Shown: positions 1-64,000 of the stretch, piece by piece | How the letters are laid out: every line of letters begins with the position of its first letter | How positions within the stretch are numbered: the stretch's first letter is position 1 | NCBI GenBank assembly: GCA_964646645.1 | Contig: CAZYHJ010000006.1 | Coordinates: 4,717-68,716, forward strand | DNA length: 64,000 bases | Direction of reading: 5' to 3' | From: an uncultured Saprospiraceae bacterium | GTDB taxonomy: Bacteria; Bacteroidota; Bacteroidia; Chitinophagales; Saprospiraceae | The notes under the pieces: generated by a model | Told to the model about the DNA's origin: nothing | The model's input: only the letters and a program-made list of their open reading frames with translations | Databases searched by the model: none | Translations under genes and position numbers: made by a program

Positions 1-1194
1 CTCGGTGAAAAAAAGAAAACTCCGCAGGGACCTCATAAAGAAAGAGCAGTTTTGATAGGTGTCGTGATCCCTCCGCAAACGGAAGAGAAGGTGGTGGAGT
101 ACATGGATGAGCTGGAGTTCCTGGCCCAGACAGCGGGTGCGGATACGGTGAAGAGATTTTTACAGAAGCTGCCAAAACCTGATTCCAAGACATTTATCGG
201 CAGTGGAAAGGTAGAAGAGATCGGGAAGTACATCGAGAGCCACGAAATTGATCTTGCGATTTTTGATGATGACCTCACCGGAAAGCAAACGAGTATACTC
301 GAAGAAATGTGGAAGGTCAAGATCGTGGACCGCACGAGCCTGATCCTGGACATTTTCGCTTCACGTGCGCAGACCGCTCAGGCAAAGGCACAGGTTGAGT
401 TGGCACAACTCCAATACTTACTGCCACGATTAAGAGGATTGTGGTCCCACCTTGAACGTCAGCGTGGAGGTATCGGAATGAGAGGTCCGGGAGAGATGGA
501 AATTGAAACGGACCGTCGTATTGTGCGGGATAAGATATCCTTGCTTAAAAAGAAGCTGGAAAAAATTGATCAGCAAAGCATTACGCAACGTAAGAATCGC
601 GGGGAGTTGATCCGGGTTTCTCTCGTGGGGTACACCAATGTGGGCAAATCCACGCTGATGAATGTATTGAGCAAAAGCGAGGTGTTTGTAGAAAACAAAT
701 TATTCGCCACCCTCGATACTACGGTGCGGAAAATTGTTTTTGGCACCATGCCTTTTTTACTCAGCGATACGGTAGGCTTTATCCGAAAACTTCCCCATCA
801 TCTTGTGGAGAGTTTTAAATCCACACTGGACGAAGTACATGAAGCAGATATTTTGCTGCATGTCATCGATATTTCTCATCCACAATACGAAGATCATATT
901 CAGGCCGTCAATCAAACGTTGCTTGAAATTAAAGTAGAGCAAAAGCCCACGATCCTCGTACTCAATAAAATCGATCAGTACCGTAAAAACCACTACGACG
1001 ACTACCTCGAGCAAAGTGTGAAAGATCAGATCGAAGAAGAAATTCAGGACAGGCTGCGTAACGAATACGGCATGGAGACGGTATTGATCTCCGCGGCGAC
1101 AGGTGAAAACATGGATAAGCTGCGTGAGGCCATGAACCGGTTTATCGGCGAGGCTTACGAAGTGCGTTATCCTTATCGAGTAAAAGAATGGTAA
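1..1194 (+). CDS. hflX: GTPase HflX (5' end upstream of window; frame open from base 1)
   Basis: G1 GYTNVGKST, G3 DTVGF, G4 NKID; frame 1 is open from position 1 (..ERAVLIGVV..), so the listed Met at 52 is probably internal. Confidence 0.9.
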   Translation, partial: LGEKKKTPQGPHKERAVLIGVVIPPQTEEKVVEYMDELEFLAQTAGADTVKRFLQKLPKPDSKTFIGSGKVEEIGKYIESHEIDLAIFDDDLTGKQTSILEEMWKVKIVDRTSLILDIFASRAQTAQAKAQVELAQLQYLLPRLRGLWSHLERQRGGIGMRGPGEMEIETDRRIVRDKISLLKKKLEKIDQQSITQRKNRGELIRVSLVGYTNVGKSTLMNVLSKSEVFVENKLFATLDTTVRKIVFGTMPFLLSDTVGFIRKLPHHLVESFKSTLDEVHEADILLHVIDISHPQYEDHIQAVNQTLLEIKVEQKPTILVLNKIDQYRKNHYDDYLEQSVKDQIEEEIQDRLRNEYGMETVLISAATGENMDKLREAMNRFIGEAYEVRYPYRVKEW

Positions 1195-2324
1195 ATAGCA
1201 TGCAACAATCCTATGTGCCTGATGGCGTATTGATGCAGAAGTATGCAGATCTCTTATTGCATTACTGTCTGCAGGTTAAGGAAGGACAACGGTTATTTGT
1301 GTCCAGTTCTTTTCTGGCCGAACCCCTGCTCCTTGAAATTCACCGTGAAGCGACAAAGTCAGGTGTTGCTGTGGAGTATGACCTGGCATTCAGAGATAAA
1401 GGTTTTGTGTATTGGTTGGAAGCAAAGGGTGAATTGTTGGATAAGGAGCCGGTGTTCCAGACCTATGCGATGGAGCACTTCGATGCCTACCTCGCCATTC
1501 GCGCGCCTTACAACCTGCACGAAGATCTTCCTGCCACTCCTGAACAGAAGAAGAGAAGAGCAGCAGCAGGAGCGAGAGCCAACCAGTTTTATTTTTCACG
1601 CACGGCGGATAAAAGTATGGTCCGCAGCCTTTGTCAGTATCCAACACAGGCTTCAGCGGACGCGGCAGGAATGACGCTTGAGGAATATGCCACATTTGTC
1701 TTTAATGCATGCCGGTTGGATGAACAGGACCCTATGCAGGCCTGGCTTGAAGTGCGAAAGGAGCAACAGCGTTATGTTGATTTTCTCAATACCTGCGATC
1801 TGATCCAATATAAAAATGAAAAGACCGATATACGCTTTTCTGTCAAGGATCGTATATGGATCAATAGTGATGGACGAGCCAATATGCCGTCAGGCGAAGT
1901 ATTTACAGGACCGATTGAAGACAGTGTGGAAGGTGTTGTACATTTTGATTATCCTACCGTTTATAATGGTCATGACGTGAAGGGCATAACCTTATGGGTG
2001 GAGAAGGGTCAGGTGGTAAAGTGGGAAGCTGAGCAAGGGCAAAATGTATTGGACCAGATCTTTGCCATCGAAGGTTCCAGGTATTTTGGAGAAGTGGCCA
2101 TTGGCACCAACTATCGCATCCAGCGCGCCACGCGTAATATTTTGTTTGACGAAAAAATTGGTGGCAGCATCCACATGGCCATCGGACAGTCCTATCTGCA
2201 GACCGGTGGTAAAAATCAATCCACCGTGCATTGGGATATGATCTCGGATATGAAGAAGGGCGGTGAGATCATTGCGGATGGAAGAGTGATCTACAGGGAT
2301 GGTTATTTTATCAGTGATCTGTGA
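1188..2324 (+). CDS. aminopeptidase, peptidase M29 (AmpS/PepS-like) family
   Basis: 378 aa with overall M29-like layout (LMQKYADLLLHYCLQVKEGQ N-terminus, GEVFTGP, HMAIG). ATG overlaps the hflX stop (ATGGTAA); alternative start at 1200. Confidence 0.75.
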   Translation: MVNSMQQSYVPDGVLMQKYADLLLHYCLQVKEGQRLFVSSSFLAEPLLLEIHREATKSGVAVEYDLAFRDKGFVYWLEAKGELLDKEPVFQTYAMEHFDAYLAIRAPYNLHEDLPATPEQKKRRAAAGARANQFYFSRTADKSMVRSLCQYPTQASADAAGMTLEEYATFVFNACRLDEQDPMQAWLEVRKEQQRYVDFLNTCDLIQYKNEKTDIRFSVKDRIWINSDGRANMPSGEVFTGPIEDSVEGVVHFDYPTVYNGHDVKGITLWVEKGQVVKWEAEQGQNVLDQIFAIEGSRYFGEVAIGTNYRIQRATRNILFDEKIGGSIHMAIGQSYLQTGGKNQSTVHWDMISDMKKGGEIIADGRVIYRDGYFISDL

Positions 2325-2385
2325 TCTGTATTGTGATGTGGTGATTTGGTGATGGAGTGATGTGGTGATGGAGTGATTTGGATAA
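2313..2385. repeat. GT-rich tandem word repeat, period ~8 (nnnGTGAT)
   Basis: gtgatctgtgatctgtattgtgatgtggtgatttggtgatggagtgatgtggtgatggagtgatttgg; begins inside the last codons and stop of the aminopeptidase gene. Confidence 0.8.
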
Positions 2386-2432
2386 TACTTTTTTTACCGG
2401 TCCCGATAACAATGGGAGTTAAAGCAAGAATT

Positions 2433-2526
2433 CTCTATCCACTGCTCTCTGCCCTATGCTCTCTGCCCTATGCTCTTTGCCCTATGCTCTTTGCCCTATG
2501 CTCTTTGCCCTATGCTCTTTGCCCGT
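2433..2526. repeat. 14-nt tandem repeat (gccctatgctcttt), 5 full copies plus degenerate flanks
   Basis: Units at 2451, 2465, 2479, 2493 and 2507. Same word family (ctatgc[tc]) as at 20567, 47841 and 53214. Confidence 0.9.
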
Positions 2527-2607
2527 ATTTCCATTTGGAGTTGTATTTTGGCCAACTTTTAGGGTTGGCAGGATATTTGTCAGTCCTGGTACCGTAAATC
2601 AGACAAA

Positions 2608-4302
2608 ATGAGTTCAGAAACCAAGCCCAAAGAGGTCAATATCGACCTCGAGATCGCTCAGAATGCTCCTATACGCCATATCCGTACGATTGCCGAGAAA
2701 CTGGGCATCACGGAGGATGACCTTGAATATTATGGGAAATACAAAGCAAAATTGCCTCATTCCCTGATCAATGAAGATAAGGTCAATCAATGCAATCTGA
2801 TCCTGGTGACGGCTATCAGCCCTACTCCTGCAGGTGAAGGAAAGACTACGGTATCTATCGGATTGACGGACGGTCTTAATAAGATCGGAAAGAAAGCCGG
2901 CGTGGCCCTTCGCGAGCCTTCCCTGGGACCAGTGTTTGGCATTAAAGGCGGAGCAGCCGGTGGAGGATATTCCCAGGTGATTCCCATGGTGGACATTAAT
3001 CTCCACTTTACCGGTGATTTTTCAGCCATTGAAAAAGCCAATAATCTCCTGGCGGCATTGATCGACAATGCGATCCAGTTTAAGAATAAGGCAGACATTG
3101 ATCCGCGTACCATCGTGTGGAAACGCGTCATGGATATGAATGACCGCAGCCTGCGGCATATCGTCATCGGTATCGGAGGTACGGCCAATGGCGTTCCACG
3201 GGAGGACGGTTTTAATATTACCGCGGCTTCTGAGGTGATGGCGATCGTTTGTCTTTCCAAAGATTTTGAAGATCTCAAGCGGAGGTTGGGCAATATTTTC
3301 ATCGGGTATACCTATGATAAGAAGCCGGTTTTCGCGCGCGAGATTAATGCCCAGGGCGCAATGGCCTTATTGTTAAAGGATGCCATCAAACCCAATCTTG
3401 TTCAAACGCTTGAAGGTAATCCGGCCATTATTCATGGTGGACCTTTTGCCAATATTGCGCAGGGAACCAACTCGATCATTGCTACCAAAACAGCCATGTC
3501 GCTTTGTGATTATGTCGTGACAGAGGCAGGTTTCGGCGCAGATCTTGGAGCAGAAAAATTCCTTGACCTCAAATGCCCTGTTGCCGGCATCAAGCCTAAA
3601 GCGATTGTGCTCGTGGCTACCATTCGCGCCCTTCGTCATCACGGAGGCGCAAAGAAGGAAGAATACAATACACCGGATCTTGGCAAGGTGAAAAAAGGTT
3701 TTGAAAACCTTGAGAAACACCTCGAGAATTGTAAAAAGTTTGGCCTCACTCCTGTTGTAGCCATCAACAGTTTTATCTCCGATAGCGCGGAAGAAATCGC
3801 CTACGTTCAGGAGCGTTGCCAGTCTCTGGGTGCGAAAGCAGTCGTATCAAAAGGATGGGCGCATGGTGGAGAAGGGACAAAGGAACTCGCTCAGGCCGTT
3901 GTGGACGTCATTGCCGCCGGAGGTAATAACTACAAGCCACTCTATGACTGGACTCTGTCCATCGAGGAAAAGATCAAAAAAGTAGCTACTGAAATCTATG
4001 GTGCTTCACATATCGAGTACTCTGCTAAATCCAAATCGCAACTCAAGGAATTCGCACGCATTGGTTTTGATAAACTGCCAATCTGTGTGGCCAAGACACA
4101 GAAATCATTTTCGGATGATGAACGAAAGATTGGTCGTCCAACGGACTTTACCATCACCATTCGTGAGTTTGAAGTAGCAGCCGGCGCGGGTTTTGTGGTA
4201 CCCATCCTGGGTGAAATGATGCGTATGCCGGGCTTGCCTGCGATCCCAGCGGCTGAGGGTATGGACATTGATAATGATGGAACTATTACCGGACTTTCCT
4301 AA
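2608..4302 (+). CDS. fhs: formate--tetrahydrofolate ligase
   Basis: 564 aa, PTPAGEGKTT P-loop signature, full-length FTHFS-like sequence. Confidence 0.97.
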   Translation: MSSETKPKEVNIDLEIAQNAPIRHIRTIAEKLGITEDDLEYYGKYKAKLPHSLINEDKVNQCNLILVTAISPTPAGEGKTTVSIGLTDGLNKIGKKAGVALREPSLGPVFGIKGGAAGGGYSQVIPMVDINLHFTGDFSAIEKANNLLAALIDNAIQFKNKADIDPRTIVWKRVMDMNDRSLRHIVIGIGGTANGVPREDGFNITAASEVMAIVCLSKDFEDLKRRLGNIFIGYTYDKKPVFAREINAQGAMALLLKDAIKPNLVQTLEGNPAIIHGGPFANIAQGTNSIIATKTAMSLCDYVVTEAGFGADLGAEKFLDLKCPVAGIKPKAIVLVATIRALRHHGGAKKEEYNTPDLGKVKKGFENLEKHLENCKKFGLTPVVAINSFISDSAEEIAYVQERCQSLGAKAVVSKGWAHGGEGTKELAQAVVDVIAAGGNNYKPLYDWTLSIEEKIKKVATEIYGASHIEYSAKSKSQLKEFARIGFDKLPICVAKTQKSFSDDERKIGRPTDFTITIREFEVAAGAGFVVPILGEMMRMPGLPAIPAAEGMDIDNDGTITGLS

Positions 4303-4337
4303 TAAGTCAGTCCTTCAGGACCTGGTTTCGGTATTTT

Positions 4338-4580
4338 TCAATGTTCTTTTTTTATCTGGTCTGCATCAGGATGTAAGTCCCTTTGCATCCTTTTAAAGCT
4401 ATTTGCCATCCGGATACCTATAAGTAAGGAAGCGATTAGAATGGTTCCGCCCAGTATAAGGCCATAAACATTGTTCATTTTCAGATATACGATTCCTCCG
4501 ATGATCAGCCCTATCAGCATCGGCGAGAGCACTATCCTGCACCACACCAGGATCTCCATGATAAGCGTCGACAGATTCAT
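4338..4580 (-). CDS. small membrane protein (2 TM), unknown function
   Basis: 80-aa ORF with two hydrophobic helices; no recognisable family. Confidence 0.4.
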   Translation of the reverse strand: MNLSTLIMEILVWCRIVLSPMLIGLIIGGIVYLKMNNVYGLILGGTILIASLLIGIRMANSFKRMQRDLHPDADQIKKEH

Positions 4581-4712
4581 TATGTCCCAAATTTAGTCAG
4601 CAAAAACCTCTTTTTCTTTAATACCTCCTTGTTATTTCTCTTAGCAAATTCGGGACAGTTAACTCATTAATCCTTACAGCAGGTAGCATTTATATGCTTT
4701 GCAGATTAATAC

Positions 4713-4785
4713 TACCTCCTGATTCCTTGCCACTTGCTGATTGCCTATTGCCAATTGCCTATTCCTATCTCCTGATTCCTATTTT
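4713..4785. repeat. word-repeat mosaic (ttgcctattgcc / ctgattcct words)
   Basis: cctcctgattccttgccacttgctgattgcctattgccaattgcctattcctatctcctgattccta; 4761-4781 is identical to 45687-45707. Confidence 0.6.
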
Positions 4786-4815
4786 ACAACTATCCAACTC
4801 AAATCATCATTTATA

Positions 4816-4831
4816 CTGACCCTTGTCATTT
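4816..4831 (+). promoter_or_regulatory. candidate Crp/Fnr-type operator CTGACCCTTGTCATTT (TGAC-N4-GTCA)
   Basis: 15/16 identical to 9658-9673. The -7-like element cATTTTTG at 4852-4859 lies 36 nt downstream, the same spacing as the second copy. Confidence 0.45.
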
Positions 4832-4898
4832 CGCAGATGATAGCTAACCCTCATTTTTGATACGTCAATAAGATTCTTAACCTTTAAATCATAAAGTC

Positions 4899-5342
4899 AT
4901 GTCACTCATCAAATGGAATGATCCAATGAAGCTGATGGGGAAGAGGAACTGGGTTGAGAACTTCTTTGCGGAAACCGATGATTTCCTGAAAAACTGGAAT
5001 TGGGATGTCTCTCAGGATGTTCCGGCCGTCAATGTGAAGGATGAAAAAGATTTCTTCATGATTGATGTGGCTGCTCCGGGAATGAAACGGGAAGATTTCA
5101 AGGTGGAAGTCGACAGAGGAGTTTTGATCATCAGCGCTACTACTGAAGAGAAGAAAGAGGAGAAGACGGAGAACTTTAAACGTCAGGAGTTCAGTTACCG
5201 CAATTTCAAACGTTCTTTCTGGCTGCCGGAAAATATAATGCCCGACAAAATCGAGGCCCATTATGAAGATGGCATCCTGAAATTGAAACTGCCCAAAATG
5301 ATGGAAATACCTGAAAAGGTACAGACGATAAAAGTGGTGTGA
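4899..5342 (+). CDS. Hsp20/alpha-crystallin small heat-shock protein
   Basis: 147 aa with an alpha-crystallin domain (PAVNVKDEKDFFMIDVAAPGMKREDFKVEV...EDGILKLKLPK). Confidence 0.95.
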   Translation: MSLIKWNDPMKLMGKRNWVENFFAETDDFLKNWNWDVSQDVPAVNVKDEKDFFMIDVAAPGMKREDFKVEVDRGVLIISATTEEKKEEKTENFKRQEFSYRNFKRSFWLPENIMPDKIEAHYEDGILKLKLPKMMEIPEKVQTIKVV

Positions 5343-5351
5343 TTTCAAATG

Positions 5352-5382
5352 CCGGGGTTCGGCGACGGGCCCCGGTTTTTTT
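5352..5382 (+). terminator. rho-independent terminator after hsp20
   Basis: ccgggg/ccccgg stem followed by a T7 run (ccggggttcggcgacgggccccggttttttt). Confidence 0.7.
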
Positions 5383-5419
5383 ATTTTAGCACCATTATTC
5401 ACGAATATCAGCATTACTC

Positions 5420-5842
5420 ATGGATACCAGCAGACCCGTTTCCGAGATCATGACAAAGCACCTGGTGACCGTTAAACCGGAAGATACCATTGATCGAATC
5501 CATGATCTCTTTGAAAAACACACCTTTCACCACATTCCGGTGGTGGAGAAGAACAAGCTCGTCGGGATCATCTCCAAAACCGACTATGTAAAAATTCGGC
5601 ACATGTTGGCCACCACCTGGTCCGGGGAGACTATTTGCCAGGATATGTATAAGGATATGTGTGCCGGGGATATCATGTCCCGGGAACCCCTTAAAGTGGA
5701 ACCGGCCGATACGATAGGCCTTGCCGCGGATATATTCCGTGCCAATGCCTTACATGCCCTTCCGGTGGTCGAAGAGGGTGAGCTCGTTGGTATAGTTACC
5801 TCTCATGATTTGCTCAATTACGCATACCAGGGCATGCTCTGA
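5420..5842 (+). CDS. CBS-pair domain protein
   Basis: 140 aa, two CBS motifs (HHIPVVEKNKLVGIISKTD; HALPVVEEGELVGIVTSHDLL). Confidence 0.85.
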   Translation: MDTSRPVSEIMTKHLVTVKPEDTIDRIHDLFEKHTFHHIPVVEKNKLVGIISKTDYVKIRHMLATTWSGETICQDMYKDMCAGDIMSREPLKVEPADTIGLAADIFRANALHALPVVEEGELVGIVTSHDLLNYAYQGML

Positions 5843-5890
5843 TTTGCGTTATGCTTATAGTGATTTTCTGATTTATAAATTTTGCTCGTC

Positions 5891-6337
5891 ATGGACAAAT
5901 GGATAGCTGTCAAGCATATTATGACCACTGACCTGGTGACTGCCGATCCGGATGAAGTGCTGGATTCCGTTAAGCACAAGTTGATCTCCAATCACATCCA
6001 GCATATTCCGGTCGTCGAAGGGAAGAAAATACTGGGCATCATCAGTATCAGCGATATGCGACGGATGGAGCATCACTTTACCTTATTTAAATCTGAAAAG
6101 GCTTTGGAAAGCAATCGACAGATTTTTTCCACGATTCTGGCTTCAGAAGTGATGACCAAATCATTGGTCAAGTTGAAGGACACAGACACGGCGTCCATTG
6201 CCGTGGACCTCTTTCGGGAGAATTTGTTCCATGCCCTTCCGGTCGTCAATGACAAAGATCACCTGGTCGGGATGATCACTCCGCTGGATCTGTTAAAATA
6301 TGCCTTTGATGAAAAACCTCCATTAGAGGAAAGTTGA
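5891..6337 (+). CDS. CBS-pair domain protein
   Basis: Two CBS motifs (QHIPVVEGKKILGIISISD; HALPVVNDKDHLVGMITPLDLL). First ATG is at 5891; the listed 5882 start is TTG. Confidence 0.85.
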   Translation: MDKWIAVKHIMTTDLVTADPDEVLDSVKHKLISNHIQHIPVVEGKKILGIISISDMRRMEHHFTLFKSEKALESNRQIFSTILASEVMTKSLVKLKDTDTASIAVDLFRENLFHALPVVNDKDHLVGMITPLDLLKYAFDEKPPLEES

Positions 6338-6349
6338 AAATCAAGTGCT

Positions 6350-7183
6350 ATGAAGATCCTGTTCCCCACTGATTTTTCTACAACGGCAGAAAATGCCTTT
6401 ACCTACGCGATCAAGCTTGCCGACCGTCTCAAAGCTTCCATTACCGTGGTGCATGTCTACGAGTTGCTTCAGTTGCATACCTGGATAGAAGGGGCCACCA
6501 ATATGAACGATCTCAATGAAAAAGTCACCATTGGTGAGTTTGAACATTTCAGGGAACAGATTGACACGTTGAAACGAATAGCCCGCGAAAATCAACTGGA
6601 GCATATTGAAGTAGATTATGTGTTGAAGGAATCAGATTATGTCATTGAAGCCATACAACAGGAAGCAATGACCAACGGAGCGGATTTGATTGTGATGGGG
6701 ACCAAAGGCGCCAGAGGATTAAAGGAAATCTTTTTTGGAAGTGTGGCCACTAAGGTCATGGAGACAGCCCCTTGCCCTGTATTTGTAGTACCTGAAACGG
6801 CCCATTTTAAAGGCATACAGAAAATCGGGCTAACGCTGGAATATAAGCCGGTGGAATATGACCTGATTGAAAAGGCGCTGAGGCTGACCCGTCGGTTGGG
6901 CGGTCACCTGCATTGTGTTCATATTGACAATTATGACGATGAACAGAAGCGATTAGCCTTCCAGGATTACCGGAAGACGTTTGAAGCGGAGCAGGATATA
7001 AGTTTTCACATCCATCACGATCCTGATACGGAAAAGGGAATACTGGATTTCATGAAATTTAATCAGATGGATGTCATTGTGATGTATGTTCATCCCCAGT
7101 CGTTGCTGAAGGATATTTTTTCCTTTAGTATTGCCAAGCGGGTAGCCTATCACAGCGATATTCCCATCCTGGGAATTCATTAA
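6350..7183 (+). CDS. tandem universal stress protein (2x UspA domain)
   Basis: 277 aa. KILFPTDFS...ITVVHV, GADLIVMGTKGARGLKEIFFGSVATKVMETAPCPVFVVP, and a second Usp half ending in DIPILGIH. Confidence 0.9.
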   Translation: MKILFPTDFSTTAENAFTYAIKLADRLKASITVVHVYELLQLHTWIEGATNMNDLNEKVTIGEFEHFREQIDTLKRIARENQLEHIEVDYVLKESDYVIEAIQQEAMTNGADLIVMGTKGARGLKEIFFGSVATKVMETAPCPVFVVPETAHFKGIQKIGLTLEYKPVEYDLIEKALRLTRRLGGHLHCVHIDNYDDEQKRLAFQDYRKTFEAEQDISFHIHHDPDTEKGILDFMKFNQMDVIVMYVHPQSLLKDIFSFSIAKRVAYHSDIPILGIH

Positions 7184-7190
7184 AAACACG

Positions 7191-7233
7191 TAGGGACAGG
7201 TAGGGATATGTAGGGGCAGGTCGCGACCTGCCC
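7191..7233. repeat. decamer word repeat (tagggacagg) ending in a 20-nt perfect palindrome
   Basis: tagggacagg tagggatatg taggggcagg; gggcaggtcg|cgacctgccc at 7214-7233. Confidence 0.6.
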
Positions 7234-7251
7234 TTGTGAAATTTTGATAAT

Positions 7252-7295
7252 AAAAATCGGTAGGGACAGGTCGCGACCTGTCCCTACCGATTTTT
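7252..7295. terminator. 44-nt perfect palindrome; likely bidirectional terminator between convergent usp and response-regulator genes
   Basis: aaaaatcggtagggacaggtcg|cgacctgtccctaccgattttt: a GC-rich stem flanked by A5/T5, ending 2 nt from the regulator stop codon. Confidence 0.75.
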
Positions 7296-7296
7296 A

Positions 7297-8322
7297 TCAA
7301 TTGTGGATGATGATATCCGATCCCTGGATGGATACCAATCCTTCTTCTTTAAATTCCGAAAGGCAGCGGATAATGGTTTCTTTGGCTGTGCCGGCCATAC
7401 TGGCCAGATCTTCGCGAGCGACCGGGATGACCGCGGTGCCATTTTCAAGGTAAAATGCGTGGAGGTCCACGAGGGTAGCGGCCAGTTTCATCCGCACAGA
7501 GCCGAAGGCCTGAAGCAGGAGTTTTTCATCCGCCTGAAGTTGGTTATTGGCCATTTCCTGGAGAAAATAATACGCGATGGAAGGATGATGCAAGACGAAT
7601 GAGATAAAATCATCCCGCTTGATCGGAATCAACTCAAGGTCCTCAAAAGCCTTTACCGTTTCCTGGTATTTGGTGCCTGAGAAGGCAGAGGATACACCAA
7701 CGATCATCGGGTACTGATATAGCCGGGTCACCACTTCTTTTGCGTAGTTGTCAATTTTAGTAGCGATCGCCCTTCCGGATTTTATGGCAAAAACAAAACG
7801 ACAGGTTTGACCTTCGGCAAACAGCAGATCCTTTTTCCTGACCATCCTTGTTTCACTATCCAGGAGGGATTCCGGAAGAGTCTGCATCACTTGTTCTGCG
7901 GTAGGCAGGTTGACTATGGAAGCAGCGACTCCGGCATGTCCCTGATGCGATCTGTGCTTATTTAGTCTGAATTCAATTGTGTTGAGTAACTCAACATCAT
8001 CAAAGGGTTTGGTGATATAATCATCTGCCCCCAATGTCATGCCCCGTCTGACATCAGTCAATTCGGTCTTAGCGGTAAGGAATAAAAATGGGATCATTGC
8101 CGTGGCTTCATTTTTGGACAGAATCCGGAGCACGGTATATCCATCCATTTCCGGCATCATGATATCACAGAGGATCAGATCCGGTACATGTGCAACAGCT
8201 GCTTCCACCCCTAATTTACCATTAGGGGCTGTAACAGTTTCGTATCCGGAGAGCGTCAACAATTCGCTCAGATTTTCTCTGACGTCATTGTTGTCTTCGA
8301 TGACCAGGATTTTATTTTTCAT
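7297..8322 (-). CDS. response regulator with REC domain fused to Crp/Fnr-type effector domain and HTH
   Basis: REC: KILVIEDN, DLILCDIMMPEMDG, KPF. C-terminal cNMP-binding-like barrel plus HTH REDLASMAGTAKETIIRCLSEFKEEGLV. Start taken at MKNKILVIEDN, overlapping the kinase stop by 11 nt. Confidence 0.9.
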   Translation of the reverse strand: MKNKILVIEDNNDVRENLSELLTLSGYETVTAPNGKLGVEAAVAHVPDLILCDIMMPEMDGYTVLRILSKNEATAMIPFLFLTAKTELTDVRRGMTLGADDYITKPFDDVELLNTIEFRLNKHRSHQGHAGVAASIVNLPTAEQVMQTLPESLLDSETRMVRKKDLLFAEGQTCRFVFAIKSGRAIATKIDNYAKEVVTRLYQYPMIVGVSSAFSGTKYQETVKAFEDLELIPIKRDDFISFVLHHPSIAYYFLQEMANNQLQADEKLLLQAFGSVRMKLAATLVDLHAFYLENGTAVIPVAREDLASMAGTAKETIIRCLSEFKEEGLVSIQGSDIIIHN

Positions 8323-9649
8323 AGCTAAGTGGTAGGGTGATATAAAAGGTGGTGCCTTTGCCTTGTTCACTTTCGAACCTGAGCGTGCCCTTCAGGGTGT
8401 GAAGATAGGATAAGACGATATTTAAACCCAAACCGGTTCCTGGAACGTTCACGGCATTTGAAGCTCTGAAAAATCTGGAGCCGATATGTTTCTGGTCCTC
8501 CGGGGGTATGCCCATGCCTTCGTCCGCGATGATCATCTGGAGGAGGCCCTCTTCAATGAAAATGGTGCATCTGACCTTAGTCCCTGCTTCCGAGTACTTG
8601 ATGGCATTGGAAATCAAATTATAGAGAATATTCCGGAGGATGTTTTTATCGGTTTTCATCTCCAGATCATCAAAATCGTGATGGCAGAGAAACTGCTGTT
8701 GTTGCTTCAATAGCCCGTCTACATCGGCTTTAAGCTCAGAGAGAAGTCCATGGACAGAAAAGGTGCTTATGACCGGTACAAATTGACCTTCTTCCAACCG
8801 GGTGATCGAAAGAAAGTCCATGAGAATATTGTTGAGATGGGAGACACTTGATTTTATACGCTCCACGTGACGATTGCGGTCGGCGTCCTGTTCGGTAGTC
8901 GTGTATTTGGATATCAGTGCGGCAGAAGAAAGGATACTTGCGAGCGGTGTCTTAAACTCATGAGAGGCCATGGACACAAATCTCGATTTGAGCGAACTCA
9001 ACTCCTTCTCCTTTTCCAGGGATTTATGCAGTTCATCCCTTGCCGCCACCAGGGCGGTTTCATAAATTTTATGCTTTTCAATCGACTCATTGAGTTGTCG
9101 GTTAGTATCCAGGAGCAAGTTGACCGTATCCTGTAGTTCTGTTGTACGTTCGATGACCAACTGCTCAAGCTCATGATTTAATTTGATGATTTCATCCTGC
9201 ACTTTTTTCATAGGCGTGAGATCCTGCAGGATGCCTGTGAAAAAGTGGTTTTGATCGACGATGATTTCGCTTACCGCCAACCGGACCGGAAACAGGGTGC
9301 CGTTTTTTCTCCGGCCTTCGACTTCGCGGCCGATTCCAATGATCTGTTTATGACCAGTCGAGAGATAATTTTCCAGGTAGTGGTCATGGCCTTCTCTATG
9401 GGGAGATGGCATGAGCATGGATACATTTTCACCAATTAATTCTTCGATGGAATACCCAAAGAGGTGGGTCACCGCAGAATTAGCCATGTGAATCCTCCCT
9501 CTGGTATCAATGACGATAATACCATCGATTGCCGTTTCCACCACAGATTCAAGGACATGTGCGGAGTTGGCATGGGGAAATGTATAAAAGTCAGACACAG
9601 GGCTAAGATATCCATTGTCTATCGCGCGGGCAATGCTGACTATAATCAA
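8312..9649 (-). CDS. soluble PAS sensor histidine kinase, FixL-like heme-PAS type
   Basis: PAS with LMPSPHREGHDHYL...IIGIGREV...FTGILQDLT. H-box SHEFKTPL, N-box NAIKYS, G-boxes DEGMGI and GTGLGL. The start is TTG (9649) or GTG (9598); there is no ATG upstream of the PAS. Confidence 0.9.
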   Translation of the reverse strand: MIIVSIARAIDNGYLSPVSDFYTFPHANSAHVLESVVETAIDGIIVIDTRGRIHMANSAVTHLFGYSIEELIGENVSMLMPSPHREGHDHYLENYLSTGHKQIIGIGREVEGRRKNGTLFPVRLAVSEIIVDQNHFFTGILQDLTPMKKVQDEIIKLNHELEQLVIERTTELQDTVNLLLDTNRQLNESIEKHKIYETALVAARDELHKSLEKEKELSSLKSRFVSMASHEFKTPLASILSSAALISKYTTTEQDADRNRHVERIKSSVSHLNNILMDFLSITRLEEGQFVPVISTFSVHGLLSELKADVDGLLKQQQQFLCHHDFDDLEMKTDKNILRNILYNLISNAIKYSEAGTKVRCTIFIEEGLLQMIIADEGMGIPPEDQKHIGSRFFRASNAVNVPGTGLGLNIVLSYLHTLKGTLRFESEQGKGTTFYITLPLSYEK

Positions 9650-9657
9650 TTTATTGG

Positions 9658-9673
9658 CTGACCCCTGTCATTT
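9658..9673 (+). promoter_or_regulatory. candidate Crp/Fnr-type operator CTGACCCCTGTCATTT (TGAC-N4-GTCA)
   Basis: Near-identical to 4816-4831. A perfect TAnnTTTG (TACCTTTG, 9694-9701) lies 36 nt downstream. The site is 9 nt upstream of the kinase TTG start on the other strand. Confidence 0.45.
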
Positions 9674-9862
9674 TGACCTTTTATCCTTTCAAATACCTTT
9701 GAGAGGGTGAGTTTTGCATGAGGGGTAAGTATAATGTAATCCCGATTTCCATCGACACCTTGCTTTTTTGGCGCATACGTTTTTTATATTAAAAAATAAT
9801 TAATGCGTTAATAGACAGATTGTCAATCAATTAGATTTTATCACACCAATTTTTATAACACA

Positions 9863-10303
9863 ATGGATTTTACAGCACCTGTTTCAAAATGGATGACCAC
9901 CAAAATGGTCACTGTGGTTCCGGGAGATTCGGTTTCCGTGGTCAAGGATATTTTTGACCAGCAACGGATTCACCATATCCCGGTCGTGAAGTATCGTACC
10001 CTGGTTGGATTGATCAGTAAATCTGATTTTCTCCATTTTCTCAGGGGTATGGAGACCACCCCTTATGACAAGTTGGTTGAAAAAAGCCGGCTTGAGCATT
10101 ATAAGGCAGAAGATATTATGACTACGGGACTGGCGACACTTGAGCCCAATGAAAGGCTTAACGTGGCCCTTCAACTTTTTAGTGAGAACCTTTTTCATGC
10201 CATTCCCATTGTCGAGAAGGAGGAGTTAGTGGGTATCCTCACCACATTTGATATTATCAGAGCATTGGTAGAGGAAGATAATAAACGAATTAAATCAACC
10301 TGA
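9863..10303 (+). CDS. CBS-pair domain protein
   Basis: 146 aa with HHIPVVKYRTLVGLISKSD and HAIPIVEKEELVGILTTFDII. Confidence 0.85.
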   Translation: MDFTAPVSKWMTTKMVTVVPGDSVSVVKDIFDQQRIHHIPVVKYRTLVGLISKSDFLHFLRGMETTPYDKLVEKSRLEHYKAEDIMTTGLATLEPNERLNVALQLFSENLFHAIPIVEKEELVGILTTFDIIRALVEEDNKRIKST

Positions 10304-10307
10304 TTTC

Positions 10308-11423
10308 ATGCAATGCTCTAATGCCATTGAAGCAATGAATATAGAGTTGTATAGTATTCGCGGGTTTACAGGAAGTGCGCTGAAGCAGAAGCTTGAGCGC
10401 GAGTTGGTGGCGCACCATATGCATGTACCGGTGGATGAGATCAACCAGGTCGACCGATTCATCAAAGCTGGGCTGGTGGCTGTTCCTGCATTTAAGATTG
10501 GGGACAAGGTGATCCAGCATCCGCATAATGGAGATGTCGAAGAGACCGTCAGGAATGTAATGGATTATATCCTCGCGGAGCATTTGAACAACATTCTTGT
10601 GCCGGTTGATTTTTCCGAAGGGTCCTTCAATGCCATCGCATTCGCCAGAGCTATTGCGGTCAAAATGGGCTATGGTATAACACTGGTGCATATTCACCAG
10701 ACGCTTTATGATCCCATTTCCGCAGGGGCCCTGGATGTACAATTGCTGAAGGATGTCAATACCCGTCTCCAGCAGTTAGTGGAGGAACTCAGCGTGCAGG
10801 CTATTTCGGATGGGCAAGATATTCATTTCAATGCCCATATGGAAGTAGGGGAGACCTCCAGCAGTCTGATTGAATTGCTGGATCATGGAAAATATGAAAT
10901 GATGGTCATGGCTACCAAATCCACCGATAATGCCATGCGCAGATTTTTTGGAACCGTGTCTTCAGAAGTCAGCCGAAGAAGCCATAAGCCTGTGGTCGTT
11001 ATTCCGCCTCATACTGAAGCGAAGTTTCCCGGAAAGTTAGTCATTGGATTTACCGAAGAACTATTTCATGAAAATGTATTGGATGATATCATTGAATTTG
11101 GCTGCATGAATAATGCTTTTTTTGATTTCATCCATATCACCAATGACCAGCACCATTTTGAGCGTTTGAAGGATAAATTGTACCAGCGGCTCGTGACTAA
11201 GCGCGATTTACTTTGCGGTTTCAATATCAAATGCCTGGAGGGGGATGATGGAAAAGTACATGAGAAGATCTCTCGGTACGCAAATGAAGTACGCGCCGGT
11301 ATGATTGTTCTCGTGACGCATCAGAGAAAGTTCCTGGAAGCATTGAGGCATGAAAGCGTAACCAAAAAGGCCCTTCATCACCCTGAACTTCCGATCCTGA
11401 TTATACACCAGGCAAAAGATTGA
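10308..11423 (+). CDS. tandem universal stress protein with N-terminal thioredoxin-fold-like extension lacking CxxC
   Basis: N-terminal ~90 aa resemble small Thioredoxin_3-type proteins (IELYS...VPAFKIGDKVI) but have RGFTGS where CxxC is expected. Two Usp domains follow (ILVPVDFSEGS..., MMVMATKS..., PILIIH). Alternative start at 10335. Confidence 0.8.
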   Translation: MQCSNAIEAMNIELYSIRGFTGSALKQKLERELVAHHMHVPVDEINQVDRFIKAGLVAVPAFKIGDKVIQHPHNGDVEETVRNVMDYILAEHLNNILVPVDFSEGSFNAIAFARAIAVKMGYGITLVHIHQTLYDPISAGALDVQLLKDVNTRLQQLVEELSVQAISDGQDIHFNAHMEVGETSSSLIELLDHGKYEMMVMATKSTDNAMRRFFGTVSSEVSRRSHKPVVVIPPHTEAKFPGKLVIGFTEELFHENVLDDIIEFGCMNNAFFDFIHITNDQHHFERLKDKLYQRLVTKRDLLCGFNIKCLEGDDGKVHEKISRYANEVRAGMIVLVTHQRKFLEALRHESVTKKALHHPELPILIIHQAKD

Positions 11424-11432
11424 TGCCTTTCA

Positions 11433-13946
11433 TCAGACAGGAGACGAAACGCGTTTTATTGCTTTGACCGCTTCAAACCAAAATACTGAAAGGGCCGCTA
11501 CGCCTGTACAAATCAGGATGTCCTTCCAGTGTGGGGTAGCCAGTTGGAAAAAAGCAGTGATGGGCTTGAAATAGAGCATGGAGCTCAGGATCAGTAGGGT
11601 CAGCCCGATAATTCCGTAAAGTAATTTATTGTTGTAGCGCAGCGTAGTCAGAAAGGAGTAATAAAACGATCTGTTGACAAGCGTCAGGAATATATTAGAG
11701 ATGATCAGCGTAGAGAAAACCATCGTTCTTACATAGGTTTCCGTACCACCTCTCCACAGTGAAAACTGGTATATAGCCAGCACGCCTGCTGTAATCATTA
11801 AGCCTTGCAATATGCTCATGCCCAGTTCTCTGAAGTTGAGAAATGTCTCTGTCATACGACGCGGAGGCTGCTGCATCGTATTGGCTTCCATGGGTTCATT
11901 TTCAAATACAATGGAGCAGGTAGGCCCCATGACCAGTTCAAGAAAGATCACATGTACCGGCGTGAAAATATCAGGGTAAACCCATCCCAAAAAAAGTGGA
12001 AGGGATACCGTAAGGATAATCGGAATATGGATCGAGATGATGTATTGGATCGCCTTCTTGAGATTGGCATAAATTCGTCTGCCGGTGGCAATTGCTGATA
12101 CCAGTTTGCCGAGATCGTCGTTCAGGATAATAAGGGCGGCCGCGTTTTTAGCCATTTCGGTTCCCTTTTGCCCCATGGCGATTCCTATATGCGATGATTT
12201 TAGCGCAGGACCGTCGTTGACTCCATCCCCCAACATCGCCACGATTTGCTGATCTTGTTTCAGCGCATTTACAGCGGCGAGTTTGGCTTCAGGATACATG
12301 CGGGTAAACAATGCTTTTTCGGCGACGGTCCTCACAAAGGCAGACTCATCCATCCTCATGAGTTCCTCCCCATCTACGGCTTCACCTGTATTTTTAAGTC
12401 CCGCTTTTAACGCAATCGCTTTTGTAGTCTCCGCGTTGTCACCGGTGATGATCTTGACCTTGATGCCTGCTTCCTCAAATTGCCTGAATACATTTTCAAT
12501 CCCTGTTTTGGGGGGATCATAAAAGATAACAAGCCCAATAAAGGAAAAATTAAAATCACGCTGGTCATCGGGAAATTCATGGCCACTATATTCAGCCCTG
12601 GCTACCCCTAACATCCTGTATCCCTTTGCGGCAAGTGATTGTAACGTGTCAATGATTTTACTCCGTTGTGCGGGAGATAATCCACAGGCTTGAAGGATGG
12701 CTTCCGGGGCGCCTTTGGAGGCAATGATTCTGCGTCCTGCCTTGTCCTCAAAAATATGGGTCATCATAGGCGGTTGACCACCCAGCGGATATTCATGCGC
12801 CATGGTGAAATCATCCCGCTGATCTTCGCTGATATACATTTCGTATGCCTGATGGATCGACTTTTCCATCGGATCAAATGGATTTGGTTCGCTTGCCCAC
12901 ATGGCTGCCTCTATGACGTTCATGCCTTTGTTGGCGAAGGCATCAACTTCCATGATCAGGTGGTCATGTTCAAAATCATATACCCCGATGAGGCTCATCC
13001 TGTTCTCGGTAATGGTACCTGTCTTATCCGAGCAAATGACGGTAGCGCTCCCTAAAGTTTCCACCGTTCTTGTTTTCTTGACGATGACTCCATCTTTCAT
13101 CAGACGACGTGAACCAAGCGCCATAAACGTCGTAAAGGCTACGGGGATTTCTTCAGGCAAAATGGACATGGCCATGGTGAGGCCTTTGAGCAGGCTTGCG
13201 AGGATATTTTTACTTTCGGCAAACTGTACGGCCCACACCATGAGAAAAACCAGGATCCCCACAAGCGCCATTTTTTTGACAAACGATTCTATTTGTTGTT
13301 GCAGTGGGGTGGGTTCTTCCCGTATCTCCACCATCGACTTTCCGATCTGGCCGATACGTGTTGAGCTGCCTGTTTTATCCACCTGATATACAGCCAATCC
13401 GGAAGAGGCTAATGTCCCACTGTATACCCGTGGGTCCGAACTTGATGTTGATTTGAAAATAGCCTGCGCCTCACCGGTCAGAGCGGACTCATTGACCGAA
13501 AAATCATTGGAATGGACGATCACACCATCCGCATTAATCGTTGCACCCTCTTCTGCCAGGACAAGATCACCCGGAACGATTTCGGTGGTCAGAATATGCT
13601 GCGGCTCTCCATTGCGAATGACTTTGCTCAGCGGTGTATTCAATGCTTCCAGCGCCTCCAGCGCCTTCCGGCTGCGATTGTCCTGATAGAAAGAGATGCC
13701 GGAGACAATCAATATCGCAGCCAGCATGAAATAGGCCTCTCCCAACTGTCCCATCCAGATATAGATCAACGCGATAGCCAGCAATAGCAGCAACATCGGT
13801 TCACGCATGATCTCAAAAAGCACGTGCCACCAAGTACGTTTTGCTTTCTGATGTTGAATGTTCAGCCCGTATTGTTTTCTCAATGACAAGACTTCCGCAT
13901 CTGAAAGACCGGTGAGATGAGAAGGAATGTTGAGCCGGGTGGACAT
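11433..13946 (-). CDS. cation-transporting P-type ATPase (P2-type, Ca2+-ATPase-like)
   Basis: 837 aa: DKTGTITEN phosphorylation site, TGDN, GDGVNDGPALK hinge, PEEIPV in TM4, Cation_ATPase_N-like start. Confidence 0.95.
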   Translation of the reverse strand: MSTRLNIPSHLTGLSDAEVLSLRKQYGLNIQHQKAKRTWWHVLFEIMREPMLLLLLAIALIYIWMGQLGEAYFMLAAILIVSGISFYQDNRSRKALEALEALNTPLSKVIRNGEPQHILTTEIVPGDLVLAEEGATINADGVIVHSNDFSVNESALTGEAQAIFKSTSSSDPRVYSGTLASSGLAVYQVDKTGSSTRIGQIGKSMVEIREEPTPLQQQIESFVKKMALVGILVFLMVWAVQFAESKNILASLLKGLTMAMSILPEEIPVAFTTFMALGSRRLMKDGVIVKKTRTVETLGSATVICSDKTGTITENRMSLIGVYDFEHDHLIMEVDAFANKGMNVIEAAMWASEPNPFDPMEKSIHQAYEMYISEDQRDDFTMAHEYPLGGQPPMMTHIFEDKAGRRIIASKGAPEAILQACGLSPAQRSKIIDTLQSLAAKGYRMLGVARAEYSGHEFPDDQRDFNFSFIGLVIFYDPPKTGIENVFRQFEEAGIKVKIITGDNAETTKAIALKAGLKNTGEAVDGEELMRMDESAFVRTVAEKALFTRMYPEAKLAAVNALKQDQQIVAMLGDGVNDGPALKSSHIGIAMGQKGTEMAKNAAALIILNDDLGKLVSAIATGRRIYANLKKAIQYIISIHIPIILTVSLPLFLGWVYPDIFTPVHVIFLELVMGPTCSIVFENEPMEANTMQQPPRRMTETFLNFRELGMSILQGLMITAGVLAIYQFSLWRGGTETYVRTMVFSTLIISNIFLTLVNRSFYYSFLTTLRYNNKLLYGIIGLTLLILSSMLYFKPITAFFQLATPHWKDILICTGVAALSVFWFEAVKAIKRVSSPV

Positions 13947-13948
13947 AG

Positions 13949-14141
13949 CGTGAATGGTGAGTTGTGAGTTGTGAATTGTCAGTTGTGAGTGGTCAATGCG
14001 TTGTGTTAACTATGAAGTCCCCTTCAGGCGTCGTGCTGAGCGGAGTCGAAGTAGGATTTAGGGGCCAAAGTATCGTGAGTTGTGAGCAGTGAAACTTGAG
14101 TCGTAATTCGTAATTACTAATTCGTAATTACTAATTCGTAA
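13949..14141. repeat. mosaic of heptamer word repeats filling the SulP-ATPase intergenic region
   Basis: (gtgagtt/gtgaatt/gtcagtt)n at 13949-13994; the gaagtcccctt...ggatttaggggcc element at 14024-14065; (tcgtaat/tactaat)x6 at 14101-14142 abutting the SulP stop. Confidence 0.8.
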
Positions 14142-14144
14142 TTT

Positions 14145-15716
14145 TTAATGTAATTCAATCGTCTCTACCTCTGGTATATTAATCATCTTCAGTTGAATAT
14201 GTTTACGATGTGCTTTGGATTTAAAGTCGTGGAAAATTTCAAGAATATCCTGGTCAATATAAACACTGTCTGCTCCATTGATTTCCACAACAGCATATTC
14301 GGGGATCTTGTCCAGCATTTCCATGATCCTTTTTTTATTGATAAAGCTCACATTGAGGGCCAGTTCGATGACATAATGCTTCATGTGGCCATCATGCTTT
14401 TCCTTGATGACATAACCGGCCTTGATCGTGTTCTTTATCAGGAAGTACACGGCATAGGTGATACCAATCAGTACGCCAATGAGAAGATCGGTAGCCAGAA
14501 TCGCAATGACGGTGACTAAGAAAGGAATAAACTGTTCGCGTCCTTGTTTATAGATGGCTTTGATCATCGAGGGTTTGGCTAGGTTGTATCCGGTACGCAC
14601 CAGGATGACCGCCAGTACACAATATGGAATCAGATTAATGAGTGGGATCGCAACGACTATGGCCAGCAACAACCATATACCGTGCATAAATGCTGAAAGC
14701 CTTGTCCTGGCACCAGCTTCAGCATTGGCTGAACTTCTCACAATCACCGCGGTAATAGGGAGTCCGCCTAATAATCCACTCAGAAAATTACCGGTGCCCT
14801 GGGCAACGAGTTCGCGATTTTGTGGCGTGATCCTGTTTAGTGGATCGAGTTTGTCGACCGCCGTGATGCTGAGCAAGGTCTCCAGTGACGCCACAAAGCA
14901 AATGACCACCGCATTTTGCCAGATCAGTCCATTACTAAAGATTTGATTGAAGTCTGCCGGTTTGATCTGACGAAGTATATCATGAGGAATATTGACGAAT
15001 TGCGATGGCTTGATCTGTGTAGTTGTAAATAATTGATTAAATGCAATGGCCAGGAGAATCCCCGAAAGCACCGTAATGAAGGAGGTGGGCAGAAAACTGA
15101 TTTTTGCGGCGATGTACTTTTTCCAGAGAATCAGGATCAGTAAGGTCATAACAGAGATCGTAACAGCTCCTGTCGAAGTATGGTGATATAAACTTCCAAT
15201 GCCGTGAAATCCGTTTTTGAAGGTGATCAGATTAAAAATTTCATTGGTCCAGAAATCTGGTTGGTCATACCCCACAAGTAGGGGGATCTGTTTGGAGATG
15301 AGGATAATCCCGATCGCGGTCAGCACGCCTTTGATGACGGCCGATGGAATGAAATGGGTAAAACCACCTAATCTGAAGATGCCGAGTAATACCTGTAAGA
15401 GTCCGGCAACAGCCACTGAAACAAAGAAGATTTCTATTGCGCCTAATTCGGTAATCGCAGTCGCGCATATCGCCGTAAGGCCAGCCGCAGGTCCGCTGAC
15501 ACTGAGTTCTGATTTGCTGATCAGTGAGATGATGATTCCACCAATGATACCCGCCAGAATACCTGAATACACCGGAGTACCCGATGCCAGCGATACACCC
15601 AAACAAAGTGGAAGGGCAACGAAGAAAACCGTGATACTGGCCTTAAAGTCATGACGACTGAAGGTAAGCCAATAGTATCGAATCTTTCGTGGATTCCAGA
15701 TCCTGGCAAAATCCAT
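14145..15716 (-). CDS. SulP family anion transporter with C-terminal STAS domain
   Basis: 523 aa, multi-TM Sulfate_transp-like core (LPLCLGVSLASG, VAQGTGNFLSGLLGGLPIT) plus a soluble C-terminal STAS-like domain. Confidence 0.88.
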   Translation of the reverse strand: MDFARIWNPRKIRYYWLTFSRHDFKASITVFFVALPLCLGVSLASGTPVYSGILAGIIGGIIISLISKSELSVSGPAAGLTAICATAITELGAIEIFFVSVAVAGLLQVLLGIFRLGGFTHFIPSAVIKGVLTAIGIILISKQIPLLVGYDQPDFWTNEIFNLITFKNGFHGIGSLYHHTSTGAVTISVMTLLILILWKKYIAAKISFLPTSFITVLSGILLAIAFNQLFTTTQIKPSQFVNIPHDILRQIKPADFNQIFSNGLIWQNAVVICFVASLETLLSITAVDKLDPLNRITPQNRELVAQGTGNFLSGLLGGLPITAVIVRSSANAEAGARTRLSAFMHGIWLLLAIVVAIPLINLIPYCVLAVILVRTGYNLAKPSMIKAIYKQGREQFIPFLVTVIAILATDLLIGVLIGITYAVYFLIKNTIKAGYVIKEKHDGHMKHYVIELALNVSFINKKRIMEMLDKIPEYAVVEINGADSVYIDQDILEIFHDFKSKAHRKHIQLKMINIPEVETIELH

Positions 15717-15721
15717 AGAAT

Positions 15722-16117
15722 CTATGTTTTAGCATGTTTGTACAAATAAAGGCCAATCAGGAATAAAGCTACACCAATACTTCCATAGAGCAGCTGGAGA
15801 TAGGAGTACTGCCGGATCATCAGCATCTGTACCAGGATCCATCCTGATAAGATGATGCCTTCTGCAAGGATCAGCCATGTATAATGCTTCCAACGAAGAG
15901 CGGTCCAAACCAGCGCCACGATGGACAATATACCATTGAAGGTGAACAGGATAATGCCTGGGATCAGAAAATCTTTAAACGGACTGTGTTCAAGAAAGGT
16001 GACCGGCATTTGAAGGTCACTGCCTGTAGGATCCATGATCAGGCTCCAGCCTCCAAATATTGCACTTACGCCATTAAAAAGTAAGAGTATCAATGCAAGA
16101 ACGTTAAGTGTTTTCAT
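15722..16117 (-). CDS. membrane protein (4 TM), unknown function
   Basis: 131-aa hydrophobic ORF, 5 nt upstream of the SulP start; likely co-transcribed. Confidence 0.5.
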   Translation of the reverse strand: MKTLNVLALILLLFNGVSAIFGGWSLIMDPTGSDLQMPVTFLEHSPFKDFLIPGIILFTFNGILSIVALVWTALRWKHYTWLILAEGIILSGWILVQMLMIRQYSYLQLLYGSIGVALFLIGLYLYKHAKT

Positions 16118-16165
16118 GATTCAAGTGTTGAAAATAAGAAAATGATCTTGCTCTTGTAATTGCTA

Positions 16166-16846
16166 TCAGGCATTCCATTTTCTCGATTTAAGAAAAATGG
16201 CTAGCATCAACATGATCATCCAGATATTCCAAAAGAGATAGAGTCCCATACCTGTCGATGTCAGCACCCAACCCGGTTCCAGTATTGTCCATATCGGACT
16301 GATCATACTGATGAGCCCATTCCCAATCATCAACCACTTAATGAAGTTGCTTTTATTTTGATAAAAAGTTGCTCCAGCCCATGTCGCCCATCCCAGAAAG
16401 CAATATCCCCACATTTCATTGGCCCAACAAAAGGATTCAGGATTGGCCATGGATAACCCTGCAATCAGGCTTTCATATTCTGGCCGAAAGTCTTCCACCA
16501 GATTTGGAATAAAACTAATTTGACAAACATAATTGAATGCAATCAACCCCAGAAATACGATAGTCAGGGCAAGGGAAATGACCATTGAAGGTCTGATTTG
16601 TTTTGTGGAAGTAAAATCATAGGATAAATGACCCACAGCCAGTAGTAGCATTCCTGCAAGAATGAGAAATCCAAGATAGTAGGGAAGGGACTGGATTGGA
16701 TGATAATAGGTAATGTATTGAGAAACCGTCAGCCAATCAGGTTGTGGATGAGTGATCAAGACTATTGACACTGCCATTGGGCCAGAGCAAAAAAATCCAA
16801 TCAAACTAATAAGCGCCCCTGCCCTAATCATTTTTAAAGCTTTCAT
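16166..16846 (-). CDS. membrane protein (multi-TM), unknown function
   Basis: Hydrophobic ORF. First ATG (MKALKMIRAG) is at 16846; the listed start at 16888 is TTG. Confidence 0.5.
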   Translation of the reverse strand: MKALKMIRAGALISLIGFFCSGPMAVSIVLITHPQPDWLTVSQYITYYHPIQSLPYYLGFLILAGMLLLAVGHLSYDFTSTKQIRPSMVISLALTIVFLGLIAFNYVCQISFIPNLVEDFRPEYESLIAGLSMANPESFCWANEMWGYCFLGWATWAGATFYQNKSNFIKWLMIGNGLISMISPIWTILEPGWVLTSTGMGLYLFWNIWMIMLMLAIFLKSRKWNA

Positions 16847-16971
16847 TCGCACTGGTAGTTTAATCAAAGCCAATGGCAATTTAACCAACTACTGCATTAA
16901 AATTCAATTCCCGCTGAACGATAAAACCAATTTCTGCTGTCAAGTTTAATCTTAATCTAAAATAAAATATC

Positions 16972-17005
16972 TGATATCCGTCACCAGATAAGATGACAAT
17001 AGTCA
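16972..17005. promoter_or_regulatory. pair of TGA-N6-TCA palindromes (TGATatccGTCA, TGACaataGTCA), 22 bp centre to centre
   Basis: Read directly. The minus-strand -7-like element TAAACTTG (16941-16948) is 29.5 bp from the proximal box centre, as at hsp20 and cbs. Confidence 0.3.
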
Positions 17006-17067
17006 TAGATCTTCACGGAAGGTGGAGCATGAGAATCTAATCCAGATAATCTACAAAACTATTTGCG

Positions 17068-18705
17068 TCAGCCCGGGCTAATGATTTTTCTTGCATGAGC
17101 TAATGCATCACGTGAAGAAGGAGCATTTCCATTGATCGTGATCAATTGCGTGTAATATGATGTTGCTTTCTTTAGATCTCCCATTTTTTCTGCGGCGATG
17201 CCGGCACCAAATACGGACCTGAATCGGTTTGGCCTGCCGGTCAGGCATTGTTCGTATGCAGTCAAGGCTTCTTTGAGCATCCCCGCCTCCATGTACATAT
17301 CGCCTAACAGTTCACGGGAAGGGAGTAGTTCACCCGGAGACACAGGGTTTTTTACGGTGGCATCTTCAAGATCTGCTGCTGCTTTCATCATGGTTATGCC
17401 CTCATCCTTTTTGCCGGATTGATAAAGTATCCAGGCTGAAATGGAATTTTTCTGTGCTTCCATTTGATCAAACCAATATTTTGTTTGAGGTGCATTTCCG
17501 AGTTGTGTTTGAAGCGCAGTGAGTTGAGCCAATGCTTCATTGGCTTCGGTGTTCTTTCCGCTCCTGGCAGCACCAAGCCCTTTGGCATAAAAGACGAGCG
17601 CCGCCCATTGAGGAAATTTGTTCCAGGTCAGTTTTGATGTATCTGGTACAGGTAATTGAGCAGCTTCGGACCAAAGCCCGTTTTCCAGTGGAATCCTGGA
17701 AGGAATGGCAGCCATGGCATAAGCAGAAGCCGCATTAAAATATATAGGTGTGGAGATAGTATCGATTTGCTTTTTAATGGCAATTGCTGCCTCATCATTT
17801 CCTTGCTGGAGCAGGGCATATACTTCATAATCCAACGCATGAAACATATGAGGAGACACCTGTCCGTTGTATGGAAGTCTCGCTGCAGCCTGCGCAGATC
17901 TTGCATTCCATTCTATCGATTCAGGCCAATATCCAAGGCGGGTAAAAATATGCGATGGCATGTGGAGGGCGTGAGGAATTTCAGGTGCAATCTTGCCATA
18001 AGTTCTCGCCACTTCGATAGCACGGTCCGCCAGGGGAGGTACATCGTATGCGTGTATGGCATAATGATAAGCGCCCGGATGGTCCGTATATGTGGCCAGG
18101 TATTTCTCTGCCATTTCTCCTACCTCACGCTGAACGGTAAAAGTTTTATCTGCGGGAGAAGCGGTACCTAACCTGAAAAGTCCGTTAAATAAGGCGGCTT
18201 CAGGATCATCGGGAAGTTGAGCAGTGGCCTGGGCCCAACCTTGCTGGAAATCAGCCAAACGTTGTGCTTTGTTTTTATCACTTCTTTCATAAAAGGACGC
18301 GAGTGCGGCCCCATACAATTTCTGGGTTTCATTGCCGGCGAGGGACATCGCCTTTTGGGAGAGTTGCCATCCAGATTCCATTTCTTCTGCCGTCGGAACA
18401 TCGGGCCAGAGTGGGTGTATATAGGTCATGGCTTTGCCCCAGTATCCCCAGAAACATTTAGGATCCTTTTCAATGACCTTGTCAAAAGTGTATGCAGCGT
18501 CCTCATAAGTCATGTGATGGATCAGCGCAATTCCAAATCGAATGAGCGTATCCGTTTGTGGGCCGCACCCATCCGTAAACTGGATAGTACCACACATTAC
18601 CTCAGGCGTGAGGAAAACATTTTGTGAAGCATCAGTAACCTGTTTCTTGTCCGAACAGGCATAAAAAGGCATAAGGAATGCCAATGGAAGGAGAACATTT
18701 TTCAT
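17068..18705 (-). CDS. TPR-like lipoprotein, unknown function
   Basis: Signal peptide plus lipobox (PFYAC), helical-repeat composition, His-rich segment HYAIHAYD...HALHMPSHIF. Confidence 0.55.
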   Translation of the reverse strand: MKNVLLPLAFLMPFYACSDKKQVTDASQNVFLTPEVMCGTIQFTDGCGPQTDTLIRFGIALIHHMTYEDAAYTFDKVIEKDPKCFWGYWGKAMTYIHPLWPDVPTAEEMESGWQLSQKAMSLAGNETQKLYGAALASFYERSDKNKAQRLADFQQGWAQATAQLPDDPEAALFNGLFRLGTASPADKTFTVQREVGEMAEKYLATYTDHPGAYHYAIHAYDVPPLADRAIEVARTYGKIAPEIPHALHMPSHIFTRLGYWPESIEWNARSAQAAARLPYNGQVSPHMFHALDYEVYALLQQGNDEAAIAIKKQIDTISTPIYFNAASAYAMAAIPSRIPLENGLWSEAAQLPVPDTSKLTWNKFPQWAALVFYAKGLGAARSGKNTEANEALAQLTALQTQLGNAPQTKYWFDQMEAQKNSISAWILYQSGKKDEGITMMKAAADLEDATVKNPVSPGELLPSRELLGDMYMEAGMLKEALTAYEQCLTGRPNRFRSVFGAGIAAEKMGDLKKATSYYTQLITINGNAPSSRDALAHARKIISPG

Positions 18706-18784
18706 GGCGGTGGATTTCAGATGAAATCAAAAGATACATCTTTTTGCCATGAAAAGCAAGAATATGTTTCCCGGATACCTGCTT

Positions 18785-19660
18785 CTATCCTATCCTGACT
18801 GAGGTCATGGATATGGAGCCCATGATCGTCCGGTCATTGAAAAAGGATAGACGGTCCTCTTCATCTTTCAAGCCGAGGGTATAGAGCAGGGGAAGGTAGT
18901 GCTCCGGTGTGGGGATAGAAAGTTGAAATGCCTTACCCTGACCGGAGTAATTGATCAATGATTTTACATCACCTTTATTGATCATGGTCTTAAATCCTTC
19001 ATTGGCTTCGATGGCCCAATCATAGCCTGTGTCCTGGTGTTGCCAGTCGACCATGCCGAGATTGTGTACCATATTTCCACTGCCAATGATTAAAATCCCT
19101 TTATGTCGAAGGAGATTGAGTTCTTTAGCTAATTCATAATGATATTGTGGACCTTTCGTGTAGTCGAGGCTGAGTTGCAGTACAGGTACATCCGCATTCG
19201 GATACAAGTGCTTTACGACACTCCAGCAACCGTGGTCCAGACCCCATTGCTGATCGAGACCCACTTCGGTTGTGGTGATTGTGGCTTTTGTCTGCATCGC
19301 AATCGCCGGACTACCAGGTGCCGGGTATTGAACATCGAAGAGTTCTTGAGGAAATCCTCCAAAATCATGTATGGTTTTGGGCTTGTCCATGGCCGTGACC
19401 CATGTTCCTTTAGTTTCCCAGTGTGCGGAGACGCAAAGTATCGCCGTTGGACGAGGTAAGGATTTTCCGATATCACGCCACCCTCGGGAAAACTCAGTTT
19501 CCTGAATGGCATTCATAGGACTCCCGTGACCCAGGAAAAGGACAGGCATCTTCACGGAAGACTCCAGTGAAGTTGACATTTTGGATAGATGGCTTAGTTG
19601 CATGGCGGTACCAGCTATAGGTAAGAGGGCAAGCGATTGTAAAAACTTTTTTCTGTCCAT
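18785..19660 (-). CDS. class III extradiol dioxygenase (YgiD / 4,5-DOPA dioxygenase-like) with N-terminal export-like extension
   Basis: MPVLFLGHGSPMNA motif and LigB-family length. A ~37-aa N-terminal extension MDRKKFLQSLALLPIAGTAMQ precedes it. Confidence 0.85.
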   Translation of the reverse strand: MDRKKFLQSLALLPIAGTAMQLSHLSKMSTSLESSVKMPVLFLGHGSPMNAIQETEFSRGWRDIGKSLPRPTAILCVSAHWETKGTWVTAMDKPKTIHDFGGFPQELFDVQYPAPGSPAIAMQTKATITTTEVGLDQQWGLDHGCWSVVKHLYPNADVPVLQLSLDYTKGPQYHYELAKELNLLRHKGILIIGSGNMVHNLGMVDWQHQDTGYDWAIEANEGFKTMINKGDVKSLINYSGQGKAFQLSIPTPEHYLPLLYTLGLKDEEDRLSFFNDRTIMGSISMTSVRIG

Positions 19661-19726
19661 GGCAAACGGAATGGCTCCGGGAGTTGCATTTACATTAAGG
19701 TAATCTTTTTCGATGATATAAAATGA

Positions 19727-19762
19727 AAAGGCAGCGAATACCTAATGGAATCCGCTGCCTTT
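19727..19762 (-). terminator. terminator downstream of yceI-like gene
   Basis: aaaggcagcg/cgctgccttt 10-bp stem, followed on the minus strand by ttcatttta. Confidence 0.65.
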
Positions 19763-19776
19763 CCGGGGGACAAGCA

Positions 19777-20334
19777 TTAGGATGCTTTGACTAATTGTAT
19801 GTCACAAGAGATCCTGACCTCTTCACTTACCAGCACACCACCTGCTTCCAGGGCGGCATTCCAGTTGAGGTCCCAGTCTCTCCTGTTGATTTTGGCATTG
19901 ACAGTAATACCGGCTTTGTGGTTGCCCCAGGGATCTTTCTGAATGCCACCAAATTCAATGCTGAGTTTGATTTGTTTCTTGATTCCCTTGATGGTGAGGT
20001 CTCCCCAGATTTCATAGCTGCCGTCGTTGTCCACTTTTTCAACCGCAAAATCAGAGGTAAAGTGAATTTGTTTGTGGGTTTCCACATCAAAGAAATCCGC
20101 ACTTCTCAGGTGGTTGTCTCTATTGGCATCACCGGTATCGACTGAAGCAGGGTTGAGCCAAAAATCAATCTCTGCGGACATAAAGTCCTCGTTGGTGGTA
20201 TAGATGCTGGCATCAAATTCCCGGAATACGCCTTTTACATTGGTGATCATCAGGTGTTTCACCTTGAATCCGATTTCACTGTGAGTTGGATCAATGATCC
20301 ATTTTGTTTTTGTCAATTCAGCGGTCTCGCTCAT
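19777..20334 (-). CDS. YceI family polyisoprenoid-binding protein
   Basis: 185 aa: WIIDPTHSEIGFKVKHLMITNVKGVF, RDNHLRSADFFD; typical YceI beta-barrel signature. Confidence 0.85.
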   Translation of the reverse strand: MSETAELTKTKWIIDPTHSEIGFKVKHLMITNVKGVFREFDASIYTTNEDFMSAEIDFWLNPASVDTGDANRDNHLRSADFFDVETHKQIHFTSDFAVEKVDNDGSYEIWGDLTIKGIKKQIKLSIEFGGIQKDPWGNHKAGITVNAKINRRDWDLNWNAALEAGGVLVSEEVRISCDIQLVKAS

Positions 20335-20352
20335 GTTGTGATAAGGTTTAAA

Positions 20353-20597
20353 TGTTTAGTTGTTTAATTGTTTAACTGTTGGTTGGTTTATGGGTTTATA
20401 AGATTAGGAGCTTAGAGGCTTAGGGATTGAAGGTTTATAAGTTTATGGGTTTATAGGTTTATGGGTTTATGAGATTAGAAGATTAGTGGCTTAGGGATTT
20501 TTGAGTTTACTATTGGTGAGTTGATCCGAACCTCAAGTTTATAAGTTTATGTTGGATTTCCTGACTCCTTGCCCTATGCTCTATGCCCTATGCTCCC
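20353..20597. repeat. ~200-nt array of octamer words (gtttatgg/gattagaa/gcttaggg) followed by ctatgc heptamers
   Basis: About 25 consecutive 8-nt units in near-constant register at 20353-20552, then ccctatgctctatgccctatgctc ending 2 nt from the pirin stop. Confidence 0.85.
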
Positions 20598-20598
20598 A

Positions 20599-21474
20599 TC
20601 ACATCGTCATTGGCACATCCATTAAAAGAATTTCAGCATCCGGCGTCAGGGCCTTGACAGAAATCTTTTCTGTATCCCATGTGCCGAGTCCATCACGTTC
20701 AAAGAGATGCTGGCCGTCTATCAGGACTTCGCCTTTAATGATAAATGCATAAACGCCATTTCCTTTTCTTTTGATTTTATAGTCGGTGGTATGGTCCTTG
20801 TCGAAGCGGCCGAGGTGGAACCAGGCATCCTGGTGAATCCATACGCCGGCATCATCGGAAGTGGGGGATAGGATTTGCTGGAATTTATTGTGTCGATCCT
20901 TATGATTTAAAGTGATTTGGTCATACCTGGGCGTTACCCCTTTCTTATTGGGGAAGAGCCAGATTTGAAGAAACTTGACCTGTTGGTCCGCATTCTTATT
21001 GTATTCACTGTGGGTAATGCCTGTTCCGGCACTCATCACCTGGATATCGCCATGGCGGATCACGGAGACATTGCCCATGCTGTCCTTGTGCTCAAGGTCG
21101 CCATCCAGAGGGATGGAGATGATTTCCATATTGTCGTGTGGGTGGGTGCCAAACCCCCGTCCCGGTGCCACGATATCATCATTGAGTACCCGGAGCACAC
21201 CGAAGTGCATCCGCTCAGGATTGTGGTAATTGGCAAAACTAAAGGTGTGCCGGCTGTGCAGCCAACCGTGATTGGCATCCCCGCGGGAAGAGGCACGATG
21301 TAATACGGTATTGTTCATGATTTTTGACGTGGTGTTGGGAATATGGTTAAAACCAAGCGTTTCCAACGGCTGGAGCTCATCGATATCGTTTTTTAGGACA
21401 TTGGCCATGGCCGATGAAGTTACCAGCATGCCCGTTCCCAGGAGGCCTTTGCGGAGGAAATCTTTTCTGTCCAT
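20599..21474 (-). CDS. pirin family protein with N-terminal export-like extension
   Basis: Cupin metal site GFGTHPHDNMEIISIPLDG; N-terminus MDRKDFLRKGLLGTGMLVTSSAMA. Confidence 0.9.
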   Translation of the reverse strand: MDRKDFLRKGLLGTGMLVTSSAMANVLKNDIDELQPLETLGFNHIPNTTSKIMNNTVLHRASSRGDANHGWLHSRHTFSFANYHNPERMHFGVLRVLNDDIVAPGRGFGTHPHDNMEIISIPLDGDLEHKDSMGNVSVIRHGDIQVMSAGTGITHSEYNKNADQQVKFLQIWLFPNKKGVTPRYDQITLNHKDRHNKFQQILSPTSDDAGVWIHQDAWFHLGRFDKDHTTDYKIKRKGNGVYAFIIKGEVLIDGQHLFERDGLGTWDTEKISVKALTPDAEILLMDVPMTM

Positions 21475-21612
21475 CGTTGATTTTGATTTGGTTATAGTTA
21501 AAATAGAATTTCAAACCGGGTTGTTCATTTATAGATCGGAAAAATCATACCGAAAGGCGTATGGGCCGGTTCAAAATGTAAAAATCGCATATTGGCTATA
21601 TATTCGTAATTC

Positions 21613-21646
21613 CTATACTTTTGTATATCACTATACCAAAGTATAG
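21613..21646. promoter_or_regulatory. 34-nt nested palindrome; candidate HxlR-type operator in the pirin/hxlR divergent region
   Basis: ctatacttt-t-gtata-tcac-tatac-c-aaagtatag: perfect 9-nt outer arms and 5-nt inner arms. Confidence 0.5.
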
Positions 21647-21847
21647 CATGTGGTCAGGAATTTTACTTGTTTTTGGCAGGGGTGCGAGAAAAAAAATGCG
21701 TCATGGAAGCAAGTTTATACTTTGATCTCTTGCTTCCAAACGAAGACTTGTTACCTCCGTAATTCAAATAGCGGATGACGAGTGGATTTACTCTTCTTCC
21801 GGTTGGCCTTTCTGAACTTTAAAACATTAACCTAAACAGCGATAATT

Positions 21848-22204
21848 ATGTCAAATTTGAAAGCCATTGAGCGGGCAAGAACATGTGCAACAGAGTATGT
21901 GTTGGCGCTCAACGATACACTCAACGTCATGAGTGGAAAATGGAAACTTCCGATTATTGCCTCACTGATGTTTGGTAAGAAGCGGTTTAAAGAACTGGAG
22001 CGGGATATTCCAAAGATAACGCCCCGAATGTTATCCAAGGAATTAAAAGACCTGGAGATGAATGGTATGGTCAAGCGTACTGTATATGATACCATACCGG
22101 TGACGGTGGAATACGAATTGACAAAATCCGGTTTTTCACTGAGTGAAGTTTTAGATAAAATGATGGAATGGGGCGTCGCGCACAGGAAGGAGATCATGAA
22201 GTAA
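21848..22204 (+). CDS. HxlR family transcriptional regulator
   Basis: 118 aa: SGKWKLPIIASLMFGKKRFKELERDIPKITPRMLSKELKDLEMNGMVKR; typical HxlR winged helix. Confidence 0.85.
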   Translation: MSNLKAIERARTCATEYVLALNDTLNVMSGKWKLPIIASLMFGKKRFKELERDIPKITPRMLSKELKDLEMNGMVKRTVYDTIPVTVEYELTKSGFSLSEVLDKMMEWGVAHRKEIMK

Positions 22205-22315
22205 TTCGAGGTGGAATTGACGCAGATGCGCTGAACTTGATTGTGTGGGGTAGGCTCATGTCCATTTTTTAGATTTTGGTTAATGCATTGATTTCACATA
22301 AAAACTCAACACAAC

Positions 22316-22810
22316 ATGAAAAAGACATGGTTTTGCTTAATGATTTTCGGAGCGCTTTATTCGGGTTCATCCCTGGCACAGGAAGTTCGCGTAGGAGCCA
22401 ATATGCTCATCCTGGGTTACATTAACGATCCCTATATCGGTGCGGGTCTCGGTATAGAAGCCAACCTGGGCGAGCATTTTACTCTGGGGATGGATGCCAA
22501 CTGGGGATCACAGGAGAATGGTACTTCATGGGAATTCAGGCCTGCGGTCAACTATTATTTTGGAGGAGATCATAGTGGCTTTTTTCTGGGTGCCGCGTTA
22601 AAGTACATCACCCTGAGTGAGGCGGAGGAAAGTACTGTGGATTGGGAGGACGATATCTATACCCTGGGTTTCAATGTGGGGGTAAAAGCGCTGTTAAGTG
22701 AAAGCATCACTTTTGGATTGACCGCGAGCCCTCATGTGGCTGTCGGTGGAAAACAGGAAGGCGATGTAGCCGGCATCAGTGCACAGCTAGGAATAGGCTA
22801 TAGATTTTAA
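22316..22810 (+). CDS. small outer-membrane beta-barrel protein
   Basis: Signal peptide, alternating Gly/aromatic beta-strand pattern, C-terminal GIGYRF. Confidence 0.65.
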   Translation: MKKTWFCLMIFGALYSGSSLAQEVRVGANMLILGYINDPYIGAGLGIEANLGEHFTLGMDANWGSQENGTSWEFRPAVNYYFGGDHSGFFLGAALKYITLSEAEESTVDWEDDIYTLGFNVGVKALLSESITFGLTASPHVAVGGKQEGDVAGISAQLGIGYRF

Positions 22811-22828
22811 AGACAAGAGAAATTGGAG

Positions 22829-22855
22829 AAAAGGCCGGGTGATCCGGCCTTTTTT
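22829..22855. terminator. bidirectional terminator between convergent genes
   Basis: aaaaggccgg-gtgat-ccggcctttttt. Confidence 0.75.
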
Positions 22856-22868
22856 ATTTCATGTATGG

Positions 22869-23738
22869 TCAGGCATGTGGTTCGACATGGATCAATACAT
22901 TGGCCACTTCAGGCCATGCATCCATCAGTTTGGCTTTAAGAATGTGTGCGATTTCATGACCTTCCCTCACGGCGAGGTCTCCATCTACTTCTATATGGAG
23001 ATCGATAAAGAAGCGCATACCTACTTTTCTGACCTGACATTTTTCGGTGGCAGATACTCCATCCACCTGCATGGCCAGTTCGCGGATCTTTTCGATAAAG
23101 TCATCATGCGTATGTTCATCCATGATCTCGCCCAGGGCGGGACGGAAGATCAGGTAACTGTTGTACAGAATAAATCCGGAAGCAGCAAGGGCCGCCCAAT
23201 CATCCGCGGATTCATAGCCTTCCCCCATGAGCAATGCAACTGAAATGCCTATAAAGGCTGCGACGGAAGTAATAGCATCGCTTCGATGATGCCATGCGTC
23301 AGCTTTAAGGATGGTGCTTTTTGTTTCCCGGCTTTTCCGCATGACGATTTGGAATGAAATCTCCTTCCAGATAATAATGGCACCTAATACGATAAGGGTA
23401 AATGGCGCCGGCCCTTCATGAGGCGTCCTGATGTTTTTAATGCTCTCATGCGCAATCACAATGGCTGAGGTGATCAGAAATCCGACAACGATAAACGTGA
23501 TGAGCGGTTCGGCCTTGCCGTGACCATAGGGATGGTTTTCGTCAGCGGGGCGATTGGCATATTTTATTCCAAGTAAGACCAGGACTGAAGAAAAAACATC
23601 CGTGGTCGATTCAATAGCATCTGCGATCAATGCGTAGGAATTGCCGAAGTAGCCTGCAAACCATTTGATCAGGGCAAGAGATGCATTGCTGAGGATGCTA
23701 AACCAGGTGGTCCGTGTTGCGATTCGTTCATTACTCAT
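22869..23738 (-). CDS. cation diffusion facilitator (CDF) family transporter
   Basis: CDF TM core (ADAIESTTDV, HHRSDAITS) plus a C-terminal cytoplasmic domain. Start taken at MSNERIATR; the upstream 47 codons look non-coding. Confidence 0.85.
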   Translation of the reverse strand: MSNERIATRTTWFSILSNASLALIKWFAGYFGNSYALIADAIESTTDVFSSVLVLLGIKYANRPADENHPYGHGKAEPLITFIVVGFLITSAIVIAHESIKNIRTPHEGPAPFTLIVLGAIIIWKEISFQIVMRKSRETKSTILKADAWHHRSDAITSVAAFIGISVALLMGEGYESADDWAALAASGFILYNSYLIFRPALGEIMDEHTHDDFIEKIRELAMQVDGVSATEKCQVRKVGMRFFIDLHIEVDGDLAVREGHEIAHILKAKLMDAWPEVANVLIHVEPHA

Positions 23739-24050
23739 GAATGGACCAAAGCTAACTAAAGATGGTTCTAATCCAATGGAATGAATCGGGATCCTGACAA
23801 TCAAAAAAAAAGGGGATGCCTGTGCACCCCCACTTTTTCCAAAAAATCCATGTTCTTTGATGTACCCCGTGTCAATCAACCCGGGGGGAGAACCATGCCC
23901 GACCTATATCCGGAAATGCATGGTGATCATCTTCAGTAATCTATCGAATCAATTGCGTCTGAAATGCCTTCACAAGGCGCAACTTTGACTTCTCGAAACA
24001 AATATGATGTATATTTAATTATAAAGCAAACTGATAGTTTCTATATTTGC

Positions 24051-24065
24051 ATAGATTAAATCTAT
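24051..24065 (+). promoter_or_regulatory. OxyR-type half-operator ATAGaTtaaAtCTAT overlapping the LysR start codon
   Basis: Matches ATAGnTnnnAnCTAT at all fixed positions; ATG at 24064. Confidence 0.4.
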
Positions 24066-25005
24066 GAATATGAATTTTCAGCAATTGGAATACATTCTGG
24101 CCGTTGATGCCACTCGTCATTTTGTCAATGCCGCTGAAAAATGTAACATCACTCAGGCGACCCTCAGCATGATGATCAAGAAACTGGAAGAAGAAGTGGG
24201 GGTAAGGATTTTTGACCGAACCAAGTCTCCTGTGATTCCGACAGAAATTGGAAAAAGGATTCTTGCGCAGGCGAGAGTGGTCCTTATGGAACGGGACCGG
24301 ATCGCAGAAATCATAGATGAAGAACAAAGGGAACTTCGCGGGGATCTCAGGATCGGCATTATTCCCACACTGGCCCCTTATCTCCTGCCCTTGTTCCTGA
24401 CTGAATTCCTGCGCAAGTATCCGAAAGTAAATCTTACAGTAAGTGAACTCACGACTCCGGAAATTATCAATCGCCTGAGTGATCATGGGATTGACGCGGG
24501 ATTACTTGCCATACCATTACATCAGCCCGGATTATCAGAGCAGCATTTGTTTTATGAAGAGTTTGTACTGTATGGTCCAAGCAGCGACAGTGTGATGAAG
24601 AAAAAATATGTCCTTCCGAATGATATTGATGTCAACCGGCTTTGGTTGCTGGAAGAAGGTCATTGCCTCCGGGATCAGGTGATCAATCTGTGCGAATTGA
24701 AAAACAAGGAGCGGTCCATTCATCAACTTGATTTTGCGGCAGGCAGTATAGAGACCTTACGTAGAATGGTCGAGATGAATCAGGGCTTGACCATCCTTCC
24801 TGCACTCTCCTTAAAATACCTCTCTGCGGAACAGCAGGAAAACATACGTCAATTTAAACGACCTGCCCCTGTCCGTCAGGTTGGCCTTGTAACCTCCAGG
24901 TTATTTGTCAAAGAGAAATTATTAGCGGCACTTAAAGAGAGTGTGCTTTCGAGGATACCGGAGGAAATGATCAAAGCAAGCGGGAAGGAGATTGTGGAGA
25001 TGTAG
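24064..25005 (+). CDS. oxyR: LysR family regulator, OxyR-like
   Basis: 313 aa. The N-terminal HTH MNFQQLEYILAVDATRHFVNAAEKCNITQATLSMMIKKLEEE and the LEEGHCLRDQ segment resemble Bacteroidota OxyR. The symbol is tentative. Confidence 0.75.
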   Translation: MNMNFQQLEYILAVDATRHFVNAAEKCNITQATLSMMIKKLEEEVGVRIFDRTKSPVIPTEIGKRILAQARVVLMERDRIAEIIDEEQRELRGDLRIGIIPTLAPYLLPLFLTEFLRKYPKVNLTVSELTTPEIINRLSDHGIDAGLLAIPLHQPGLSEQHLFYEEFVLYGPSSDSVMKKKYVLPNDIDVNRLWLLEEGHCLRDQVINLCELKNKERSIHQLDFAAGSIETLRRMVEMNQGLTILPALSLKYLSAEQQENIRQFKRPAPVRQVGLVTSRLFVKEKLLAALKESVLSRIPEEMIKASGKEIVEM

Positions 25006-25089
25006 TAACATACATTAATATTCGTCTTACATCATTATTCCTTAATGCTTGAAAATGGCATAGGATTATACAACCGAAAAAATCGGATT

Positions 25090-25824
25090 TCATATATCCT
25101 CAGTAAGTAAAAGTGCTAATAATCCACTCACGTCCATGATCTGGATATGCCGGCCTTTAATCTGCACGAGATCTTTACCTTTCAAGCCATGAAGCGATCT
25201 GACTATGGTTTCCAATGAAGCCCCTACATATTCTGAAAGTTCTGTCCTTGTGATCGTAATTTCTCCGTTCACCGAGCCCGATAGCCTGTATTGTTCATGG
25301 AGAATAAGTAATGCAAGCACTAACCTGTGGCGAACCGGAAACTTTGTAAAAATGGTCATTCGATTCATCCAAACGGTAAAGTCTCGAGCCAAGGCCAAAA
25401 GCAGTCCCTGGACAAAAGCAGGTGAAACTTCCATTAATTTTTTAAAGCTGATAGCGGGAATCAGGATGACCTCCGCATCTTCGAGTAGAACTGCAGAAAC
25501 CGGATGTAGCTCTTCGGCAATCAGTTGCCTGAACCCTATTAAATCGCCATTGGAATAGATATATAGTGTCTGTCGTTGACCACCAGGCGTCTCTTGCAGG
25601 ATTTTAACTTTCCCGCTGATCAGCCACACGACTTGCCTTGGAATGGTTCCTTGTTTGAACAACCATTCTCCACGCTTGAGTTTTTTGAGTTTGCCATGTT
25701 GTCTTAGCCAATCCTTGTCACTAAGGGGTAGTTTGTCCATCCATTCCTGGTTTCGGAACAGATAAGGCGAAATGATTTTAGTCAAAGCGACATCCTGATC
25801 CCTCATCCAGTCAAACGTAACCAT
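25090..25824 (-). CDS. Crp/Fnr family transcriptional regulator
   Basis: cNMP-binding-like barrel (GEWLFKQG...GDLIG) and C-terminal HTH (RTELSEYVGASLETIVRSLHGLKGKDLV). Confidence 0.8.
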   Translation of the reverse strand: MVTFDWMRDQDVALTKIISPYLFRNQEWMDKLPLSDKDWLRQHGKLKKLKRGEWLFKQGTIPRQVVWLISGKVKILQETPGGQRQTLYIYSNGDLIGFRQLIAEELHPVSAVLLEDAEVILIPAISFKKLMEVSPAFVQGLLLALARDFTVWMNRMTIFTKFPVRHRLVLALLILHEQYRLSGSVNGEITITRTELSEYVGASLETIVRSLHGLKGKDLVQIKGRHIQIMDVSGLLALLLTEDI

Positions 25825-25852
25825 CTTTTGGCATACTTCATGGCATCGCTAC

Positions 25853-25890
25853 AAAATAAAACTGGCTGTGCTCACCTCAAGCACAGCCAG
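25853..25890 (-). terminator. strong rho-independent terminator after the haloperoxidase-like gene
   Basis: ctggctgtgct/agcacagccag 11-bp stem; on the minus strand it is followed by ttttatttt. Confidence 0.8.
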
Positions 25891-25931
25891 CGACAATCCG
25901 AACTCAACGTTGGAAGAGTTGATCTTTTCTT

Positions 25932-27317
25932 TTATTGCCAGGGCAATGCGTTGACACGTCGCCCAACCTTGAATCCAAGGTCAAGTGCTGCCTCGGCATC
26001 CATACGGAAATGAACACCAATGGGAATGCGGGAATAAGCATTCTCTGAGGCCATCTCATAGAAGTTATGGAAGGTACGGGGCGTTCCAATGAATTCAGAT
26101 CGATCCTTATGACAGTTGTCAGTCATTTGAAAATCATGTCCGAACATAGATGTGAGCACCTCAGCAGCTGCGGCACCAAACGTGCCATGACCTGATGGGT
26201 AGGTTGGAAACTGGGGAGTAAAAAATTGGCCGGCACCATCAGGACACATGATTGTATTCCACTCCGAATGTCCCATTTCATTCCGGATATAATCAACAGG
26301 ACGTAAAAGATTGAATCGATATTTTTCTCCCCAGCATCGTATGCCTGCATCGCATAGGGCCATGCCAAGTTTTGCTTGCACGATAATGGCTTTTTCCAGG
26401 TTGGCTGAAGATTGTTCCAATGCCTGATTTGCAATGGCCACCCATCGGCCGGCAGGGGTAAAGGTTAATGCGGGACAATCATCGCTCCAAAACTCAGCAA
26501 TCCATTTGTCTTCATAGTTCTTTCCTTGCCGGATCAGATTGATTTTGTTTTCCGTTTCCTTGGCCTGTACATAAAATTCACTTTGTTCATCCGTGCTAAA
26601 GGGTAAGTGATCTTCGCATTTGTCATCCGGTCTGGCAGCAAAGGTCCTGACCTCGCCCCAATGCGGTAGTAAGGCAGCGCCAAAGTTAGGATACGTGGGT
26701 TGCCAGCGTCCCGGTCCTGCAGGTGGGACATAGAGTGGATCGGTATTATGCAAATACCCCTCGTGTCCTGCCGGATCAGACGTCGACCAGGTATATACCG
26801 CTTCTGCAATACTTTCTCCCCATTCGATCGAAGCACTTATGATTTGTGGTGTGGCTTCTTCAGCATATTTAGCGTTGAAATATTGTTGTAAGGAAATCAC
26901 CTCCGCTAACTGAGCTGCGGGAATATCCGGGTACAACTTATTGACCATCGTCGCATACGCTGCATTTAAAGCGATAGGATAGTGGTACTGAATGTTGGGA
27001 TTAGATGCTGGCAACTGCAGTTCGAGATAGTATTCACTCAGTGAATTGTTGTCAGGCATGCCTGGAATCGCCGTTTCGTAGGAAGCAAGTCCAATGTATC
27101 CCAGACTTCTTGCCGCTACAGGTGGAAGGTATCCTGGAGTGAAACGTTCCACTTCGAGAATCAGGTCCATCCAGCGAATCACCACTTCGGGATCATAGGC
27201 AGATACATGAGTGTCGCTTACTTGTACGGGTTCTTCTTCGCGACATGAAATCATCGCGAAAAGCAGAAATAGCAAGGGGAGCGCCCATAGCTTAATCGTT
27301 CTTACATTAGTTTTCAT
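25932..27317 (-). CDS. PAP2 superfamily / vanadium-dependent haloperoxidase-like protein (secreted)
   Basis: All three PAP2 motifs are present: K-x6-RP (KYRFNLLRP), PSGH (YPSGHGT), SR-x5-H-x3-D (SRIPIGVHFRMD). N-terminal signal with lipobox-like ISC. Confidence 0.8.
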   Translation of the reverse strand: MKTNVRTIKLWALPLLFLLFAMISCREEEPVQVSDTHVSAYDPEVVIRWMDLILEVERFTPGYLPPVAARSLGYIGLASYETAIPGMPDNNSLSEYYLELQLPASNPNIQYHYPIALNAAYATMVNKLYPDIPAAQLAEVISLQQYFNAKYAEEATPQIISASIEWGESIAEAVYTWSTSDPAGHEGYLHNTDPLYVPPAGPGRWQPTYPNFGAALLPHWGEVRTFAARPDDKCEDHLPFSTDEQSEFYVQAKETENKINLIRQGKNYEDKWIAEFWSDDCPALTFTPAGRWVAIANQALEQSSANLEKAIIVQAKLGMALCDAGIRCWGEKYRFNLLRPVDYIRNEMGHSEWNTIMCPDGAGQFFTPQFPTYPSGHGTFGAAAAEVLTSMFGHDFQMTDNCHKDRSEFIGTPRTFHNFYEMASENAYSRIPIGVHFRMDAEAALDLGFKVGRRVNALPWQ

Positions 27318-27346
27318 GATTAATAAAGGATTTTATGGAAATATGA

Positions 27347-27847
27347 TCAATAGGATTTCGGTTTGTCTATGGCTTTGAATTGGTCCGCGTAATACTGGTA
27401 CAGGTCGGGATGGGTTTTAGCCATTTTAGCCAGGAAACTAATCCTTGCTTTTTGCAGTGTATTGATTTGCGTCTGCAGGGAGAGCATTTTTACAGAGAGC
27501 AGACTATCCTGATGTCCGGCTTGTTGAACAAACGATTGTACTTCGGGTGGAAGTGATGTATAGGACATGAACATTTGAATGTGGTCAGCATTGCGGGCCT
27601 CGAGCAGCAGTTTCCTGTCGATCGATGGGAAATCAGACGGAAGTAATTGGTTCAGGGTAAAAGAGGTGGTATCCCAAAGGCTATCCGTCATCATGCTGAG
27701 ACGATTAAGATCGGTCTGGAGTTGCAAGGTTGATGTAATTAGGAGGTCCCCTTCTTCTTTCACATTGTTTTCCTGGCCACACGATATGCATATCAAAGCG
27801 ATAGGGTAGAGTAGGAAGAGTTGAAAGAGGAAAACTAGAAACTTCAT
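27347..27847 (-). CDS. putative lipoprotein, unknown function
   Basis: Signal peptide plus Cys (LICISCGQ); 29 nt upstream of the haloperoxidase-like gene. Confidence 0.5.
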   Translation of the reverse strand: MKFLVFLFQLFLLYPIALICISCGQENNVKEEGDLLITSTLQLQTDLNRLSMMTDSLWDTTSFTLNQLLPSDFPSIDRKLLLEARNADHIQMFMSYTSLPPEVQSFVQQAGHQDSLLSVKMLSLQTQINTLQKARISFLAKMAKTHPDLYQYYADQFKAIDKPKSY

Positions 27848-27920
27848 AGGCCTTCGGTGCTGAATAGGAGGAATTCCTCACATCAATTCCGAATGCAAAT
27901 TTTGAAGTCCCTGGGAAATC

Positions 27921-27944
27921 AAAGTTTGATATACATCAAACTTT
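27921..27944. promoter_or_regulatory. 24-nt perfect palindrome containing a consensus FNR/Crp-family box TTGAT-atac-ATCAA
   Basis: aaagtttgat-atac-atcaaacttt, 85 nt upstream of the lipoprotein/haloperoxidase operon start. Confidence 0.55.
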
Positions 27945-28101
27945 AGTTCGTCGGGTCCATCATTAGAGAAATCTAATACGGTCATTTGATTATCATGAGC
28001 GGCATGAAGGCGCTAATAGCTTATGCAAATTATATCAAGGGCATTTTTAGTTCGGCTTATGCCTGATTTTTTCTATCTTCCCTCATCAAAAGAAATAGGA
28101 C

Positions 28102-28323
28102 ATGAACTTCGCAAAAAACCGGTGGTGGCTTCATGGATTGTTCTGGGGATCCATGATGTTCATTTTTATGGGTGTGCTCTGGCCACTCAGTCAACATGAG
28201 CATTTAATGCTTAAGGAAATAGTTCTAACGCTTGTTTTTTGGTTGGCTTTAGGCCTTTTTATTGGATGGCTATTGAAAACCGGAAGTGTGAGGTGGGACT
28301 TTAAATCAAGCAGTAAGGAATAG
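28102..28323 (+). CDS. small membrane protein (2 TM)
   Basis: 73-aa hydrophobic ORF followed by a hairpin terminator. Confidence 0.4.
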   Translation: MNFAKNRWWLHGLFWGSMMFIFMGVLWPLSQHEHLMLKEIVLTLVFWLALGLFIGWLLKTGSVRWDFKSSSKE

Positions 28324-28359
28324 CTATGGGCTAATTGATTTCAAAACATTTAAAAACCT

Positions 28360-28390
28360 GTGCCACACCTAAGTGTGGCACCAGATTTTC
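28360..28390 (+). terminator. hairpin terminator
   Basis: gtgccacac-ctaa-gtgtggcac 9-bp stem, then cagattttc. Confidence 0.6.
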
Positions 28391-28605
28391 ATGGAAATGG
28401 GTCAAAAAATGGCGTCATTTTTACACTTCATCTCCAAATGTAATTAGTTGAACATCAACAATATAATGAATTGAAAACACAGAGAACTTCCTAAAACATA
28501 CCCTTGATTTTTTCTTGGATGTTTATTCGAGTTTTCAGTAAAAATTGAAAATTGGCCGAAAATCGTGATTTTGGAAAGAAAATGACCCTCTTAAAACCTG
28601 AACGT

Positions 28606-29235
28606 TCAACCCCTTTTATGAGGTGATTTTTCTAAAATTTCAATCACCTCCTCATCCGAAACCTGTCCGAAATCGTGGTAGAATTGCCCCACGCCGTAGA
28701 AATCTTCAGGCGTGTCCACACAGATAAAATCATCGACCATATCACGAATCTTGCGTGCGGTTCGATAGGGTGCTACCGGGACGGCCACTATGATTTTAGC
28801 AGGTTTTTGCTCCCTGATCATTTTTATAGCGGCCATAATCGTATTGCCGGTAGCTATACCGTCATCCACGATAATCACGGTTTTGCCATGGAGATCCGAA
28901 GGATGACGATCTCCCATAAATTTCTTGTATCGGTCTCTTAAGGACTGACGAATTCTGAGGATCTCATTTTCCACGTAGTCTTCCGCTATGGTAAAGCGAT
29001 CATCAAGCACCTCATTGACAAGGCTGACCGCGCCTATAGCCAATTCCGGATTTTCTGGATGACCAATTTTTTTAGTCAGCAATATTTCAAGAGGGAATTG
29101 CATTGCCCTGGCGATGATGGCACCTAATGGAACTCCGCCACGGGGTATGGCCAACACGATCCCATCTTCATTTGCATACGATGCTAGCAATGGCACCAAT
29201 TGCAATGCTGCATCTTCTCTGTTTTGGAACATCAT
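28606..29235 (-). CDS. phosphoribosyltransferase-domain protein
   Basis: PRPP-binding loop TVIIVDDGIATGNT; 209 aa. Confidence 0.85.
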   Translation of the reverse strand: MMFQNREDAALQLVPLLASYANEDGIVLAIPRGGVPLGAIIARAMQFPLEILLTKKIGHPENPELAIGAVSLVNEVLDDRFTIAEDYVENEILRIRQSLRDRYKKFMGDRHPSDLHGKTVIIVDDGIATGNTIMAAIKMIREQKPAKIIVAVPVAPYRTARKIRDMVDDFICVDTPEDFYGVGQFYHDFGQVSDEEVIEILEKSPHKRG

Positions 29236-29253
29236 GGTATATGGATTAAAGTG

Positions 29254-29904
29254 TTAGCCAGGATGAAAGCACATTGAGAACCAATTTTTAGCCCGTTCAG
29301 CTACTTCCTCCATTTTTCCCTGCTCTTCAAAAAGGTGCGTTGCCCCTTGGATAATGGTGAGTTCTTTTTTACATGACATCTCCGTCATTGCTTTCCTGTT
29401 GAGCATCAGCACATCCTTATCCAGACTACCTACAATGAGTAGTACCGGGCACTTGACTTTGTCCAAGGAACCAATAGCCAGATCCGGACGCCCTCCCCGC
29501 GATACTACTGCGCCAATGCGATCATCAAGGATGGCAGCCGCTTTTAATGCCGATGCAGCCCCGGTACTGGCACCAAAAAACCCTATGTTCCGAAAGGACC
29601 ATGCAGGTGCATCAGAGATATACATTGTGACATCAACCAGCCGTTGGGTAAGGAGATCAATGTCAAACCGGTTTTCGACACGACGATCTTCTTCCACTGT
29701 TAACAAATACATCAGTAGCGTGGCAAATCCAAACCGATTCAAATGGGCAGCTACAAACCTGTTTCTGGGACTCAGCCGGCTACTTCCGCTTCCATGGGAG
29801 AAAATAATAAGATCACGCGCCTCATCCGCCATACTCAGATCGCCTATGATACGCTCCCCATTCCCTGTGCCTATCTCAATTTCCCGATATTTAACAGCAC
29901 TCAC
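29254..29904 (-). CDS. dienelactone hydrolase-like alpha/beta hydrolase
   Basis: 216 aa: IIFSHGSGSS, nucleophile elbow FFGASTGAA, late GATHLF His. Confidence 0.75.
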   Translation of the reverse strand: MSAVKYREIEIGTGNGERIIGDLSMADEARDLIIFSHGSGSSRLSPRNRFVAAHLNRFGFATLLMYLLTVEEDRRVENRFDIDLLTQRLVDVTMYISDAPAWSFRNIGFFGASTGAASALKAAAILDDRIGAVVSRGGRPDLAIGSLDKVKCPVLLIVGSLDKDVLMLNRKAMTEMSCKKELTIIQGATHLFEEQGKMEEVAERAKNWFSMCFHPG

Positions 29905-30089
29905 CGGAATAATATTTTATTAAAGTTCATCCCGGGCACTCAAAATCCCTATGATGTCAATCATTTGCCTGTGTGAGGTCAGTCATATGAAATTTATTAG
30001 TATTTCATTTGGTTTATGATACTATAGATGGGTGCTTTATCATCCAGTATGGAGGGATGTGTATGCATCTCAATTTTATACAACGAACA

Positions 30090-31850
30090 ATGTCTACGCT
30101 CAATCACTCATTGTCGCGTGTCCTTTCAGAAATGGGAGAAATGTACAGGTACCTTGGCGCGCCGGAGCGATTTCGTGCTCTTGCTTATGCCAGGGCTGCC
30201 AGAACTATTGATAATCTAAAGGAGGATATCTCGCACTATATACAGCAAAACACATTAGAGGATATCCCCGGGATTGGTGAAAGTATTGCGGAGAAAATTA
30301 TTGAGTACACTCGTCGTGGACGAATAAAAAAATATGAGGAACTGAAGAAATCAGTGCCTTTTGAATTGATGGACCTGATGAGTGTAAGTGGGTTTGGGCC
30401 TCAATCGCTTAAGCAGATACATGACGAGTTGGGGATTTCAACCAGAGCAAAACTGATCCGTGCGCTTGAAGATGGACGAATCAGCCAATTAAAAGGTTTC
30501 GGCCCGAAGAAGGTCGAGAATATGCTTAGAGGGCTTAAGATGTTTAAGCAATCGGAGGAACGGATACTGTATGCAGAGGCAAAAGCAATCGCGGACCAGA
30601 TCGTGAAAACCCTCAGCGCGATGAGTGAGATTCTTGCCATTGAAGTAGCCGGAAGCATCAGGCGCGGAAAGGAAACGATCGGCGACATTGATATTCTGGT
30701 CGCATGCCGGACTGCTGACCGCAAGAAGGTCATTCAACGATTTGTGCTATTGGAAAATCGCAAATTGGTCCTGGTCAGAGGTAACACGAAAGCAAGTATC
30801 GTTGTGACGGATCACCACCGGCAAGTCGATTTAAGAGTTGTGAGTGAACATGAATGGGGAGCCGCATTACTATACCTGACAGGTTCCAAAGAGCATAATG
30901 TCCAATTACGAAGTCTTGCGAAGGAGAGAGGTATGAAGATCAATGAGTATGGGGTTTTTGATTTGAAAACAAATAAGCACATGGCGGGACGTTCAGAAGA
31001 GGAAGTATACAAACGTCTTGGATTTCAATTTATTCCACCGGAGTTGCGGGAAATGAATGGAGAAATTGAATGTGCCGCGAAAGGGAAATTACCCAGACTT
31101 ATTGAACCGCATGATATCCGCGGCGATATGCAGATGCACAGTCAATGGAGTGATGGAACAATGGATATTGCGACCCTGGCAAAATTTGTACGCGATCATT
31201 ACCCATACGAGTACATTGTACTGACGGATCATTCGAAGTCCTCCCGGATAGCGGGTGGATTGGATGCAAAGGAATTCAGAAAGCAGGCAAAGGAGATCGA
31301 CCTTGTAAACAAGCACCTTGGTCGGGACTTCATCAAAAAGGGAGTCGAGGTGGATATTCTTCCGGATGGATCTCTTGATTTACCGGATGATTTGTTGATG
31401 GAAATGGATTGGGTATGTGCGTCCATCCACTCCGGTTTTCAACGGGACAATACCGCAAGATTGGTCAGTGCGTGCAAGCATCCATATGTGCATTGCATCG
31501 GACATCCATCCGGAAGATTAATAGGCAAACGGGAGGCCTATAAGGCAGATTGGCAGGCAATATTTAAAGTGGCGGCTTTCACCGGAACGGCCATGGAGAT
31601 CAATGCCCAACCACAGCGCTTAGATCTCAGTGATCAACTGGCCAGGCAAGCGATCGAGGCTGGTGTCATACTGACCATAAGTACTGATAGTCATGCAGAA
31701 TCCCATTTTTCCTACATGACAGGTGGAGTACTGGTGGCCAGACGTGCCTGGTGCGAATCAGGTCATGTGCTCAATACAAAAAGCTGGGCGGAGGTAAAGA
31801 AATTCACACGGCAGAAGTATAGTTTGTCAAAGAGGAATGCCGGAAAATAA
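30090..31850 (+). CDS. DNA polymerase X family protein with C-terminal PHP domain
   Basis: HhH GIGESIAEKI, Pol-beta NT core GSIRRGKETIGDIDILV, PHP HSQWSDG...LTDHS. Start taken at MSTLNHSL. Confidence 0.9.
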   Translation: MSTLNHSLSRVLSEMGEMYRYLGAPERFRALAYARAARTIDNLKEDISHYIQQNTLEDIPGIGESIAEKIIEYTRRGRIKKYEELKKSVPFELMDLMSVSGFGPQSLKQIHDELGISTRAKLIRALEDGRISQLKGFGPKKVENMLRGLKMFKQSEERILYAEAKAIADQIVKTLSAMSEILAIEVAGSIRRGKETIGDIDILVACRTADRKKVIQRFVLLENRKLVLVRGNTKASIVVTDHHRQVDLRVVSEHEWGAALLYLTGSKEHNVQLRSLAKERGMKINEYGVFDLKTNKHMAGRSEEEVYKRLGFQFIPPELREMNGEIECAAKGKLPRLIEPHDIRGDMQMHSQWSDGTMDIATLAKFVRDHYPYEYIVLTDHSKSSRIAGGLDAKEFRKQAKEIDLVNKHLGRDFIKKGVEVDILPDGSLDLPDDLLMEMDWVCASIHSGFQRDNTARLVSACKHPYVHCIGHPSGRLIGKREAYKADWQAIFKVAAFTGTAMEINAQPQRLDLSDQLARQAIEAGVILTISTDSHAESHFSYMTGGVLVARRAWCESGHVLNTKSWAEVKKFTRQKYSLSKRNAGK

Positions 31851-31876
31851 AAACAGAGAATTGAACGCTGCACTTG

Positions 31877-33484
31877 TTATTCCCTGGCAATTATTTTTTG
31901 TGTGTATGATTGTCCGCCGATCATGAGGGTAATAAAGTAAACACCGTCAACTTTCATTTGTCTGCACCTTTTTTCTATCCGGTTTTCCCCGACCAGCACT
32001 TCATGGGTGATATCCTCTTTCAGCAATCTTTTTCCCTGATCGTCGCTGATTTCAAGTTGGACCGGGGTGATCTGATCGAGGTGAAAACGAAGCGTAAACG
32101 TTCCATTTGTTGGATTTGGAAAGACCTGGAGTTGAAAACCATTGTGACTTTGATCATTCGGATGATGGGATGATGTGGCAGTGTTTTTTATGAGGTATAC
32201 TTCATAGATCACCGGATGCGCAGCGCTTTCTGTCCCGGTATTGGTCCAGAAAATATTGGGGAGCGTACTTTCAATTCCTCCAAAGATGTATCCCACCATG
32301 ACGGAATCAGCCTGCAGGCCATTTAGTTTTAATACACGGTTGTTAAATCTTGGCAAGTCCTCCGCAGGGATGAATTCCGCACTGGCCCCGAGGTAACCCG
32401 GCATTTCGATCGGCATGACAAATTCGGCCATGTTTCCCAGCTGATCCCGCTCGATTCGGGCGATGGTTTTGACAAACGGAACTCCGTTATCCTGCGTCAA
32501 TTTTCCTCCTTCGAGATAATATTGGGCAATACCCCCAAAGAAAACAGTATGCATTTTTCTTTCCGCTTCATCATATAACGGAAGCACCGGACAGTGATAA
32601 TTATTAAAATATTGAGCAAAGTCGGGCACAATGTAGTGTGTGTCTTTTTCGATCATGACTGTATTGAGATAGGGAAGGTCTGCATCGATCCGAAAGGGTC
32701 CGGAAAAACTCATGATGGCTTCTTCTCCTTCAGGGGTGATCTGTGCCCCGACATTGTAATCCCGTCGATGAAAAGCAGCGGTATCCGTGATGGTTTCCAA
32801 TTTTTCAATGATGAGTTGGACCCCGTCATCCATGAGCGTAAATCGCTTTACCCCATTGGTATATTCCTGGGTGAAACTGGGATGATTCATGGGGTTATAA
32901 TTGCCGTCAAATTTTTGTCCACCCACCAGATGCCATACGTCGTTGATTTTTTCGAGATGTCCACCAGTAACCGCAAAGTAAGGATCGGTGATACTACGGA
33001 TATGGGAAGTAAGATCCTTCCCTTCTTTGACGGCCTCTATTGTGGCGGGTAGGTCGATCGCAGTCAACATCGCGTAGGTGAGTTTTTCACCGACAGTCTC
33101 ACTATGACCGTATCCACCCACCAGGTACAATCTGCTATCCTGCTGAAGGAATTCCATGTTGGTGGAACTCAATTGATCCTGCAGATGTAGCGGAAGCGAT
33201 GTAAGTGGGCGGGTCCAAACCAGTTTTTCATTTGGATCAACGACATAGAGTTGAGTATTTCTTCCTTCAGAGTCAAAGGTGGCCCAGGGTTGTCGCCGAT
33301 GGAGTCCATCGATACGACCGCCGACAATGAGCCATTGTCCCTCATGCTGGCCAAAGGCAAAAGCTTGAATGCCGGGCAGATCGGGAATGGTTAAAGGTTT
33401 GAGGTGAATCTGGAAAGGATCTGATTGGGCGACCATCACAATAGATGCCCAAATCAAAATGAGGAGTAGAGCGAACTTTTTCAT
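31877..33484 (-). CDS. secreted beta-propeller-like protein with T9SS C-terminal sorting domain
   Basis: Signal peptide MKKFALLL, repeated xVGG/FGG strands. The C-terminus VFPNPTNGTFTLRF...VDGVYFITL is typical of Por_Secre_tail. Confidence 0.7.
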   Translation of the reverse strand: MKKFALLLILIWASIVMVAQSDPFQIHLKPLTIPDLPGIQAFAFGQHEGQWLIVGGRIDGLHRRQPWATFDSEGRNTQLYVVDPNEKLVWTRPLTSLPLHLQDQLSSTNMEFLQQDSRLYLVGGYGHSETVGEKLTYAMLTAIDLPATIEAVKEGKDLTSHIRSITDPYFAVTGGHLEKINDVWHLVGGQKFDGNYNPMNHPSFTQEYTNGVKRFTLMDDGVQLIIEKLETITDTAAFHRRDYNVGAQITPEGEEAIMSFSGPFRIDADLPYLNTVMIEKDTHYIVPDFAQYFNNYHCPVLPLYDEAERKMHTVFFGGIAQYYLEGGKLTQDNGVPFVKTIARIERDQLGNMAEFVMPIEMPGYLGASAEFIPAEDLPRFNNRVLKLNGLQADSVMVGYIFGGIESTLPNIFWTNTGTESAAHPVIYEVYLIKNTATSSHHPNDQSHNGFQLQVFPNPTNGTFTLRFHLDQITPVQLEISDDQGKRLLKEDITHEVLVGENRIEKRCRQMKVDGVYFITLMIGGQSYTQKIIARE

Positions 33485-33676
33485 ACCACAGGTCAATACA
33501 GTTGAGACCTGAAAATTAAGTTGGTTTGATCACCCGAATTGTAACAAAAGTTGAATAGTAATGCATCACCAATGAAAAAGGAAATAGTAAAACCTAGGAC
33601 GTAACAGTCAAAAGGCAGTAAATTTTAACCTCTTCAACTGCTCTTTTCAATCTTCAATCTTCATTTTTCAATTGAA

Positions 33677-34408
33677 CTACTCTACTTGTTTCTTCTTTTT
33701 ACTCTTATGCTTCAGCACCTTGGCCTCTACATAAAAGATAATTTCTTCCGCGATGTTTTTGCAGTGGTCGCCAACGCGCTCCAGCTTTCGGATGGTGGAA
33801 AGGATGTATAAGCTTTCTTCAATTTTATCGGGGTGATTTCGGATAAATTCAGCAACAACATTGTTCGCGCTGAAGTTAATTTCATCCACCACTTCATCCC
33901 GTTTGAATACGCCTCTGGCCATTTTCGTGTCATCCGTTTCAAATGCTCTTAATACATCTTCGAGAATGTTGTTGATTTCGCCGTACATCTCGAGTATCCT
34001 TGTTTTTTCAAGCAGTTGAGGATCAAATGGGTGATCGGCAAATATGATATACTTCGCGATGCCTTCAGCAATATCCCCGTTGCGCTCCAGGTTATTGTTC
34101 ATTTTGAGTACAGCCAGTACTATGCGCAGGTCTATGGCAACAGGATTGTAAAGCGCAAAAATATTTTCACAATCCCTGTCGATCTTGAGTTCGAGGGAAT
34201 TGACACGTTTTTCGGTAGCGACCACTTCGCGCGCCAGATCTTTATCGAACTGGACCAACGCTTCTTTTGTTTTGACCAGTTGCGAGATGACCAGCTCCCA
34301 CATGTTGGTGAGTTCGGCCCGCAACAAGCCCAATTCTTCTTCTAGATGTGTCATATTATCGGAATTAAGTGCATTAGATATATCCTGTTCTTTATCGTGA
34401 ACGTCCAT
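33677..34408 (-). CDS. phoU: phosphate signalling complex protein PhoU
   Basis: 243 aa with two PhoU repeats (E..VN.LE..ID; ERVGDHCKNIAE), downstream of pstB. Confidence 0.9.
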   Translation of the reverse strand: MDVHDKEQDISNALNSDNMTHLEEELGLLRAELTNMWELVISQLVKTKEALVQFDKDLAREVVATEKRVNSLELKIDRDCENIFALYNPVAIDLRIVLAVLKMNNNLERNGDIAEGIAKYIIFADHPFDPQLLEKTRILEMYGEINNILEDVLRAFETDDTKMARGVFKRDEVVDEINFSANNVVAEFIRNHPDKIEESLYILSTIRKLERVGDHCKNIAEEIIFYVEAKVLKHKSKKKKQVE

Positions 34409-34423
34409 ATCTAAGTAAAAAGT

Positions 34424-35194
34424 TTAACCGAATCTTCCGGTGATGTAGTTTTGAGTGAGTTCCTTTTTTGGATTAATAAATATCGTTTTCGTATTGTCAT
34501 ACTCCACCAGTTCGCCAAGATAAAAAAAGGCGACCTTATCACTGACCCGGCCGGCCTGTTGCATATTATGGGTAACAATGATGATGGTGTATTGATTCTT
34601 TAGCTCGTGGATGAGTTCCTCAATCTTTGAAGTAGAAATGGGATCCAGCGCGGATGCAGGTTCGTCCATCAGCAGAATGGAGGGTTGCACGGCCAAAGTA
34701 CGGGCGATGCAGATTCTCTGTTGCTGTCCACCGGACAATGATAATGCTGATTTATTAAGGTTATCCTTTACTTCATCCCAGATTGCGGCCCGGCGGAGAG
34801 AAGTTTCTACGGTTTCATCCAGCAGCGATTTATTATTGATGCCCTGTATACGCAGGCCATACACGATGTTTTCGTAAATCGATTTTGGAAACGGATTGGG
34901 TTTTTGGAAGACCATACCCACCTGCTTGCGCAGTTCTTCAACTCTTACCTTTTTATCATAAATATCCTCCCCATCGATTCGGATACTTCCGGTTTTCCTG
35001 AAGCCATCGATATAGTCGTTCATGCGGTTGAGCAACCGGAGAAAGGTCGATTTACCGCATCCGGAGGGACCGATAAACGCCGTAACAGTATTCGCCTGTA
35101 TATGGATGCTGACATCCTTGATCACATGGGCCTGATCATAATAGACATTTACATTTTCCGCGACCAATTTATCTGTCGTCATAACTGTTACCAT
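34424..35194 (-). CDS. pstB: phosphate ABC transporter ATP-binding protein
   Basis: Walker [10 protein letters not shown], signature LSGGQQQR, Walker B LLMDEP. Confidence 0.95.
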
Positions 35195-36048
35195 TTAACT
35201 TTTTTCTGCCAGCGGTTGCGAAGATAGATCGCAATGCCGTTGAGGACAAAGGTGATCAGGAGCAGAATAATAATTGCCGCGGTGGCATTGACAATAAACG
35301 CCTTCTGGGGTCTCGACAACCAGTTGAATATCTGGATGGGCAGGACTGAAAAATCATCCATCGGACTGGAGGGAAGCGTGGTGATATAAAGCATTGCGCC
35401 AATCACAATCAAAGGTGCAGTTTCTCCAATGGCTCTTGAAATCGCCAGGATGACCCCGGTCACAATGCCACCTGAAGCGGCTGGGAGAACCTGGTGCCAG
35501 GTGGTTTGCCACTTAGTGGCGCCAAGCGCGAAGGAGGCTTCCCGGATCGTCTTGGGTACAGCTTTCAATGCCTCACGGGTGGCGACAATGATGATCGGCA
35601 AAATAAGCAGGGATAAGGTCAAACTTCCTGACAACAAACTTCTGCCAAGTCCGAAGATGCGTACAAAAACTTCCAGGGCCAACAATCCATAAATAATGGA
35701 CGGCACACCAGCAAGGTTAGTGATGTTGATTTCAATAAAGGACGCAAATTTGTTTTTTGCTCCATATTCCTCAAGATAAATGCCTGATGCGACGCCAAGA
35801 GGAATGGCAATGAGTGAAGTCAACACCATGATCCACATGGTCCCTACCAGTGGAATCAGAATTCCCGCATTTTCAGGTTTGCGTGACGGAAGCGAAGAGA
35901 GAAACTGAAAGTCCAATCTATGGAAGCCCTCATTGACCACACTGATGAGAAAAATCGCAAGCATAAATAGCCCGAACAGGGTACAGGCGATCCCGAAATA
36001 CCGGAATGCCGAATCCTTAAAACGGTTGATGGCAGCTTGCCTACTCAT
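35188..36048 (-). CDS. pstA: phosphate ABC transporter permease PstA
   Basis: 6-TM BPD_transp_1 permease with EAA-like loop ([14 protein letters not shown]); operon position. Confidence 0.9.
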
Positions 36049-36916
36049 ACTTCTCCTGGAATTTTCGCTTGATATAGAAGCTGATATTGTTCAGTATAAA
36101 AGTCAATACAAACAATGCGATCCCTGCGGCAAAAATGGTCTGGTACTCCAGCGATCCCTGCACCACATCGCCAAGGCTAACCTGAACGATGTAGGTGGTG
36201 ATCGTTTCCACAGGCACGAAGGGGTTGAAAGTAAGTCTGGGTTGTTGTCCTGCAGCTATAGCAACAATCATCGTTTCGCCTACGGCCCTGGAGATAGCCA
36301 GAATCACCGAAACAATGATGCCGGAGGATGCGGCCGGAACCAATACCTTAAATGAGGTCTGAAATCTGGTGGCACCAATGCCATATGAAGCTTCCCTTAG
36401 TGAAGTAGGCACTGCATAAAGCGCATCCTCACTCAATGATGAAATCATCGGGATGATCATAATACCCATGACAATACCCGGAGAAAGTGCATTGAAACCA
36501 GCCATATCAGGAAAGAACTGCTGGAAAAATGGCGTAATCACCATTAAAGCAAAAAAACCATACACCACAGTAGGAATCGCGGCAAGGATTTCCAGGATTG
36601 GCTTTAGGGTCTTTCGAAACCCTTTTGGTGCATATTCATTCAGATAAACCGCGATGGACAATCCAATAGGAAGGGCCACAAGGACGGCTATAAATGAGGT
36701 CAGCAGCGTGCCGGTCACGAGCGGTAGTATCCCAAAGTGCTTGTCCGCAAACAGCGGCGTCCATTGGGTGTCAAATAAAAAATCCGTAAGAGGGACCTTG
36801 GTAAAAAAAACTGACGACTCAGAAATTAACACATAAAGGATACCCAGTGTGGTCAGGATACTGACTGCAGCACACATGAGCAATAAACCCTCTATGATTT
36901 TCTCTTTAAATCGCAT
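36041..36916 (-). CDS. pstC: phosphate ABC transporter permease PstC
   Basis: Permease with [14 protein letters not shown] loop; overlaps the pstA start. Confidence 0.9.
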
Positions 36917-36973
36917 ATATAAAACAAGTACATACGGGATGCAAAATCAATCCATCCCGTATGATGTATTAGG

Positions 36974-37936
36974 TTATTCCGCAGGATGTGAAGCCATAAA
37001 TTCACTCCACTTTGCTTTGACCGCGGTCGTTTCTTCTTCTGTTTGAGGGATAAAACCAACTTCTTCCGCCAGGCCATTTGCATTGTCGAGGTAATAGCTC
37101 ACAAACGACTGTACTTCCTTGCGCTTTGCAGCCAGGCTGTTGATATAGATATATAACGGACGTCCCAGCGGAGCATAGGTTTTGTTCTTCACCGTCTCTA
37201 CGCTAGGCAATATTGGTCCGTCACCATTTTCTGGTTTTTCATCATTGATACCGATGACTTTGAGCTTATCCTTATTTTCTTCAAAATAAGCAAGACCAAA
37301 AAAGCCAAGAGAATACTTGTCAGAAGCAACACCCTGAACAAGTACGTTGTCATCCTCACTGGCTGTGAAGTCACCCCGGCTGGAATGGCTCTTTCCTACC
37401 ACGGCTTCCGTGAAGTAGTCATACGTACCGCTTTCTACGCCGGCACCGAACAAGTGGATTTCTTCATTTGGCCATTCCGGACGGATCTGGTTCCATTTTG
37501 TGATCTTACCCTGTGCTTCCGGTTCCCAGAGTTTCTTGAGTTCAGATACGGTAATATCATTGCACCAATCGTTTTTAGGATTGACCACGACGGCCATGCC
37601 ATCATAAGCTACGATCAACTCTACATAACTTACATTATTGGCTTTGGCAATGCTGTCTTCTGCGCTTTTGATCGGACGGGATGCATCATTGATATCGCTT
37701 TCACCACGTCCGAATTTTTTAAAACCGCCGCCTGTGCCGGAAAGGGCCACGGAGACTTTTACGCCAGGCTGGGTTTTTTGATATTCTTCGGCTACGGCTT
37801 CAGTGATCGGAAATACAGTGCTGGACCCATCGATATTAATGGTGCCGCTGAGGCCACCACTTGTGTCCGTATTTTTTTGACCACATGACATGATCAGTAG
37901 GGCAAAGAGGGAGAGCAGGAAGGATTGAACAGACAT
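36974..37936 (-). CDS. pstS: phosphate ABC transporter substrate-binding lipoprotein
   Basis: Signal plus Cys (IMSCGQ); PBP-like [16 protein letters not shown] and GTGGGFKKF. Confidence 0.9.
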
Positions 37937-38373
37937 AGTTGAAGGGATAAAGTTGAAAATTAAAAAGAGGCAATATCAGGAGACCAATAATCTATGGTGA
38001 ATTTCGCCGCAAAAGTACCCAGATTACCTGCCTTAATGAAGTTCCAATGTTAATTCATCGTAAACAAATCACAGGAGGCATTAATATATGGTTGTCTGGG
38101 ATGTCAGAATCGCAGAAGTAATACTGACAAGGTATACTGCCAGTTCCTCCTGAAAGGAAGTCCGTTAATAGTCTCAATATTGATAATTAATATTATATAC
38201 ATTTTATATTAATATCATATAAATGTTTTCCAAAGGGTTCCGTTAGCGTCTGGCACCTGGACCACAGAAAGATTGAAATTTTAAAAAGTGACCTGTTTTT
38301 ATTAAATTTATGGGATTGGAGGGCGGTTTGCACTCCGATTTTGAATCAATAACCAAACGAAACACACCATTCT

Positions 38374-39333
38374 ATGAAAAAAGTACTCAAAGTACTGGGT
38401 ATCCTTATTGGGGTACTGGTACTCCTTGGAGCTGCTGGAGCAGCCTACATTCAATTTAACGGAATTCCTTCCTATGAGGTACAAGCTATTGACCTCAAAG
38501 TAACTCCGGACAGTACCATGTTAGCTGAAGGAAAACGCCTGGCCACGCTGGTATGTAATCAGTGTCACATGGCACCAAGCGGAAAACTTGAAGGTAACAG
38601 GATGCCTGATCTTCCGCCTCAGTTTGGAGAGGCCTGGTCAGCCAATATTACCCAGGATGAACAATACGGAGCAGGAAGATATTCTGATGGTGAGTTAGCT
38701 TATTTACTGCGAACAGGAATAAAAAGGGACGGCAACTATGCTCCGCCCTGGATGCCTAAGTTCCCTCATTTATCTGACTATGATCTGCACAGTATCATCG
38801 CCTACCTTCGTTCAGATGCGCCGGAACTTGAAGCGGTCAATAAGCCACAACGGCCAAGCGAACCAACTTTTTTCGCAAAGTTTTTATGTTATGTCGCTTT
38901 CAAACCCTTGCCATATCCAGATGCAGCAATCACTGCCCCTCCAAAAGAGGATAAAGTGGCTTTTGGCAAATATATCAGTACAGGTAAAGTGGAGTGCTTT
39001 GGCTGCCATAGTCCAAGTTTTGAAACCATGAACATTTTTGAGCCGGAAAAAACACCTGGATATTTCAGCGGAGGAAACGCGATGCGGGACATGGAAGGCA
39101 AAACTATTTTGACCCGTAATCTCACTCCGGATCCTACTACAGGGATTGGTGGGTGGACAGAAGAGCAATTTATCAAGGCCGTAAAATATGGTCAGCGGGA
39201 TGGCAAACCTGCCTTAAGATATCCTATGAATCCATATGCGGCCCTGACGGATGAGGAAGTGGCTGCGATTTTCGCGTACCTGCAGACGATTCCACCGATT
39301 GTCCATAATGTTGATGCTATCGTGGTCAAATAA
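38374..39333 (+). CDS. membrane-anchored dihaem c-type cytochrome
   Basis: N-terminal TM helix; two CxxCH motifs (CNQCH, CFGCH). Confidence 0.8.
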   Translation: MKKVLKVLGILIGVLVLLGAAGAAYIQFNGIPSYEVQAIDLKVTPDSTMLAEGKRLATLVCNQCHMAPSGKLEGNRMPDLPPQFGEAWSANITQDEQYGAGRYSDGELAYLLRTGIKRDGNYAPPWMPKFPHLSDYDLHSIIAYLRSDAPELEAVNKPQRPSEPTFFAKFLCYVAFKPLPYPDAAITAPPKEDKVAFGKYISTGKVECFGCHSPSFETMNIFEPEKTPGYFSGGNAMRDMEGKTILTRNLTPDPTTGIGGWTEEQFIKAVKYGQRDGKPALRYPMNPYAALTDEEVAAIFAYLQTIPPIVHNVDAIVVK

Positions 39334-39366
39334 ACCCCGAAAATGAAATTCCAGGACCTGGGATAC

Positions 39367-39846
39367 CTACTGATTTAAAAACCAGATGGCGGCATTTAAT
39401 ACGGTCGCAAAACTGACCCATGCCAGGTATGGGAGTTGGAGGTATGCAGCTGGTCTGGATAGTTTTCTGAAAACAAGGATCATAAAGAGAATCATGATCC
39501 AAAGGACCACGATATTGATTAAGGCAAAAAATGGAGATTGAAAGTTGAAAAACACAAAACTCCAGCTGATGTTAAAAGCAAATTGAATTAAAAAAATCAG
39601 TACTGCCTTTTTTCGGGATGGTGTGGAAGGAGTTTGCAGGATAAGATATAAACTCATTCCCATCAAAAGGTATAATAGGGTCCACACCGGACCAAATATT
39701 GTATTGGGCGGATTAAAGGAGGGTTTAATCAGCGAAGCGTACCAGCCACTAATGCTTTCTGCGCTGGCATATCCTGCCAGTGCTCCTAGTATCACCGGGC
39801 CAGCTAAACAAAGAAACAGCTGCCCCCATTTGATCGACTTATCCAT
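39367..39846 (-). CDS. tspO: TspO/MBR family tryptophan-rich sensory protein
   Basis: 159 aa, 5 TM: WYASLIKPSFNPPNTIFGPVWTLLY, Trp-rich. Confidence 0.85.
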   Translation of the reverse strand: MDKSIKWGQLFLCLAGPVILGALAGYASAESISGWYASLIKPSFNPPNTIFGPVWTLLYLLMGMSLYLILQTPSTPSRKKAVLIFLIQFAFNISWSFVFFNFQSPFFALINIVVLWIMILFMILVFRKLSRPAAYLQLPYLAWVSFATVLNAAIWFLNQ

Positions 39847-39870
39847 ATGTTGAAAGTAACAAGTGAGCGT

Positions 39871-40569
39871 TTAGGTTTTTAATCGTGATATTCCCCCATC
39901 TACATGGATGACTTGTCCGGTGATCCAACCTGATTTTTCAGAAAGCAGGAAAGCAGCCATGTGTGCTATATCCTGAGGAGTCCCGATCCGTTTTAAAGGA
40001 TGCCTTTGCGCATTGGCATTGCGTTTATCTTCTGTATTCAATAATGAGGCAGCAAGGGGCGTATCGGTAAGGGATGGAGCAATACAATTGACCCGTATTG
40101 TTGGAGCCAACTCGGCAGCAAGTGCCCTGGTGAGTCCCTCCAACGCCCCTTTTGATGAAGAAACCATGGAATGAAACGGTAAGCCGGTATCCACTGCCGC
40201 AGTCGAAAATAAAACCACTGATGGGTTTGCACCTTTTTTTAACGCAGGTAAGGCAGCCTGAAGCGCCTTTATGGCGCCAACGACCTGCAAGCGATAGTCC
40301 TCCAGGAAAGCATCCGCACTGATCCGATGAAATGGTTTTAACGTGATGGTCCCCGGGCAATAAACAATGCCGTCCAGCGATTCAGGAATAAACGTGAAAT
40401 CAGGTTGGTCGTCAAGCACATTGCAGGAATGAAAGTTTAGATTCGTTTCATCGGCAATATCCACTTTTCTATTTCTGGTGCCGATGACTGTATGACCTTC
40501 CGCGGCTAGAAGTCTGGCAGTCTCCAGGCCAATGCCTGAGGATGCGCCTATGATAAGAATGACTGACAT
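39871..40569 (-). CDS. short-chain dehydrogenase/reductase family protein (atypical catalytic motif)
   Basis: GASSGIG cofactor motif. The YxxxK position reads VSSSK (Tyr replaced by Val). Start taken at MSVILIIGASS. Confidence 0.78.
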   Translation of the reverse strand: MSVILIIGASSGIGLETARLLAAEGHTVIGTRNRKVDIADETNLNFHSCNVLDDQPDFTFIPESLDGIVYCPGTITLKPFHRISADAFLEDYRLQVVGAIKALQAALPALKKGANPSVVLFSTAAVDTGLPFHSMVSSSKGALEGLTRALAAELAPTIRVNCIAPSLTDTPLAASLLNTEDKRNANAQRHPLKRIGTPQDIAHMAAFLLSEKSGWITGQVIHVDGGISRLKT

Positions 40570-40645
40570 GGCCATCCTAACAATAGGAAGCGTCAAAAGT
40601 TGAAACCTCCAAGTACTACTATACTAAGCCCGAATACCTGATTTC

Positions 40646-41356
40646 CTAGGCTTTTTTCGTTTTCACCGTTTTCATCTGAATGAAGTCCACGAAGAAAGAA
40701 AAAGCCATGGAGAAATAAATATATCCTTTTGGAATGTGGAAGTCAAGCCCTTCACCGATCAGGGAGATACCAATGATCAGCAGGAAGCACAAGGCCAGTA
40801 TTTTAAACGAAGGATGTTTTGAAATAAACTCACTGATGGGCTTAGAGGCAAACAGCATGATCCCAACAGAAATGACCACCGCAGTATACATGATCCAAAG
40901 CTGGTCCACCATCCCTACGGCAGTGATAATGGAATCAATGGAGAAAACGATATCAAGCAGGAGGATCTGGATCAGCATGTCTTTAAATGTTACTTTCTTC
41001 CTTTTAGCGGCGTCTTCGTAGTCATGATGAACTTCCTCTGATTTCAGATAGATTTCTCTTGTGCTTTTATAGATCAGAAACAATCCCCCTGCCAGCAGGA
41101 TAATATCCTTGCCGGAAATATCAATATCCATGATATTGAAGAGTGAGTTGTCCAGTTTCATGATCCAGGAGATAAGGGCAAGCAAAATCAATCGCATGAT
41201 CATGGCCAGTCCAATACCCAATTTTCGGAGTTTATCCCGCTGCTCCGGAGGCAATTTATCGGCTAGAATGGATATGAAAATCACGTTATCGATTCCCAGG
41301 ATAATCTCAAGGAACACAAGGGTAATCAGGGGTAGAATAAATTGAGTAATATCCAT
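40646..41356 (-). CDS. TerC family integral membrane protein
   Basis: 236 aa: LEIILGIDNVIFISI and LLDIVFSIDSIITAVG, the duplicated TerC motifs. Confidence 0.85.
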   Translation of the reverse strand: MDITQFILPLITLVFLEIILGIDNVIFISILADKLPPEQRDKLRKLGIGLAMIMRLILLALISWIMKLDNSLFNIMDIDISGKDIILLAGGLFLIYKSTREIYLKSEEVHHDYEDAAKRKKVTFKDMLIQILLLDIVFSIDSIITAVGMVDQLWIMYTAVVISVGIMLFASKPISEFISKHPSFKILALCFLLIIGISLIGEGLDFHIPKGYIYFSMAFSFFVDFIQMKTVKTKKA

Positions 41357-41459
41357 GGAGCAGTTTTTCTTTTGTTTTAGTCTGGAATTGAAACAGGGTC
41401 GCTTGTCCCATACTCCAAACAGGGGTGAAAAATATTACTTTTCCTGTAGATGATCCCTC

Positions 41460-41495
41460 AAAAAGAAAAGGTGTACCCCTCAACAGGATACACCC
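41460..41495 (-). terminator. terminator after META-domain gene
   Basis: Minus strand: ggugUAUCC-loop-GGGUAcacc 9-bp stem followed by uuuucuuuuu. Confidence 0.55.
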
Positions 41496-41515
41496 TTCCT
41501 ACTTGATTCGGGAGA

Positions 41516-41992
41516 TTAGTTTTGGACGGCTTCGAATCTGAACATCGGCGCCATTTTTGCTTTTTGGAGGGTCATCTGGTTGCCATTGATCGAATAGTTG
41601 TCCATCATTGACAGGCTCCTGCCCATTTCCTGTTCTATGGCGACATCAGGACAAGCCATCAGGGTCGTGCCGATTCCGGAAAACCTGACTCGATTTCCTT
41701 CTGTGAGTTCGTACTGACCGATAAGTTGATTACATCCTGTGTTTCCGACCAGTTTATTGCTGTCCTGAAACATGATATAGGCTTCCTTTTGGTTGGAGGG
41801 AGGATTGGTTACAGGTTGCCCGTTCAACTCGATGAGTTTCCAGTGCGTATTCGTGATGCCGGTTTCAACAGGCGCTGCGGTAGCGGCCGCTGCTGCCGGA
41901 GCAGTAGTCTCGGGTTGATTATTGGAAGAAGGGGATTGACAGCTCGTCAGGAATAGGATTCCGGCAGAGCAGATGATGAGAAAGTTTTTCAT
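41516..41992 (-). CDS. META domain (HslJ-like) lipoprotein
   Basis: Lipobox LTSC, Ala/Pro linker, then WKLIELNGQPV...GCNQLIGQYEL...TLMAC; typical META. Confidence 0.7.
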   Translation of the reverse strand: MKNFLIICSAGILFLTSCQSPSSNNQPETTAPAAAAATAAPVETGITNTHWKLIELNGQPVTNPPSNQKEAYIMFQDSNKLVGNTGCNQLIGQYELTEGNRVRFSGIGTTLMACPDVAIEQEMGRSLSMMDNYSINGNQMTLQKAKMAPMFRFEAVQN

Positions 41993-42012
41993 ATTAAAAG
42001 TTGGTTTGTTGA

Positions 42013-42480
42013 CTATTGTTTTGCCAGGATATACTTGTCTGCGAGTCCACCCGTAATCCTGTTACCGGACATGTCGAGCTGGATGACCTGATTTTCACCC
42101 ACAAAATACTGGGTTGGTGCATTTTCAATATTGCCCAGGATTACCGTATTGCCGGCGGGATTCCATGTAAATGAACCTGTTTTTTCGATGGCCTGAGCAT
42201 CCGGTTTGCCGAGGTAATTGGTCCGTAGCAAATAGGTGTTATCACTATTCAGGATGAGAACGGTTTCAATACCTTCACAATCCGCGCATGGTACCACGCC
42301 TTTGTACATGCCCGCCCAGTCAAGGGCATTTTGTGACGAATGGGCTTTGTCTGCCATCAGGGTATCTGCTCCCTGGGTTGCAGCATCAGCAGCTGCAGAG
42401 GAAGTATCGGCGGTGCCTTTTGTGCCGCAGGCGGCAAGGAATAAGGCAGCAAGAATGGGGAGGAAGAGTGTTTTATTCAT
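42013..42480 (-). CDS. NlpE N-terminal domain-like (copper resistance) lipoprotein
   Basis: Lipobox LAAC; YKGVVPCADCEGIETVLILNSDNTY matches the NlpE_N CxxC region. Confidence 0.7.
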   Translation of the reverse strand: MNKTLFLPILAALFLAACGTKGTADTSSAAADAATQGADTLMADKAHSSQNALDWAGMYKGVVPCADCEGIETVLILNSDNTYLLRTNYLGKPDAQAIEKTGSFTWNPAGNTVILGNIENAPTQYFVGENQVIQLDMSGNRITGGLADKYILAKQ

Positions 42481-42685
42481 GGTTAAGTTTTTTAAAATAA
42501 GTTCTGTGCAATAACAAGGAAGAAAAGCCTTTGTTCAGCAGCCGAAATGTCTCAGGTAACACATTATAAATGCCAGAAGGCAGACGATCTGAGAAAACAA
42601 AAGTAAATCACCTGGCCCAACAACTAAATTAGGGGCCGTCTCAATACTCCTATCTTTGTCCCGGGAAAAATATCCCATCTTGCAC

Positions 42686-43669
42686 CGCATGATCAAAGAC
42701 ACCTTCGGACGCGTCCATGATTATCTGAGAATCTCTCTCACAGACGCCTGCAATTTTCGGTGTACCTACTGTATGCCGGAGGAGGAGATGCATTTCAAGG
42801 CTTCTCCGCTCCTGATGCAGCCAGAGGAAATCGAGGCGATAGCGGGCCTCTTTGTGCGCTGGGGTGTCAGGAAAATAAGGTTGACAGGAGGAGAACCCCT
42901 TGTGCGCAAAGAAGCGGCAGATATCATCAGACGGTTATCCAGGTACCCGGTCGAACTCACCCTGACCACGAATGGAGCTAAGGTGGATGAATTTGTGGAA
43001 TTGTTTCACTCCGTTGGTATTCGTTCCCTGAACATCAGCCTGGACACCCTGAAGGAAGACCGGTTCCTGGCAATGACCCGCAGGCCCTTGTTCCAAAAGG
43101 TCTGGGATAATATCCAGCTCATGATCCGGGAAGGTTTTCATGTCAAAGTCAATGCAGTCATGATGCATGGCGTCAATGATGATGAGATCCTTGATTTTGT
43201 AGCCTGGACTAAAGAGCAACCCGTGCATGTGAGGTTTATCGAATTCATGCCGTTTACCGGTAATCATTGGGAAAATAAGCGGGTGATCAGTTATCAGGAA
43301 ATCATCAATACGGTCGCGGAACAGTATGATATCATGAAACTCAGGGATGATCACCACGATACTTCCAAAAAGTTTATGGTATACAACCATGCGGGTACAT
43401 TTTCAGTGATCAGCACGATGACGGCTCCTTTTTGCCAGGGCTGCAACCGCATGCGACTGACCGCGGACGGAAAGATGAAGAACTGCTTATTTTCAAAAGG
43501 GGAGGTGGATTTGCTCAGCGCATTCCGGAACGGCGAGGACATCGAACCATTGGTCAGGCAGTGTGTATTGGAAAAGGAAGAGGCCCTGGGCGGGCAATTT
43601 GCTCCGGATGTTGAAAGGGTTGATCCCGATCTTCTGACCAACAGGAGCATGATTCGAATCGGGGGTTAA
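42686..43669 (+). CDS. moaA: GTP 3',8-cyclase MoaA
   Basis: Radical-SAM CNFRCTYC, C-terminal CQGCNRMRLTADGKMKNCLF cluster, ends IGG. First ATG is at 42686 (the listed start is TTG). Confidence 0.95.
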   Translation, partial: RMIKDTFGRVHDYLRISLTDACNFRCTYCMPEEEMHFKASPLLMQPEEIEAIAGLFVRWGVRKIRLTGGEPLVRKEAADIIRRLSRYPVELTLTTNGAKVDEFVELFHSVGIRSLNISLDTLKEDRFLAMTRRPLFQKVWDNIQLMIREGFHVKVNAVMMHGVNDDEILDFVAWTKEQPVHVRFIEFMPFTGNHWENKRVISYQEIINTVAEQYDIMKLRDDHHDTSKKFMVYNHAGTFSVISTMTAPFCQGCNRMRLTADGKMKNCLFSKGEVDLLSAFRNGEDIEPLVRQCVLEKEEALGGQFAPDVERVDPDLLTNRSMIRIGG

Positions 43670-43716
43670 GTAAGTTGTGTTACCATTCCATAGCTTAGCA
43701 TCCCAATCCAAACCCG

Positions 43717-44892
43717 ATGATATCCGTTGACGAAGCCAGGAAATTGATTGCGGACAAATGTAAACGTCTGCAGCCCGAGTATATCCCGCTTGTTAAAGCT
43801 GTGGGTTATGTGCTCGCTGAGGATATCTATTGTACGGTGGATACTCCGCCTTTTGACCAGGCTGCTGTGGATGGCTATGCTTTCTCTTTTGCCGGTTGGG
43901 ATAAAAATCAACCGCTGACAATAGATGGTCAAATTCAAGCCGGGAGCAGTGCCGGTCATCCCATTCCTCAGCAACATGCCGTAAAAATATTTACCGGCGC
44001 TCCGATTCCGCCAGGAACAGATACTGTCGTCATGGTGGAAAAAACTGAGCGGACTGATGATACCGTTCTTATCAATGATCCACAGATCATCCGGGGAGCA
44101 AACGTTCGACTGAAAGGGTCGCAAACGCGTATAGGGGAGAAAGCACTTTCAGCCGGTCATAACATGAATCCGGCTTCAGTTTCATTTCTCGCCAGCCTGG
44201 GCATCGGGAGTGTCAATGTATATGCCCGACCTAAGGTCAGAATTATTGTTACCGGTAATGAACTGGTGCCTCCGGGAGTACCGCTGAAGGATGGGAAGAT
44301 TTATGAGTCGAATTCAGCAGGATTGATTGCTGCCTTAAAAGTCGCGGGCATCAAACCACTATCTGTGGAGGTCATTGATGATCAGGAATCGGCCATCATG
44401 CATGCCATCAACCGGTCATCTGACGCGAATATTTTGATTCTTACAGGTGGGGCCTCCGTCGGGGATTACGATTTTGTACCCTCGGCATTGACAAAATGTG
44501 GTGTGCTGAAGATCTTTCATAAAGTAAAACAAAAGCCTGGTAAACCTTTATTCTTTGGCATGGAAGATGATTTGTTGGCCTTTGGTTTGCCGGGCAACCC
44601 TGCGGCTGTCCTGACTTGTTTCTACGAGTACATCCTTCCGGTGATTGCCGTCATGTCGGGTATAAAACCATTCGAAAAGACTACCGCTGTATTGGAAAAC
44701 GGAGCAAGGAAAAAAGGTGGGTTGACTTATTTTCTGAAAGGCAGGTATACAGATGGTCGGGTCACCATTCTTGAAAGCCAGGAAAGTTATTTGATGAATT
44801 CCTTTGCACACGCGAATTGCCTGATAGAACTTGAGGAGGACCGGGAGGCTTATGATGCCGGTGAGACAGTGAAAATCCTTCCGTTTCAATAA
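43717..44892 (+). CDS. moeA: molybdopterin molybdotransferase MoeA
   Basis: 391 aa with MoeA_N/MoCF_biosynth/MoeA_C layout (AAVDGYAF, ILTGGASVGDYDF, GLPGNPAA). Confidence 0.9.
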   Translation: MISVDEARKLIADKCKRLQPEYIPLVKAVGYVLAEDIYCTVDTPPFDQAAVDGYAFSFAGWDKNQPLTIDGQIQAGSSAGHPIPQQHAVKIFTGAPIPPGTDTVVMVEKTERTDDTVLINDPQIIRGANVRLKGSQTRIGEKALSAGHNMNPASVSFLASLGIGSVNVYARPKVRIIVTGNELVPPGVPLKDGKIYESNSAGLIAALKVAGIKPLSVEVIDDQESAIMHAINRSSDANILILTGGASVGDYDFVPSALTKCGVLKIFHKVKQKPGKPLFFGMEDDLLAFGLPGNPAAVLTCFYEYILPVIAVMSGIKPFEKTTAVLENGARKKGGLTYFLKGRYTDGRVTILESQESYLMNSFAHANCLIELEEDREAYDAGETVKILPFQ

Positions 44893-44904
44893 GGAAAAGA
44901 TACT

Positions 44905-45639
44905 ATGGTTGTTCCAGATATCTTTTTCTATATCCTGTTGCCTGCTGTAGCTTTCTTATATGCCTCTGTCGGGCACGGAGGAGCGAGTGGTTATCTCGCC
45001 CTGATGGCTTTGTTTTCGTTTGCACCCGAGGTCATGCGTCCCACTGCTTTGGTGTTGAATGTGTTTGTTTCCCTGATCTCGTTTATTCAGTATTATCGGA
45101 ATGGATATTTCGAATGGCGTTTATTCTGGCCATTTGCATTGGCATCTGTTCCTGCAGCATTTTTGGGCGGACTGATCGTCATGGATGGAGAAATGTATAA
45201 GCGCATCCTGGGTGTGCTTTTGATTTTATCTGTTCTTCGTTTGGTAGGTTTTGGAAAAACTCAAATCAATTCCATTAAGCCTCCGCAATTATTAACAGCA
45301 CTTCTTATCGGTGGTGCTATTGGATTCTTGTCCGGACTCATCGGAATAGGTGGCGGTATCATCCTCAGCCCTGTAATTTTATTGTTGCATTGGGGCGATA
45401 TGAAACGGACCGCAGCGGTTTCTGCACTGTTCATCTTTGTCAATTCGCTCGCCGGGCTGGCGGGATTGTGGACGAAGGGATTTGAGATGACTTCTCAGAT
45501 GGTGTTGATGCTTGGACTGGCGGTGGGTGGTGGATTGCTTGGGGCCTGGCTCGGAGCGGGACGGATGGAGAATAGGCAATTGAAATGGATCCTCGCCGTG
45601 GTGCTTACGATTGCATCGGTGAAGCTTTTGTTGACGTGA
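44905..45639 (+). CDS. TauE/SafE family anion exporter-like membrane protein
   Basis: 244 aa, 7-8 TM, duplicated G-rich motifs (VGHGGASGY; IGIGGGIILSP). Confidence 0.85.
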   Translation: MVVPDIFFYILLPAVAFLYASVGHGGASGYLALMALFSFAPEVMRPTALVLNVFVSLISFIQYYRNGYFEWRLFWPFALASVPAAFLGGLIVMDGEMYKRILGVLLILSVLRLVGFGKTQINSIKPPQLLTALLIGGAIGFLSGLIGIGGGIILSPVILLLHWGDMKRTAAVSALFIFVNSLAGLAGLWTKGFEMTSQMVLMLGLAVGGGLLGAWLGAGRMENRQLKWILAVVLTIASVKLLLT

Positions 45640-45748
45640 GTCGTGAGTCGTGAGTCGTGAGACGTGAGTCGTGAGTAAACTGCCTGATTCCTATCTCCTG
45701 ATTCCTACCTTTTTCCGCCCTTCCGCCCTTTTCCCTTACTTTACATCC
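45634..45748. repeat. heptamer array (cgtgagt)x6 plus ctgattcct and ccgccctt words
   Basis: The first unit contains the tauE stop TGA (45637-45639). 45687-45707 is identical to 4761-4781. Confidence 0.85.
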
Positions 45749-45988
45749 ATGAATTCCACCATTGAAATTCTCGCATTTGGGCAGATACTTGATATTATCG
45801 GGCAGAAAACACTGAACGTGGAGTATACTGATGATACGGATCAGTTGACTGCCACGCTGATAGAAAAATTTCCATCACTCGCCAAAGCAGAATATCGGAT
45901 GGCTGTTAATATGGAAATCATTCGTGGCAATGTGAAATTGAATCCGGGGGATGTGGTGGCATTACTGCCACCGTTTTCGGGGGGGTAG
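45749..45988 (+). CDS. moaD: molybdopterin synthase sulfur-carrier subunit MoaD
   Basis: 79 aa from MNSTIEILAFGQ, ThiS/MoaD fold pattern, C-terminal PPFSGG. Confidence 0.85.
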   Translation: MNSTIEILAFGQILDIIGQKTLNVEYTDDTDQLTATLIEKFPSLAKAEYRMAVNMEIIRGNVKLNPGDVVALLPPFSGG

Positions 45989-46064
45989 ATTCTTTTCGAA
46001 CAGGTTCGGATAAATTCCATTAATTTTAGATAAAAGAAGGGGTCGGCCTTCGAAGTATATTGGC

Positions 46065-46292
46065 ATGAAGAAGCAAATCAAGATCATCGTTGAAAAGCAT
46101 AAAGATGGCTTTGTAGCCTATCCGATTGGATTGAAAGGGGTAGTGGTTGCTCAAGGTAATTCCTACGACCAAGTCCTGACAGAGGTAAAATCAGCAATTG
46201 ATTTTCACATTGAAACCTTCGGCAAAGAAGTCTTTGAAGGAGAGGATATGATCATGGACGTATTTGTTGCCGAAACTCAGGTTGCTATGTGA
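46065..46292 (+). CDS. hicB: HicB-like antitoxin (UPF0150 type, no DNA-binding extension)
   Basis: 75 aa: IIVEKHKDGFVAYPIGLKGVVVAQGNSYDQVLTEVKSAIDFHIE. Confidence 0.8.
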   Translation: MKKQIKIIVEKHKDGFVAYPIGLKGVVVAQGNSYDQVLTEVKSAIDFHIETFGKEVFEGEDMIMDVFVAETQVAM

Positions 46293-46531
46293 TGCCCCGT
46301 TTTCCGCGTGATGCTCCCAAAGAAAAGGTTTTGAATGCCTTGAAAAGATTATCCTTTGTAATAGTAAGGGAGGGAAACCATATTGCCATGCGACGTATAA
46401 ATGCGGATGGCACATCAACGCCTCTTACCCTTCCAAACCATAACAGAATTAATGCCTCCACCCTACGGACCATTTTAAATCAATCTAACATATCCAGACA
46501 AGAGTTTTTGGAGGCATTTTACAATAAGTAA
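46292..46531 (+). CDS. hicA: HicA-like mRNA interferase toxin
   Basis: MPRFPRDAPKEKVLNALKRLSFVIVREGNHIAM...TLRTILNQSNISRQEFLEAF; the ATG overlaps the hicB stop (TGATG). Confidence 0.85.
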   Translation: MPRFPRDAPKEKVLNALKRLSFVIVREGNHIAMRRINADGTSTPLTLPNHNRINASTLRTILNQSNISRQEFLEAFYNK

Positions 46532-46547
46532 AGTACAAGGAGATGTC

Positions 46548-47093
46548 ATGAGCAATTGGTTTGTGATTTCAATATTCATCCTATTTTACGACAGCACCCT
46601 CAATGCTCAGAATAAGCCTGACCAAAAATATTTCCAGGGCGCATACTTTGCCTACATGGTTGACCCCATATATGATGAAGTAACCAGTGATTCAATCAAC
46701 CTACATAGTCAGTACCTGAATATTAATTTCCGTTATGCGCTCAACCGGGTTTGGAGGGTTGGTGCTGAATACATTCTGACTTTCATATCAGCGGATGAAG
46801 TTGACGATCCCTTCTCTACCGTTGGCTTGACGATTGATTATGATATACTTCGGGCAAAACGATCGAAATTGCATCTGCGGGCCGGCTTGAGTTGGAGCAA
46901 TTTTAATTCCCTCACGAATGGATTTCCACAGAAAAGATCGGTCTTTAATCGGGTACTTGGCGGATCCTATGAATACAGGCTCAACAATGTATTTTGGGCG
47001 TATGGAGGATTATATCATCATTTTCCATTTAATGAAATAGAATTTAAAGATGCCATGATCCAACCTTTCATTGGAATGGTCATCGGCATCTGA
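46548..47093 (+). CDS. secreted hypothetical protein, possibly beta-barrel
   Basis: Signal-like N-terminus and alternating aromatic/polar pattern; looks more AT-rich than its neighbours by eye. Confidence 0.45.
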   Translation: MSNWFVISIFILFYDSTLNAQNKPDQKYFQGAYFAYMVDPIYDEVTSDSINLHSQYLNINFRYALNRVWRVGAEYILTFISADEVDDPFSTVGLTIDYDILRAKRSKLHLRAGLSWSNFNSLTNGFPQKRSVFNRVLGGSYEYRLNNVFWAYGGLYHHFPFNEIEFKDAMIQPFIGMVIGI

Positions 47094-47117
47094 GGTATCC
47101 GTACTTTTGATTTTGAC

Positions 47118-47558
47118 ATGTCAGATAAAAAACCTAAAAAAGTCTTCATCGATGGCCCGGTCTCCCCGGAGTTTGTGGCCAAATCTATTGCGTCGCACAG
47201 CACTAAGATGGATATCGGCGCCCACAGCATTTTCCTGGGCCAGGTCCGAAATGACCTCATCGGAGAGCAGCGCGTTGAGGCTATCGAGTATACCGCCTAC
47301 ACGGAAATGGCCGAAAAGAAATTTCACGAGATCCGTGAGGATGCTTTCGCTCAATACCCATTGACTTGTCTTCATATTTATCACAGCCTCGGGACAGTAG
47401 CCGCTGGTGAGATCAGCCTTTTTGTTTTTACCTCCGCCGCCCACCGCTCCGAAGCCATCCGCGCCTGCGAATACCTCGTCGAACGCATCAAGCATGAGGT
47501 CCCTGTCTGGGGCCGCGAGATCATGGAGGATGGGAACTCGGTGTGGAAGGAGAATTAA
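47118..47558 (+). CDS. moaE: molybdopterin synthase catalytic subunit MoaE
   Basis: 146 aa: GAHSIFLGQVRND...VEAIEYTAYTEMAEK...GEISLFVFTSAAHRSEA...PVWGRE. Confidence 0.9.
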   Translation: MSDKKPKKVFIDGPVSPEFVAKSIASHSTKMDIGAHSIFLGQVRNDLIGEQRVEAIEYTAYTEMAEKKFHEIREDAFAQYPLTCLHIYHSLGTVAAGEISLFVFTSAAHRSEAIRACEYLVERIKHEVPVWGREIMEDGNSVWKEN

Positions 47559-47562
47559 GGAT

Positions 47563-47876
47563 CGTGAGACGTGAGACGTGAGACGTGAGTCGTCAGACGT
47601 GAGTCGTCAGACGTGAGTCGTGAGTTGCGGTTGGTGAGCTGTAGCACAAGGATGTGTAAAGCGGGTCGAACCATGAATGGTGAGTTGTGAGTAGTGAATC
47701 GTCAGTCGTCAGATATTTGCCTATTGCTTATTGCCCATTGCTTTCTGCCATCGGTCGCCGAAGCGCATTTCCGCGCGAAGGAGACCTTCCAGCTTAGTGG
47801 CTTCGCAGCACTGCGGGATCTCCGCTGCGCTTCGATCTTCCCTGTGCTCTATGCTCTATGCTCTCTGCTCTATGCG
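47563..47876. repeat. composite mosaic element, copy A (reverse orientation relative to B and C)
   Basis: (cgtgaga/cgtgagt/cgtcaga)x9 at 47563-47625; gtgagtt words at 47673-47714; ctattgc words at 47717-47748; core copy at 47785-47835; (ctatgct)n at 47841-47876. Confidence 0.9.
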
Positions 47877-47985
47877 TTTTTAGGCACGGTTTTCCCTATA
47901 TTTGATATCACGAAATCACCCACCCGATGCCCCCTCCACGGTGTGTTGGTTGTTTCGCCATTTGAGCTCAATTCTAAACATATTA

Positions 47986-48816
47986 ATGAATATCAAGAAG
48001 TATAACGGCCTGTATTTCAATGACGGAAAATTTTCCTCAGTGAGGGACACCCTTTCCGTTGAGGTCGGCCTGAGTATTTCAATCAATACCATTCCCTTCA
48101 CGGTCACCATGCAGACGCCCGGACAGGAGAAGGACCTGGTCAGGGGCCTCCTTTTTTCCGAAAGTATCTACCGGGATCTGAACCACCATCCAAAATTGGA
48201 AATGACTGGCATGGATGAGGATGGGTACATCAGCGCCATTAATGTGACGATACTGCAGGAACGCTTGCTAAAGGATTTTGCCGGCACCCGAAATGTAATG
48301 TCTGCCTCATCCTGTGGATTGTGTGGAAAAACAACTTTTGACGAAGCGGATACAGCCAGGATTATAAATGATCATCAAATCGATCCCGGAATCATTGGGG
48401 AGATGTTTGATCAGATGAACGAATTGCAGAATTCGTTTAAAGCATCCGGAGGTACCCACGCCGCTGGTGCATTTACGCTCGAGGGAGAATTGCTCAGCAT
48501 ACGTGAAGACATCGGCCGGCACAATGCCGTAGATAAAGTGATCGGCGACCTGATCCACCAAAACCTCCTTCAACGGGCCGCCTGCCTGACCGTTAGTGGC
48601 CGCATATCATTTGAAATCGTCAGCAAAGCAATTTCGGCCGGCATACCCTATCTTGCCTCAGTATCGGCCCCATCCTCCCTCGCGGTGGATACCGCCGAAC
48701 AAGCAGGCCTGACGCTCATGGCGTTTTGCCGCAATCACAGATTAACCGTTTACTCAAATACCGGGAACGTACGTACCGAATCAACAGAGGCGCTGGCCCC
48801 GGTCAACAAGAAGTAA
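47986..48816 (+). CDS. fdhD: formate dehydrogenase accessory sulfurtransferase FdhD
   Basis: 276 aa from MNIKKYNG; SSCGLCGK active-site loop, GGTHAAG, GRHNAVDKVIG. Confidence 0.9.
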   Translation: MNIKKYNGLYFNDGKFSSVRDTLSVEVGLSISINTIPFTVTMQTPGQEKDLVRGLLFSESIYRDLNHHPKLEMTGMDEDGYISAINVTILQERLLKDFAGTRNVMSASSCGLCGKTTFDEADTARIINDHQIDPGIIGEMFDQMNELQNSFKASGGTHAAGAFTLEGELLSIREDIGRHNAVDKVIGDLIHQNLLQRAACLTVSGRISFEIVSKAISAGIPYLASVSAPSSLAVDTAEQAGLTLMAFCRNHRLTVYSNTGNVRTESTEALAPVNKK

Positions 48817-48817
48817 A

Positions 48818-50470
48818 ATGTCAAAGAATTTAAGTGAACTCTCCGGCCGCAAAGGCCTTGAAAAGAATCTGTTTGAGGAGTTGGGTAAAGCAGCTCAAGC
48901 CACAGGCACACCTGATCTGGATGCGCAGGAACAACTGAGCTATGATTTTCTTGTGGGCAAGGCCAATGTGTATGGCGCTGTTTCTTTCTACGATTTTCTA
49001 CGTCCTGAAAACCAGGGTAAGAAAGTCTATGTCTGCAATGGAAGTGCCTGCATGACCGCCGGAACACAGGATGCACTAAAGGCTACATTATCGACCCATT
49101 TTCAAGCCGATGAAATAGGTGAAATGTGCTGTCTAGGCCGCTGCCACGAAAACAGTTCGTTTCATTATGACGGCCGCAACTACAGCGGAACGGATATCCA
49201 GAACATCAGCAGTATAAAGCAAAACCAAACGACAACCGCCGAACATTACAATGTCGGTCATATCGGTACACCGATTCTTACGGCACCTTACGGTAGCATC
49301 AATGAATACTACAGCATTTTTAAAAAATGCCTTCAACAACCCGCATCACAATTACTTACGGAATTAAAAGATTCAGGAGTGCGTGGTCGTGGTGGAGCCG
49401 GTTTCCCAATGGCCTTTAAACTTGAAGCATGCCGCAATCAGCAGGAGGAAACAAAGTTTATTGTTTGCAATGCTGATGAAGGAGACCCGGGAGCATATTC
49501 CGACAGGTATATCATGGAACAGCGTCCACATGCCCTTCTCATGGGCATGATGATCGCCGGGTACATCGCCGGGGCCAAATATGGAGTGGTCTACATTCGC
49601 GGAGAGTATCCTGAATCCGTAGACATCATCAATGATGCTATTGCGGAACTGCATCAACATCATTTGCTTGGTGAAAACATCGAAGAATCCGGTTTCGATT
49701 TTCAGTTTAAAGTAATCAAAGCACAAGGCGCATACATCTGTGGTGAAGAAACCGCCTTACTCTCTTCCATTGAAGGCCAACGTCCCGAGGTGCGCGTGAG
49801 ACCACCTTATCCGGTACAACAAGGTTTGTTTAATAAACCTACTGTCGTCAACAATGTCGAAACGCTGGCCAACCTGCCATGGATCATGCAGCAAGGTGGT
49901 AAAGCATACGCTTCGTTAGGAACTCCTAAATCAACGGGGACAAAATTGATTTCCCTGGATGGTTTTTTTAACAAGCCAGGTATTTATGAAGTGGATATGG
50001 GCACGCCCCTAAGACAAGTAGTAGATCAACTCGGTGGAGGATTTAAGTCGCCAGTAAAAGCCATGCATATCGGTGGTCCACTTGGAGGACTGGTGCCTGT
50101 AAGCGCCATTGATAAACTTACGGTCGATTTTGATTCATTTGCCCGAGAGGGATTCTTATTAGGACATGCTTCTGTTGTTTGCATTCCTGAAGATTATCCA
50201 TTGGTCCAGTACATCGAACATCTCTTCCGCTTTACGGCACATGAGAGTTGCGGAAAATGTTTCCCTTGCAGATTAGGTTCGACGCGCGGGTATGAATTGC
50301 TGGAAAAAGCACAAAAGGAAAACTATAAGATTGATATCACACTGATGAAGGATCTGCTCGACACCATGGAAGCCGGATCCTTATGCGCATTGGGTGGTGG
50401 ACTACCGCTACCTATTAAGAATGCCATGAAGTATTTTGAAACCGAACTCGCACCCTACTTTAAATCATAA
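48818..50470 (+). CDS. NAD-linked formate dehydrogenase diaphorase subunit (fused NuoE-like + NuoF-like)
   Basis: NuoE-type 2Fe-2S (CNGSAC...CLGRC), FMN/NADH site GRGGAGFP, 4Fe-4S ESCGKCFPCR. Confidence 0.9.
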   Translation: MSKNLSELSGRKGLEKNLFEELGKAAQATGTPDLDAQEQLSYDFLVGKANVYGAVSFYDFLRPENQGKKVYVCNGSACMTAGTQDALKATLSTHFQADEIGEMCCLGRCHENSSFHYDGRNYSGTDIQNISSIKQNQTTTAEHYNVGHIGTPILTAPYGSINEYYSIFKKCLQQPASQLLTELKDSGVRGRGGAGFPMAFKLEACRNQQEETKFIVCNADEGDPGAYSDRYIMEQRPHALLMGMMIAGYIAGAKYGVVYIRGEYPESVDIINDAIAELHQHHLLGENIEESGFDFQFKVIKAQGAYICGEETALLSSIEGQRPEVRVRPPYPVQQGLFNKPTVVNNVETLANLPWIMQQGGKAYASLGTPKSTGTKLISLDGFFNKPGIYEVDMGTPLRQVVDQLGGGFKSPVKAMHIGGPLGGLVPVSAIDKLTVDFDSFAREGFLLGHASVVCIPEDYPLVQYIEHLFRFTAHESCGKCFPCRLGSTRGYELLEKAQKENYKIDITLMKDLLDTMEAGSLCALGGGLPLPIKNAMKYFETELAPYFKS

Positions 50471-50475
50471 AGGTT

Positions 50476-53220
50476 ATGTCACAGACAGCCTATATCAACG
50501 ATATTGAATATCCCATCCTGCCAGGTGATACCATTTTAAAGTTGGTTCGCCGTCACCTGGGCCAGGATCATGTGCCGACATTGTGCGATGCGCCTAACCT
50601 TGATCCCTTTGGTTCATGCAGGGTATGCAGCGTGGATGTCGCCCTCGTCAAGAACGGACCCGCAAAGGCACAGGCTTCATGCCATACACCGGTCATGGCC
50701 AACTCTTACATCTATACGGACAGTGAGCGTATCACTAAACTTAGGAAGAATATCATTGAGTTGGTGTTGACAGATCACCCATTGGATTGTTTGACTTGCG
50801 AAGTGAATAACAACTGTGAGTTACAAACCGTAGCGGCAAGAGTCGGCATTAGAAAAGTACGATATCCGGAAGGTAAGAACCATCTGGATAAGGAAAAGGA
50901 TCTGAGTCATCCGTACATGACATCTGATTTTTCAAAGTGTATCAATTGCTTCAGGTGTGTGCGAGCCTGTGATGAAGTGCAGGGGCAGTTGGTGCTGAGT
51001 ATGGCTGGTCGTGGCTTTGATAGTCATATCATCAAGGGATTTGAACAAAACTTCTTTGAGTCGGATTGTGTGAGTTGCGGCGCTTGTGCGCAGGCGTGCC
51101 CAACTTCAGCGATCTCAGATGTGTTTGAATCAAAATCTGTGGCTGTTGATGAGAAGATCAGGACCGTATGCACCTATTGTGGTGTGGGATGCAACCTCGA
51201 AGTAGCGGTAGTCAATAAAAAAGTAAAGTCCATCCAGGCGCCTTATGATGCGGAAGTCAATACGGGTCATACTTGCCTCAAAGGCAGATTTGCGTTTTCA
51301 TTTTACAACCATCCCGATCGCCTGCGTACTCCGCTGATCCGTAAGGATGGAGAATTGGTCCCTGCGACATGGGAAGAGGCGTATAATTATATCGCGGATA
51401 AGCTGACCTTCATTAAGAACGAACATGGCCCGGATGCCATTGCAGGTATTTCATCTGCCCGTTGTACCAATGAAGAGAATTACCTGATGCAGAAATTCAT
51501 TCGCGCGGTCATCGGTACAAACAATATCGATAGTTGCGCCCGCGTCTGCCATTCGCCAACGGCATTGGGTATGCAGCGCACCTTTGGTACCGGGGCGGCT
51601 ACGAATTCGATCATCGATCTCAAATACACGGATTGCATCATGGTCATCGGTGCCAATCCTACCGATGCGCATCCGGTGACCGGCGCTAAGCTGAAACAGT
51701 TTGCGATGAGTGGAAAGACCACGATTGTGATCGATCCTCGTCGAACTGAAATGGCTCGTTATGCCACGTACCATTTACAACTGCGGCCGGGTACTAATGT
51801 AGCCGTCATGAATATGCTGTTGTATTGGATCATTACGGATGGCCTGGAGGATAAGAACTTTATAGATTCCAGGACTGAGGGATACGAAGAGTTTAAGAAG
51901 CATATCCTCAGCCTGGATGTGAGTGAACTGGAGAAAATCAGTGGGGTGAATAAGGATTTGGCGAGAAAGGCGGCAAGGGCCTATGCTACTGCGCCCAATG
52001 CAATGTCATTCCATGGACTCGGTGTGACAGAACATTCACAGGGCACGTACACGGTGATGCTCATTGCGGACCTGGCAATGATCACCGGGAATATTGGTCG
52101 CCGTGGTGTGGGTGTGAATCCGTTACGCGGACAGAATAATGTGCAAGGAGCTGCTGACATGGGATGTCAGCCGCATCAGGGCGCGGGCTACCTGGATGTG
52201 ACGCAACCTGAAGTGCATAAAATGTATGAGGATTTTTATCACGCCAAATTGCCATTGCACATCGGATATAAGATACCACAGATGTATGATGCCGCTTTGG
52301 CTGGAAAACTAAAAGCGTTGTGGCTGATGGGCGAGGATAATGTGCAGACGGATCCGAATACACAGCATGTGGTGAGTGCGATGGAGAAACTTGACCTTTT
52401 AGTGGTGCAGGAAATCTTTATGACGGAGACCGCAAAATTAGCGCACGTGGTATTGCCTGCCTCTTCATTTTTAGAAAAAAGTGGAACATTTACGAATGGG
52501 GAGCGGAGAATACAAAGAGTACAAGCCGTTGTGGAGCCGCTTGAAGGCACCAAACCAGATGGACAGATCATCGTTGATATCATGAATCGTATGGGGTATG
52601 CTCAACCCGATTATGATCCGGCATTGATGTTGGAGGAGATTTCGCAGATCGTGCCTTTCTTCGCTGGTGTGAAGTGGGATGAGTTGGGTGAGAATGGCAA
52701 GCAATGGCCTGTTAAACCAGATGGTACAGACACGGAGATCCTGCACATTGATAGTTTCAAACGCGGTAAAGGAAAATTCCAGGTGGCCACGTGGCGTGAA
52801 TCAGAGGAGATTCTCAATCATGGCCAGGAGTTCCCGTATATCCTTACCACAAACCGCGAGCTTGAGCATTACAACTGCGGCACCATGACACGCCGCACGG
52901 GTAACGTTGAAATTCTTACGGATGATGTTTTACTGATTCACCCGGAAGATGCCGCCAAACATTTCATAGAAGAAGGTGATTTCGTTTGCATCATCAGCGC
53001 CCGTGGCAAGATCGATGTCAAGGCTAAGATCACTGATGAAGTACGGCCTGGGGTGCTATCTTCCACCTTCCATTTTCCTGAAGTGCGCATGAACGATCTG
53101 ACCTCATCTGTAAGTGACAGCGAAGCCATGTGCCCTGAATATAAAGTGGTGGCTGTAAATATTCGTAAGAGCAAGGGCGTGCATAAAGCAAAAGCGAATG
53201 GCGCTACTGCGAAAGCATAG
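50476..53220 (+). CDS. formate dehydrogenase alpha subunit (molybdopterin, Cys-type, NuoG-like N-terminus)
   Basis: 2Fe-2S CDAPN..GSCRVC; HPLDCLTCEVNNNC; CINCFRCVRAC; CVSCGACAQAC; MopB CTYCGVGC. Active site ARVCHSPT with a Cys codon at 51547-51549. Confidence 0.95.
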   Translation: MSQTAYINDIEYPILPGDTILKLVRRHLGQDHVPTLCDAPNLDPFGSCRVCSVDVALVKNGPAKAQASCHTPVMANSYIYTDSERITKLRKNIIELVLTDHPLDCLTCEVNNNCELQTVAARVGIRKVRYPEGKNHLDKEKDLSHPYMTSDFSKCINCFRCVRACDEVQGQLVLSMAGRGFDSHIIKGFEQNFFESDCVSCGACAQACPTSAISDVFESKSVAVDEKIRTVCTYCGVGCNLEVAVVNKKVKSIQAPYDAEVNTGHTCLKGRFAFSFYNHPDRLRTPLIRKDGELVPATWEEAYNYIADKLTFIKNEHGPDAIAGISSARCTNEENYLMQKFIRAVIGTNNIDSCARVCHSPTALGMQRTFGTGAATNSIIDLKYTDCIMVIGANPTDAHPVTGAKLKQFAMSGKTTIVIDPRRTEMARYATYHLQLRPGTNVAVMNMLLYWIITDGLEDKNFIDSRTEGYEEFKKHILSLDVSELEKISGVNKDLARKAARAYATAPNAMSFHGLGVTEHSQGTYTVMLIADLAMITGNIGRRGVGVNPLRGQNNVQGAADMGCQPHQGAGYLDVTQPEVHKMYEDFYHAKLPLHIGYKIPQMYDAALAGKLKALWLMGEDNVQTDPNTQHVVSAMEKLDLLVVQEIFMTETAKLAHVVLPASSFLEKSGTFTNGERRIQRVQAVVEPLEGTKPDGQIIVDIMNRMGYAQPDYDPALMLEEISQIVPFFAGVKWDELGENGKQWPVKPDGTDTEILHIDSFKRGKGKFQVATWRESEEILNHGQEFPYILTTNRELEHYNCGTMTRRTGNVEILTDDVLLIHPEDAAKHFIEEGDFVCIISARGKIDVKAKITDEVRPGVLSSTFHFPEVRMNDLTSSVSDSEAMCPEYKVVAVNIRKSKGVHKAKANGATAKA

Positions 53221-53469
53221 AGCATAGAGCAGAGGGCATAGAGCAAGGGGCAAATAGATTTTGGGAATTAAATTCTTGAAAATTCGCGTGAATTCGCGGC
53301 TGTAACCAAATAGGCAATTCGAAGCGCAGCGAAGATCCCGCAGTGCTGCGAAGCCACTAAGCGGGAAGGCAATAGGCAATAAGCAATAGGCAATAAGCAA
53401 TGGGCAATTCATTGTGTACTACTCACTGCTCACCACTCACCATTCACAACTGACGACTGACGACTCACG
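53214..53469. repeat. composite mosaic element, copy B
   Basis: (gcataga)n at 53214-53250 includes the fdhA stop TAG; 60-nt core at 53314-53373; (gcaataa/gcaatag)n at 53368-53410; (actcac/gactgac)n at 53421-53469. Confidence 0.9.
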
Positions 53470-53505
53470 TTATACAGATCACAGATCACTGCACACCGAT
53501 ATTCC

Positions 53506-54420
53506 ATGGTAGACATCACCAATAAAATCATCACCCACAGAGTTGCTATTGCCGAAGCCACCGTACATGTCAGCGCTCAGGAGACGATAGATGCCATCCA
53601 GCAGAAAACAGTTCCGAAAGGAGATGTCTTTGAGGCAAGCCGTGTGGCCGGACTGTTCGGGATCAAACGGACCAGTGATATGATCCCGGATTGTCATCCC
53701 TTGCCGGTGGAATTTGCGGCCGTGAGATTCAGGATCGAAGGATTGGATATTTTTATTGAGACAGAGGTGCATACCCTTTATAAGACTGGCGTGGAAGTAG
53801 AGGCCATGCATGGCGCATCAGTCGCGGCACTTACGGTGTATGATATGTTGAAACCGATCGATAAAGGGATTGAGATCCGTAACATACGACTCGTGAAAAA
53901 GAAGGGAGGAAAAGGGCAGTATACGGATCTGCCTAAACGCGAACTCAAAGTTGCTGTCATCGTTTGTTCGGATAGTATATCTGCAGGCAAGAAACAGGAT
54001 TTCGCGGGAAAGGAAATCATCAGCCACTTGGAGAAATGGGGTGTACAGACGCATGACTATACTATCATTCCTGATGAATTGGCTGTCATTCAAGGCAGAG
54101 TTCAGGAGTTGTATAATCAGCAATATGATATGATCTTATTGACAGGCGGGACCGGACTTTCACCAAGAGATGTGACCCCCGAAGCTATTCGCCCTATGCT
54201 GGACCGGGAGATTCCTGGTGTTGCAGAAGCAGCCAGACAATATGGTCAGCAGCATATGCCTTATAGTATGCTGTCCCGCAGCCTCGCCGGACTCAAGGGC
54301 AAGACGCTCATCATGGCCCTCCCCGGCTCTACCCGCGGCGCAGCCGAGAGTATGGATGCTTTGTTCCCTTATATCCTCCACATTTTCCGTGTATCAGATG
54401 GTATGCCCCACGGAGAATAG
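53506..54420 (+). CDS. bifunctional MoaC (cyclic pyranopterin monophosphate synthase) / MoaB-Mog-like protein
   Basis: N-terminal MoaC (TSDMIPDCHPLP, KTGVEVEAMHGASVAALTVYDM). C-terminal MoCF domain (VAVIVCSDS, LLTGGTGLSPRDVTPEA). Confidence 0.9.
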   Translation: MVDITNKIITHRVAIAEATVHVSAQETIDAIQQKTVPKGDVFEASRVAGLFGIKRTSDMIPDCHPLPVEFAAVRFRIEGLDIFIETEVHTLYKTGVEVEAMHGASVAALTVYDMLKPIDKGIEIRNIRLVKKKGGKGQYTDLPKRELKVAVIVCSDSISAGKKQDFAGKEIISHLEKWGVQTHDYTIIPDELAVIQGRVQELYNQQYDMILLTGGTGLSPRDVTPEAIRPMLDREIPGVAEAARQYGQQHMPYSMLSRSLAGLKGKTLIMALPGSTRGAAESMDALFPYILHIFRVSDGMPHGE

Positions 54421-54595
54421 CCTAAGACCCATTCAGCCGATTTTCTTCTTTTTCAAAAAAACTCTTGATTTCTTAAGCCTTTGATTCTCAATTATCTGAT
54501 TGAGGTAAATCAATTTTTGGTCAAAATATTATTACAAAATGTAAAATAAACTATACAAAAAGTAAAATATGCTTTATGTTTGAGGCGTTAAAAGG

Positions 54596-54904
54596 GAAAC
54601 AGGAAACAGGCAATAGGCAATTTGCAATTCGAAGCGCAGCGAAGATCCCGCAGTGCTGCGAAGCCACTAAGCGGGAAGGCAATGAGCAATAAGCAATAAG
54701 CAATAAGCAATGGGCAATAAGCAATGAGCAATAAGCAATGAGCAATAAGCTATGTAAAGCAAACCACAGGCTATGAAATAATAACTCTACTAGAAGTCCC
54801 CTTTAGGGGATTTAGGGGCCGAGGATGCAATGCAATAAGCAAATTTCTCACGACTGACGACTCACGAATCCCCACTCACAACTGACAATTCACCACTCAC
54901 AATT
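54596..54904. repeat. composite mosaic element, copy C
   Basis: gggaaacagg words; 60-nt core at 54624-54683, identical to copy B; (gcaataa/gcaatga)x~9 at 54679-54750; gaagtcccctttaggggatttaggggcc at 54793-54820; (ctcacga/ctgacga/actcaca)n at 54847-54904. Confidence 0.9.
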
Positions 54905-54933
54905 AATCAATTCCCATCAAAAATTATCAAACA

Positions 54934-55431
54934 ATGAACCACAAACTTCTCTTACCCAATCGCTTCAAGATGATCGGTTGGATTTTCCTCATTCCCGCAA
55001 CAATAGCTGGGATTATACTCATGTCAATGGATTATGAGACTGAATGGCTTAACACAAAGGTTTTTGCCATCATAAACGATCAGTTTTTATTTTCCAATAG
55101 CGTTACATTTCCCAATAGAAAATTTTTCACAGTGATCACCGCTAACATTACCAATTCCCTGGTAGCGTTTTTATTTATTCTGGGAGCCATGATGGTGGCA
55201 TTTGCGAAGGAGAAGACTGAAGATGAGTACATCGCAAAACTGAGACTATCATCGCTGCTTTGGTCCGTATGGGTCAATTATATTTTTTTGTTACTGGCTT
55301 TGGCTTTTGTTTGGGGCTTCTCCTTTTTTAATGTCATGGTCTACAACATGTTTACTATCCTGATCATCTTTATCATCCGATTCAATTACCTGCTGTACAG
55401 AAGCACAAATGCGATGGCCGATGAAAAATAA
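54934..55431 (+). CDS. membrane protein (4-5 TM), unknown function
   Basis: 165-aa hydrophobic ORF overlapping the start of the following HTH gene. Confidence 0.5.
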   Translation: MNHKLLLPNRFKMIGWIFLIPATIAGIILMSMDYETEWLNTKVFAIINDQFLFSNSVTFPNRKFFTVITANITNSLVAFLFILGAMMVAFAKEKTEDEYIAKLRLSSLLWSVWVNYIFLLLALAFVWGFSFFNVMVYNMFTILIIFIIRFNYLLYRSTNAMADEK

Positions 55432-55621
55432 GATCAGGGTCGAACGCGCTATTCATGACATGACGCAGGAAGAACTCGCCAAACGAATCTCCGTCAGTCG
55501 CCAGACGATCAATGCGATGGAAGCCAATAAATACGTACCGTCCACGGTGCTGGCGCTTAAAATCGCCAGGGTGTTTGGAAAACCGGTGGAGGAGATTTTT
55601 TCTCTTGATGAAGAGGATTGA
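55421..55621 (+). CDS. small XRE-family HTH transcriptional regulator (YozG-like)
   Basis: IRVERAIHDMTQEELAKRISVSRQTINAMEANKYVPSTVLALKIARVFGKPVEEIF; ATG at 55421 overlaps the upstream gene end. Confidence 0.85.
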   Translation: MKNKIRVERAIHDMTQEELAKRISVSRQTINAMEANKYVPSTVLALKIARVFGKPVEEIFSLDEED

Positions 55622-55675
55622 CTTTAAGGCTATGGATATGTCTCAACCGAACTTGAACCGGGACAAGGAGCAGGA

Positions 55676-55849
55676 TTAGTTTCCAGTGATCCGCTTCCTC
55701 TTTTCAATTTCCACTTTTATCGATTCAGGCATTTGACGGCAAGTACAATGTTGCGCATGAGCGATATGCCATTGGATGCGTTGCTCTAACGTTGCATTTT
55801 TCGGCATACGGTGTTTTTCATGCCAGCTTTTATTGATTTTATTTGCCAT
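55676..55849 (-). CDS. unlisted 57-aa small protein (below the ORF-track cutoff), His/Cys-containing
   Basis: Hand translation: MANKINKSWHEKHRMPKNATLEQRIQWHIAHAQHCTCRQMPESIKVEIEKRKRITGN*. ATG at 55849, TAA at 55676-55678, 174 nt. Confidence 0.55.
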   Translation of the reverse strand: MANKINKSWHEKHRMPKNATLEQRIQWHIAHAQHCTCRQMPESIKVEIEKRKRITGN

Positions 55850-55884
55850 GGAACAAATTCATTTTACGTGAACAATATTTCAAA

Positions 55885-56580
55885 CTAATGCGGTGAAGAG
55901 AAATATTCAACAATCAACCGGGCAAGTGTCCCTTGGTCCACAGCCTCCAGCGGATGCTTAAATCCATCGAGAATCTTCAATTGGCCGCGTGGTAGCGCAT
56001 TTGCAGTATCTCTCGACTCATTGATCGACACCATGTGATCATCACTACCGATAGACACCAGTACATCATGCCCGATGCGGTTGAAATCTCCTGTCGTCAT
56101 AGCCAGACCATCTCCCAGTAGTGTCATCATAGCCGCTGTTTTTCGCATGATGGTTTTCCAATCCGCCGGGGCATGACGTTCAGCCAGCGTAGCCGCAAAT
56201 TGAGGTAATTTCTGCCCGATGATGTCCGGATTCATCATTCTGACTTCCTTCGCCGCAGCTTCCGGATTCCACAAGAATTTTGTGCCTAATGTCATGATGC
56301 GCTCCACCCGGTCAGGATGAAGCAATGCAAGCTTAAGCGCCACATAGCCTCCCATGCTGTACCCAAAGATGGCAGCCTTGGCAAGCTGATGCGCATTCAT
56401 GAAATCAATCGTGTCATTCACAAACAAGGAGATCGAAAAGTCATCAGGAATCTCCTTTCCGCCATGTCCGGAAAAGTTAAACGTATGTATCGTAAATTGA
56501 TCTTTAAGTTGTTCAGAAAGGATTTGGAATTGCGCTGAACTCCCAAGAGCACCATGAAGAAGAATAAGGTTTTGTTTCAT
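55885..56580 (-). CDS. alpha/beta fold hydrolase
   Basis: LILLHGALGS, nucleophile elbow GYSMGG, late DH pair (GSDDHMV). Confidence 0.8.
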   Translation of the reverse strand: MKQNLILLHGALGSSAQFQILSEQLKDQFTIHTFNFSGHGGKEIPDDFSISLFVNDTIDFMNAHQLAKAAIFGYSMGGYVALKLALLHPDRVERIMTLGTKFLWNPEAAAKEVRMMNPDIIGQKLPQFAATLAERHAPADWKTIMRKTAAMMTLLGDGLAMTTGDFNRIGHDVLVSIGSDDHMVSINESRDTANALPRGQLKILDGFKHPLEAVDQGTLARLIVEYFSSPH

Positions 56581-56592
56581 GTGGCTATAGCA

Positions 56593-57429
56593 TCATTCAT
56601 TAGGAGGCGATGAAAGCCGAGATTCGTCATAATGCGTGATCTGACGTGGGTAAGGCAGGCGAATATCTTTTTCCTTCAGCGCCTTAAAGATGGCCACCCG
56701 AATTTCACTCTTTATATTCTCTACCCGAAATACCTCCGAGCACCAAAACATAATCGTGATCTCGACGGAGGATTCACCGAATTTTGTAATGCGAATGGAA
56801 GGTTCGGGCGATCTGCTAACTGACTTGTGCTGTAACGTCACTTCTTTAAACAGCGTCATCACCGCAGGAATCTCCTCTGTATAGGGAAGTAATACCTGGA
56901 TTTCAAATCGGGATGTCTGATGACTATAGGTCCAGTTGACCACTTTCCCTTCCGTAATCACAGAATTGGGAAGGATAATATATTTATCCTCCCGCGTCAT
57001 GACCGCTGTAGTGCGCAGTTTAATCTCCTTCACCCTGCACACGATGCCATCTACTTCGATGACATCATTGACCTTGATGGTGCCGTCAAATAAAATAATG
57101 ATGCCGGATATAAAATCTTTGAAGAGGTGTTGTAGTCCAAATCCAATACCTACCAACAACGCCGCTGACCCTACAAAAATGACAGAAAGATCAATCCCCA
57201 GCGCAGTGACACCCGAAAGAACAGCCACAACGATCAAGGTGTATTTGGCCAGTTGCCGTATAGAGTATTTGGCGCCCTCGTCAATTTTCTTGTGCCGAAC
57301 GATTGCCCTGCTCAGCGTCATCAGGATGATCTTTGCGGCCAGGATGATCGCTACGACAACAAGTAGGTTGTGCACATACAAGGAGTAGTCTCCTATTTGG
57401 AAAATGCGATAGTCCAGAAATGATTTCAT
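56593..57429 (-). CDS. mechanosensitive ion channel (MscS family)
   Basis: 3 TM plus GIGFGLQHLFKDFISGIIILFDG pore helix and a beta-domain. Confidence 0.85.
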   Translation of the reverse strand: MKSFLDYRIFQIGDYSLYVHNLLVVVAIILAAKIILMTLSRAIVRHKKIDEGAKYSIRQLAKYTLIVVAVLSGVTALGIDLSVIFVGSAALLVGIGFGLQHLFKDFISGIIILFDGTIKVNDVIEVDGIVCRVKEIKLRTTAVMTREDKYIILPNSVITEGKVVNWTYSHQTSRFEIQVLLPYTEEIPAVMTLFKEVTLQHKSVSRSPEPSIRITKFGESSVEITIMFWCSEVFRVENIKSEIRVAIFKALKEKDIRLPYPRQITHYDESRLSSPPNE

Positions 57430-57444
57430 AGCCAGAATCTCATT

Positions 57445-57891
57445 TTACATTTTAAGGCTCCCTTTTTCGAAAGGGCGTTGTTCATCCAGATCCGCCGCCT
57501 GTAGAAGGAAAGTGAGCACAAGTGCGTCATCGATTTCTTCGGGCGAATGAAAGTCTCTCCAATATACTTGTTTACGATGTTCTTTAACCAAAAAGACTTC
57601 AGGATCATCCAATAGATATCCTTTTGTAAAACCAAGCCGAACTCCATTTTGTTTGACACTGCCCCATGCAATACTTACGGGCCATATAAAGCAGATATTA
57701 TTATGCCTTTTGTAAAAAGGCACATTGTAAGCAAGTTTCTCTTTAGCATCCGGAATGGCCTGGAGGACCACTTCACGAAGGTTCTCTACCAATTTTAATT
57801 CATCGCCCGGCAATGCTTCAAGGAATTCCTCCACGGAGGCAAAGGAGACATCCTGCATTTTGCGTTTGGGTTGTAATGGCTGCATGTTCAT
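57445..57891 (-). CDS. DUF1801 (YdhG-like) domain protein
   Basis: SVEEFLEALPGDE...LREVVLQAIPDAKEKLAYNVPFYK pattern; the ATG overlaps the upstream stop (ATGA). Confidence 0.7.
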   Translation of the reverse strand: MNMQPLQPKRKMQDVSFASVEEFLEALPGDELKLVENLREVVLQAIPDAKEKLAYNVPFYKRHNNICFIWPVSIAWGSVKQNGVRLGFTKGYLLDDPEVFLVKEHRKQVYWRDFHSPEEIDDALVLTFLLQAADLDEQRPFEKGSLKM

Positions 57892-59507
57892 TCTTCACTC
57901 ACGGTAAAAAACTCCCGAACTTTTTCCTGGTAAGAATATACATCCTTCGGCCTTAATTTTATCATGGCCGCCAGGCACTGCCTTTGTGCCGCAGCATTGA
58001 CATTCATCGCTTCAGCCCACATCGCTACCTCAGTGAGCATACGGTCCTCATGCTTACTTTGAGGATATGATAATCCCATGCTGGCCAAAAATTTTTCACG
58101 ACACTGATTTTCGGCTTTCTCCCGGTGACCATTGTATTTCTTTTGGATCATATGGGTCGCCCCTGCGGTGATGGCCGGAACACTGATCTGTTTATGCGTG
58201 CCTAAATTCAATGCAACGGAATCTGTAGCCAATTTTCGCAAAATTCGGGGAGGAGTTCTATAGCCTGGTTTTGCTTTGATTTTATCTGCCTCCTGTTTGG
58301 ATAATTGAAACAATGTCCTGTCCACAGGCCTGAACCCAAAACGATAATAAAACCAGAATGCGCCGGAAGCAATGCCTTCCGGGTTGTCATATCCAAACTG
58401 ATAAGGTTCAACTTCAACGTAGTTCAACCGGAAGACCTGAATGAACACCCGTAAAAGCTGAGCCATGACAAAGGAGGATTCCCCTTTCCTGAATGCAGGG
58501 AAAATATTGATCCCAAAATTGGCCCTTCCGCCGAATACCCATGAACCACCATAGGCCACAGGTATTCCATTCTTGAAGGCTGTGTATCCCACATAAGATT
58601 CCAGGGCCAACTGCCTCTCAGGAATCATCGTGTAGATTGCCACAGACACGCCCCGATCGAGGTGAAACAACCGAAGGGAATTTTCATCCATGTACGTTGT
58701 CGGATCTGTCTCCCTGACCATCAGGATCATGGCATTCTTGATGACCATGATCATATGTTCTTTTGCTGCCGCAGAAGGAGAATCGTGCAAAGGCAAGGGT
58801 TCGTTCAGTATGACCTGCGGATCTATCCGCCTGACCAGTTCCTGGTGAGTGTAGATGTTGTCCGCCGGCAATACATTATAGGCTTTGGACCACTTCGCCT
58901 GATTGGATTCTAATTTAACATAAACACCGAGTGCATCGTAGAAGTGATCTTTAATGAATGGTTCAGGATCTAAGCGCCCTAGCTCATGGATGATAAATTT
59001 TAACCTGTCGGATGTTGGTACTTTGAGGGTTTCCAGCAAGGAGATATTATCCAGTCCGGCGGTGGTCTCACTTCGCTCAAGTGCAGGCAGGGTTAGTTTC
59101 AGCACATCATTGAGATCAAGGGTGGCGTTGGCGAAGGTATCCAGCGTGATTTTGCAGCCATTTTGTTGCAGCAACCACCGAACGGCATCATGTGTAAACC
59201 GACTATAGACCGGCGTGAACGGTAATCCTGTGTTGTTTAGGGCCTCTCGCCAGGACTTCGGTTGTCGTTTAATAAAGGCAGATAAACGATTCAGGCAAAT
59301 CCGGGCGTTCCTCCGTTCTTTTTGATCGGAAGGGTAGGCTAGTATAAAAAGGAGAGCATCATGTATGGGGCCAATATGTTGTTTGGGGAACGATGAGCGC
59401 TTAGCCAGTGCCCGAAGACTTTCTTTTCTGGTGGTTATAGAGGCCTCATCCATCTGGCCTAAACTTTCTGAAAGGAGTGCAACCTGTTTTGAAAAAGACT
59501 GGCTCAT
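57888..59507 (-). CDS. hypothetical protein, 539 aa, with a GNAT-like segment
   Basis: No family recognised. Residues ~300-400 (YVGYTAFKNGIPVAYGG...GIASGAFWFYYRFGFRPV) resemble an acyl-CoA N-acyltransferase core. Confidence 0.5.
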   Translation of the reverse strand: MSQSFSKQVALLSESLGQMDEASITTRKESLRALAKRSSFPKQHIGPIHDALLFILAYPSDQKERRNARICLNRLSAFIKRQPKSWREALNNTGLPFTPVYSRFTHDAVRWLLQQNGCKITLDTFANATLDLNDVLKLTLPALERSETTAGLDNISLLETLKVPTSDRLKFIIHELGRLDPEPFIKDHFYDALGVYVKLESNQAKWSKAYNVLPADNIYTHQELVRRIDPQVILNEPLPLHDSPSAAAKEHMIMVIKNAMILMVRETDPTTYMDENSLRLFHLDRGVSVAIYTMIPERQLALESYVGYTAFKNGIPVAYGGSWVFGGRANFGINIFPAFRKGESSFVMAQLLRVFIQVFRLNYVEVEPYQFGYDNPEGIASGAFWFYYRFGFRPVDRTLFQLSKQEADKIKAKPGYRTPPRILRKLATDSVALNLGTHKQISVPAITAGATHMIQKKYNGHREKAENQCREKFLASMGLSYPQSKHEDRMLTEVAMWAEAMNVNAAAQRQCLAAMIKLRPKDVYSYQEKVREFFTVSEE

Positions 59508-59627
59508 GACAAGTCATGTAGGTGATACGGGAAAGATAAGATTTTCCCATCGGAGCCTGTTGCGAAAAGAACGTGATCCGGCTTTAATGCTTTTGGCGCA
59601 CTTAAACCTTGGTCAAAACGGGAAGGA

Positions 59628-60089
59628 TCAGTAAATGTCCTGAATGTGGTAAGTCATCCCGTTGAAAGAGAAGGAATCCCCTTTTTTAAGCCCTTTCATA
59701 TGCCCGTAAAGCGGTGCTTTTTCCGACATCCCAAAAATTTTAGCCACTTCCAAATCCAGTTCCTCACTGGACACTGCAATAAAGAACGTGCGTTTATCGG
59801 TGACCACCACAGCGCCTCTTTCCACCACTGTTGCCGGATTTTCAGGATCAATAGACCGAAGGATCTCCATTTCTGCCTTGACAAAACGGAGTTCCTGTCC
59901 CATCACTTCGAGCATTTCTTCCGGAGCGCTGGCTCCTTCATCCGTCTGGCTTGGTGTTTCACTGTGACTGTAGGCATCAGCTTTAACTTCCTCAATTCGC
60001 TGGTCAAAATGCTGGATCAATTCTTCCTGCCTGGCGATGCAGGCTTCCAGGATAACGGCTTTGGAAATTCGTGTGCTCATATGGATCAT
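59628..60089 (-). CDS. GreA/GreB C-terminal-domain-like protein (putative)
   Basis: Coiled-coil N-terminus plus C-terminal VERGAVVVTDKRTFFIAVSS...LKKGDSFSFNG, resembling the Gre FKBP-like domain. Confidence 0.45.
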   Translation of the reverse strand: MIHMSTRISKAVILEACIARQEELIQHFDQRIEEVKADAYSHSETPSQTDEGASAPEEMLEVMGQELRFVKAEMEILRSIDPENPATVVERGAVVVTDKRTFFIAVSSEELDLEVAKIFGMSEKAPLYGHMKGLKKGDSFSFNGMTYHIQDIY

Positions 60090-60314
60090 AATTAGACCTC
60101 AAAGATAGCTTTCCGGCCCCAATATTGGCATCTCAAACCATGTCTTCAGCGTCATTTGGAATGGATATTCCCCGCCACGAGGCATTCATCCACCTAAAAC
60201 GGGCATTCGGTACCCTTTTATTTGACCACAGGGTGGACCTCCCAATACTTTTGAGCCATCAAACGAATCAATAACTCAATCACACTATTCCTAACAACTT
60301 AAAAAATTTAAACC

Positions 60315-60755
60315 ATGAAAGCGTTTCTTTTTAAAAACCACTTTTTCGCCTTTGCCCTTATGTCCATCGCCGCATTATCTTTTGTCGCCTGCGACAATAA
60401 GGACGAAGAAACACCGGAACCATCACTGGAAGTCTCCCTGGTAGGGACCTGGGATATCAACTCCTACCAACTGGATGATGATGAGTGGATGGGCCTGATC
60501 GCCGAATCAGCATTCATCACCTTTGAAGAACCCGTTGACAGCTCAGGGATATTCATCCAGGAAGTCACCTTTGCGGATGGAGAGACGGTTTCGCTTTCCA
60601 GCAGGTATATCATCAGTGAAATTCCCGGCCAGATTATTATGTATTACGAAGGCGAACCTATCGTAGTGGATATCGACATTACGGGGAATAAAATGCTTTG
60701 GGAAAGCATTCAGCAGCAGTACCCGCTGGTCATCAAGGCTACAAAACGTCAGTAA
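60315..60755 (+). CDS. putative lipoprotein (lipocalin-like size)
   Basis: Signal plus lipobox SFVAC; LVGTWDINSY motif. Confidence 0.5.
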   Translation: MKAFLFKNHFFAFALMSIAALSFVACDNKDEETPEPSLEVSLVGTWDINSYQLDDDEWMGLIAESAFITFEEPVDSSGIFIQEVTFADGETVSLSSRYIISEIPGQIIMYYEGEPIVVDIDITGNKMLWESIQQQYPLVIKATKRQ

Positions 60756-60765
60756 AACCAACTAT

Positions 60766-60798
60766 GGTTGCGGAAGGAAACTTCCGCAACCCCTTTTA
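60766..60798 (+). terminator. rho-independent terminator
   Basis: ggttgcggaag-gaaa-cttccgcaacc 11-bp stem with a GNRA-type loop, then ccttttag. Confidence 0.8.
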
Positions 60799-60879
60799 GA
60801 AAGCTATACTCCTTTAACTTTGTTCCGATAGATGATAGAGAAGGTACTTGATCCTCTGGCCTCTTTCTACTAAACTTTG

Positions 60880-62772
60880 ATGATGAAAGGAATTCTGATC
60901 CTGATTTTTATTTGCAGTTTCACAGTGCTGAGGTTGCCTGCTCAGATGAACAGGGACAGCTTGTGGACCGAATGGAGCAATGCCGCAGCTTCCGACTCTA
61001 ACCGGTTGAACGCAATACAACGACTCGCCTGGCCAATGCTCAATGTCAATCTGGATTCAGTTTTATTACTGGCCAACATGCAACTAAAGTTTGCGAGGGA
61101 GCGGGACCAGCAATTATGGGCAGGGAAGGCGCTCTATACGATAGCCACTGCATATTACTATAAGGGGGATTACGTGAGTTCCCTTAACTATTACCAACAG
61201 AGTCTGGACATCCGGAAAGCGATTGGGGATTTGAAAGGTGAAGCCGCCATATATGGAAATTTTGGATTGATCTATAGCGCCAAGGGTGACAATGTCAAGA
61301 ATCTGGAGTACCAGTTAAAGTCGCTGGCCATCAATGAGAAAATCAATGACACTTCCGGATTGACAAGTAATTACAGCAATATCGCGATCATCTATCAGGA
61401 ACAAGAGGATACGCTTAAGGCACTGGAATACTATAACCGATCCATTAAGATCTATGAGGCGAAAAGGGATGAACAGGGGCTTGGATTGCTGTACAATAAC
61501 ATCGGCACGATGTACAAGGATTTTAAAATGTGGGATAAATCCTTGTATTATCTGAATAAGAGCCTGGAGATCCGGACACGACTTAATGATCGTATGGGTA
61601 TGGCGATTACTTACGTCAACCTGGGTACGGTCTACAATAAAATGGGAGAATATGAACAGGCTAAAACCTATACGCTCCTGAGTACAAAGAGTTTTGAAGC
61701 CCTCCGGGACTCCGGTAGCCTGACGAATACTTATTATACACTGGGTGAAATCGCTCTGAATCAGATGGATTTTAAAGGGGCGAAAGAATGGTGTGACAAA
61801 TCATTGGTCATCGCGAGAGCCACAGATAAAGTCCCGGTCCAACGTGCGGCGTGCAATTGCCTGTTCAGGGCTTATAAGGCCACCGGTGATGCTGAAAAGG
61901 CGCTCGGGTATTTTGAGGAATTTTATATGCTCGATGACAGTCTGAATAAACTCAACGTAGCCGTCGAGCTGAAGCGTATTGAATTTGAACGGGACCTGCT
62001 TTTGGATAGCCTGAGCCGTGAAGATGAGAAACGACAGATCAACCTGGCCCATCAGGCAGAACTGACAAAAAAGAACAACTATATCCGATTGATGCTGCTT
62101 CTGGGGATAGGTATTTTGTTGCTGGCCCTGATCTTTTTATTCCGGATGTTACGCTATCAGCGCAATTCACAGCAATTTAAATTGAAATCTGAGCAGCTTG
62201 AAAAGCAACAATTAGTCAGTGAGATTGCATTGCTGAAGACCCAGGTCAATCCACACTTCTTATTTAATAGTCTCAGCATTCTCTCTTCCCTGGTGCGTGT
62301 GGACCCGGATTTATCTGAAAAATTTATCGATCAGTTGTCCCGGTCATACCGGTATATTCTTGAGCAGAAAGATCAGCCGTTGGTGACCCTCCGTACTGAA
62401 CTCACCTTTATTGAGTCTTATACTTTCCTGCTGCGGATTCGGTTTGAGAACAAATTCAACGTTCATATTGATTTGCCTGAACAGATCCTGGATAAATATA
62501 AAATTCCACCCCTCACCTTGCAGTTGCTGATCGAAAATGCGGTGAAGCATAATCGGATGTCCGTTTCGGAGCCATTGGATTTGACCGTGACCGTAGAAGA
62601 GGATAAGATGTTAGTGATCAAAAACAATTTACAGCCGCGCAGCACACCATCGATGTCCACTGGCGTGGGGCTGCAGAATATAATGAACCGGTATGCGCTA
62701 TTAACCAAGTATCCGGTTTGGGCCGGTGAAGCGGGTGATCAGTTTGTCGTCCGGATTCCATTACTCACCTAA
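60880..62772 (+). CDS. TPR-repeat sensor histidine kinase, LytS/YehU (His_kinase) type
   Basis: Signal, ~8 TPR units, one TM (LMLLLGIGILLLALIFLF), then NPHFLFNSL H-box and an HATPase-like end. Confidence 0.85.
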   Translation: MMKGILILIFICSFTVLRLPAQMNRDSLWTEWSNAAASDSNRLNAIQRLAWPMLNVNLDSVLLLANMQLKFARERDQQLWAGKALYTIATAYYYKGDYVSSLNYYQQSLDIRKAIGDLKGEAAIYGNFGLIYSAKGDNVKNLEYQLKSLAINEKINDTSGLTSNYSNIAIIYQEQEDTLKALEYYNRSIKIYEAKRDEQGLGLLYNNIGTMYKDFKMWDKSLYYLNKSLEIRTRLNDRMGMAITYVNLGTVYNKMGEYEQAKTYTLLSTKSFEALRDSGSLTNTYYTLGEIALNQMDFKGAKEWCDKSLVIARATDKVPVQRAACNCLFRAYKATGDAEKALGYFEEFYMLDDSLNKLNVAVELKRIEFERDLLLDSLSREDEKRQINLAHQAELTKKNNYIRLMLLLGIGILLLALIFLFRMLRYQRNSQQFKLKSEQLEKQQLVSEIALLKTQVNPHFLFNSLSILSSLVRVDPDLSEKFIDQLSRSYRYILEQKDQPLVTLRTELTFIESYTFLLRIRFENKFNVHIDLPEQILDKYKIPPLTLQLLIENAVKHNRMSVSEPLDLTVTVEEDKMLVIKNNLQPRSTPSMSTGVGLQNIMNRYALLTKYPVWAGEAGDQFVVRIPLLT

Positions 62773-62813
62773 ACGGTCAATTGGGACCATTCACACTCAA
62801 AGAAATTCATGCC

Positions 62814-63569
62814 ATGAAAACCATAATCATAGAAGATGAAAATCTCACCGCAAAGCGCCTGGAAGGGTTGCTGAAAAAGTATGATTCTTCCATAGAAATT
62901 GAAGCGGTCATTCCTTCTGTCCGGGAGGCTGTCAAATGGTTGACGGACCATCCGGAGCCTGAGCTCATCTTTATGGATATCCATCTTGAGGACGACCTCG
63001 CGTTTAAGATCTTTGAACAATTGCGTATTTCGGCGCCGGTCATTTTTACTACCGCTTACGATGAGTATATGATCCAGGCGTTTAAGGTCAATAGCATCGA
63101 CTACCTGCTAAAGCCAGTCAATTATGATGAATTGGTGCAGGCCATTGAAAAATTTAAACGGCTGAAGGATCAGTTTGCTCAACCCAACCTGAACACCTTA
63201 TTAAAATCGCTTGGGCATAAGGAGCCGGATTATAAGAGTCGGTTTATGATCACGGTGGGTACGCGGATCAGGAGTATTGAGACATCAGAGATTGCTTATT
63301 TCTATTCCGAAGAAAAACTCACGTTTATGGTCACCAAAGAGGGCCAGAATCTTCCCATCGATTTTAGCCTGGATAAATTGACGACACTCCTGAATCCAAA
63401 AGATTTCTTCCGCATCAGCCGCCAATTCCTGGTCAGTTTCCAGTGTATTCAGACCGTGCATGCCCATATCAAAGGAAAGTTGAAACTTGAACTGAAACCA
63501 AAGACCAATCTGGAAGTGATGGTCAGCGGAGACAGGATGACGGACTTTAAGGAATGGCTGGGTAGGTAG
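62814..63569 (+). CDS. LytR/AlgR (LytTR) family response regulator
   Basis: REC (KTIIIEDE, ELIFMDIHLED, KPV) plus a LytTR domain (FFRISRQFLVS). First ATG is at 62814. Confidence 0.9.
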   Translation: MKTIIIEDENLTAKRLEGLLKKYDSSIEIEAVIPSVREAVKWLTDHPEPELIFMDIHLEDDLAFKIFEQLRISAPVIFTTAYDEYMIQAFKVNSIDYLLKPVNYDELVQAIEKFKRLKDQFAQPNLNTLLKSLGHKEPDYKSRFMITVGTRIRSIETSEIAYFYSEEKLTFMVTKEGQNLPIDFSLDKLTTLLNPKDFFRISRQFLVSFQCIQTVHAHIKGKLKLELKPKTNLEVMVSGDRMTDFKEWLGR

Positions 63570-63583
63570 AAATCCGGAATGGA

Positions 63584-64000
63584 TTACTTCACTTTTCGAA
63601 GGTTGTAGATCTCATCTCCATATCCTACAAACACGCAATCTTTTCCGGTGCTGTCATACGCTTTACATTTCAGCGTATAGAGTTCAAGTTTATCCTTGAT
63701 CATTTTGAAGCCAAAATATTCCCATTGGTCCGGAGATTCCCCAAGACCAACCTGGTCTACCTGCAATCCTGCGTCAAAGTAATCAATGACGGGTTTGTAA
63801 TATTTGTATTTTCCTAAGCCGGTGACTTCACCGTTTGCCTTGAATTCAACGTCGCCGGTTTTTTTTAAAGTATAGATGCCTTTGAATAGAAGTTCTTCCA
63901 GAATGGCGGGCTGGCCGTCACGCATCACCGGATTTATTTTGACAAATTTTTTGATGCCCAGTAATAATGTATCCGGTGAAGTAGGATTGAGGACATACAC
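63584..64000 (-). CDS. hypothetical protein, 5' end beyond the window
   Basis: The frame is open to the right edge (the listed Met is GTG at the boundary); no recognisable motif. Confidence 0.4.
   Translation of the reverse strand: MYVLNPTSPDTLLLGIKKFVKINPVMRDGQPAILEELLFKGIYTLKKTGDVEFKANGEVTGLGKYKYYKPVIDYFDAGLQVDQVGLGESPDQWEYFGFKMIKDKLELYTLKCKAYDSTGKDCVFVGYGDEIYNLRKVK

Follow-up and report, generated by a model that had tools for sequence, protein, structure and literature searches.

Among the closest described systems is the FixL-FixJ-FixK oxygen cascade of rhizobia and Caulobacter, in which a haem-PAS kinase phosphorylates a receiver and the final output is a Crp/Fnr-type protein acting at FNR/FixK-like palindromic boxes with a TGA-N6-TCA core. 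This cascade uses three proteins and a transcriptional step, with fixK being induced either by phosphorylated FixJ, which carries a LuxR/GerE output, or by the OmpR-type FxkR, and the hFixL-FxkR-FixK system is a variant of it (PMC7888657). The locus described here, which lies in a 64-kb stretch of DNA (the window) from a member of the Saprospiraceae, shares with it a kinase whose nearest solved PAS domain is that of FixL, a receiver, a Crp/Fnr-type output and boxes of the same kind. However, its receiver and Crp module are parts of one polypeptide, so that no intermediate transcription would be needed; furthermore, it belongs to the Bacteroidota, and the linked genes are related to stress and stasis and not to fixNOQP or nif.

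A second relevant system is that of the haem-based sensor kinases DosS and DosT and the regulator DosR (DevR) of Mycobacterium tuberculosis. The DosR regulon includes alpha-crystallin (hspX), many Usp genes, the CBS-pair protein Rv2626c, the P-type ATPase ctpF, and the ferredoxin fdxA, a content closely matched by the gene families of the island around our locus. A hallmark of this system's architecture is the tandem arrangement of binding boxes in helical phase; the system also autoregulates (PMC3177182). In contrast to the locus studied here, DosS and DosT hold their haem in a GAF and not a PAS domain, and DosR has a NarL/LuxR-type and not a Crp-type output as well as a different box sequence. 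The likeness in regulon content would be convergent, since nothing indicates a common ancestry of DosR and this regulator.

FNR of Escherichia coli and Aliivibrio fischeri (5cvr, 5e44) has the Crp fold (barrel, C-helix, HTH), a similar box core, and an input module at the N-terminus of the barrel, which presumably governs dimer activity. However, FNR is its own O2 sensor, by means of an N-terminal Cys4 [4Fe-4S] cluster, whereas the regulator has a 120-residue receiver instead and leaves sensing to a separate kinase. Receiver fusions are not mentioned in a 2023 review of the CRP-FNR superfamily (PMC10187061). Our literature search, set outside response-regulator censuses, found no publication on receiver-Crp/Fnr regulators or FixL-like kinases in Bacteroidota, and searches including Foldseek found no solved structure uniting a receiver domain with a Crp scaffold. 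Little is understood of how aerobic Bacteroidota of soil, freshwater, marine habitats, and activated sludge (e.g., Saprospiraceae) detect a shortage of oxygen and live through it, and the pair described here is a concrete candidate oxygen switch, which would require two proteins, a compact island of targets, and a short palindromic operator.

Architecture of the regulator

The regulator gene and the parts that it encodes are located as follows:

7297..8322, minus strand: REC-Crp/Fnr response regulator gene, 341 aa, stop TGA 7297-7299 (ORF and translation)
7975..8310, minus strand: receiver (CheY-like) domain, residues 5-116 (Pfam PF00072 Response_reg, E 1.3e-27, 96.5 bits vs. a cut-off of 30.2)
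7900..7944, minus strand: flexible inter-domain linker, approximately residues 127-141 (pLDDT <50 at 127-135; sequence variable among homologues)
7591..7845, minus strand: cNMP-binding-like beta-barrel, residues 160-244 (PF00027, E 4.5e-10, 39.8 bits vs. a cut-off of 27.5; nucleotide pocket degenerate)
7502..7584, minus strand: long C-helix, residues 247-273 (AF2 helix; the expected dimer interface of Crp-family proteins)
7300..7488, minus strand: Crp-type winged HTH, residues 279-341 (PF13545 HTH_Crp_2, E 2.4e-13, 50.3 bits vs. a cut-off of 27)

Read from ATG 8322 down to 7297, the translation begins MKNKILVIEDNN. A GTG further upstream (8370) was rejected as the start, because the Met of ATG 8322 is the N-terminus of all 15 aligned homologues as well.

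The sequence-only reading had described a receiver joined to a cNMP-binding-like barrel and a Crp-type HTH, and domain searches bore this out: all three Pfam domains score above threshold, and the motifs that it quoted (DLILCDIMMPEMDG with D53, KPF with K105, and REDLASMAGTAKETIIRCLSEFKEEGLV) are present. The active-site set of response regulators is complete, comprising the acidic pair E9/D10, the phospho-acceptor D53 (codon 8166-8164), T83, and K105; E9, D10, D53, and K105 do not vary among 65 aligned homologues, which have T or S at position 83. In the AF2 model of the whole protein (mean pLDDT 88.7), a CheY fold is followed by a disordered linker (127-135) and a Crp fold. The receiver adopts the (beta-alpha)5 arrangement, with block-mean pLDDT mostly at 86-96 and at 66-75 over residues 81-100, and the barrel is modelled with high confidence. 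The C-terminal half, which had been expected to score and fold as Crp/Fnr, does so by Pfam and is predicted to do so by AF2 and Foldseek. It has the superfamily's order of barrel, C-helix, and C-terminal Crp-type HTH, its roughly 200 residues (about 140-341) superpose on structures of CRP, GlxR, Vfr, and CLP (Foldseek, target-normalised TM 0.74-0.81), and residues from about 160 to 341 align end to end with Crp-family chains (phmmer). A receiver fused to a complete Crp/Fnr module is thus supported by domain, fold, and neighbourhood evidence, which agree.

CRP/CAP (1g6n, 1i5z) and ligand-free relatives are the best structural matches. The DNA-contacting Glu and Arg are conserved: E315 and R319 in the recognition helix AKETIIRCLSEF are the equivalents of CRP E181 and R185 and are invariant both in the CRP alignment and in the 65 homologues. 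However, apart from having an extra N-terminal receiver domain, the regulator differs from E. coli CRP at E72 (V here, V/L/I across homologues, with G71 kept), at R82-S83 (E-T here, D-S in some homologues), and at T127-S128 (A-D). Judged from these substitutions, the cAMP pocket is lost, and the cyclic-nucleotide contacts of CRP sensu stricto are not found. An FNR-type N-terminal Cys cluster for [4Fe-4S] is likewise absent from the regulator sequence, the N-terminus of which is the receiver domain.

The comparison with FixJ and FixK united in one protein, which the sequence-only reading had drawn, is fair as a functional analogy and does not extend to orthology, because the receiver is nearer to OmpR/PhoB-type receivers (PhoB 1.8e-26, FixJ 7e-18) and the Crp module is no closer to FixK2 than to a dozen other Crp proteins. 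Specific kinship with FixK was not found, with FixK2 (4i2o) at E 2.5e-5 ranking below more than 40 other Crp-family chains. The LuxR/GerE output of FixJ is absent, the output being Crp-type, and the NCBIfam FixJ model reaches 64.9 bits vs. a cut-off of 255, matching the receiver only.

The partner kinase and its possible signal

Directly upstream on the same strand lies the gene for the kinase, which overlaps that of the regulator:

8312..9598, minus strand: FixL-like haem-PAS histidine kinase, probable start GTG 9598, 428 aa (Pfam PAS, HisKA, HATPase_c)
8312..8322, minus strand: 11-nt overlap of kinase end and regulator ATG, tATGAAAAATAA (ATGAAAAATAA), conserved in relatives

The longest kinase ORF begins at TTG 9649 and ends ...LSYEK-TAA at 8312. 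TTG 9649 is an unlikely start, homologues being 418-428 aa long and aligned from V18.

The 11-nt overlap, with the regulator ATG inside the last codons of the kinase, had been reported beforehand and is confirmed in the sequence. It recurs in three relatives (L001, L003, and L017), while eight others have a 4-nt ATGA overlap; altogether, kinase stop and regulator start overlap in 17 of 31 loci. A homologous kinase is found directly upstream, on the same strand, and with genes overlapping or nearly abutting in 27 of 29 representative Bacteroidota loci. Translational coupling and fixed stoichiometry had been proposed from the overlap; co-translation is indeed suggested, but an ordinary two-component operon layout such as this one does not fix stoichiometry. 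Domain, fold, and neighbourhood evidence supports the regulator as the cognate partner of the FixL-like kinase.

The PAS domain of the kinase matches the FixL haem domains 1d06 (E 1.2e-30) and 1dp6 (E 5.1e-28), and its closest solved relatives are FixL and then DosP. The H of R-x-x-HD-x-Y and the FG-loop R of IIGIGR align with FixL, as is characteristic of a FixL-type PAS. The candidate proximal His is encoded by codon 9388-9386 and the H-box His by codon 8962-8960. The column of the proximal His is kept in 29 of 30 aligned partner kinases, and a stringent regular-expression search for the haem signature of FixL picks out just 6 of the 30, the full signature being confined to a subgroup. Whole-protein equivalence to rhizobial FixL was not found (NCBIfam NF041777, 155 bits vs. 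a cut-off of 850), and the kinase core is nearer to PnpS/PhoR/WalK-type models than to FixL.

The architecture is neither rare nor confined to the source genome and is visible in public domain annotations. A full-length copy is present in about 60 of 400 sampled Bacteroidota genomes (roughly one in seven), and the kinase-regulator pair is common in the phylum. Copies are distributed unevenly: none of the 87 genomes of one large family (f24) has one, and most sampled genomes of several other families do.

These data also bear on the signal. Instead of O2, the kinase might report NO, CO, or the haem iron's redox state, in which case the regulon would be a general stasis or nitrosative-stress response. 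In line with this, R206 of FixL, which we take to be the haem-propionate-binding Arg, aligns with an Asn in this kinase, and most partner kinases of other orders keep the His and diverge from the HD-x-Y...IIGIGRE signature. Furthermore, a comparable set of genes in mycobacteria is under the control of DosS and DosT, and these kinases respond to O2, NO, and CO as well as to redox state. However, the nearest solved relatives of the PAS domain are O2 sensors, and the absence of full-length copies from f24, together with their frequency in several other families, would favour an O2-linked role if f24 is anaerobic. We therefore consider a signal other than O2 unlikely, though it is one of the two alternatives that fare best.

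Palindromic boxes and the gene island

FNR-like boxes (TGAY-N4-RTCA) are enriched around the pair. The window contains 22 vs. 6.9 expected, a number reached in none of 100 shuffles, and the whole assembly contains 580 vs. 229 expected from base composition. Among 24 close box pairs in the assembly, 12 have a spacing of exactly 22 bp (five spacings tested). Several window boxes fall within coding sequence; those placed upstream of genes, with a motif next to one of them, include the following:

9637..9670, no strand: FNR-like boxes TGACTATAATCA and TGACCCCTGTCA in tandem, their centres 22 bp apart, in the region that separates the kinase operon from the divergent cbs-usp genes
9694-9701, plus strand: TAnnTTTG motif beside these tandem boxes
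4817..4828, no strand: box TGACCCTTGTCA, 71 nt upstream of the hsp20 ATG (4899)
16972..17005, no strand: boxes TGATATCCGTCA and TGACAATAGTCA in tandem with a spacing of 22 bp, ahead of a membrane-protein/SulP operon (16888..14145, minus strand)

With GTG 9598 as the probable kinase start, both boxes at 9637..9670 are intergenic. In 12 of 24 orthologous loci, from genomes across the class, the roughly 300 nt preceding the kinase gene contain an exact box, and in the other 12 they do not; taken together, these upstream stretches contain 14 boxes over 7.5 kb, or 1.9 per kb, vs. 0.34 per kb over the whole of the same loci. Boxes before the kinase operon suggest autoregulation. The island genes were confirmed as HSP20, CBS, Usp, P-type ATPase, and SulP genes, and the same families also flank the pair in the relatives L001 and L003. 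Elsewhere in the genome, tandem boxes precede genes for cytochrome c, multihaem cytochrome c, and ferredoxin.

A scan for sigma-70 promoters and terminators found nothing above shuffles, as expected for Bacteroidota promoters. TAnnTTTG is not enriched across the window (32 found vs. 44 expected), and only its position next to the boxes counts in its favour, which is suggestive. The gene ccoN (cbb3 oxidase) sits at a contig edge.

The same genome encodes two stand-alone Crp-family paralogues, one in the window (25090..25824, minus strand) and one on another contig (C13), and it is conceivable that the boxes belong to one of these, the REC-Crp protein having a different site and regulon and the kinase-regulator pair still being real. 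Each of them has a recognition helix of the E-x3-R type (SLETIVR in the window protein, RIETVIR in that on C13) and could bind the same boxes. The window paralogue also has a box at 25773, within the first codons of its longest ORF or, given a later translation start, just upstream of the gene. However, the recognition helix of REC-Crp (KETIIR) offers the same E and R contacts, the boxes cluster on the island around the pair, and the enrichment directly upstream of the kinase-regulator operon is found across the class. Ownership of the boxes by a paralogue thus appears improbable, to about the same degree as a signal other than O2.

The proposed switch and the missing C-terminal tail

We propose that the two genes form a switch sensing oxygen or a haem ligand, in which the regulator is the response regulator and which leads from the kinase through phosphorylated REC-Crp and box binding to activation of the island, a prediction that we hold to be moderately likely; the pair would then probably switch on the neighbouring stress and dormancy island at low oxygen. 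The soluble kinase, which bears one predicted FixL-type haem-PAS domain, would respond to loss of a ligand, most likely O2, from the haem by autophosphorylation at the H-box His and would pass the phosphate to D53. The receiver, joined by its flexible linker to the N-terminus of the Crp/Fnr module, would take the place of the Fe-S arm of classical FNR, and phosphorylation would most likely pair receivers or free them from the Crp module, so that the C-helix dimer presents its two HTH domains correctly. The active dimer would bind TGAY-N4-RTCA palindromes, often two boxes 22 bp apart and placed about 30 bp from the Bacteroidota -7 motif. We infer activation rather than repression, with hsp20, three CBS-pair genes, two Usp genes, the P-type cation ATPase gene, and the SulP operon as predicted targets in the island; genes for cytochrome c and ferredoxin in other parts of the genome would probably be further targets.

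As the barrel is without the residues that hold cAMP, phosphorylation would replace the ligand as the allosteric input. The locus would then be a natural experiment in allostery, with a Crp scaffold that is driven elsewhere by cAMP, Fe-S, haem, or 2-oxoglutarate being driven by a phosphorylated receiver. A regulator with two inputs, needing both receiver phosphorylation and a small barrel ligand other than cAMP (compare NtcA with 2-oxoglutarate, CooA with haem-CO, and CLP with c-di-GMP), would account for the barrel being fully retained, well conserved, and confidently modelled, and for the family-specific, near-invariant residues R175, Y219, E227, and D228 beyond the Crp core. However, the residues that define cyclic-nucleotide binding are gone, most of the invariant barrel residues belong to the core shared with CRP (G34, G46, K58, E59, G72, and E94 in CRP numbering), no gene that might produce such a ligand is linked to the locus, and Crp-family members that act without any ligand are known (PMC10187061). 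We regard a second input as quite unlikely, less probable than either alternative concerning the signal or the boxes.

On the broader scale, the predicted oxygen switch may represent a phylum-wide, unstudied hypoxia and dormancy switch of aerobic Bacteroidota, in which a haem-PAS kinase phosphorylates, directly and in a single step, an FNR-type activator with a receiver for the Fe-S arm, and of which the regulon (alpha-crystallin, Usp, CBS-pair, P-type ATPase, ferredoxin, and cytochromes) has converged on the content and tandem-box promoters of mycobacterial DosR. We put this forward tentatively, as possible though somewhat short of probable; if true, the resemblance of island and DosR regulon would show clearly that a dormancy programme has evolved by convergence.

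The copy studied here has one peculiarity at its C-terminus, which coincides with the following element:

7240..7299, no strand: palindromic repeat element of about 60 nt (core 7252-7295), giving the regulator its stop codon

In a DNA alignment with the locus of a 91%-identical homologue, the element stands in place of the last 9 codons present in relatives, and the protein is 9 residues shorter than every homologue, all 15 aligned homologues ending in xxKLxxLRY, with VQKLAELRY as the extra tail in a full-length orthologue. What is new here, on the reading of these alignments, is thus a copy without the conserved nine-residue C-terminal tail of its family and with a palindromic repeat instead, and this copy may be impaired, because those residues are missing. 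The model predicted for the 91%-identical homologue shows this tail only as a short helix (342-346; mean pLDDT of the last block about 85), revealing no contact partner. That the insertion left the regulator weakened or inactive and the locus decaying, as the loss of so constant and helical a tail could imply, is nonetheless quite unlikely, since the HTH and both wing strands are intact in the AF2 model, E. coli CRP ends at the equivalent point without a tail, the remaining ORF is 91% identical to its intact relative with no frameshift, the kinase and island genes are intact, and the truncation may be an assembly error at a repeated palindrome. The element itself occurs at 8 places in the assembly, with variants that preserve the palindrome.

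Architecture and fold of the regulator

The sequence-only reading had described a receiver joined to a cNMP-binding-like barrel and a Crp-type helix-turn-helix (HTH), and all features it listed were found in the product of 8322..7297. A Pfam search identified the three domains with scores exceeding the curated cut-offs, and an AlphaFold2 model computed from 65 homologues (mean pLDDT 88.7, pTM 0.57) delimits the corresponding structural elements:

8322..7297, minus strand: open reading frame of the REC-Crp regulator, 341 residues, N-terminus MKNKILVIEDNN
Residues 5-116: Response_reg (Pfam, E 1.3e-27)
Residues 160-244: cNMP_binding (Pfam, E 4.5e-10)
Residues 279-341: HTH_Crp_2 (Pfam, E 2.4e-13)
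Residues 1-127: (beta-alpha)5 receiver (AlphaFold2)
Residues 127-135: disordered linker (AlphaFold2, pLDDT below 50)
Residues about 159-235: beta-barrel (AlphaFold2)
Residues 247-273: long helix (AlphaFold2)
Residues 276-340: winged HTH (AlphaFold2)

Since 15 aligned homologues all begin at the Met encoded by ATG 8322, this was taken as the start, and the upstream in-frame GTG 8370 was ruled out. The pTM of the model is consistent with two rigid units joined by a flexible linker. That the C-terminal half folds and scores as a Crp/Fnr protein was further corroborated by Foldseek against the PDB, in which about 200 C-terminal residues align to CRP, MtbCRP, GlxR, Vfr, and CLP (target-normalised TM 0.74-0.81), while no target spans both halves (query-normalised TM <= 0.51). 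In sequence searches, the N-terminal half matches receiver domains only and the C-terminal half matches full-length Crp/Fnr chains end to end (e.g., 7ets, E 6.7e-11, query residues 26-206 against chain residues 29-216). Thus, neither type of search found a solved structure in the PDB that combines a receiver with a Crp module.

Across 65 homologues (45-91% identity), the phospho-acceptor chemistry is intact: E9, D10, D53, and K105 never vary and position 83 holds either Thr or Ser, so that the receiver looks competent for phosphorylation. The cAMP pocket, on the other hand, is lost. In an alignment of the regulator family with E. coli CRP (crp product, MG1655 record), Gly71 is the only cAMP contact retained, with E72 replaced by V/L/I, R82-S83 by E-T, and T127-S128 by A-D; judging from these replacements, the barrel is not a cyclic-nucleotide receptor. 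An FNR-type cysteine arm is likewise absent from the N-terminus, as the receiver fills that position. The recognition helix reads KETIIR, compared to RETVGR in CRP, and both residues with which CRP contacts the TGA core, Glu and Arg, are invariant.

Linkage to a haem-PAS kinase

The reading frame of the histidine kinase directly upstream ends with ...LSYEK-TAA at 8312 and therefore overlaps the regulator gene by the 11 nt previously noted (shared stretch ATGAAAAATAA). The same kinase lies immediately 5' of the regulator in metagenomic relatives of 91%, 69%, and 46% identity. A survey of this architecture beside haem-PAS kinases, as the sequence-only reading had proposed, covered 400 Bacteroidota species genomes and counted full-length matches (receiver plus Crp). 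About 60 genomes contained one, concentrated in the window's own class (families f1, 7/8; f2, 14/21; f5, 16/28; f6, 6/7; f12, 6/12), and none was found among the 87 sampled genomes of the large family f24. A kinase homologue was encoded directly upstream on the same strand in 27 of the 29 best representative loci, with the match spanning the PAS domain in 25. Furthermore, in 17/31 loci the end of the kinase gene runs 4 to 26 nt into the regulator gene, and in nine more the two genes are separated by a gap of <=21 nt. The kinase-regulator linkage is thus conserved and of a co-transcription type. The window's own assembly, a 78%-complete metagenome-assembled genome, contains one full-length regulator copy; the taxonomic names of close homologues point to the Saprospiraceae.

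The kinase comprises PAS, HisKA, and HATPase_c domains (Pfam). The top PDB matches of its PAS domain are FixL haem domains (1d06, E 1.2e-30; 1dp6, E 5.1e-28), followed by DosP, and both the His in R-x-x-HD-x-Y and the Arg in IIGIGR align with their FixL counterparts. The candidate proximal His column is conserved in 29/30 partner kinases, the full FixL signature being restricted to one subgroup. A FixL equivalog over the full length was ruled out (155 bits, cut-off 850), and the kinase core is similar to PnpS/PhoR/WalK types; by these comparisons, the kinase is FixL-like in its PAS domain only. Its longest reading frame starts at TTG 9649 (minus strand). However, homologues are 418-428 aa long and their alignment starts at V18 of this frame, so that GTG 9598 is probably the true start, which would exclude the 9637-9648 box from the coding sequence.

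Candidate operators and the proposed regulon

FNR-like palindromes (TGAY-N4-RTCA, here termed boxes) are enriched, with 22 in the window compared to 6.9 expected (none of 100 shuffles reached 22) and 580 across the whole assembly compared to 229 expected from base composition. The following are intergenic:

4817-4828: box, 71 nt ahead of the hsp20 ATG
9637-9648 and 9659-9670: box pair between the kinase operon and divergent cbs-usp genes
16972-16983 and 16994-17005: box pair ahead of a membrane-protein/SulP operon

Both pairs have a centre-to-centre distance of 22 bp, a spacing found exactly in 12 of 24 close pairs genome-wide (five spacings tested). The centre of the 9659 box and the start of a TAnnTTTG motif (9694-9701) are 29.5 bp apart; the motif is not enriched in the window overall, and therefore only its placement beside the box counts. 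Of 24 orthologous loci, 12 have an exact box no more than about 300 nt ahead of the kinase gene, and the upstream regions hold 14 boxes in 7.5 kb (1.9 per kb, compared to 0.34 per kb over the same entire loci), which argues for a link between boxes and regulator and for autoregulation. We nevertheless only infer that the boxes belong to the REC-Crp protein, because two stand-alone Crp paralogues in its own genome carry E-x3-R helices as well. One of them, a Crp/Fnr-family protein encoded at 25090-25824 (minus strand), has cNMP_binding and HTH_Crp_2 domains and the helix SLETIVR, lacks a Cys cluster, and might compete for the same operators; a TGATTTTAGTCA box lies at 25773 in the 5' region of its own gene.

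Two additional sites should be mentioned. A perfect FNR-consensus-like site, TTGATCGTGATCAA (17133-17144), is located within the 5' part of a TPR-protein reading frame (17068-18705, minus strand); the 16972/16994 tandem boxes are about 130 nt away. A further 22-bp tandem pair (29952-29985; one mismatch in the second box) is flanked by a dienelactone-hydrolase-like gene (29254-29904, minus strand) on one side and by a gene for a family X DNA polymerase (30009-31850, plus strand) on the other.

The genes neighbouring the pair were confirmed to encode HSP20, CBS-pair, Usp, P-type cation ATPase, and SulP proteins, and CBS, Usp, HSP20, and cation ATPase genes also flank it in two relatives (loci L001 and L003). 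The stress/dormancy island itself (4899-13946) encodes an Hsp20/alpha-crystallin, three CBS-pair proteins, two tandem-Usp proteins, and a P-type cation ATPase. Elsewhere in the genome, 22-bp tandem boxes at C13:35287, C19:8597, C19:15515, and C4:9167 (contig:position) precede genes for a class I cytochrome c lipoprotein, a small CxxCH lipoprotein, a multihaem cytochrome c, and a 2x[4Fe-4S] ferredoxin, which are candidate distal regulon members. The cbb3 oxidase subunit gene ccoN is found at C157:2-970, interrupted by the contig end.

In the mechanism we propose, the deoxy (ligand-free) kinase would phosphorylate D53, whereupon the receivers would pair, or let go of the Crp module, allowing the C-helix dimer to adopt its DNA-binding form; the receiver would thereby take the role of the Fe-S arm in FNR and of cAMP in CRP. 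The dimer would then bind single or tandem boxes and activate the island. We consider this entire chain moderately probable; it is weakest where it names the signal and where it assigns the boxes to the regulator.

Comparison with known systems and C-terminal truncation

The closest working model is FixL-FixJ-FixK or hFixL-FxkR-FixK (PMC7888657), relative to which the pair has one protein and one transcriptional step fewer. The earlier description as a one-protein FixJ+FixK analogue holds as a working model, but not as family membership: the output is not LuxR-type, so FixJ was rejected, and FixK was rejected because specific similarity is absent. By regulon content, DosS/T-DosR of M. tuberculosis is closest. 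The DosR regulon includes hspX, many Usp genes, the CBS-pair protein Rv2626c, the ATPase ctpF, and fdxA, with tandem, helically phased boxes in its promoters (PMC3177182), and the island gene families match its best-known members hspX, Rv2626c, Usp genes, and ctpF. However, the regulator and sensor domains of that system are unrelated to those of the pair, and any likeness would therefore be convergent. A literature search found no published description of the receiver-Crp/Fnr architecture. Receiver fusions go unmentioned in a 2023 CRP-FNR superfamily review (PMC10187061), and homologues are labelled in public sources merely 'response regulator' or 'CheY-like'. The output of this two-component regulator is unusual and uncharacterised. 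The DosR-like island, the tandem boxes, and a truncation by a repeat element set this window apart.

In the alignment of 15 homologues, all carry a conserved C-terminal tail (consensus xxKLxxLRY), and the window protein ends nine residues before it, a feature absent from the sequence-only reading. In a DNA alignment to the locus encoding the homologue of 91% identity, a palindromic element (TTGATAAAAATCGGTAGGGACAGGTCGCGACCTGTCCCTACCGATTTTTATTATCAA, about 60 nt) starts right after CACAAT, stands in place of the last 27 coding bases, and provides the TGA stop:

7240-7299 (core 7252-7295): palindromic repeat element
7213-7234: second related palindrome

The relative's locus has only the second, downstream copy, and the truncation may be an assembly artefact at the repeated palindrome. 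In a model of a full-length homologue, the tail forms a short helix (342-346; mean pLDDT of the last block about 85). The truncated regulator is expected to be functional, though possibly altered, since HTH and wing are unaffected and CRP's own C-terminus lies at the equivalent position. Copies of the palindrome core, GGGNCAGGTCGCGACCTGNCCC, are present at 8 sites of the assembly, with compensatory variants that keep both arms complementary, and the element looks like a REP/MITE-like mobile hairpin family.

Follow-up and report, generated by a model that had tools for sequence, protein, structure and literature searches.

An 8-nt repeat array between pirin and yceI in a Saprospiraceae bacterium, one case of a genome-wide and genus-wide class of intergenic repeats

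Dispersed short repeats in bacterial spacers

The STRR heptanucleotides of the cyanobacteria Calothrix, Nostoc and Anabaena form several dispersed intergenic word families, and their function is unexplained. Long simple-sequence repeats (LSSRs) with units of 5-11 nt, among which heptamers dominate, have been described together with a slippage model (Mrazek, Guo and Shah 2007, as summarised in PMC4679880). Two further families, GGGAATC of Xanthomonas and GGGGA(C/T)T of Nostoc PCC 7120, were characterized by Rehm et al. 2015 (PMC4692102). Close to an ORF, these repeats lie with the 5' side of their G-rich strand towards it; shortly downstream of a stop the coding strand is the G-rich one, and shortly upstream of a start the non-coding strand is (PMC4692102). 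Direct repeats of the heptamer TAACTGA have been found in marine Beggiatoaceae, some Cyanobacteria, and five Bacteroidetes (MacGregor 2015, PMC4679880). A search of the literature on octamer repeats in bacteria, or on repeats in Saprospiraceae, found nothing specific.

The spacer between pirin and yceI in an uncultured Saprospiraceae bacterium holds an array of 8-nt units with the defining features of an LSSR. Like the LSSRs as they are summarised in that review, it consists of short units set head to tail beyond chance, is of a kind that is almost entirely intergenic and present at many loci per genome, and occurs sporadically across lineages. In both cases unit lengths other than multiples of three are excluded from genes, and slippage is the origin proposed. 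In the summarised survey heptamers dominate, whereas here the unit is of 8 nt, in a genome that uses units of 7 and 8 nt almost exclusively. Compared with the summarised LSSRs, the octamers here also stand apart in composition, one strand being nearly free of G.

The likeness to the Xanthomonas and Nostoc repeats lies in their dispersal, in one vocabulary used at many loci, in a strong G/C strand asymmetry, and in the occurrence of inverted pairs. Those repeats, however, are heptamers whose G3-G4 runs fold into quadruplexes in vitro, and the pirin-yceI array has no canonical G4 motif. With TAACTGA the array has in common a TAA within the unit, a forward orientation a few nucleotides before starts, forward stops, and spacers without canonical ribosome-binding sites. 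It differs in word and unit length, and TAACTGA is one invariant heptamer, mostly in 2-6 copies per set, where the vocabulary here drifts. Several word families of tandem short units in the intergenic DNA of one lineage recall the STRRs, which have 7-nt units and other words and belong to another phylum. The unit of 8 nt and the words [A/C]TAANCYY set the array apart from both STRR and TAACTGA repeats, and the neighbouring GCATAGR heptamers use other words as well. Since unit length and words differ and there is no G-quadruplex motif, the array falls outside the TAACTGA and the Xanthomonas/Nostoc families.

The array is not specific to pirin or yceI and belongs to a known, still unexplained class of bacterial microsatellites. 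The best explanation, to which we assign a probability of roughly 0.6, is a slippage-driven long simple-sequence repeat with an 8-nt unit, of the LSSR/STRR type and part of a lineage-specific genome-wide family, with no role particular to these two genes. As a single locus the array matters little. The class bears on the old question of why some bacterial lineages have spacers full of dispersed 7-8-nt repeats with a shared vocabulary. The genus offers a clean case, with two unit lengths, octamers with a G-free strand, a species-specific preferred word, and a polarity in four genomes that matches Xanthomonas and Nostoc. For annotators, a spacer filled with such repeats is not to be taken for a regulatory site, an sRNA, or a CRISPR-like array.

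Layout and register of the array

The window, that is, the whole stretch of DNA analysed (64,000 nt), contains pirin and yceI on its minus strand, separated by a spacer of 264 nt (20335-20598). The 8-nt array reported between them in the initial annotation is real, and the sequence of 20344-20550 is as quoted there. Its extent had been given from 20353 and reaches down to 20344. The quotation was of the plus strand and is exact, but the relevant reading is that of the minus strand, on which both genes lie. The parts of the locus, from the upstream cistron to the end of the downstream one, are the following.

20599..21474, minus strand: pirin, 291 aa, upstream cistron, from the ORF list; TGA stop at 20599-20601; Pfam Pirin (4e-32) and Pirin_C_2 (3e-25)
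20561..20597, minus strand as sense, right after the pirin stop: G-rich heptamers GCATAGG GCATAGA GCATAGG GCAAGGA...; TRF period 7 at 20570-20593
20535..20550, minus strand: two ATAAACTT octamers in register with block A, according to TRF and the TAA phase table
20495..20534, minus strand: degenerate stretch of 40 nt that keeps the 8-nt register (TAA offsets 57, 89, and 105, all 1 mod 8), read as decayed array
20431..20494, minus strand: octamer block A, 8 units, CTAAGCCA CTAATCTT CTAATCTC ATAAACCC ATAAACCT ATAAACCC ATAAACTT ATAAACCT
20424..20430, minus strand: 7-nt unit TCAATCC, the sole 1-nt register slip (TAA spacing of 15 nt, offsets 161 to 176)
20384..20423, minus strand: octamer block B, 5 units, CTAAGCCT CTAAGCTC CTAATCTT ATAAACCC ATAAACCA
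20344..20383, minus strand: degenerate unit ACCAACAG, then block C, 4 units, TTAAACAA TTAAACAA CTAAACAT TTAAACCT
19777..20334, minus strand: yceI, 185 aa, downstream cistron; Pfam YceI (1e-42); homologues align from residue 1
19730..19764, minus strand: predicted intrinsic terminator hairpin after yceI, then UUUUCAUUUU (U-run); fold of -26.8 kcal/mol, z -5.8

On the minus strand the array reads ATAAACCN / CTAAGCYN / CTAATCTN / TTAAACAN. The octamer words on the transcribed strand can be written [A/C]TAA-N-C-Y-Y and are nearly without G. Nineteen octamer units are in phase. Block A coincides with an in-phase run of NTAANCNN (C6:25147-25210), and its last five units are of the ATAAACYN type. Block B is a duplicate of the start of block A at an offset of 71 nt, with 38/42 positions identical, and block C stops 9 nt short of the yceI ATG. 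Three period-8 arrays were detected by TRF in the spacer, at 20346-20380, 20433-20485, and 20535-20550.

Self-identity at a lag of 8 amounts to 0.625 over 20353-20552, against 0.319 +/- 0.032 in shuffles (z 9.4), and to 0.707 over 20353-20500 (z 9.9). Harmonics of the signal are seen at lags 16 and 24. In 1000 dinucleotide shuffles the value was 0.32-0.33, and no shuffle equalled the observed ones. The periodicity analysis that the initial annotation had proposed as a check on the 8-nt period thus gives a significant signal (z 9.4-9.9). The minus-strand TAA triplets keep one phase over most of the spacer: at offsets 49-161 all are 1 mod 8, the degenerate stretch included, and at offsets 176-248 all are 0 mod 8, after a single step of 15 nt. 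The phase shifts only once, which indicates one 1-nt deletion in about 200 nt; this table agrees with the earlier parse into some 25 octamers with perhaps one 1-nt slip. Plain word enrichment was considered and rejected as the source of the signal: GTTTAT, GATTAG, and GCTTAG are not over-represented as single words, and the signal lies in their tandem phasing.

Under the slippage model, such arrays would grow, shrink, and homogenise by gain or loss of whole units, through replication slippage or unequal exchange. Point substitutions arising in one unit would then be copied to neighbouring units. Together these two steps are proposed to explain why the words drift (ATAAAC, CTAAGC, CTAATC, TTAAAC) while the 8-nt register stays.

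A genome-wide and genus-wide repeat class

In the initial annotation the array had been presented as a local curiosity; it is instead one case of a class found throughout the genome and the genus. The genome (3.46 Mb in 205 contigs) was scanned in 40-nt windows for self-identity of at least 75% at lags 2 to 18. Regions numbered 172 at lag 7 and 63 at lag 8, with the multiples 14 and 16 also represented, and only 0-6 at each of the lags that are not multiples of 7 or 8. More than 90% of the bases in the lag-7 and lag-8 regions are non-coding. TRF, with at least 3 copies required, gave 361 arrays of period 7 (325 intergenic) and 148 of period 8 (140 intergenic). Runs of at least 3 in-phase NTAANCNN units occur 91 times, where 0.17 are expected, and are located in 55 spacers.

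The 528 octamer units in these runs make up 73 words. The commonest (CTAACCTC, ATAAACCC, ATAAACTT, CTAATCTC, ATAAACTC, and ATAAACCT) compose most of the pirin-yceI array. Positions 2-4 and 6 of the octamer are fixed by the search pattern, and positions 1, 7, and 8 are free; G accounts for 1-2% at these free positions and for 19% at position 5. One strand has at most 5% of G or C in 51/63 octamer regions, against 8/172 heptamer regions. The octamer arrays are a separate compositional class, with one strand almost free of G. Inside single arrays the words shade into each other (ATAAACCC, CTAAACCC, CTAACCTC, CTCACCTC, ATCACTCC) with the register kept, a pattern that is predicted if units are duplicated after substitutions have arisen in them. 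Matches between loci reach only 77-95% identity over 37-111 nt and so give no sign of recent copying.

Slippage alone does not account for the same few words at about 55 loci or for the words particular to each congener, nor does it account for units of only 7 and 8 nt or for the polarity of the arrays described below. A shared vocabulary could be explained if the units were bound by a trans-acting factor each monomer of which covers 7-8 nt, either of ssRNA or ssDNA (a protein of the cold-shock/S1/OB-fold type) or of duplex DNA. The vocabulary of each species would then reflect co-evolution with its factor. The recurrence of the same words at about 55 loci with preferences that change by congener, the restriction to two unit lengths in the genome, and the near exclusion of G at positions 1, 7, and 8 are consistent with this proposal. 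CspB, according to the review in PMC4679880, binds heptamer repeats with one protein per unit. Set against these points are the free drift of words within arrays, to a total of 73, the 8-bp period, which places successive duplex sites on different faces of the helix, and the fact that no candidate protein can be named. A binding-site array is accordingly judged improbable.

Several observations concern the distribution of the two array types among spacers. In co-directional spacers heptamer arrays favour the stop-proximal side, and in those with both array types heptamers come before octamers in 7/8. The density of heptamer arrays is 44 bp per kb in convergent and 14 in divergent spacers. Ten of the 55 array-bearing spacers hold the octamer family in both orientations (for instance C58:8342-8480, C89:2019-2138, and C17:27468-27620). 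In 9/10 of these the G-poor strand is the minus strand in the left tract and the plus strand in the right tract, so that either transcript could form a long G-rich/C-rich hairpin. Another observation concerns the assembly itself. A group of 47 contigs (231 kb, about C111-C190) has a GC content above 56% and GC-rich repeats, the rest being at roughly 46%; these contigs probably do not belong to the bin, although marker genes put its contamination at 0.19.

The nearest named relative, judged by YceI, is a MAG of Candidatus Opimibacter skivensis (84% identity), and the remaining close YceI matches are MAGs of Saprospiraceae or Chitinophagales. The orthologous pirin-yceI spacer was recovered in seven related loci, and the layout is identical in all. 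G-rich heptamers, mostly GCAAGGR, begin at the pirin stop, their place being taken in one locus (L087) by a G-rich array of GGAGTGAT octamers. G-poor octamers with a TAA core extend from there to the yceI ATG, with words of the TAAACAT type closest to it. The words differ among the spacers (ATAAGC, ATCAAC, TTAACC). In-phase units number 6-19 across the seven loci and the window, and the spacer measures 187-445 nt in the six loci that contain both ends. A shared layout with varied words, copy numbers, and lengths indicates that the tract predates these species and turns over fast. The array is present in the relatives, where the initial annotation had asked for it, and the slippage-prone spacer listed there among the candidate roles is supported at the species level, since unit number, length, and words vary among orthologous loci. 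A register that outlasts changes of word is expected where whole units are gained and lost.

Two hairpins were noted in the same spacers. One, with a CCCGC...GCGGG stem, lies between heptamers and octamers in three related loci (L003:1-100, and about 1260-1320 in L085 and L086) and resembles 53314-53373 of the window. L003, L004, L085, and L086 contain a second one, GCTGG...CCAGC, at a point further along the spacer; no exact match to its core exists in the genome.

Beyond this locus, a four-unit pattern was found in 23/24 other species of the genus, with 1-288 matches where controls gave 0-7. The four-unit pattern was present in only 3/16 genomes from other families of the order, and a five-unit pattern in 27/120 other genera of the family, seldom with more than 20 matches. 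The preferred words differ by congener, for example ATAAGC in G017 and TTAACC in G003.

Of the same-species contigs, one from JGI does not differ from the window anywhere in the spacer. Three Logan contigs (L082-L084, from SRR17347192, SRR17347226, and SRR17347195) have an identical YceI and an identical proximal 135-136 nt, and all end inside the array, where the ATAAACCN block begins; de Bruijn assembly of short reads breaks at the array. No polymorphism in unit number was seen over the stretches covered by these four contigs, three of which end in the array.

These comparisons also bear on phase variation, that is, on a contingency locus in which a change of unit number would switch yceI on or off. 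Unit number does differ between species, and in Moraxella SSRs that separate promoter from start codon influence expression, as PMC4679880 summarises. The present array, however, lies neither inside an ORF nor between promoter elements, and it is not obvious how a gain or loss of 8 nt could act as an on/off switch when the leader is about 200 nt long. Such arrays are held by about 230 spacers next to housekeeping-type genes, and the same-species contigs show no variation over the stretches covered. A contingency locus is extremely unlikely.

Polarity, transcript context and possible functions

The orientation of the arrays was compared with the nearest ORFs, using crude gene calls (ATG-initiated ORFs of at least 100 aa). 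In 46/54 TAA-octamer tracts the 3' end of the G-poor strand is nearer an ORF than the 5' end (sign test, 1e-7), with median distances of 50 nt and 164 nt, respectively. Within 50 nt, the 3' end adjoins 14 starts and 15 stops, and the 5' end 1 start and 4 stops. The same polarity was found in all octamer regions (44/52) and in G/C-skewed heptamer regions (47/56 and 56/73). It was replicated in 39 loci from three congeners (43/53, p 6e-6), where the 3' end lies within 50 nt of 15 starts and 13 stops, against 1 and 4 for the 5' end. Since G-rich arrays have open frames with ATG in them, artefacts of ORF calling would oppose this result. The rule is that, at starts and stops alike, the 3' end of the G-poor strand adjoins the nearest ORF, and the polarity reported for Xanthomonas and Nostoc is found here in 46/54, 44/52, and 43/53 tracts. 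The pirin-yceI spacer follows it twice: the G-poor strand of the heptamers, which is the plus strand at 20561..20597, points into the pirin stop, and that of the octamers into the yceI start.

Two simpler rules were examined and discarded. With the G-poor strand taken as sense, the ratios over all distances are 35:28 for tracts facing starts and 32:22 for those facing stops, so that a plain identity of G-poor strand and mRNA sense is not significant genome-wide. A service as backup stop codons after genes does not fit either, since near stops the TAA strand is usually antisense (15 vs 4 within 50 nt).

In the slippage explanation, the orientation of the pirin-yceI array follows this genome-wide polarity, which would be set in one of two ways. 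Selection at gene boundaries may be the cause, such as selection that keeps G-rich sequence with ATG or SD-like motifs away from the region upstream of starts, or the arrays may grow directionally until stopped by a gene. Directional growth was probed through decayed units, that is, through lag-7 and lag-8 signal beyond the array ends, and a weak residual was found on both sides. A bolder proposal takes the arrays as the trace of an active, polar, lineage-tuned process in which templated addition or a trans-acting factor would write or maintain G-poor units of 7 or 8 nt from the centres of spacers towards gene boundaries. It would jointly account for the two unit lengths, the vocabulary shared by about 55 unlinked loci, and the polarity. 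If true, such a process would be common across phyla, the same polarity being reported in Xanthomonas and Nostoc; we regard it as distinctly improbable.

The transcript context of the array was assessed by prediction. An intrinsic terminator scan found no terminator-like site in the spacer, the minus strand included, and a sigma-70 scan no promoter-like site there; outside the spacer, the scans returned one plus-strand terminator-like site inside yceI and two plus-strand promoter-like sites. The Bacteroidota-type TAnnTTTG box is absent from both strands of the spacer. A search of 19700-21600 against Rfam gave no known RNA family, only a chance snoRNA match (E 0.67) outside the spacer. The hairpin at 19730-19764 is the probable end of the pirin-yceI transcript; it was missed by the consensus terminator scan, probably because of the scan's loop limit of 3-8 nt. 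From the strong terminator after yceI, and from the lack of a terminator or a TAnnTTTG box in the spacer, we infer a bicistronic pirin-yceI mRNA, of which the array is probably the intercistronic part.

As RNA, the array is predicted to be without structure. The 166 nt of sense RNA before the yceI ATG fold at -1.3 kcal/mol, and shuffles equal this value, so that G-poverty alone explains the lack of structure. The structure-free RNA linker suggested in the initial annotation holds in the physical sense (-1.3 kcal/mol over 166 nt) and weakens as a function, since shuffles behave alike and the G-poor strand is not consistently sense. Pairing between heptamers and octamers was rejected, the fold of the full spacer being no better than that of shuffles (z 0.08). 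Stops occur in all three frames of the tract, and no ORF runs through the array. Upstream of yceI, 199 nt are without ATG, GTG, or TTG, a length reached by only five of 2134 ORFs (median 20). The G-rich strand was examined for G-quadruplex motifs with at least four runs of G3+ and loops of 1-7 nt between them. No such motif, and none with G2 runs, is present in 20335-20598, and genome-wide only 3/63 octamer regions have one.

At this locus the array would thus form an unstructured leader that carries stops in three frames, lacks start codons, and leaves 9 nt between its end and the yceI AUG. It could have been selected as such, as a landing pad that focuses ribosomes on this AUG and halts those arriving from upstream. 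The phylum does not use Shine-Dalgarno pairing. The distance of 9 nt, the stops in three frames, the absence of predicted structure, and the rare NTG-free run of 199 nt all agree with this idea, and within 50 nt upstream of starts the G-poor strand of TAA-octamer tracts is sense in a ratio of 14:1 (15:1 in the congeners). The orientation is also identical in all orthologous spacers, but these share ancestry, so that their agreement is one observation and not seven. TAACTGA repeats likewise lie just upstream of starts in Beggiatoaceae and Flexibacter (PMC4679880). About as many tracts within 50 nt (15 vs 14), however, adjoin stops on the opposite strand, a position in which such a function is ruled out; counted over all distances, the G-poor strand is the sense strand at only 35:28, and shuffled sequence is as unstructured as the real one. 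A selected RNA element of this kind is unlikely, and any benefit to translation is putative.

The composition of the array suggests a further role. Over 151 nt it has 44 C and 4 G (C/G = 11) with 25 YC dimers, and it looks like the RNA of a rut site, which is untranslated, unstructured, rich in C, and poor in G over some 80 nt or more, although this is a likeness of predicted properties and composition only. A Rho-loading pad would end untranslated transcription towards the gene boundary and act as an insulator or attenuator between pirin and yceI. The lack of predicted structure and of an intrinsic terminator in the spacer accords with it, and rho is present in the genome. Under the polarity rule, moreover, RNA entering any ORF from a spacer is G-poor, which fits a suppression of antisense or read-through transcription. 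Composition is nevertheless the sole basis of this proposal, and a rut site 9 nt before the start would terminate transcription inside yceI, yet the spacer holds no promoter box for yceI. Rho loading is highly unlikely as the reason for the array. The rho gene itself (G000:C86:5502-5723, L234) lies in an open frame of 613 aa, far longer than E. coli Rho. N-terminal insertions are known in the Rho of Bacteroidota, and the 613-aa frame would fit these.

Follow-up and report, generated by a model that had tools for sequence, protein, structure and literature searches.

Among the closest described counterparts of the repeats considered here are the STRR of heterocystous cyanobacteria, reportedly on record since 1990, and the SDR of Nostoc punctiforme, which are said to be high-copy sequences of 21–27 nt. 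Other intergenic repeats with a modular build include the BOX elements of Streptococcus pneumoniae, in which the boxB copy number varies, the boxA/boxC ends are defined and the whole moves as a unit, and the BIME/REP mosaics, whose REP units are imperfect palindromes of ~35 nt set in alternating orientation and tied to RAYT transposases. Heptameric tandem words have been treated as LSSR (Mrazek et al., 2007), and TAACTGA repeats are documented in Beggiatoaceae, Cyanobacteria, and five Bacteroidetes (MacGregor, 2015; PMC4679880); our literature search found no heptamer repeats reported for Saprospiraceae, the host family of the DNA described below.

The analysed stretch (hereafter the window) comprises 64,000 nt of contig CAZYHJ010000006.1 from an uncultured Saprospiraceae bacterium, 86% of it coding; coordinates refer to the window, and features read on the plus strand unless stated otherwise. 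Arrays called with Tandem Repeats Finder (periods 7, 8, 14, and 21, the period-7 arrays having 3–10 copies) cover 918 bases, of which 906 are intergenic, so that the description of the arrays as always intergenic in a first-pass annotation of this DNA is correct but for 12 coding bases. The approximately 905 intergenic array bases observed contrast with a mean of 1.9 and a maximum of 40 in dinucleotide shuffles of the 35 gaps. Three array-bearing spacers belong to the fdh/moa cluster, viz., moaE–fdhD (47559–47985, 427 nt), fdhA–moaC (53221–53505, 285 nt), and moaC/B–next gene (54421–54933, 513 nt), here called A, B, and C; their lengths and the positions of heptamer arrays in them and in other spacers (2310–2524, 4727–4783, 13950–14143, 20346–20593, and 45635–45730) agree with those given in the first-pass annotation, as does the description of the words as recurrent, non-palindromic, strand-asymmetric, and tandem, with a shared non-tandem core besides. 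Some spacers are wholly filled by arrays, which are interleaved with several small dispersed repeats (SDR-b to SDR-e). The repeats also yield spurious ORF calls ('proteins' of 103, 102, 38, and 110 aa).

In spacer A, an array of ~9 CGTGAGA/CGTGAGT/CGTCAGA units (F1a, 47563–47624; period 7, 8.9 copies, score 89) begins 5 nt past the moaE stop codon, places TGA in all three frames, and supplies off-frame stops 16 and 23 nt beyond that stop. SDR-b, a ~52-nt piece (47625–47676; TTGCGGTTGGTGAGCTGTAGCACAAGG...GGTCGAACCATGA), separates it from a second GTGAG array (F1b, 47674–47713; GTGAGTT, GTGAGTA, GTGAATC, GTCAGTC, GTCAGAT; repeat-search members 47670–47713), which is 86% complementary to 53418–53446 of spacer B. 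The SDR-b unit recurs in the tauE–moaD spacers of two relatives (L006, ~2178–2232, and L008, ~2357–2432), the L008 copy being split by a 25-nt insert. An ATTGCYY-type array, F2, follows (47717–47752; TTGCCTA, TTGCTTA, TTGCCCA, TTGCTTT, CTGCC; called at 47717–47749, with the unit TTGCCTA at 47717–47741), complementary to the GCAATRR arrays of B and C. Then come, on the minus strand, the 32-nt SDR-e (47753–47784; minus-strand reading TCTCCTTCGCGCGGAAATGCGCTTCGGCGACC) and the adjoining 51-nt core copy A (47785–47835), which has two mismatches to copies B and C (G14, T45), and, again on the plus strand, array F3, (TNTGCTC) × ~6 (47836–47877; TGCTCTA ×4.4 at 47845–47875). A homologue of SDR-e in the moaC-downstream spacer of the relative L133 is a 46-nt unit in at least 2.2 tandem copies of 87–90% identity.

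Spacer B starts with the reverse complement of F3 (53214–53252; AGCATAG, AGCATAG, AGCAGAG, GGCATAG, AGCAAGG, GGCAAAT; AGCATAG called at 53214–53245), whose first unit includes the fdhA stop codon TAG; orthologous AGCATAG/AGCAGGG units occupy the fdhA stop in L133 and L008. About 56 nt of unique sequence (53253–53308) and a single ATTGCCT unit (53309–53318) precede the 51-nt core copy B (53319–53369), identical to copy C in the window; on its other side lie the reverse complements of F2 (53370–53408; (GCAATAG GCAATAA) × ~5.5; AGGCAAT ×6 at 53367–53408) and F1 (53418–53489; ACTCACN/ACTGACG × ~7, then ACAGATC ×2.3; ACTCACC ×6.9 at 53421–53468 and a second array at 53474–53489), the latter stopping 17 nt 5' of the moaC/B start codon and leaving a G-poor leader. 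Spacer C contains GGAAACA ×2.3 (called at 54595–54610) followed by GGCAATA, GGCAATT, and TGCAAT (together 54595–54628), the 51-nt core copy C (54629–54679), the reverse complement of F2 (54679–54754; (GCAATGA GCAATAA) × ~10, score 131; GCAATAA at period 7 ×10.3 over 54679–54750 and at period 14 ×5.4), the 28-nt SDR-d (54793–54820; GAAGTCCCCTTTAGGGGATTTAGGGGCC), and the reverse complement of F1 (54847–54904; CTCACGA, CTGACGA ... CTCACAA; CTCACGA ×7.7 at 54847–54900). This last array ends 30 nt 5' of the start codon at 54934 and is 89% complementary to 13955–13992. Over 100 nt that include the core, spacers B and C are 95% identical (54619–54718 in C).

As first reported, copy A has the opposite orientation to B and C, the core being on the minus strand in A and on the plus strand in B and C. 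The same module order had been claimed for all three spacers; A and B are indeed similar, but C conforms only in part, since the CTATGCT module attributed to it is absent, with GGAAACA/TGTTTCC there instead, and its two GTGAG-type sub-modules stand in the opposite order. The module list was also incomplete, lacking SDR-b, SDR-e, SDR-d, and the unique piece of spacer B.

Elsewhere in the window the modules occur in other combinations. At 2310–2524, GTGATNN arrays overlap the stop codon of an M29 peptidase gene (Pfam) and are followed by ~60 nt of unique sequence and the 14-mer TGCTCTTTGCCCTA ×5.9, and at 4727–4783 there is an ATTGCYY-type array (TTGCCAC, TTGCTGA, TTGCCTA, TTGCCAA, TTGCCTA) with unoccupied ATTGCCT units; neither site has a core. 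The spacer at 13950–14143, with a minus-strand gene on either side, is filled from start codon to stop codon by a GTGAGTT-type array, a second copy of SDR-d (14014–14066) that is split by the nested 25-nt SDR-c, and CGTGAGT/CGTAATT arrays. The split form of SDR-d is also found in L133 (486–542, 94.7% identity), and SDR-c was seen in three copies, nested in SDR-d in the window (14029–14053) and in L133 and in SDR-b in L008. Octamer arrays of GTTTAWNN and GATTAGNN, then TGCCCTATGCTCT ×2, lie between two minus-strand genes at 20346–20597. In the tauE–moaD spacer (45635–45730), CGTGAGT ×6, whose first unit includes the tauE stop codon TGA, is followed by CCTGATTCC and TTCCGCCC repeats before moaD; TGAGTTG/TGAGTCG/TTGTGAG arrays hold the orthologous position at the tauE stop in L006 and L008.

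Judged by its sequence organization, the tandem-word part, which the first-pass annotation did not recognize as a described repeat family, is a member of the known bacterial intergenic heptameric SSR class (LSSR/STRR). As in that class, 7-nt units are arranged head to tail beyond chance expectation, with several words per genome and often several per spacer; they are nearly all intergenic, mostly between co-oriented genes; they occupy conserved gene junctions with a length and sequence that vary between relatives; their length changes by whole units (one intraspecific event); and the G-rich strand is coding after stop codons and non-coding before start codons (Rehm et al., 2015). The differences lie in the words (GTGAGTN, ATTGCYY, TGCTCTA, and others) and in the complete filling of some spacers and interleaving with small dispersed repeats.

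The placement of words follows a polarity. In the sense reading, the sequence after a stop codon is G-rich and C-poor, usually with a stop triplet falling in all three frames (GTGAGTN, AGCATAG, and GCAATAA), and that before a start codon is G-poor (ACTCACN and CU-rich words). GC skew is higher in the first third than in the last third of all 15 array-bearing gaps versus 8 of the 13 array-free ones, and the median distance from a gene end to the next off-frame stop is 26.5 nt where an array abuts the gene and 68 nt elsewhere. The pattern extends to other genomes, where GTGAGTN arrays were found at more than 120 loci in at least 15 phyla: among 109 such arrays, a sense ORF ends at the 5' end of the array in 71 and an antisense ORF at its 3' end in only 11, and inverted partner arrays occur 22 times on the downstream side and never on the upstream side. 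The same polarity is published for GGGAATC/GGGGAYT heptamers of Xanthomonas and Nostoc, whose G-rich side faces the 5' flanking ORF (Rehm et al., 2015; PMC4692102). Reverse complementing turns a 'G-rich then C-rich' layout into itself, which allows it to appear in either orientation between co-directional genes; the module order and the 'both orientations' stressed in the first-pass annotation are largely explained by this published rule, reproduced here, together with the constant co-occurrence of the core and ATTGCYY arrays. A link to the replication strand was dropped, the GTGAG side being on the plus strand in a non-significant 6 of 8 composites, and Rehm et al. found no replication-strand bias of heptamers either. 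A pairing of the G-rich and C-rich halves was likewise discarded because the words in the window are not complementary, whereas other genomes do have inverted GTGAGT/ACTCAC pairs.

Whole-spacer folding (z = +0.6 and +0.85) is no better than in shuffles and thus carries no structure signal, and a promoter and terminator scan returned no enrichment and no site within the spacers. Rfam at gathering thresholds has no match in the window, and at E values up to 5 over 45500–55100 the sole match is a chance snoRNA inside a gene; a Moco riboswitch or other known RNA family was rejected, as no relevant covariance model matched.

The shared core had been described as ~60 nt long and unique. It is common to the three spacers at 96–100% identity, with no matches in shuffles, but measures 51 nt (about 62 nt with ATTGCCT brackets), and it is not unique: besides the three copies within 7.3 kb of the window, four direct tandem copies at intervals of 25–46 nt occur on another contig (L132) of the same metagenome, making seven copies seen in two loci. 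The L132 copies were recovered through called ORFs covering the core, a route that detects only ORF-covered copies; when the spurious ORF over core B was used in a protein search, P0121 was the sole true match in the whole library. The L132 cluster combines cores and ATTGCYY arrays without GTGAG or TGCTC arrays and lies amid kinase, Fic, TrmE, and adhesin genes. With its regularly disposed ~51-nt direct repeats it resembles a CRISPR, but its intervals are ATTGCYY arrays rather than unique spacers and no cas genes lie nearby. Core-containing higher-order repeats have periods of 76, 97, and 173 nt. A core 22-mer has no match in GTDB representative genomes, and core and SDR-e have none in plasmid and phage collections; a core 20-mer matched two JGI metagenome contigs, both by chance in unrelated high-GC sequence. 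Homology between core and SDR-e was dismissed as not significant (score 20 versus 10.8 ± 3.7 in shuffles). Recurrence in relatives is split, the word families recurring and the core being absent from the compared contigs that share the operon. From its sequence and distribution, we classify the core as a putative low-copy small dispersed repeat that is species-restricted among the data searched.

Like Nostoc SDR, the small repeats here are very short and non-coding, lack an encoded enzyme, and sit in repeat-rich intergenic DNA, with nesting (SDR-c) and presence/absence at orthologous sites (the core) as further likenesses; the core differs in being 51 nt long, in its seven copies at two loci, and in coming from another phylum. 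The 25-nt SDR-c does fit the SDR length, with only three copies seen. Likeness to BIME/REP/REPIN lies in the intergenic mosaics, the short conserved unit alternating with linkers, the tandem clusters, and the strain-variable copy number; however, the words here are non-palindromic, clustered cores all have the same orientation, and no RAYT (Y1 transposase) gene is found among the ORFs of the window, its flanks, or the L132 neighborhood. The architecture is modular and intergenic like BOX, but has no defined ends, and its variable modules are 7-nt microsatellites; unlike MITEs, units of 50–500 nt bounded by terminal inverted repeats and target-site duplications, it has neither terminal inverted repeats nor shared block boundaries.

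Strain contig L002 of the same species carries a moaC gene identical but for 1 nt, yet spacer B has exactly one ACTCACG unit fewer, and this is the only heptamer that differs. Two strains, 99.35% and 99.9% identical, show no further length change; the arrays are therefore not hypermutable. A SNP at 53430 sets the window apart from the JGI strain, and of five SNPs in 13.7 kb three fall within the 285-nt spacer B (P = 8.6e-5). Cores B and C are the same in the window, whereas core B carries G14 and T37 in the JGI and Logan assemblies of the species; confusion of near-identical repeats during assembly could also account for this seeming B-to-C 'conversion'.

Among relatives (L006, L008, L007, and L133), arrays are located at the same junctions, namely tauE–moaD, fdhA–moaC, and the leader of a 165-aa gene, with related or different words and variable copy number, and arrays are lineage-wide in Saprospiraceae and Lewinellaceae MAGs. 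As the outer arrays are kept in position with their flanking genes in core-less relatives, they predate the core and do not depend on it. The array at the core's orthologous position in L133 runs on without interruption, but this 'empty site' is accompanied by several other rearrangements and so is no clean footprint of insertion or excision. Spacer B of L133 contains a ~200-nt composite (GCAAT array, SDR-d, ACTCAC array) homologous to spacer C of the window; hence multi-module pieces can be copied between spacers.

We propose that the three 'elements' are probably spacers in which LSSR/STRR-class arrays arise by slippage and a 51-nt core has spread passively by recombination, rather than copies of one mobile unit. 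Heptamer arrays (and those with 8-, 14-, and 21-nt units) would grow, shrink, and drift by replication slippage, as the one-unit polymorphism suggests. From one related species to the next they stay at the same junctions although the words themselves change, and the placement of those words follows the polarity, which may act as a filter on what can expand beside coding ends and need imply no dedicated function; possible advantages are backup stops and a leader without structure or a Shine-Dalgarno motif, such as Bacteroidota use. The core would multiply passively with its flanking ATTGCYY array: unequal crossing-over between arrays could generate tandem higher-order repeats such as the four L132 copies, ectopic gene conversion between the ATTGCYY arrays of nearby spacers could have produced three copies within 7.3 kb and turned core B to the sequence of C in the window's strain, and SDR-b, -c, -d, and -e may have been reshuffled among the same spacers likewise.

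That the bracketed core is instead a very small non-autonomous mobile element, inserted in a site- and orientation-specific manner at ATTGCCT units of existing arrays, is an unlikely but not far-fetched alternative. It would be comparable to Nostoc SDR or to a single-hairpin element mobilized by IS200/IS605 or RAYT, the arrays being landing pads rather than vehicles. ATTGCCT stands on 9 of 11 core sides versus only ~3 of 29 internal array units, and the core keeps a constant orientation relative to the array in all seven copies; both features are also expected from target-specific insertion with a 7-bp duplication, and the brackets could be such a duplication, although they are indistinguishable from array units. 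The imperfect hairpin of the core (−21 kcal/mol, z = −1.9), the uninterrupted L133 array, the nesting of SDR-c within SDR-d and SDR-b, and the restriction to one species point the same way. However, copy A lacks ATTGCCT flanks, units at 4727–4783 are unoccupied, the copies are clustered (three close together, four in tandem) rather than scattered, and the ORFs of the window and its flanks include no transposase, RAYT, reverse transcriptase, or integrase, the first three of which are also missing beside the L132 cluster, though the rest of the genome could encode a transposase; moreover, recombination between arrays gives all these features equally. The strength of the polarity and its reach across phyla could, for their part, reflect a real function, e.g., in offering a platform for binding, instead of passive filtering. 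The joint reading, in which the bracketed core is a new very small mobile or self-propagating Bacteroidota element using one heptamer as target or homology vehicle and the polarity is a conserved gene-boundary function (candidates being all-frame translation stops, unstructured leaders, and a platform for single-strand nucleic-acid-binding proteins), seems to us quite unlikely.

We regard as improbable the view of the first-pass annotation that the whole block (GTGAG, ATTGCYY, core, and TGCTC) is one composite BIME-, BOX-, or MITE-like element copied as a unit in either orientation. It draws on the order, which is similar in A (inverted) and B and partly so in C, and on the multi-module piece common to L133 and the window, but the spacers have no common outer boundaries, terminal inverted repeats, inverted repeats of at least 10 nt, or target-site duplications; the modules are separable, with GTGAG and TGCTC arrays free of the core at 2310–2524 and 45635–45730 and spacer C without the TGCTC module; the outer arrays are tied to flanking genes in core-less relatives; and the polarity rule and the core–F2 association account for most of the order. 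An equally low probability attaches to the core and arrays being cis-elements, i.e., a protein-binding platform or processed RNA, that co-regulate the Moco-biosynthesis and formate-dehydrogenase genes. Three copies in one functionally coherent gene cluster, the near-palindrome CGCAGTGCTGCG and the hairpin of the core, the strong polarity, and the experimental tie between heptamer repeats and expression changes in Nostoc (bioRxiv 10.1101/2022.06.06.494920) would suit it; against it, the core occurs in both orientations relative to transcription, is missing from relatives with the same operon, and lies in four copies upstream of an unrelated giant adhesin gene, its substitutions break the hairpin without compensatory pairs or covariation, and the spacers show neither excess structure nor an Rfam match. 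Mis-assembly of metagenomic reads as the source of the repeats or their arrangement is highly improbable: while short-read assemblies do break at the core (both ends of L002 and the start of L131 lie in cores, and both contigs are broken in core C) and B equals C only in the window's assembly, three independent assemblies (the window and the JGI and Logan contigs) agree base for base in the structure of the spacers save for three SNPs and one 7-nt indel, and like arrays are present in relatives from both NCBI and ENA.

The pattern is real and mostly ordinary apart from a rare 51-nt repeat within one array type. In practical terms, short-read assemblies break exactly at this core, and the repeats could be mis-called as CRISPRs or novel elements. 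The direct and inverted repeats of 51–100 nt that flank moaC/B and fdhD–fdsB–fdhA could recombine to delete or invert these genes. More broadly, Saprospiraceae, abundant in activated sludge and freshwater, have the same repeat-rich intergenic architecture as filamentous cyanobacteria, in which heptamer microsatellites and tiny nested repeats obey the same strand rule at gene ends.

Pfam scans of ~40 ORFs together with precomputed gene calls recovered ordinary chromosomal genes in this DNA of 45-47% GC, including those for HflX, formate-THF ligase, a P-type ATPase, and the pst operon, alongside the Moco/formate genes moaA/moeA/moaD/moaE, fdhD, the NAD-dependent formate dehydrogenase subunits, and moaC/B. 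None of these ORFs and gene calls encodes a transposase, RAYT, reverse transcriptase, or integrase. The gene for the MoaC/MoaB fusion protein (53506-54420), whose nearest homologs come from Saprospiraceae-labelled MAGs (82-87% identity), is also carried by a JGI metagenome contig of 123.6 kb and by Logan contigs. The former, from a different strain, is 99.35% identical to the window across 20 kb without gaps, and the latter, from SRR17347226, are 99.9% identical; hence, these are three assemblies of one species. Between the window and the JGI strain there are 130 differences, mostly in two short tracts (57262-57806 and 61547-62733) covering an MscS/DUF1801 region and a TPR-histidine kinase gene, which suggests that these are recombination tracts. 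The JGI strain has an additional ~5.4-kb MacB/FtsX ABC-transporter cassette behind the LytTR regulator gene (after 63563 in the window). The window further encodes a hicAB-like toxin-antitoxin pair (HicA-toxin gene and 75-aa partner; 46065-46531) between moaD and moaE, without a counterpart at that position in the related locus L006, and a DNA polymerase of family X (Pol beta-like) that has HhH and thumb domains (30009-31850).

Tandem Repeats Finder detected heptamer arrays where the first-pass annotation had placed them in three spacers, namely moaE-fdhD (A), fdhA-moaC (B), and moaC/B-downstream (C), whose reported lengths of 427, 285, and 513 nt agree with the measured gaps. It likewise found the arrays reported elsewhere in the window, at 2310-2524, 4727-4783, 13950-14143, 20346-20593, and 45635-45730. 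The intergenic placement noted for them applies to 906 of 918 array bases (against ~2 array bases in dinucleotide-shuffled gaps). The words had not been recognised as a described repeat family and were likened to BIME/REP elements; we find instead that they pass every applicable test for the heptameric simple-sequence repeat (SSR) class, to which they belong, and fail defining tests for BIME/REP elements, as well as for MITEs, CRISPRs, and known RNA families. Heptanucleotide repeats are the most abundant long SSR class, for which polymerase slippage was proposed (Mrazek et al., 2007, as summarised in PMC4679880). The window arrays match these and other bacterial examples, including the TAACTGA arrays of Beggiatoaceae, Cyanobacteria, and five Bacteroidetes, with several different heptamers per spacer (MacGregor, 2015; PMC4679880), and the GGGAATC and GGGGAYT arrays of Xanthomonas and Nostoc (Rehm et al., 2015; PMC4692102). 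A literature search turned up no description of repeats of this kind in Saprospiraceae.

In the Saprospiraceae relatives L006 (GCA_016715165.1), L008 (GCA_009612795.1), L007, and L133, gene order is kept and spacer length and content differ. The words recur there, matching junctions being occupied by hepta- and octamer arrays with words in part identical: the relatives carry TGAGTTG, TGAGTCG, or TTGTGAG at the tauE stop codon, GCCCTATGCTCTCT upstream of moaD, AGCATAG or AGCAGGG at the fdhA stop codon, and TCACAAT or CATCAACC immediately 5' of the start codon of a 165-aa gene. Array positions are conserved, with the words turning over. Such arrays are also plentiful in other Saprospiraceae and Lewinellaceae MAGs. 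Within the species, the arrays show one-unit polymorphism: contig L002 has exactly one ACTCACG unit fewer, the signature of slippage.

The arrays obey a polarity relative to the adjacent genes. Read in the sense of flanking co-directional genes, GC skew is higher in the first third than in the last in 15 of 15 array-bearing spacers (8 from the window, 7 from relatives), as against 8 of 13 array-free ones. Stop-touching arrays show the stop-triplet orientation (GTGAGTN, GTGATCT, AGCATAG, AATTAGT) and, since the 7-nt unit length is not divisible by 3, present a stop triplet in all three frames; the median distance past the gene end to an off-frame stop is 26.5 nt with an array and 68 nt at other gene ends. 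Start-touching arrays, when read in the mRNA sense, are poor in G (ACTCACN, AAYTAAAC, TTCCGCC). A (GTGAGTN)x3.7 scan of GTDB representative genomes yielded at least 120 loci spanning 15 or more phyla, including Bacteroidota, Planctomycetota, Chloroflexota, Cyanobacteria, Proteobacteria, Acidobacteriota, Gemmatimonadota, Armatimonadota, Verrucomicrobiota, and others. Among the matches listed, 71 of 109 GTGAGTN arrays have a sense ORF of 80 or more codons terminating at their 5' end, and 11 of 109 have an antisense ORF terminating at the 3' end; an inverted (NACTCAC)n partner occurs within 300 nt downstream in 22 of these 109 and upstream in none. The same rule has been described, with repeats lying on the coding strand 0-50 bp past stop codons and on the non-coding strand 0-50 bp ahead of start codons, mostly between co-oriented and seldom between divergent ORFs (Rehm et al., 2015; PMC4692102).

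All three spacers contain the proposed shared core, albeit of 51 rather than ~60 nt: A (47785-47835, minus strand), B (53319-53369, plus), and C (54629-54679, plus) are 96-100% identical, with no such match expected by chance. Spacers B and C have 100 nt in common at 95% identity (repeat pair D5). The core invariably lies inside ATTGCYY arrays in fixed orientation. It is absent from the relatives' loci examined and has no match in GTDB representative genomes, plasmid or phage collections, or, as the first-pass annotation left to be checked, Rfam. Protein collections searched with its translated open frames gave one true match, P0121, on L132, a different contig from the same metagenome (GC 46.7%; tetranucleotide composition correlating with that of the window at 0.89), which we infer to be from the same organism. 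Here, four direct 51-nt copies in a single orientation (10075-10420) lie upstream of a gene for a 4111-aa Ig-like adhesin, 25-46 nt apart, with ATTGCYY heptamers forming the intervals and higher-order periods of 76, 97, and 173 nt. The core builds tandem higher-order repeats and its copies are locally clustered. In behaviour it is similar to the small dispersed repeats of Nostoc, from which it differs in length and copy number. Core position 14 is A, G, or T. Cores B and C are identical in the window, whereas core B of both other assemblies has G14 (the base found in A) and T37. Of the five SNPs separating the window from the JGI strain in 13.7 kb, three fall within the 285-nt spacer B (P = 8.6e-5). 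The copies differ between strains in a pattern that conversion would be expected to give.

The claim that the spacers are built from the same ordered modules broadly holds, with C lacking the CTATGCT module and every spacer carrying further small repeats. A G-rich-then-C-rich layout is its own reverse complement, so a GTGAG...TGCTC spacer obeys the polarity rule either way round. Together with the fixed association of core and ATTGCYY, the rule leaves a single free choice, the placement of the TGCTC array within or beyond the core block, and the agreement in order is therefore unremarkable, C even being without the TGCTC module. At the fdhA-moaC junction of the closer relative L133 (83-87% nucleotide identity), a GCAATAN array runs without interruption, and the middle of that spacer, comprising a GCAAT array, a 28-nt repeat in which a 25-nt insert is nested, and an ACTCAC array, is homologous to window spacer C; its moaC-downstream spacer has tandem copies of a 32-46-nt unit that in the window adjoins core A. 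This arrangement indicates that small repeats and array pieces are swapped among neighbouring spacers, with the outermost arrays staying with their genes. The 25-nt unit CGYCGTGCTGAGCGKAGYCGAAGTA (window 14029-14053; L008 2372-2396; L133 ~501-525; L006 ~2255-2275) is nested within two different small repeats, the 28-nt GAAGTCCCCTTTAGGGGATTTAGGGGCC, which is uninterrupted at 54793-54820 and split at 14014-14066 as well as in L133, and, in L008, the ~52-nt SDR-b, and looks like a very small SDR-type insertion.

We consider it reasonably probable that the arrays arise by slippage, that the word-and-position rule acts as a filter, and that the core, together with the arrays beside it, spreads by recombination. 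Slippage would generate the arrays, and the rule might be favoured by backup stops behind genes or by unstructured G-poor leaders. Initiation in Bacteroidota is Shine-Dalgarno-independent, which the latter candidate benefit would fit. The core would travel with its flanking arrays via unequal crossing-over and ectopic gene conversion, the arrays supplying the homology.

The main rival, which we hold to be unlikely, would make the core a tiny target-specific mobile element, with its ATTGCCT brackets representing a target duplication: ATTGCCT adjoins the core on 9 of 11 sides (seven copies) and makes up only ~3 of 29 internal array units. We give little credence to a composite mobile block, and just as little to a dedicated regulatory element, three stem substitutions in the predicted core hairpin breaking pairing and none being compensated. 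An assembly artefact is scarcely credible; apart from the one ACTCACG unit, array lengths are equal across the three strains.

Conserved A-rich boxes of 21-nt period (AAATGTAAAATAAAC...) occur upstream of the 165-aa membrane protein and Xre-type HTH genes in the window (54523-54570) and all relatives (L006 12003-12064; L008 ~13040-13100; L133 ~1700-1745); they are unrelated to the heptamer arrays and probably serve this gene pair as an operator or promoter region. Two GC-rich palindromes, GTAGGGGCAGGTCGCGACCTGCCC and GTAGGGACAGGTCGCGACCTGTCCCTAC, between convergent genes (7181-7296; 31-nt inverted arms, repeat pair I21) resemble a terminator or a further family of small repeats.

The finding is a well-formed example of a known repeat class, with no new element type, and the repeat pattern is of use for genome annotation and assembly. 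The L132 core cluster could be mis-called as a CRISPR by a CRISPR finder and yields a spurious ORF of 110 aa (P0121); comparable spurious calls cover the window repeats at 47694-48005, 53104-53412 (minus strand), and 54576-54692. The most intriguing by-product is that GTGAGTN arrays are anchored on stop codons across phyla.

Follow-up and report, generated by a model that had tools for sequence, protein, structure and literature searches.

Three copies of one short sequence stand within 7 kb in the spacers of a formate dehydrogenase/Moco gene cluster, and the question they raise is whether this sequence serves the regulation of these genes or is kept there on its own account. In the window, by which we mean the whole 64-kb stretch of Saprospiraceae DNA analysed here, a 60-mer occurs at 53314-53373 and again at 54624-54683 with 0 mismatches (exact search; 0 matches in 100 shuffles), in agreement with the 60/60 identity that had been reported for the two sites, and the third, reverse copy at 47785-47835 is confirmed as complementary to the core at 49 of 51 positions (96%). 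The chance expectation for copies of the 60-mer in the window is zero. The original prediction, made from the letters alone, took the core for a possible small RNA or protein-binding site.

The repeat is real, but according to the alignment of all copies its unit is 48 nt and not 60 nt, the predicted core owing its outermost 5 and 7 bases (GCAAT... and ...AGGCAAT) to flanking heptamers. The unit is made of a 17-nt 5' arm followed by a 31-nt hairpin, with the consensus TCGNAGCGCAGCGNAGA TCCCGC AGTG CTGCGAAGC CACT AA GCGGGA, in which the arm is TCGNAGCGCAGCGNAGA and the hairpin has a basal stem of 6 bp and an upper stem of 4 bp, separated on the 3' side by a bulge of 2 nt and capped by a loop of 9 nt. 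Its left boundary is TCG, preceded by T, A or G, and its right boundary is GCGGGA, followed by A or G.

Read on the plus strand, the cluster comprises MoaA, MoeA, TauE, MoaD(ThiS), a HicA pair, a 181-aa protein and MoaE, then copy C, FdhD, a NuoF-like subunit and FdhA, then copy A and the MoaC/MoaB fusion, and finally copy B and a small membrane protein. Copy A (53319-53366, plus strand; 5' arm 53319-53335, hairpin 53336-53366) lies 99 nt past the FdhA stop and 140 nt ahead of the MoaC/MoaB start, and copy B (54629-54676, plus strand; arm 54629-54645, hairpin 54646-54676) in the spacer from MoaC/MoaB to the gene of the 153/165-aa membrane protein; each scores 79 bits with the covariance model. 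The inverted copy C (47788-47835, minus strand; arm 47835-47819, hairpin 47818-47788; 74.4 bits) is placed between MoaE and FdhD and carries a G>T change in the 3' basal stem (GCTGGA), by which one pair is lost. No further copy was found in the window by nhmmer or by the covariance model built from 13 copies (64 kb, filters off). All three copies within 7 kb, with none elsewhere in an unbiased 64 kb, fit local duplication better than frequent transposition.

The immediate surroundings of the three copies are also alike. Copy A has an AGCATAG heptamer array on its 5' side (53214-53252, plus strand), an array type which, in element orientation, is met 5' of copy C too, then a single AGGCAAT unit directly 5' (53312-53318) and a GGCAATA/AGCAATA array directly 3' (53367-53408, plus strand). 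Copy B is directly preceded by GGAAACA and GGCAATA units (54595-54628, plus strand) and directly followed by a GCAATAA/GCAATGA array (54677-54754, plus strand). Copy C, read on the minus strand, has a GCATAGA array 5' (47845-47875) and a GCAATAA/GGCAATA array 3' (47717-47749), the latter set off from the element by an arm-like piece. In element orientation the three spacers thus follow a common order, (GCATAGA)n - core - (GCAATAA/GGCAATA)n - (CTCACGA/CTGACGA)n. The arm-like piece, CCGAAGCGCAtttccgcgCGAAGGAGA, adjoins copy C on the opposite strand (47758-47784, plus strand, with a weak plus-strand covariance-model match at 47758-47818), so that the copy C hairpin is framed by an inverted repeat of 9 nt, CGAAGCGCA/TGCGCTTCG, in a symmetric REPIN-like form. 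As this hairpin has arms on both strands, a long symmetric structure can form there; the predicted fold of 47750-47845 has -38 kcal/mol and z -1.3.

Gene callers had put ORFs over copies of the element, and for this reason we used translations of the core in its reading frames as queries against protein databases. In the window itself, for instance, an ORF of 38 aa is called over copy B (54576-54692, plus strand) and one of 103 aa over copy C (47694-48005, plus strand). A concatenated six-frame peptide query led to P0121, a 110-aa "protein" that is nothing else than three core frames joined by heptamer-encoded peptide. Its locus, L012, lies on a separate 295-kb contig of the JGI metagenome 3300061720, the same metagenome that holds L001, a contig closely matching the window, and contains four copies on one strand, 95-98% identical to the window copies, with start-to-start spacings of 76, 97 and 76 nt, that is 48 nt plus 4, 7 and 4 heptamers. 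The genes on its two sides, a Por_Secre_tail gene and a giant Ig-like gene coding for more than 4,000 aa, are divergent, and the copies stand upstream of a start, not after a stop. An exhaustive HMMER search with P0121 returned P0123 and P0124. The former leads to a third contig of the same metagenome (L013), where two copies sit inside a GCATAGA array in the spacer between an SLT/LysM gene and ThrRS, the latter to three ENA assemblies (L014, L015, L016) with one copy between MacB and OEP. Two weaker matches added L018, with a different upper stem, and L017, with a diverged arm; a profile of one core frame mostly returned heptamer-encoded peptides.

The family therefore comprises multiple copies scattered among unrelated loci in several genomes: the window and two contigs of metagenome 3300061720 together carry nine copies, and diverged copies were found in three other metagenomes beside unrelated genes. 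All 13 copies are intergenic, and the loci bearing them have about 43-47% GC and a tetranucleotide usage close to that of the window. Copies of one locus resemble each other more than copies from other loci do: position 14, for instance, is T in all four L012 copies, and C7>G is private to two of them. The four L012 copies, like the two of L013, are direct repeats. The possibility raised against the original prediction, that the core would be found only here, is thus answered by its recurrence at unrelated loci with compensatory changes.

Searches of other kinds returned chance matches at most. An exact scan of genome and metagenome contigs with the 20-mer ATCCCGCAGTGCTGCGAAGC gave only three, in unrelated high-GC DNA; this negative says little, because most of the 20-mer falls in the upper stem and loop, which are variable, and because the collections did not return the source-like contig either. 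An arm-plus-stem pattern had 0 matches in viral contigs, and blastn against plasmids and phages gave chance matches only. As a side result, the database "hypothetical proteins" P0121, P0123, P0124 and P0125 are translations of repeats, in which motifs such as SRLVASQHCGIFAALR and PIAYCLLPIAYC occur, and thus an annotation artefact.

What, then, is conserved in the element? In the 13-copy alignment 97.5% of the cells of the 10-pair hairpin are paired and four of its pairs have changed on both sides; of 500 shuffles not one attains the value of the alignment on any of five measures, slid controls all stay at about 40% paired, and RNAalifold independently recovers the same hairpin. The base TCCCGC/GCGGGA is almost invariant, and the upper stem is variable and covarying. 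At L014 AGTG/CACT is replaced by the compensatory TATG/CATA, and at L018 the whole upper part is replaced by a 7-bp CAAATGC/GCATTTG stem with a 3-nt loop, the length remaining exactly 48 nt. Disruptive changes number one each in three copies (copy C, the fourth of L012 and the first of L013). Apart from positions 4 and 14, the 17-nt arm matches the basal stem in conservation, position 14 (the N of GNAG, 1 nt 5' of the stem) being its most variable one with T in 5 copies, A in 4 and G in 3, L017 being unalignable there.

Single-sequence stabilities are unremarkable, with z values from -0.6 to -3.1 for individual copies and from -1.3 to +0.4 for the 60-mer and wider contexts, so the structural case rests on covariation, by which the hairpin is shown to be under selection. 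The covariation analysis that the original prediction had called for thus came out in favour of a structure, though only for one of the inverted repeats it had named: TCCCGC...GCGGGA forms the base of the covarying hairpin, whereas changes in CGCAGC...GCTGCG are only disruptive, and a pseudoknot-like pair of helices including the latter was dropped. We also dropped an origin of the element from degenerate heptamers, since no consistent 7-nt register runs through the unit.

An operator or small RNA dedicated to the formate dehydrogenase/Moco genes was the idea of the original prediction, and three copies within 7 kb, all in the spacers of one cluster, do make it tempting. That placement in Moco/FDH spacers holds; what does not hold is a tie of the element to the cluster, as other copies stand at unrelated genes (at least five unrelated loci), and dispersal of this kind contradicts a dedicated regulator. 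Nor is the element conserved at equivalent sites in relatives. The nearest named ones by MoaC/MoaB are Saprospiraceae MAGs with 82-87% amino-acid identity, and at the orthologous Moco/FDH loci of seven relatives (L007-L011, L019, L020) the covariance model finds no copy; their spacers hold other, species-specific short repeats. One of the three window copies is inverted, and neither the Moco riboswitch RF01055 nor any other relevant Rfam family matches at the gathering threshold in the window or at E<=10 within 47400-55000. To judge from these comparisons the element is not tied to any role specific to formate dehydrogenase or Moco, and we regard a dedicated regulator as very improbable.

The same spacers and their neighbours hold other small sequences of interest. 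A dispersed motif, CTCCGTG(n)CTCC..(n)CTCCGTGCGAAA, recurs in related Saprospiraceae at L008 9935-9964, L009 9875-9904 (also in L010 and L011), L019 103-145 and L014 4341-4370 (minus strand). It always precedes the start of a gene by 35-100 nt and points the same way as that gene, which is MoaC/MoaB in three species and OEP in L014; with a strict pattern it is not found in the window, and it may be a promoter-proximal or leader element. The relatives L007, L008, L019 and L020 have arrays of other, species-specific units. The HicAB-like pair of the window (a 75-aa ORF and a HicA-family ORF, 46065-46531, between moaD (ThiS) and the 181-aa/MoaE genes) is missing from L008; at L009 the 75-aa ORF is called and the HicA-family ORF is not.

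The perfect identity of copies A and B had been proposed as a sign of either recent duplication or selection. The contig L001 (JGI metagenome 3300061720, Ga0498930_0000508) is 99.35% identical to the window, and the MoaC/MoaB protein is also encoded on two short Logan contigs (L002, L003). Over its first 13.7 kb L001 differs from the window at five positions, two of which fall inside copy A (window 53332 A>G and 53355 C>T), and L002, which comes from another sample, has both variants as well. Copy B is unchanged over the whole core in L001 and over its first 30 nt in L002, where that contig ends. The two bases of the window make copy A equal to copy B, 1.3 kb away. By our own estimate the chance that two of five differences fall in copy A is about 1e-4, and their clustering in a 48-nt repeat, matching the neighbour, points to a short gene-conversion tract. 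A sister strain with two substitutions in copy A also means that the identity is no sign of purifying selection, so the proposal of selection from perfect identity fails; what the identity points to is recent gene conversion, or else collapse of the repeat by the assembler.

It could be asked at this point whether the element as such is an assembly artefact or a chance similarity among low-complexity spacers. The 60/60 identity might indeed come from short-read repeat collapse, other assemblies showing the 2 differences, but JGI, Logan and ENA assemblies, made independently, all contain the element, zero chance matches are expected and its hairpin covaries. For the element itself this explanation is refuted, with doubt left only for the exact identity of the two copies, and among all readings we consider it the least probable. 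Two further features of these assemblies deserve mention. The Logan unitigs L002 and L003 (MoaC/MoaB gene) end inside or directly beside the element and its arrays, L002 starting at base 1 of copy A and ending in copy B. In the alignment of the window with L001 (20,058 aligned bases), about 125 of the 130 blastn mismatches lie in the last ~6.3 kb (window 57262-63563 against L001 13757-20058), which spans the DUF1801 gene, the gene of a 539-aa protein and onwards, and looks like a strain-variable or recombined segment.

A nearly constant companion of the element is the heptamer array. An RRGCAWW-type unit (AGGCAAT, GGGCATA or GAGCATA) adjoins 11 of the 12 distinct copies, the exception being L017, the most diverged, and such units stand on both sides of all of these but copy C, where other sequence adjoins on the right. 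After the hairpin comes RGGCAAT or GGCATAG. When the 48 nt are taken out of a GCAAT-type array, the array is left unbroken; at GCATA-type loci there is one extra G, a unit upstream. The inter-copy stretches of L012, 28 or 49 nt long, consist of GCAATNN heptamers only, which is why a CRISPR array was rejected, its "spacers" not being unique sequence. The L012 spacings fit equally well with the element having entered arrays that were already there, whether or not 7 bp were duplicated, and with unequal crossing-over, and the private variants shared among L012 copies indicate that unequal crossing-over within arrays does occur.

Tandem heptamer and some octamer arrays fill many other spacers of the window, with units GCATAGA/GCAGAGA, GCAATAA/GGCAATA, CTCACGA/CTGACGA and GTTTATR (2310-2524, 4727-4783, 13947-14143, 20346-20612, 45619-45730, 47562-47749, 47845-47875, 53214-53252, 53367-53489, 54595-54628, 54677-54754 and 54847-54904). 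A second mini-element, GAAGTCCCCTTTAGGGGATTTAGGGGCC, is intact at 54793-54822, downstream of copy B, and recurs near 14007-14067 with a 24-nt GC-rich piece, cgtcgtgctgagcggagtcgaagt, between its parts CCCCTTCAGG and AGGATTTAGGGGCC; related CCCCTTnAGGGG elements are seen at L009 9966-9990 and 10900-10997. The arrangement of this mini-element suggests a nested insertion of small repeats.

From the association with arrays it would be reasonable to imagine a mobile element that targets them, integrating site-specifically at RRGCAWW units with duplication of the 7-bp unit, while a putative trans-acting enzyme reads arm and hairpin on single-stranded DNA. Such an element would account for the two flanking units being identical (7/7) at copy A, at the first and third copies of L012 and at the first of L013, and nearly so (6/7) at two further copies, in both array types (GCAAT and GCATA), as well as for the strict 48-nt length despite sequence turnover in the upper stem. 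The layout, too, is like that of IS200/IS605 element ends, which combine an arm with a hairpin. Yet identical flanks are expected in a tandem array anyway, so a 7-bp target duplication and plain array continuity are inseparable; matching flanks are missing at copy C and L017, private variants common to copies of one array speak for tandem duplication and not for repeated insertion, and the base before the element may be T, A or G, leaving no fixed cleavage tetranucleotide. The DNA inspected held no candidate enzyme: no transposase, RAYT or HUH gene was seen among the window ORFs of at least 130 aa (nearly all of them) and the called genes of L012-L014, ~190 kb together, and no empty site was found, a look-up for presence/absence variants ahead of the 153-aa gene returning only the contig already known. 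We hold targeted integration for unlikely, although clearly less so than a dedicated regulator.

The main rival concerns RNA. Transcribed within polycistronic mRNA or in a 5'/3' untranslated region, the hairpin may protect the message from exonucleases or mark a site of processing, much as has been proposed for the stem-loops of REPs, and its dispersal would then be secondary. At five of six loci (copy A, copy B, L012, L013, L014) the element is co-oriented with the flanking genes, copy C, the inverted one, also has its arm-like piece on the gene strand, and the window copies lie inside operon spacers of the Moco/FDH cluster. On the element strand the hairpin contains four G-U wobbles and zero A-C mismatches, which suggests that this strand is probably the folding one, although G-T wobbles are tolerated in DNA hairpins too. 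An RNA role leaves the conserved single-stranded 5' arm unexplained, the same spacers in relatives do without the element, and the L012 copies stand between divergent genes, ahead of a start instead of past a stop. No copy coincides with a promoter or terminator consensus or has a U-tract or T-run terminator, and none qualifies as an intrinsic terminator. The discrete small RNA gene of the original prediction in particular finds no Rfam match and no promoter or terminator consensus, and the folding energy of the 60-mer is no different from that of its shuffles. We see an RNA role of the hairpin as a possibility of the second rank, slightly ahead of targeted integration, and as one compatible with a dispersed repeat, as with REPs. 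A protein-binding or RNA role, if there is any, is possible on a genome-wide scale, as for REP elements, and would not be specific to the cluster; any cellular effect would likewise be generic, for example that of an RNA or DNA hairpin in long spacers.

Taking all this together, we propose, with a probability of roughly 60%, that the element is a dispersed hairpin repeat of REP-like or SDR-like character, whose hairpin and probably arm are kept for its own propagation or recognition, which is shaped by local recombination and conversion, and which has no function specific to FDH or Moco. Within a locus such a repeat would multiply by unequal recombination or by slippage in the arrays, with gene conversion in addition; the three window copies would go back to local duplication, once inverted, of a module (GCATAGA)n - element - (GCAATAA)n - (CTCACGA)n. 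To new loci it may spread by ectopic recombination between arrays or with the help of a trans-acting protein that would recognise the arm and the hairpin in single-stranded DNA, in the way REPs are recognised by HUH transposases of the RAYT/IS200 type. Against the proposed dispersed repeat one may hold the modest z values of single copies and the lack of a visible mover gene or empty site, and the co-orientation and G-U wobbles would suit a function at the RNA level as well.

Saprospiraceae abound in wastewater and in aquatic systems, yet hardly any have been cultured. Our best reading is that we deal with a small hairpin repeat family of this group, previously undescribed in Rfam and in the literature searched, where nothing pertinent was found on such a family or on heptamer repeats in Saprospiraceae/Bacteroidetes. 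The family is now defined by a covariance model and 13 copies, and a tempting regulatory reading of the formate dehydrogenase/Moco cluster is removed. There are practical consequences too: the element and its arrays break short-read assemblies of this organism, seed spurious ORFs in public protein databases, and copies can be homogenised between neighbouring spacers. The strict 48-nt arm-plus-hairpin unit, nearly always beside heptamers, offers a tangible way into the question of how repeats of this small size spread.

Among known systems, the Moco riboswitch RF01055 shares with the element only the neighbourhood, ahead of moaC/moaB and beside formate dehydrogenase genes, and differs in that the element is a 48-nt single hairpin, inverted in one copy and present at unrelated loci. 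With MITEs it has in common being small, non-coding, multi-copy and intergenic, and its flanking direct repeats could be a target-site duplication, though the identical 7-nt units at 4 copies lie within tandem heptamer arrays where such identity is expected. Unlike MITEs, which are typically longer than 48 nt, it lacks terminal inverted repeats: TCGAAGCG at the 5' end stands against TCCCGCTT when the 3' end is reverse-complemented, and the ends TCGAAGCG... and ...AAGCGGGA are not complementary.

The likeness to REP elements goes further. Both are short extragenic imperfect palindromes present in repeated form (20-40 nt for REPs, a covarying hairpin of 31 nt in a 48-nt unit here), and, as with REPs and BIMEs, the hairpin can form in single-stranded DNA or mRNA and is met in operon spacers, as singlets and in tandem clusters. 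A short conserved sequence stands 5' of the hairpin foot in both, and the L012 copies and the second of L013 even read GTAG-A-hairpin, although the GTAG/CGTC tag of REPs is not conserved in the element, where position 14 is A, G or T. REPs usually flank a RAYT gene (Y1/HUH, IS200-like), for which ~190 kb here gave no counterpart, and number tens to hundreds per genome, nine copies of the element having been seen on the three contigs; the element differs further by its embedding in heptamer arrays and by its host, a member of the Bacteroidota (Saprospiraceae). REPINs are two inverted REPs forming a long hairpin, while clusters of the element are mostly direct, copy C alone, with its partial inverted arm, approaching them.

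In lifestyle the nearest analogy is offered by cyanobacteria. The small dispersed repeats SDR4-6 are said to have been described together with STRR heptamer repeats by Elhai and colleagues in 2008, and SDRs reportedly are intergenic hairpin units of 21-27 nt, suspected of inserting into other short repeats. The window arrays resemble the STRR repeats of heterocystous cyanobacteria, and a Coleofasciculus (cyanobacterial) ORF, P0128, is encoded by GCAATNG-type heptamers as in these arrays. The Nostoc system shares with ours non-coding intergenic hairpin repeats below 100 nt in a genome rich in heptamer arrays, and in both the sequence varies and the hairpin is kept; the differences are in length (48 nt against 21-27 nt, SDRs being about half as long), in phylum and in sequence. 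If insertion targeted to arrays should prove true after all, we might even suggest that the element is a Bacteroidota counterpart of the STRR/SDR system of heterocystous cyanobacteria, and that the origin or maintenance of the heptamer arrays is tied to it.
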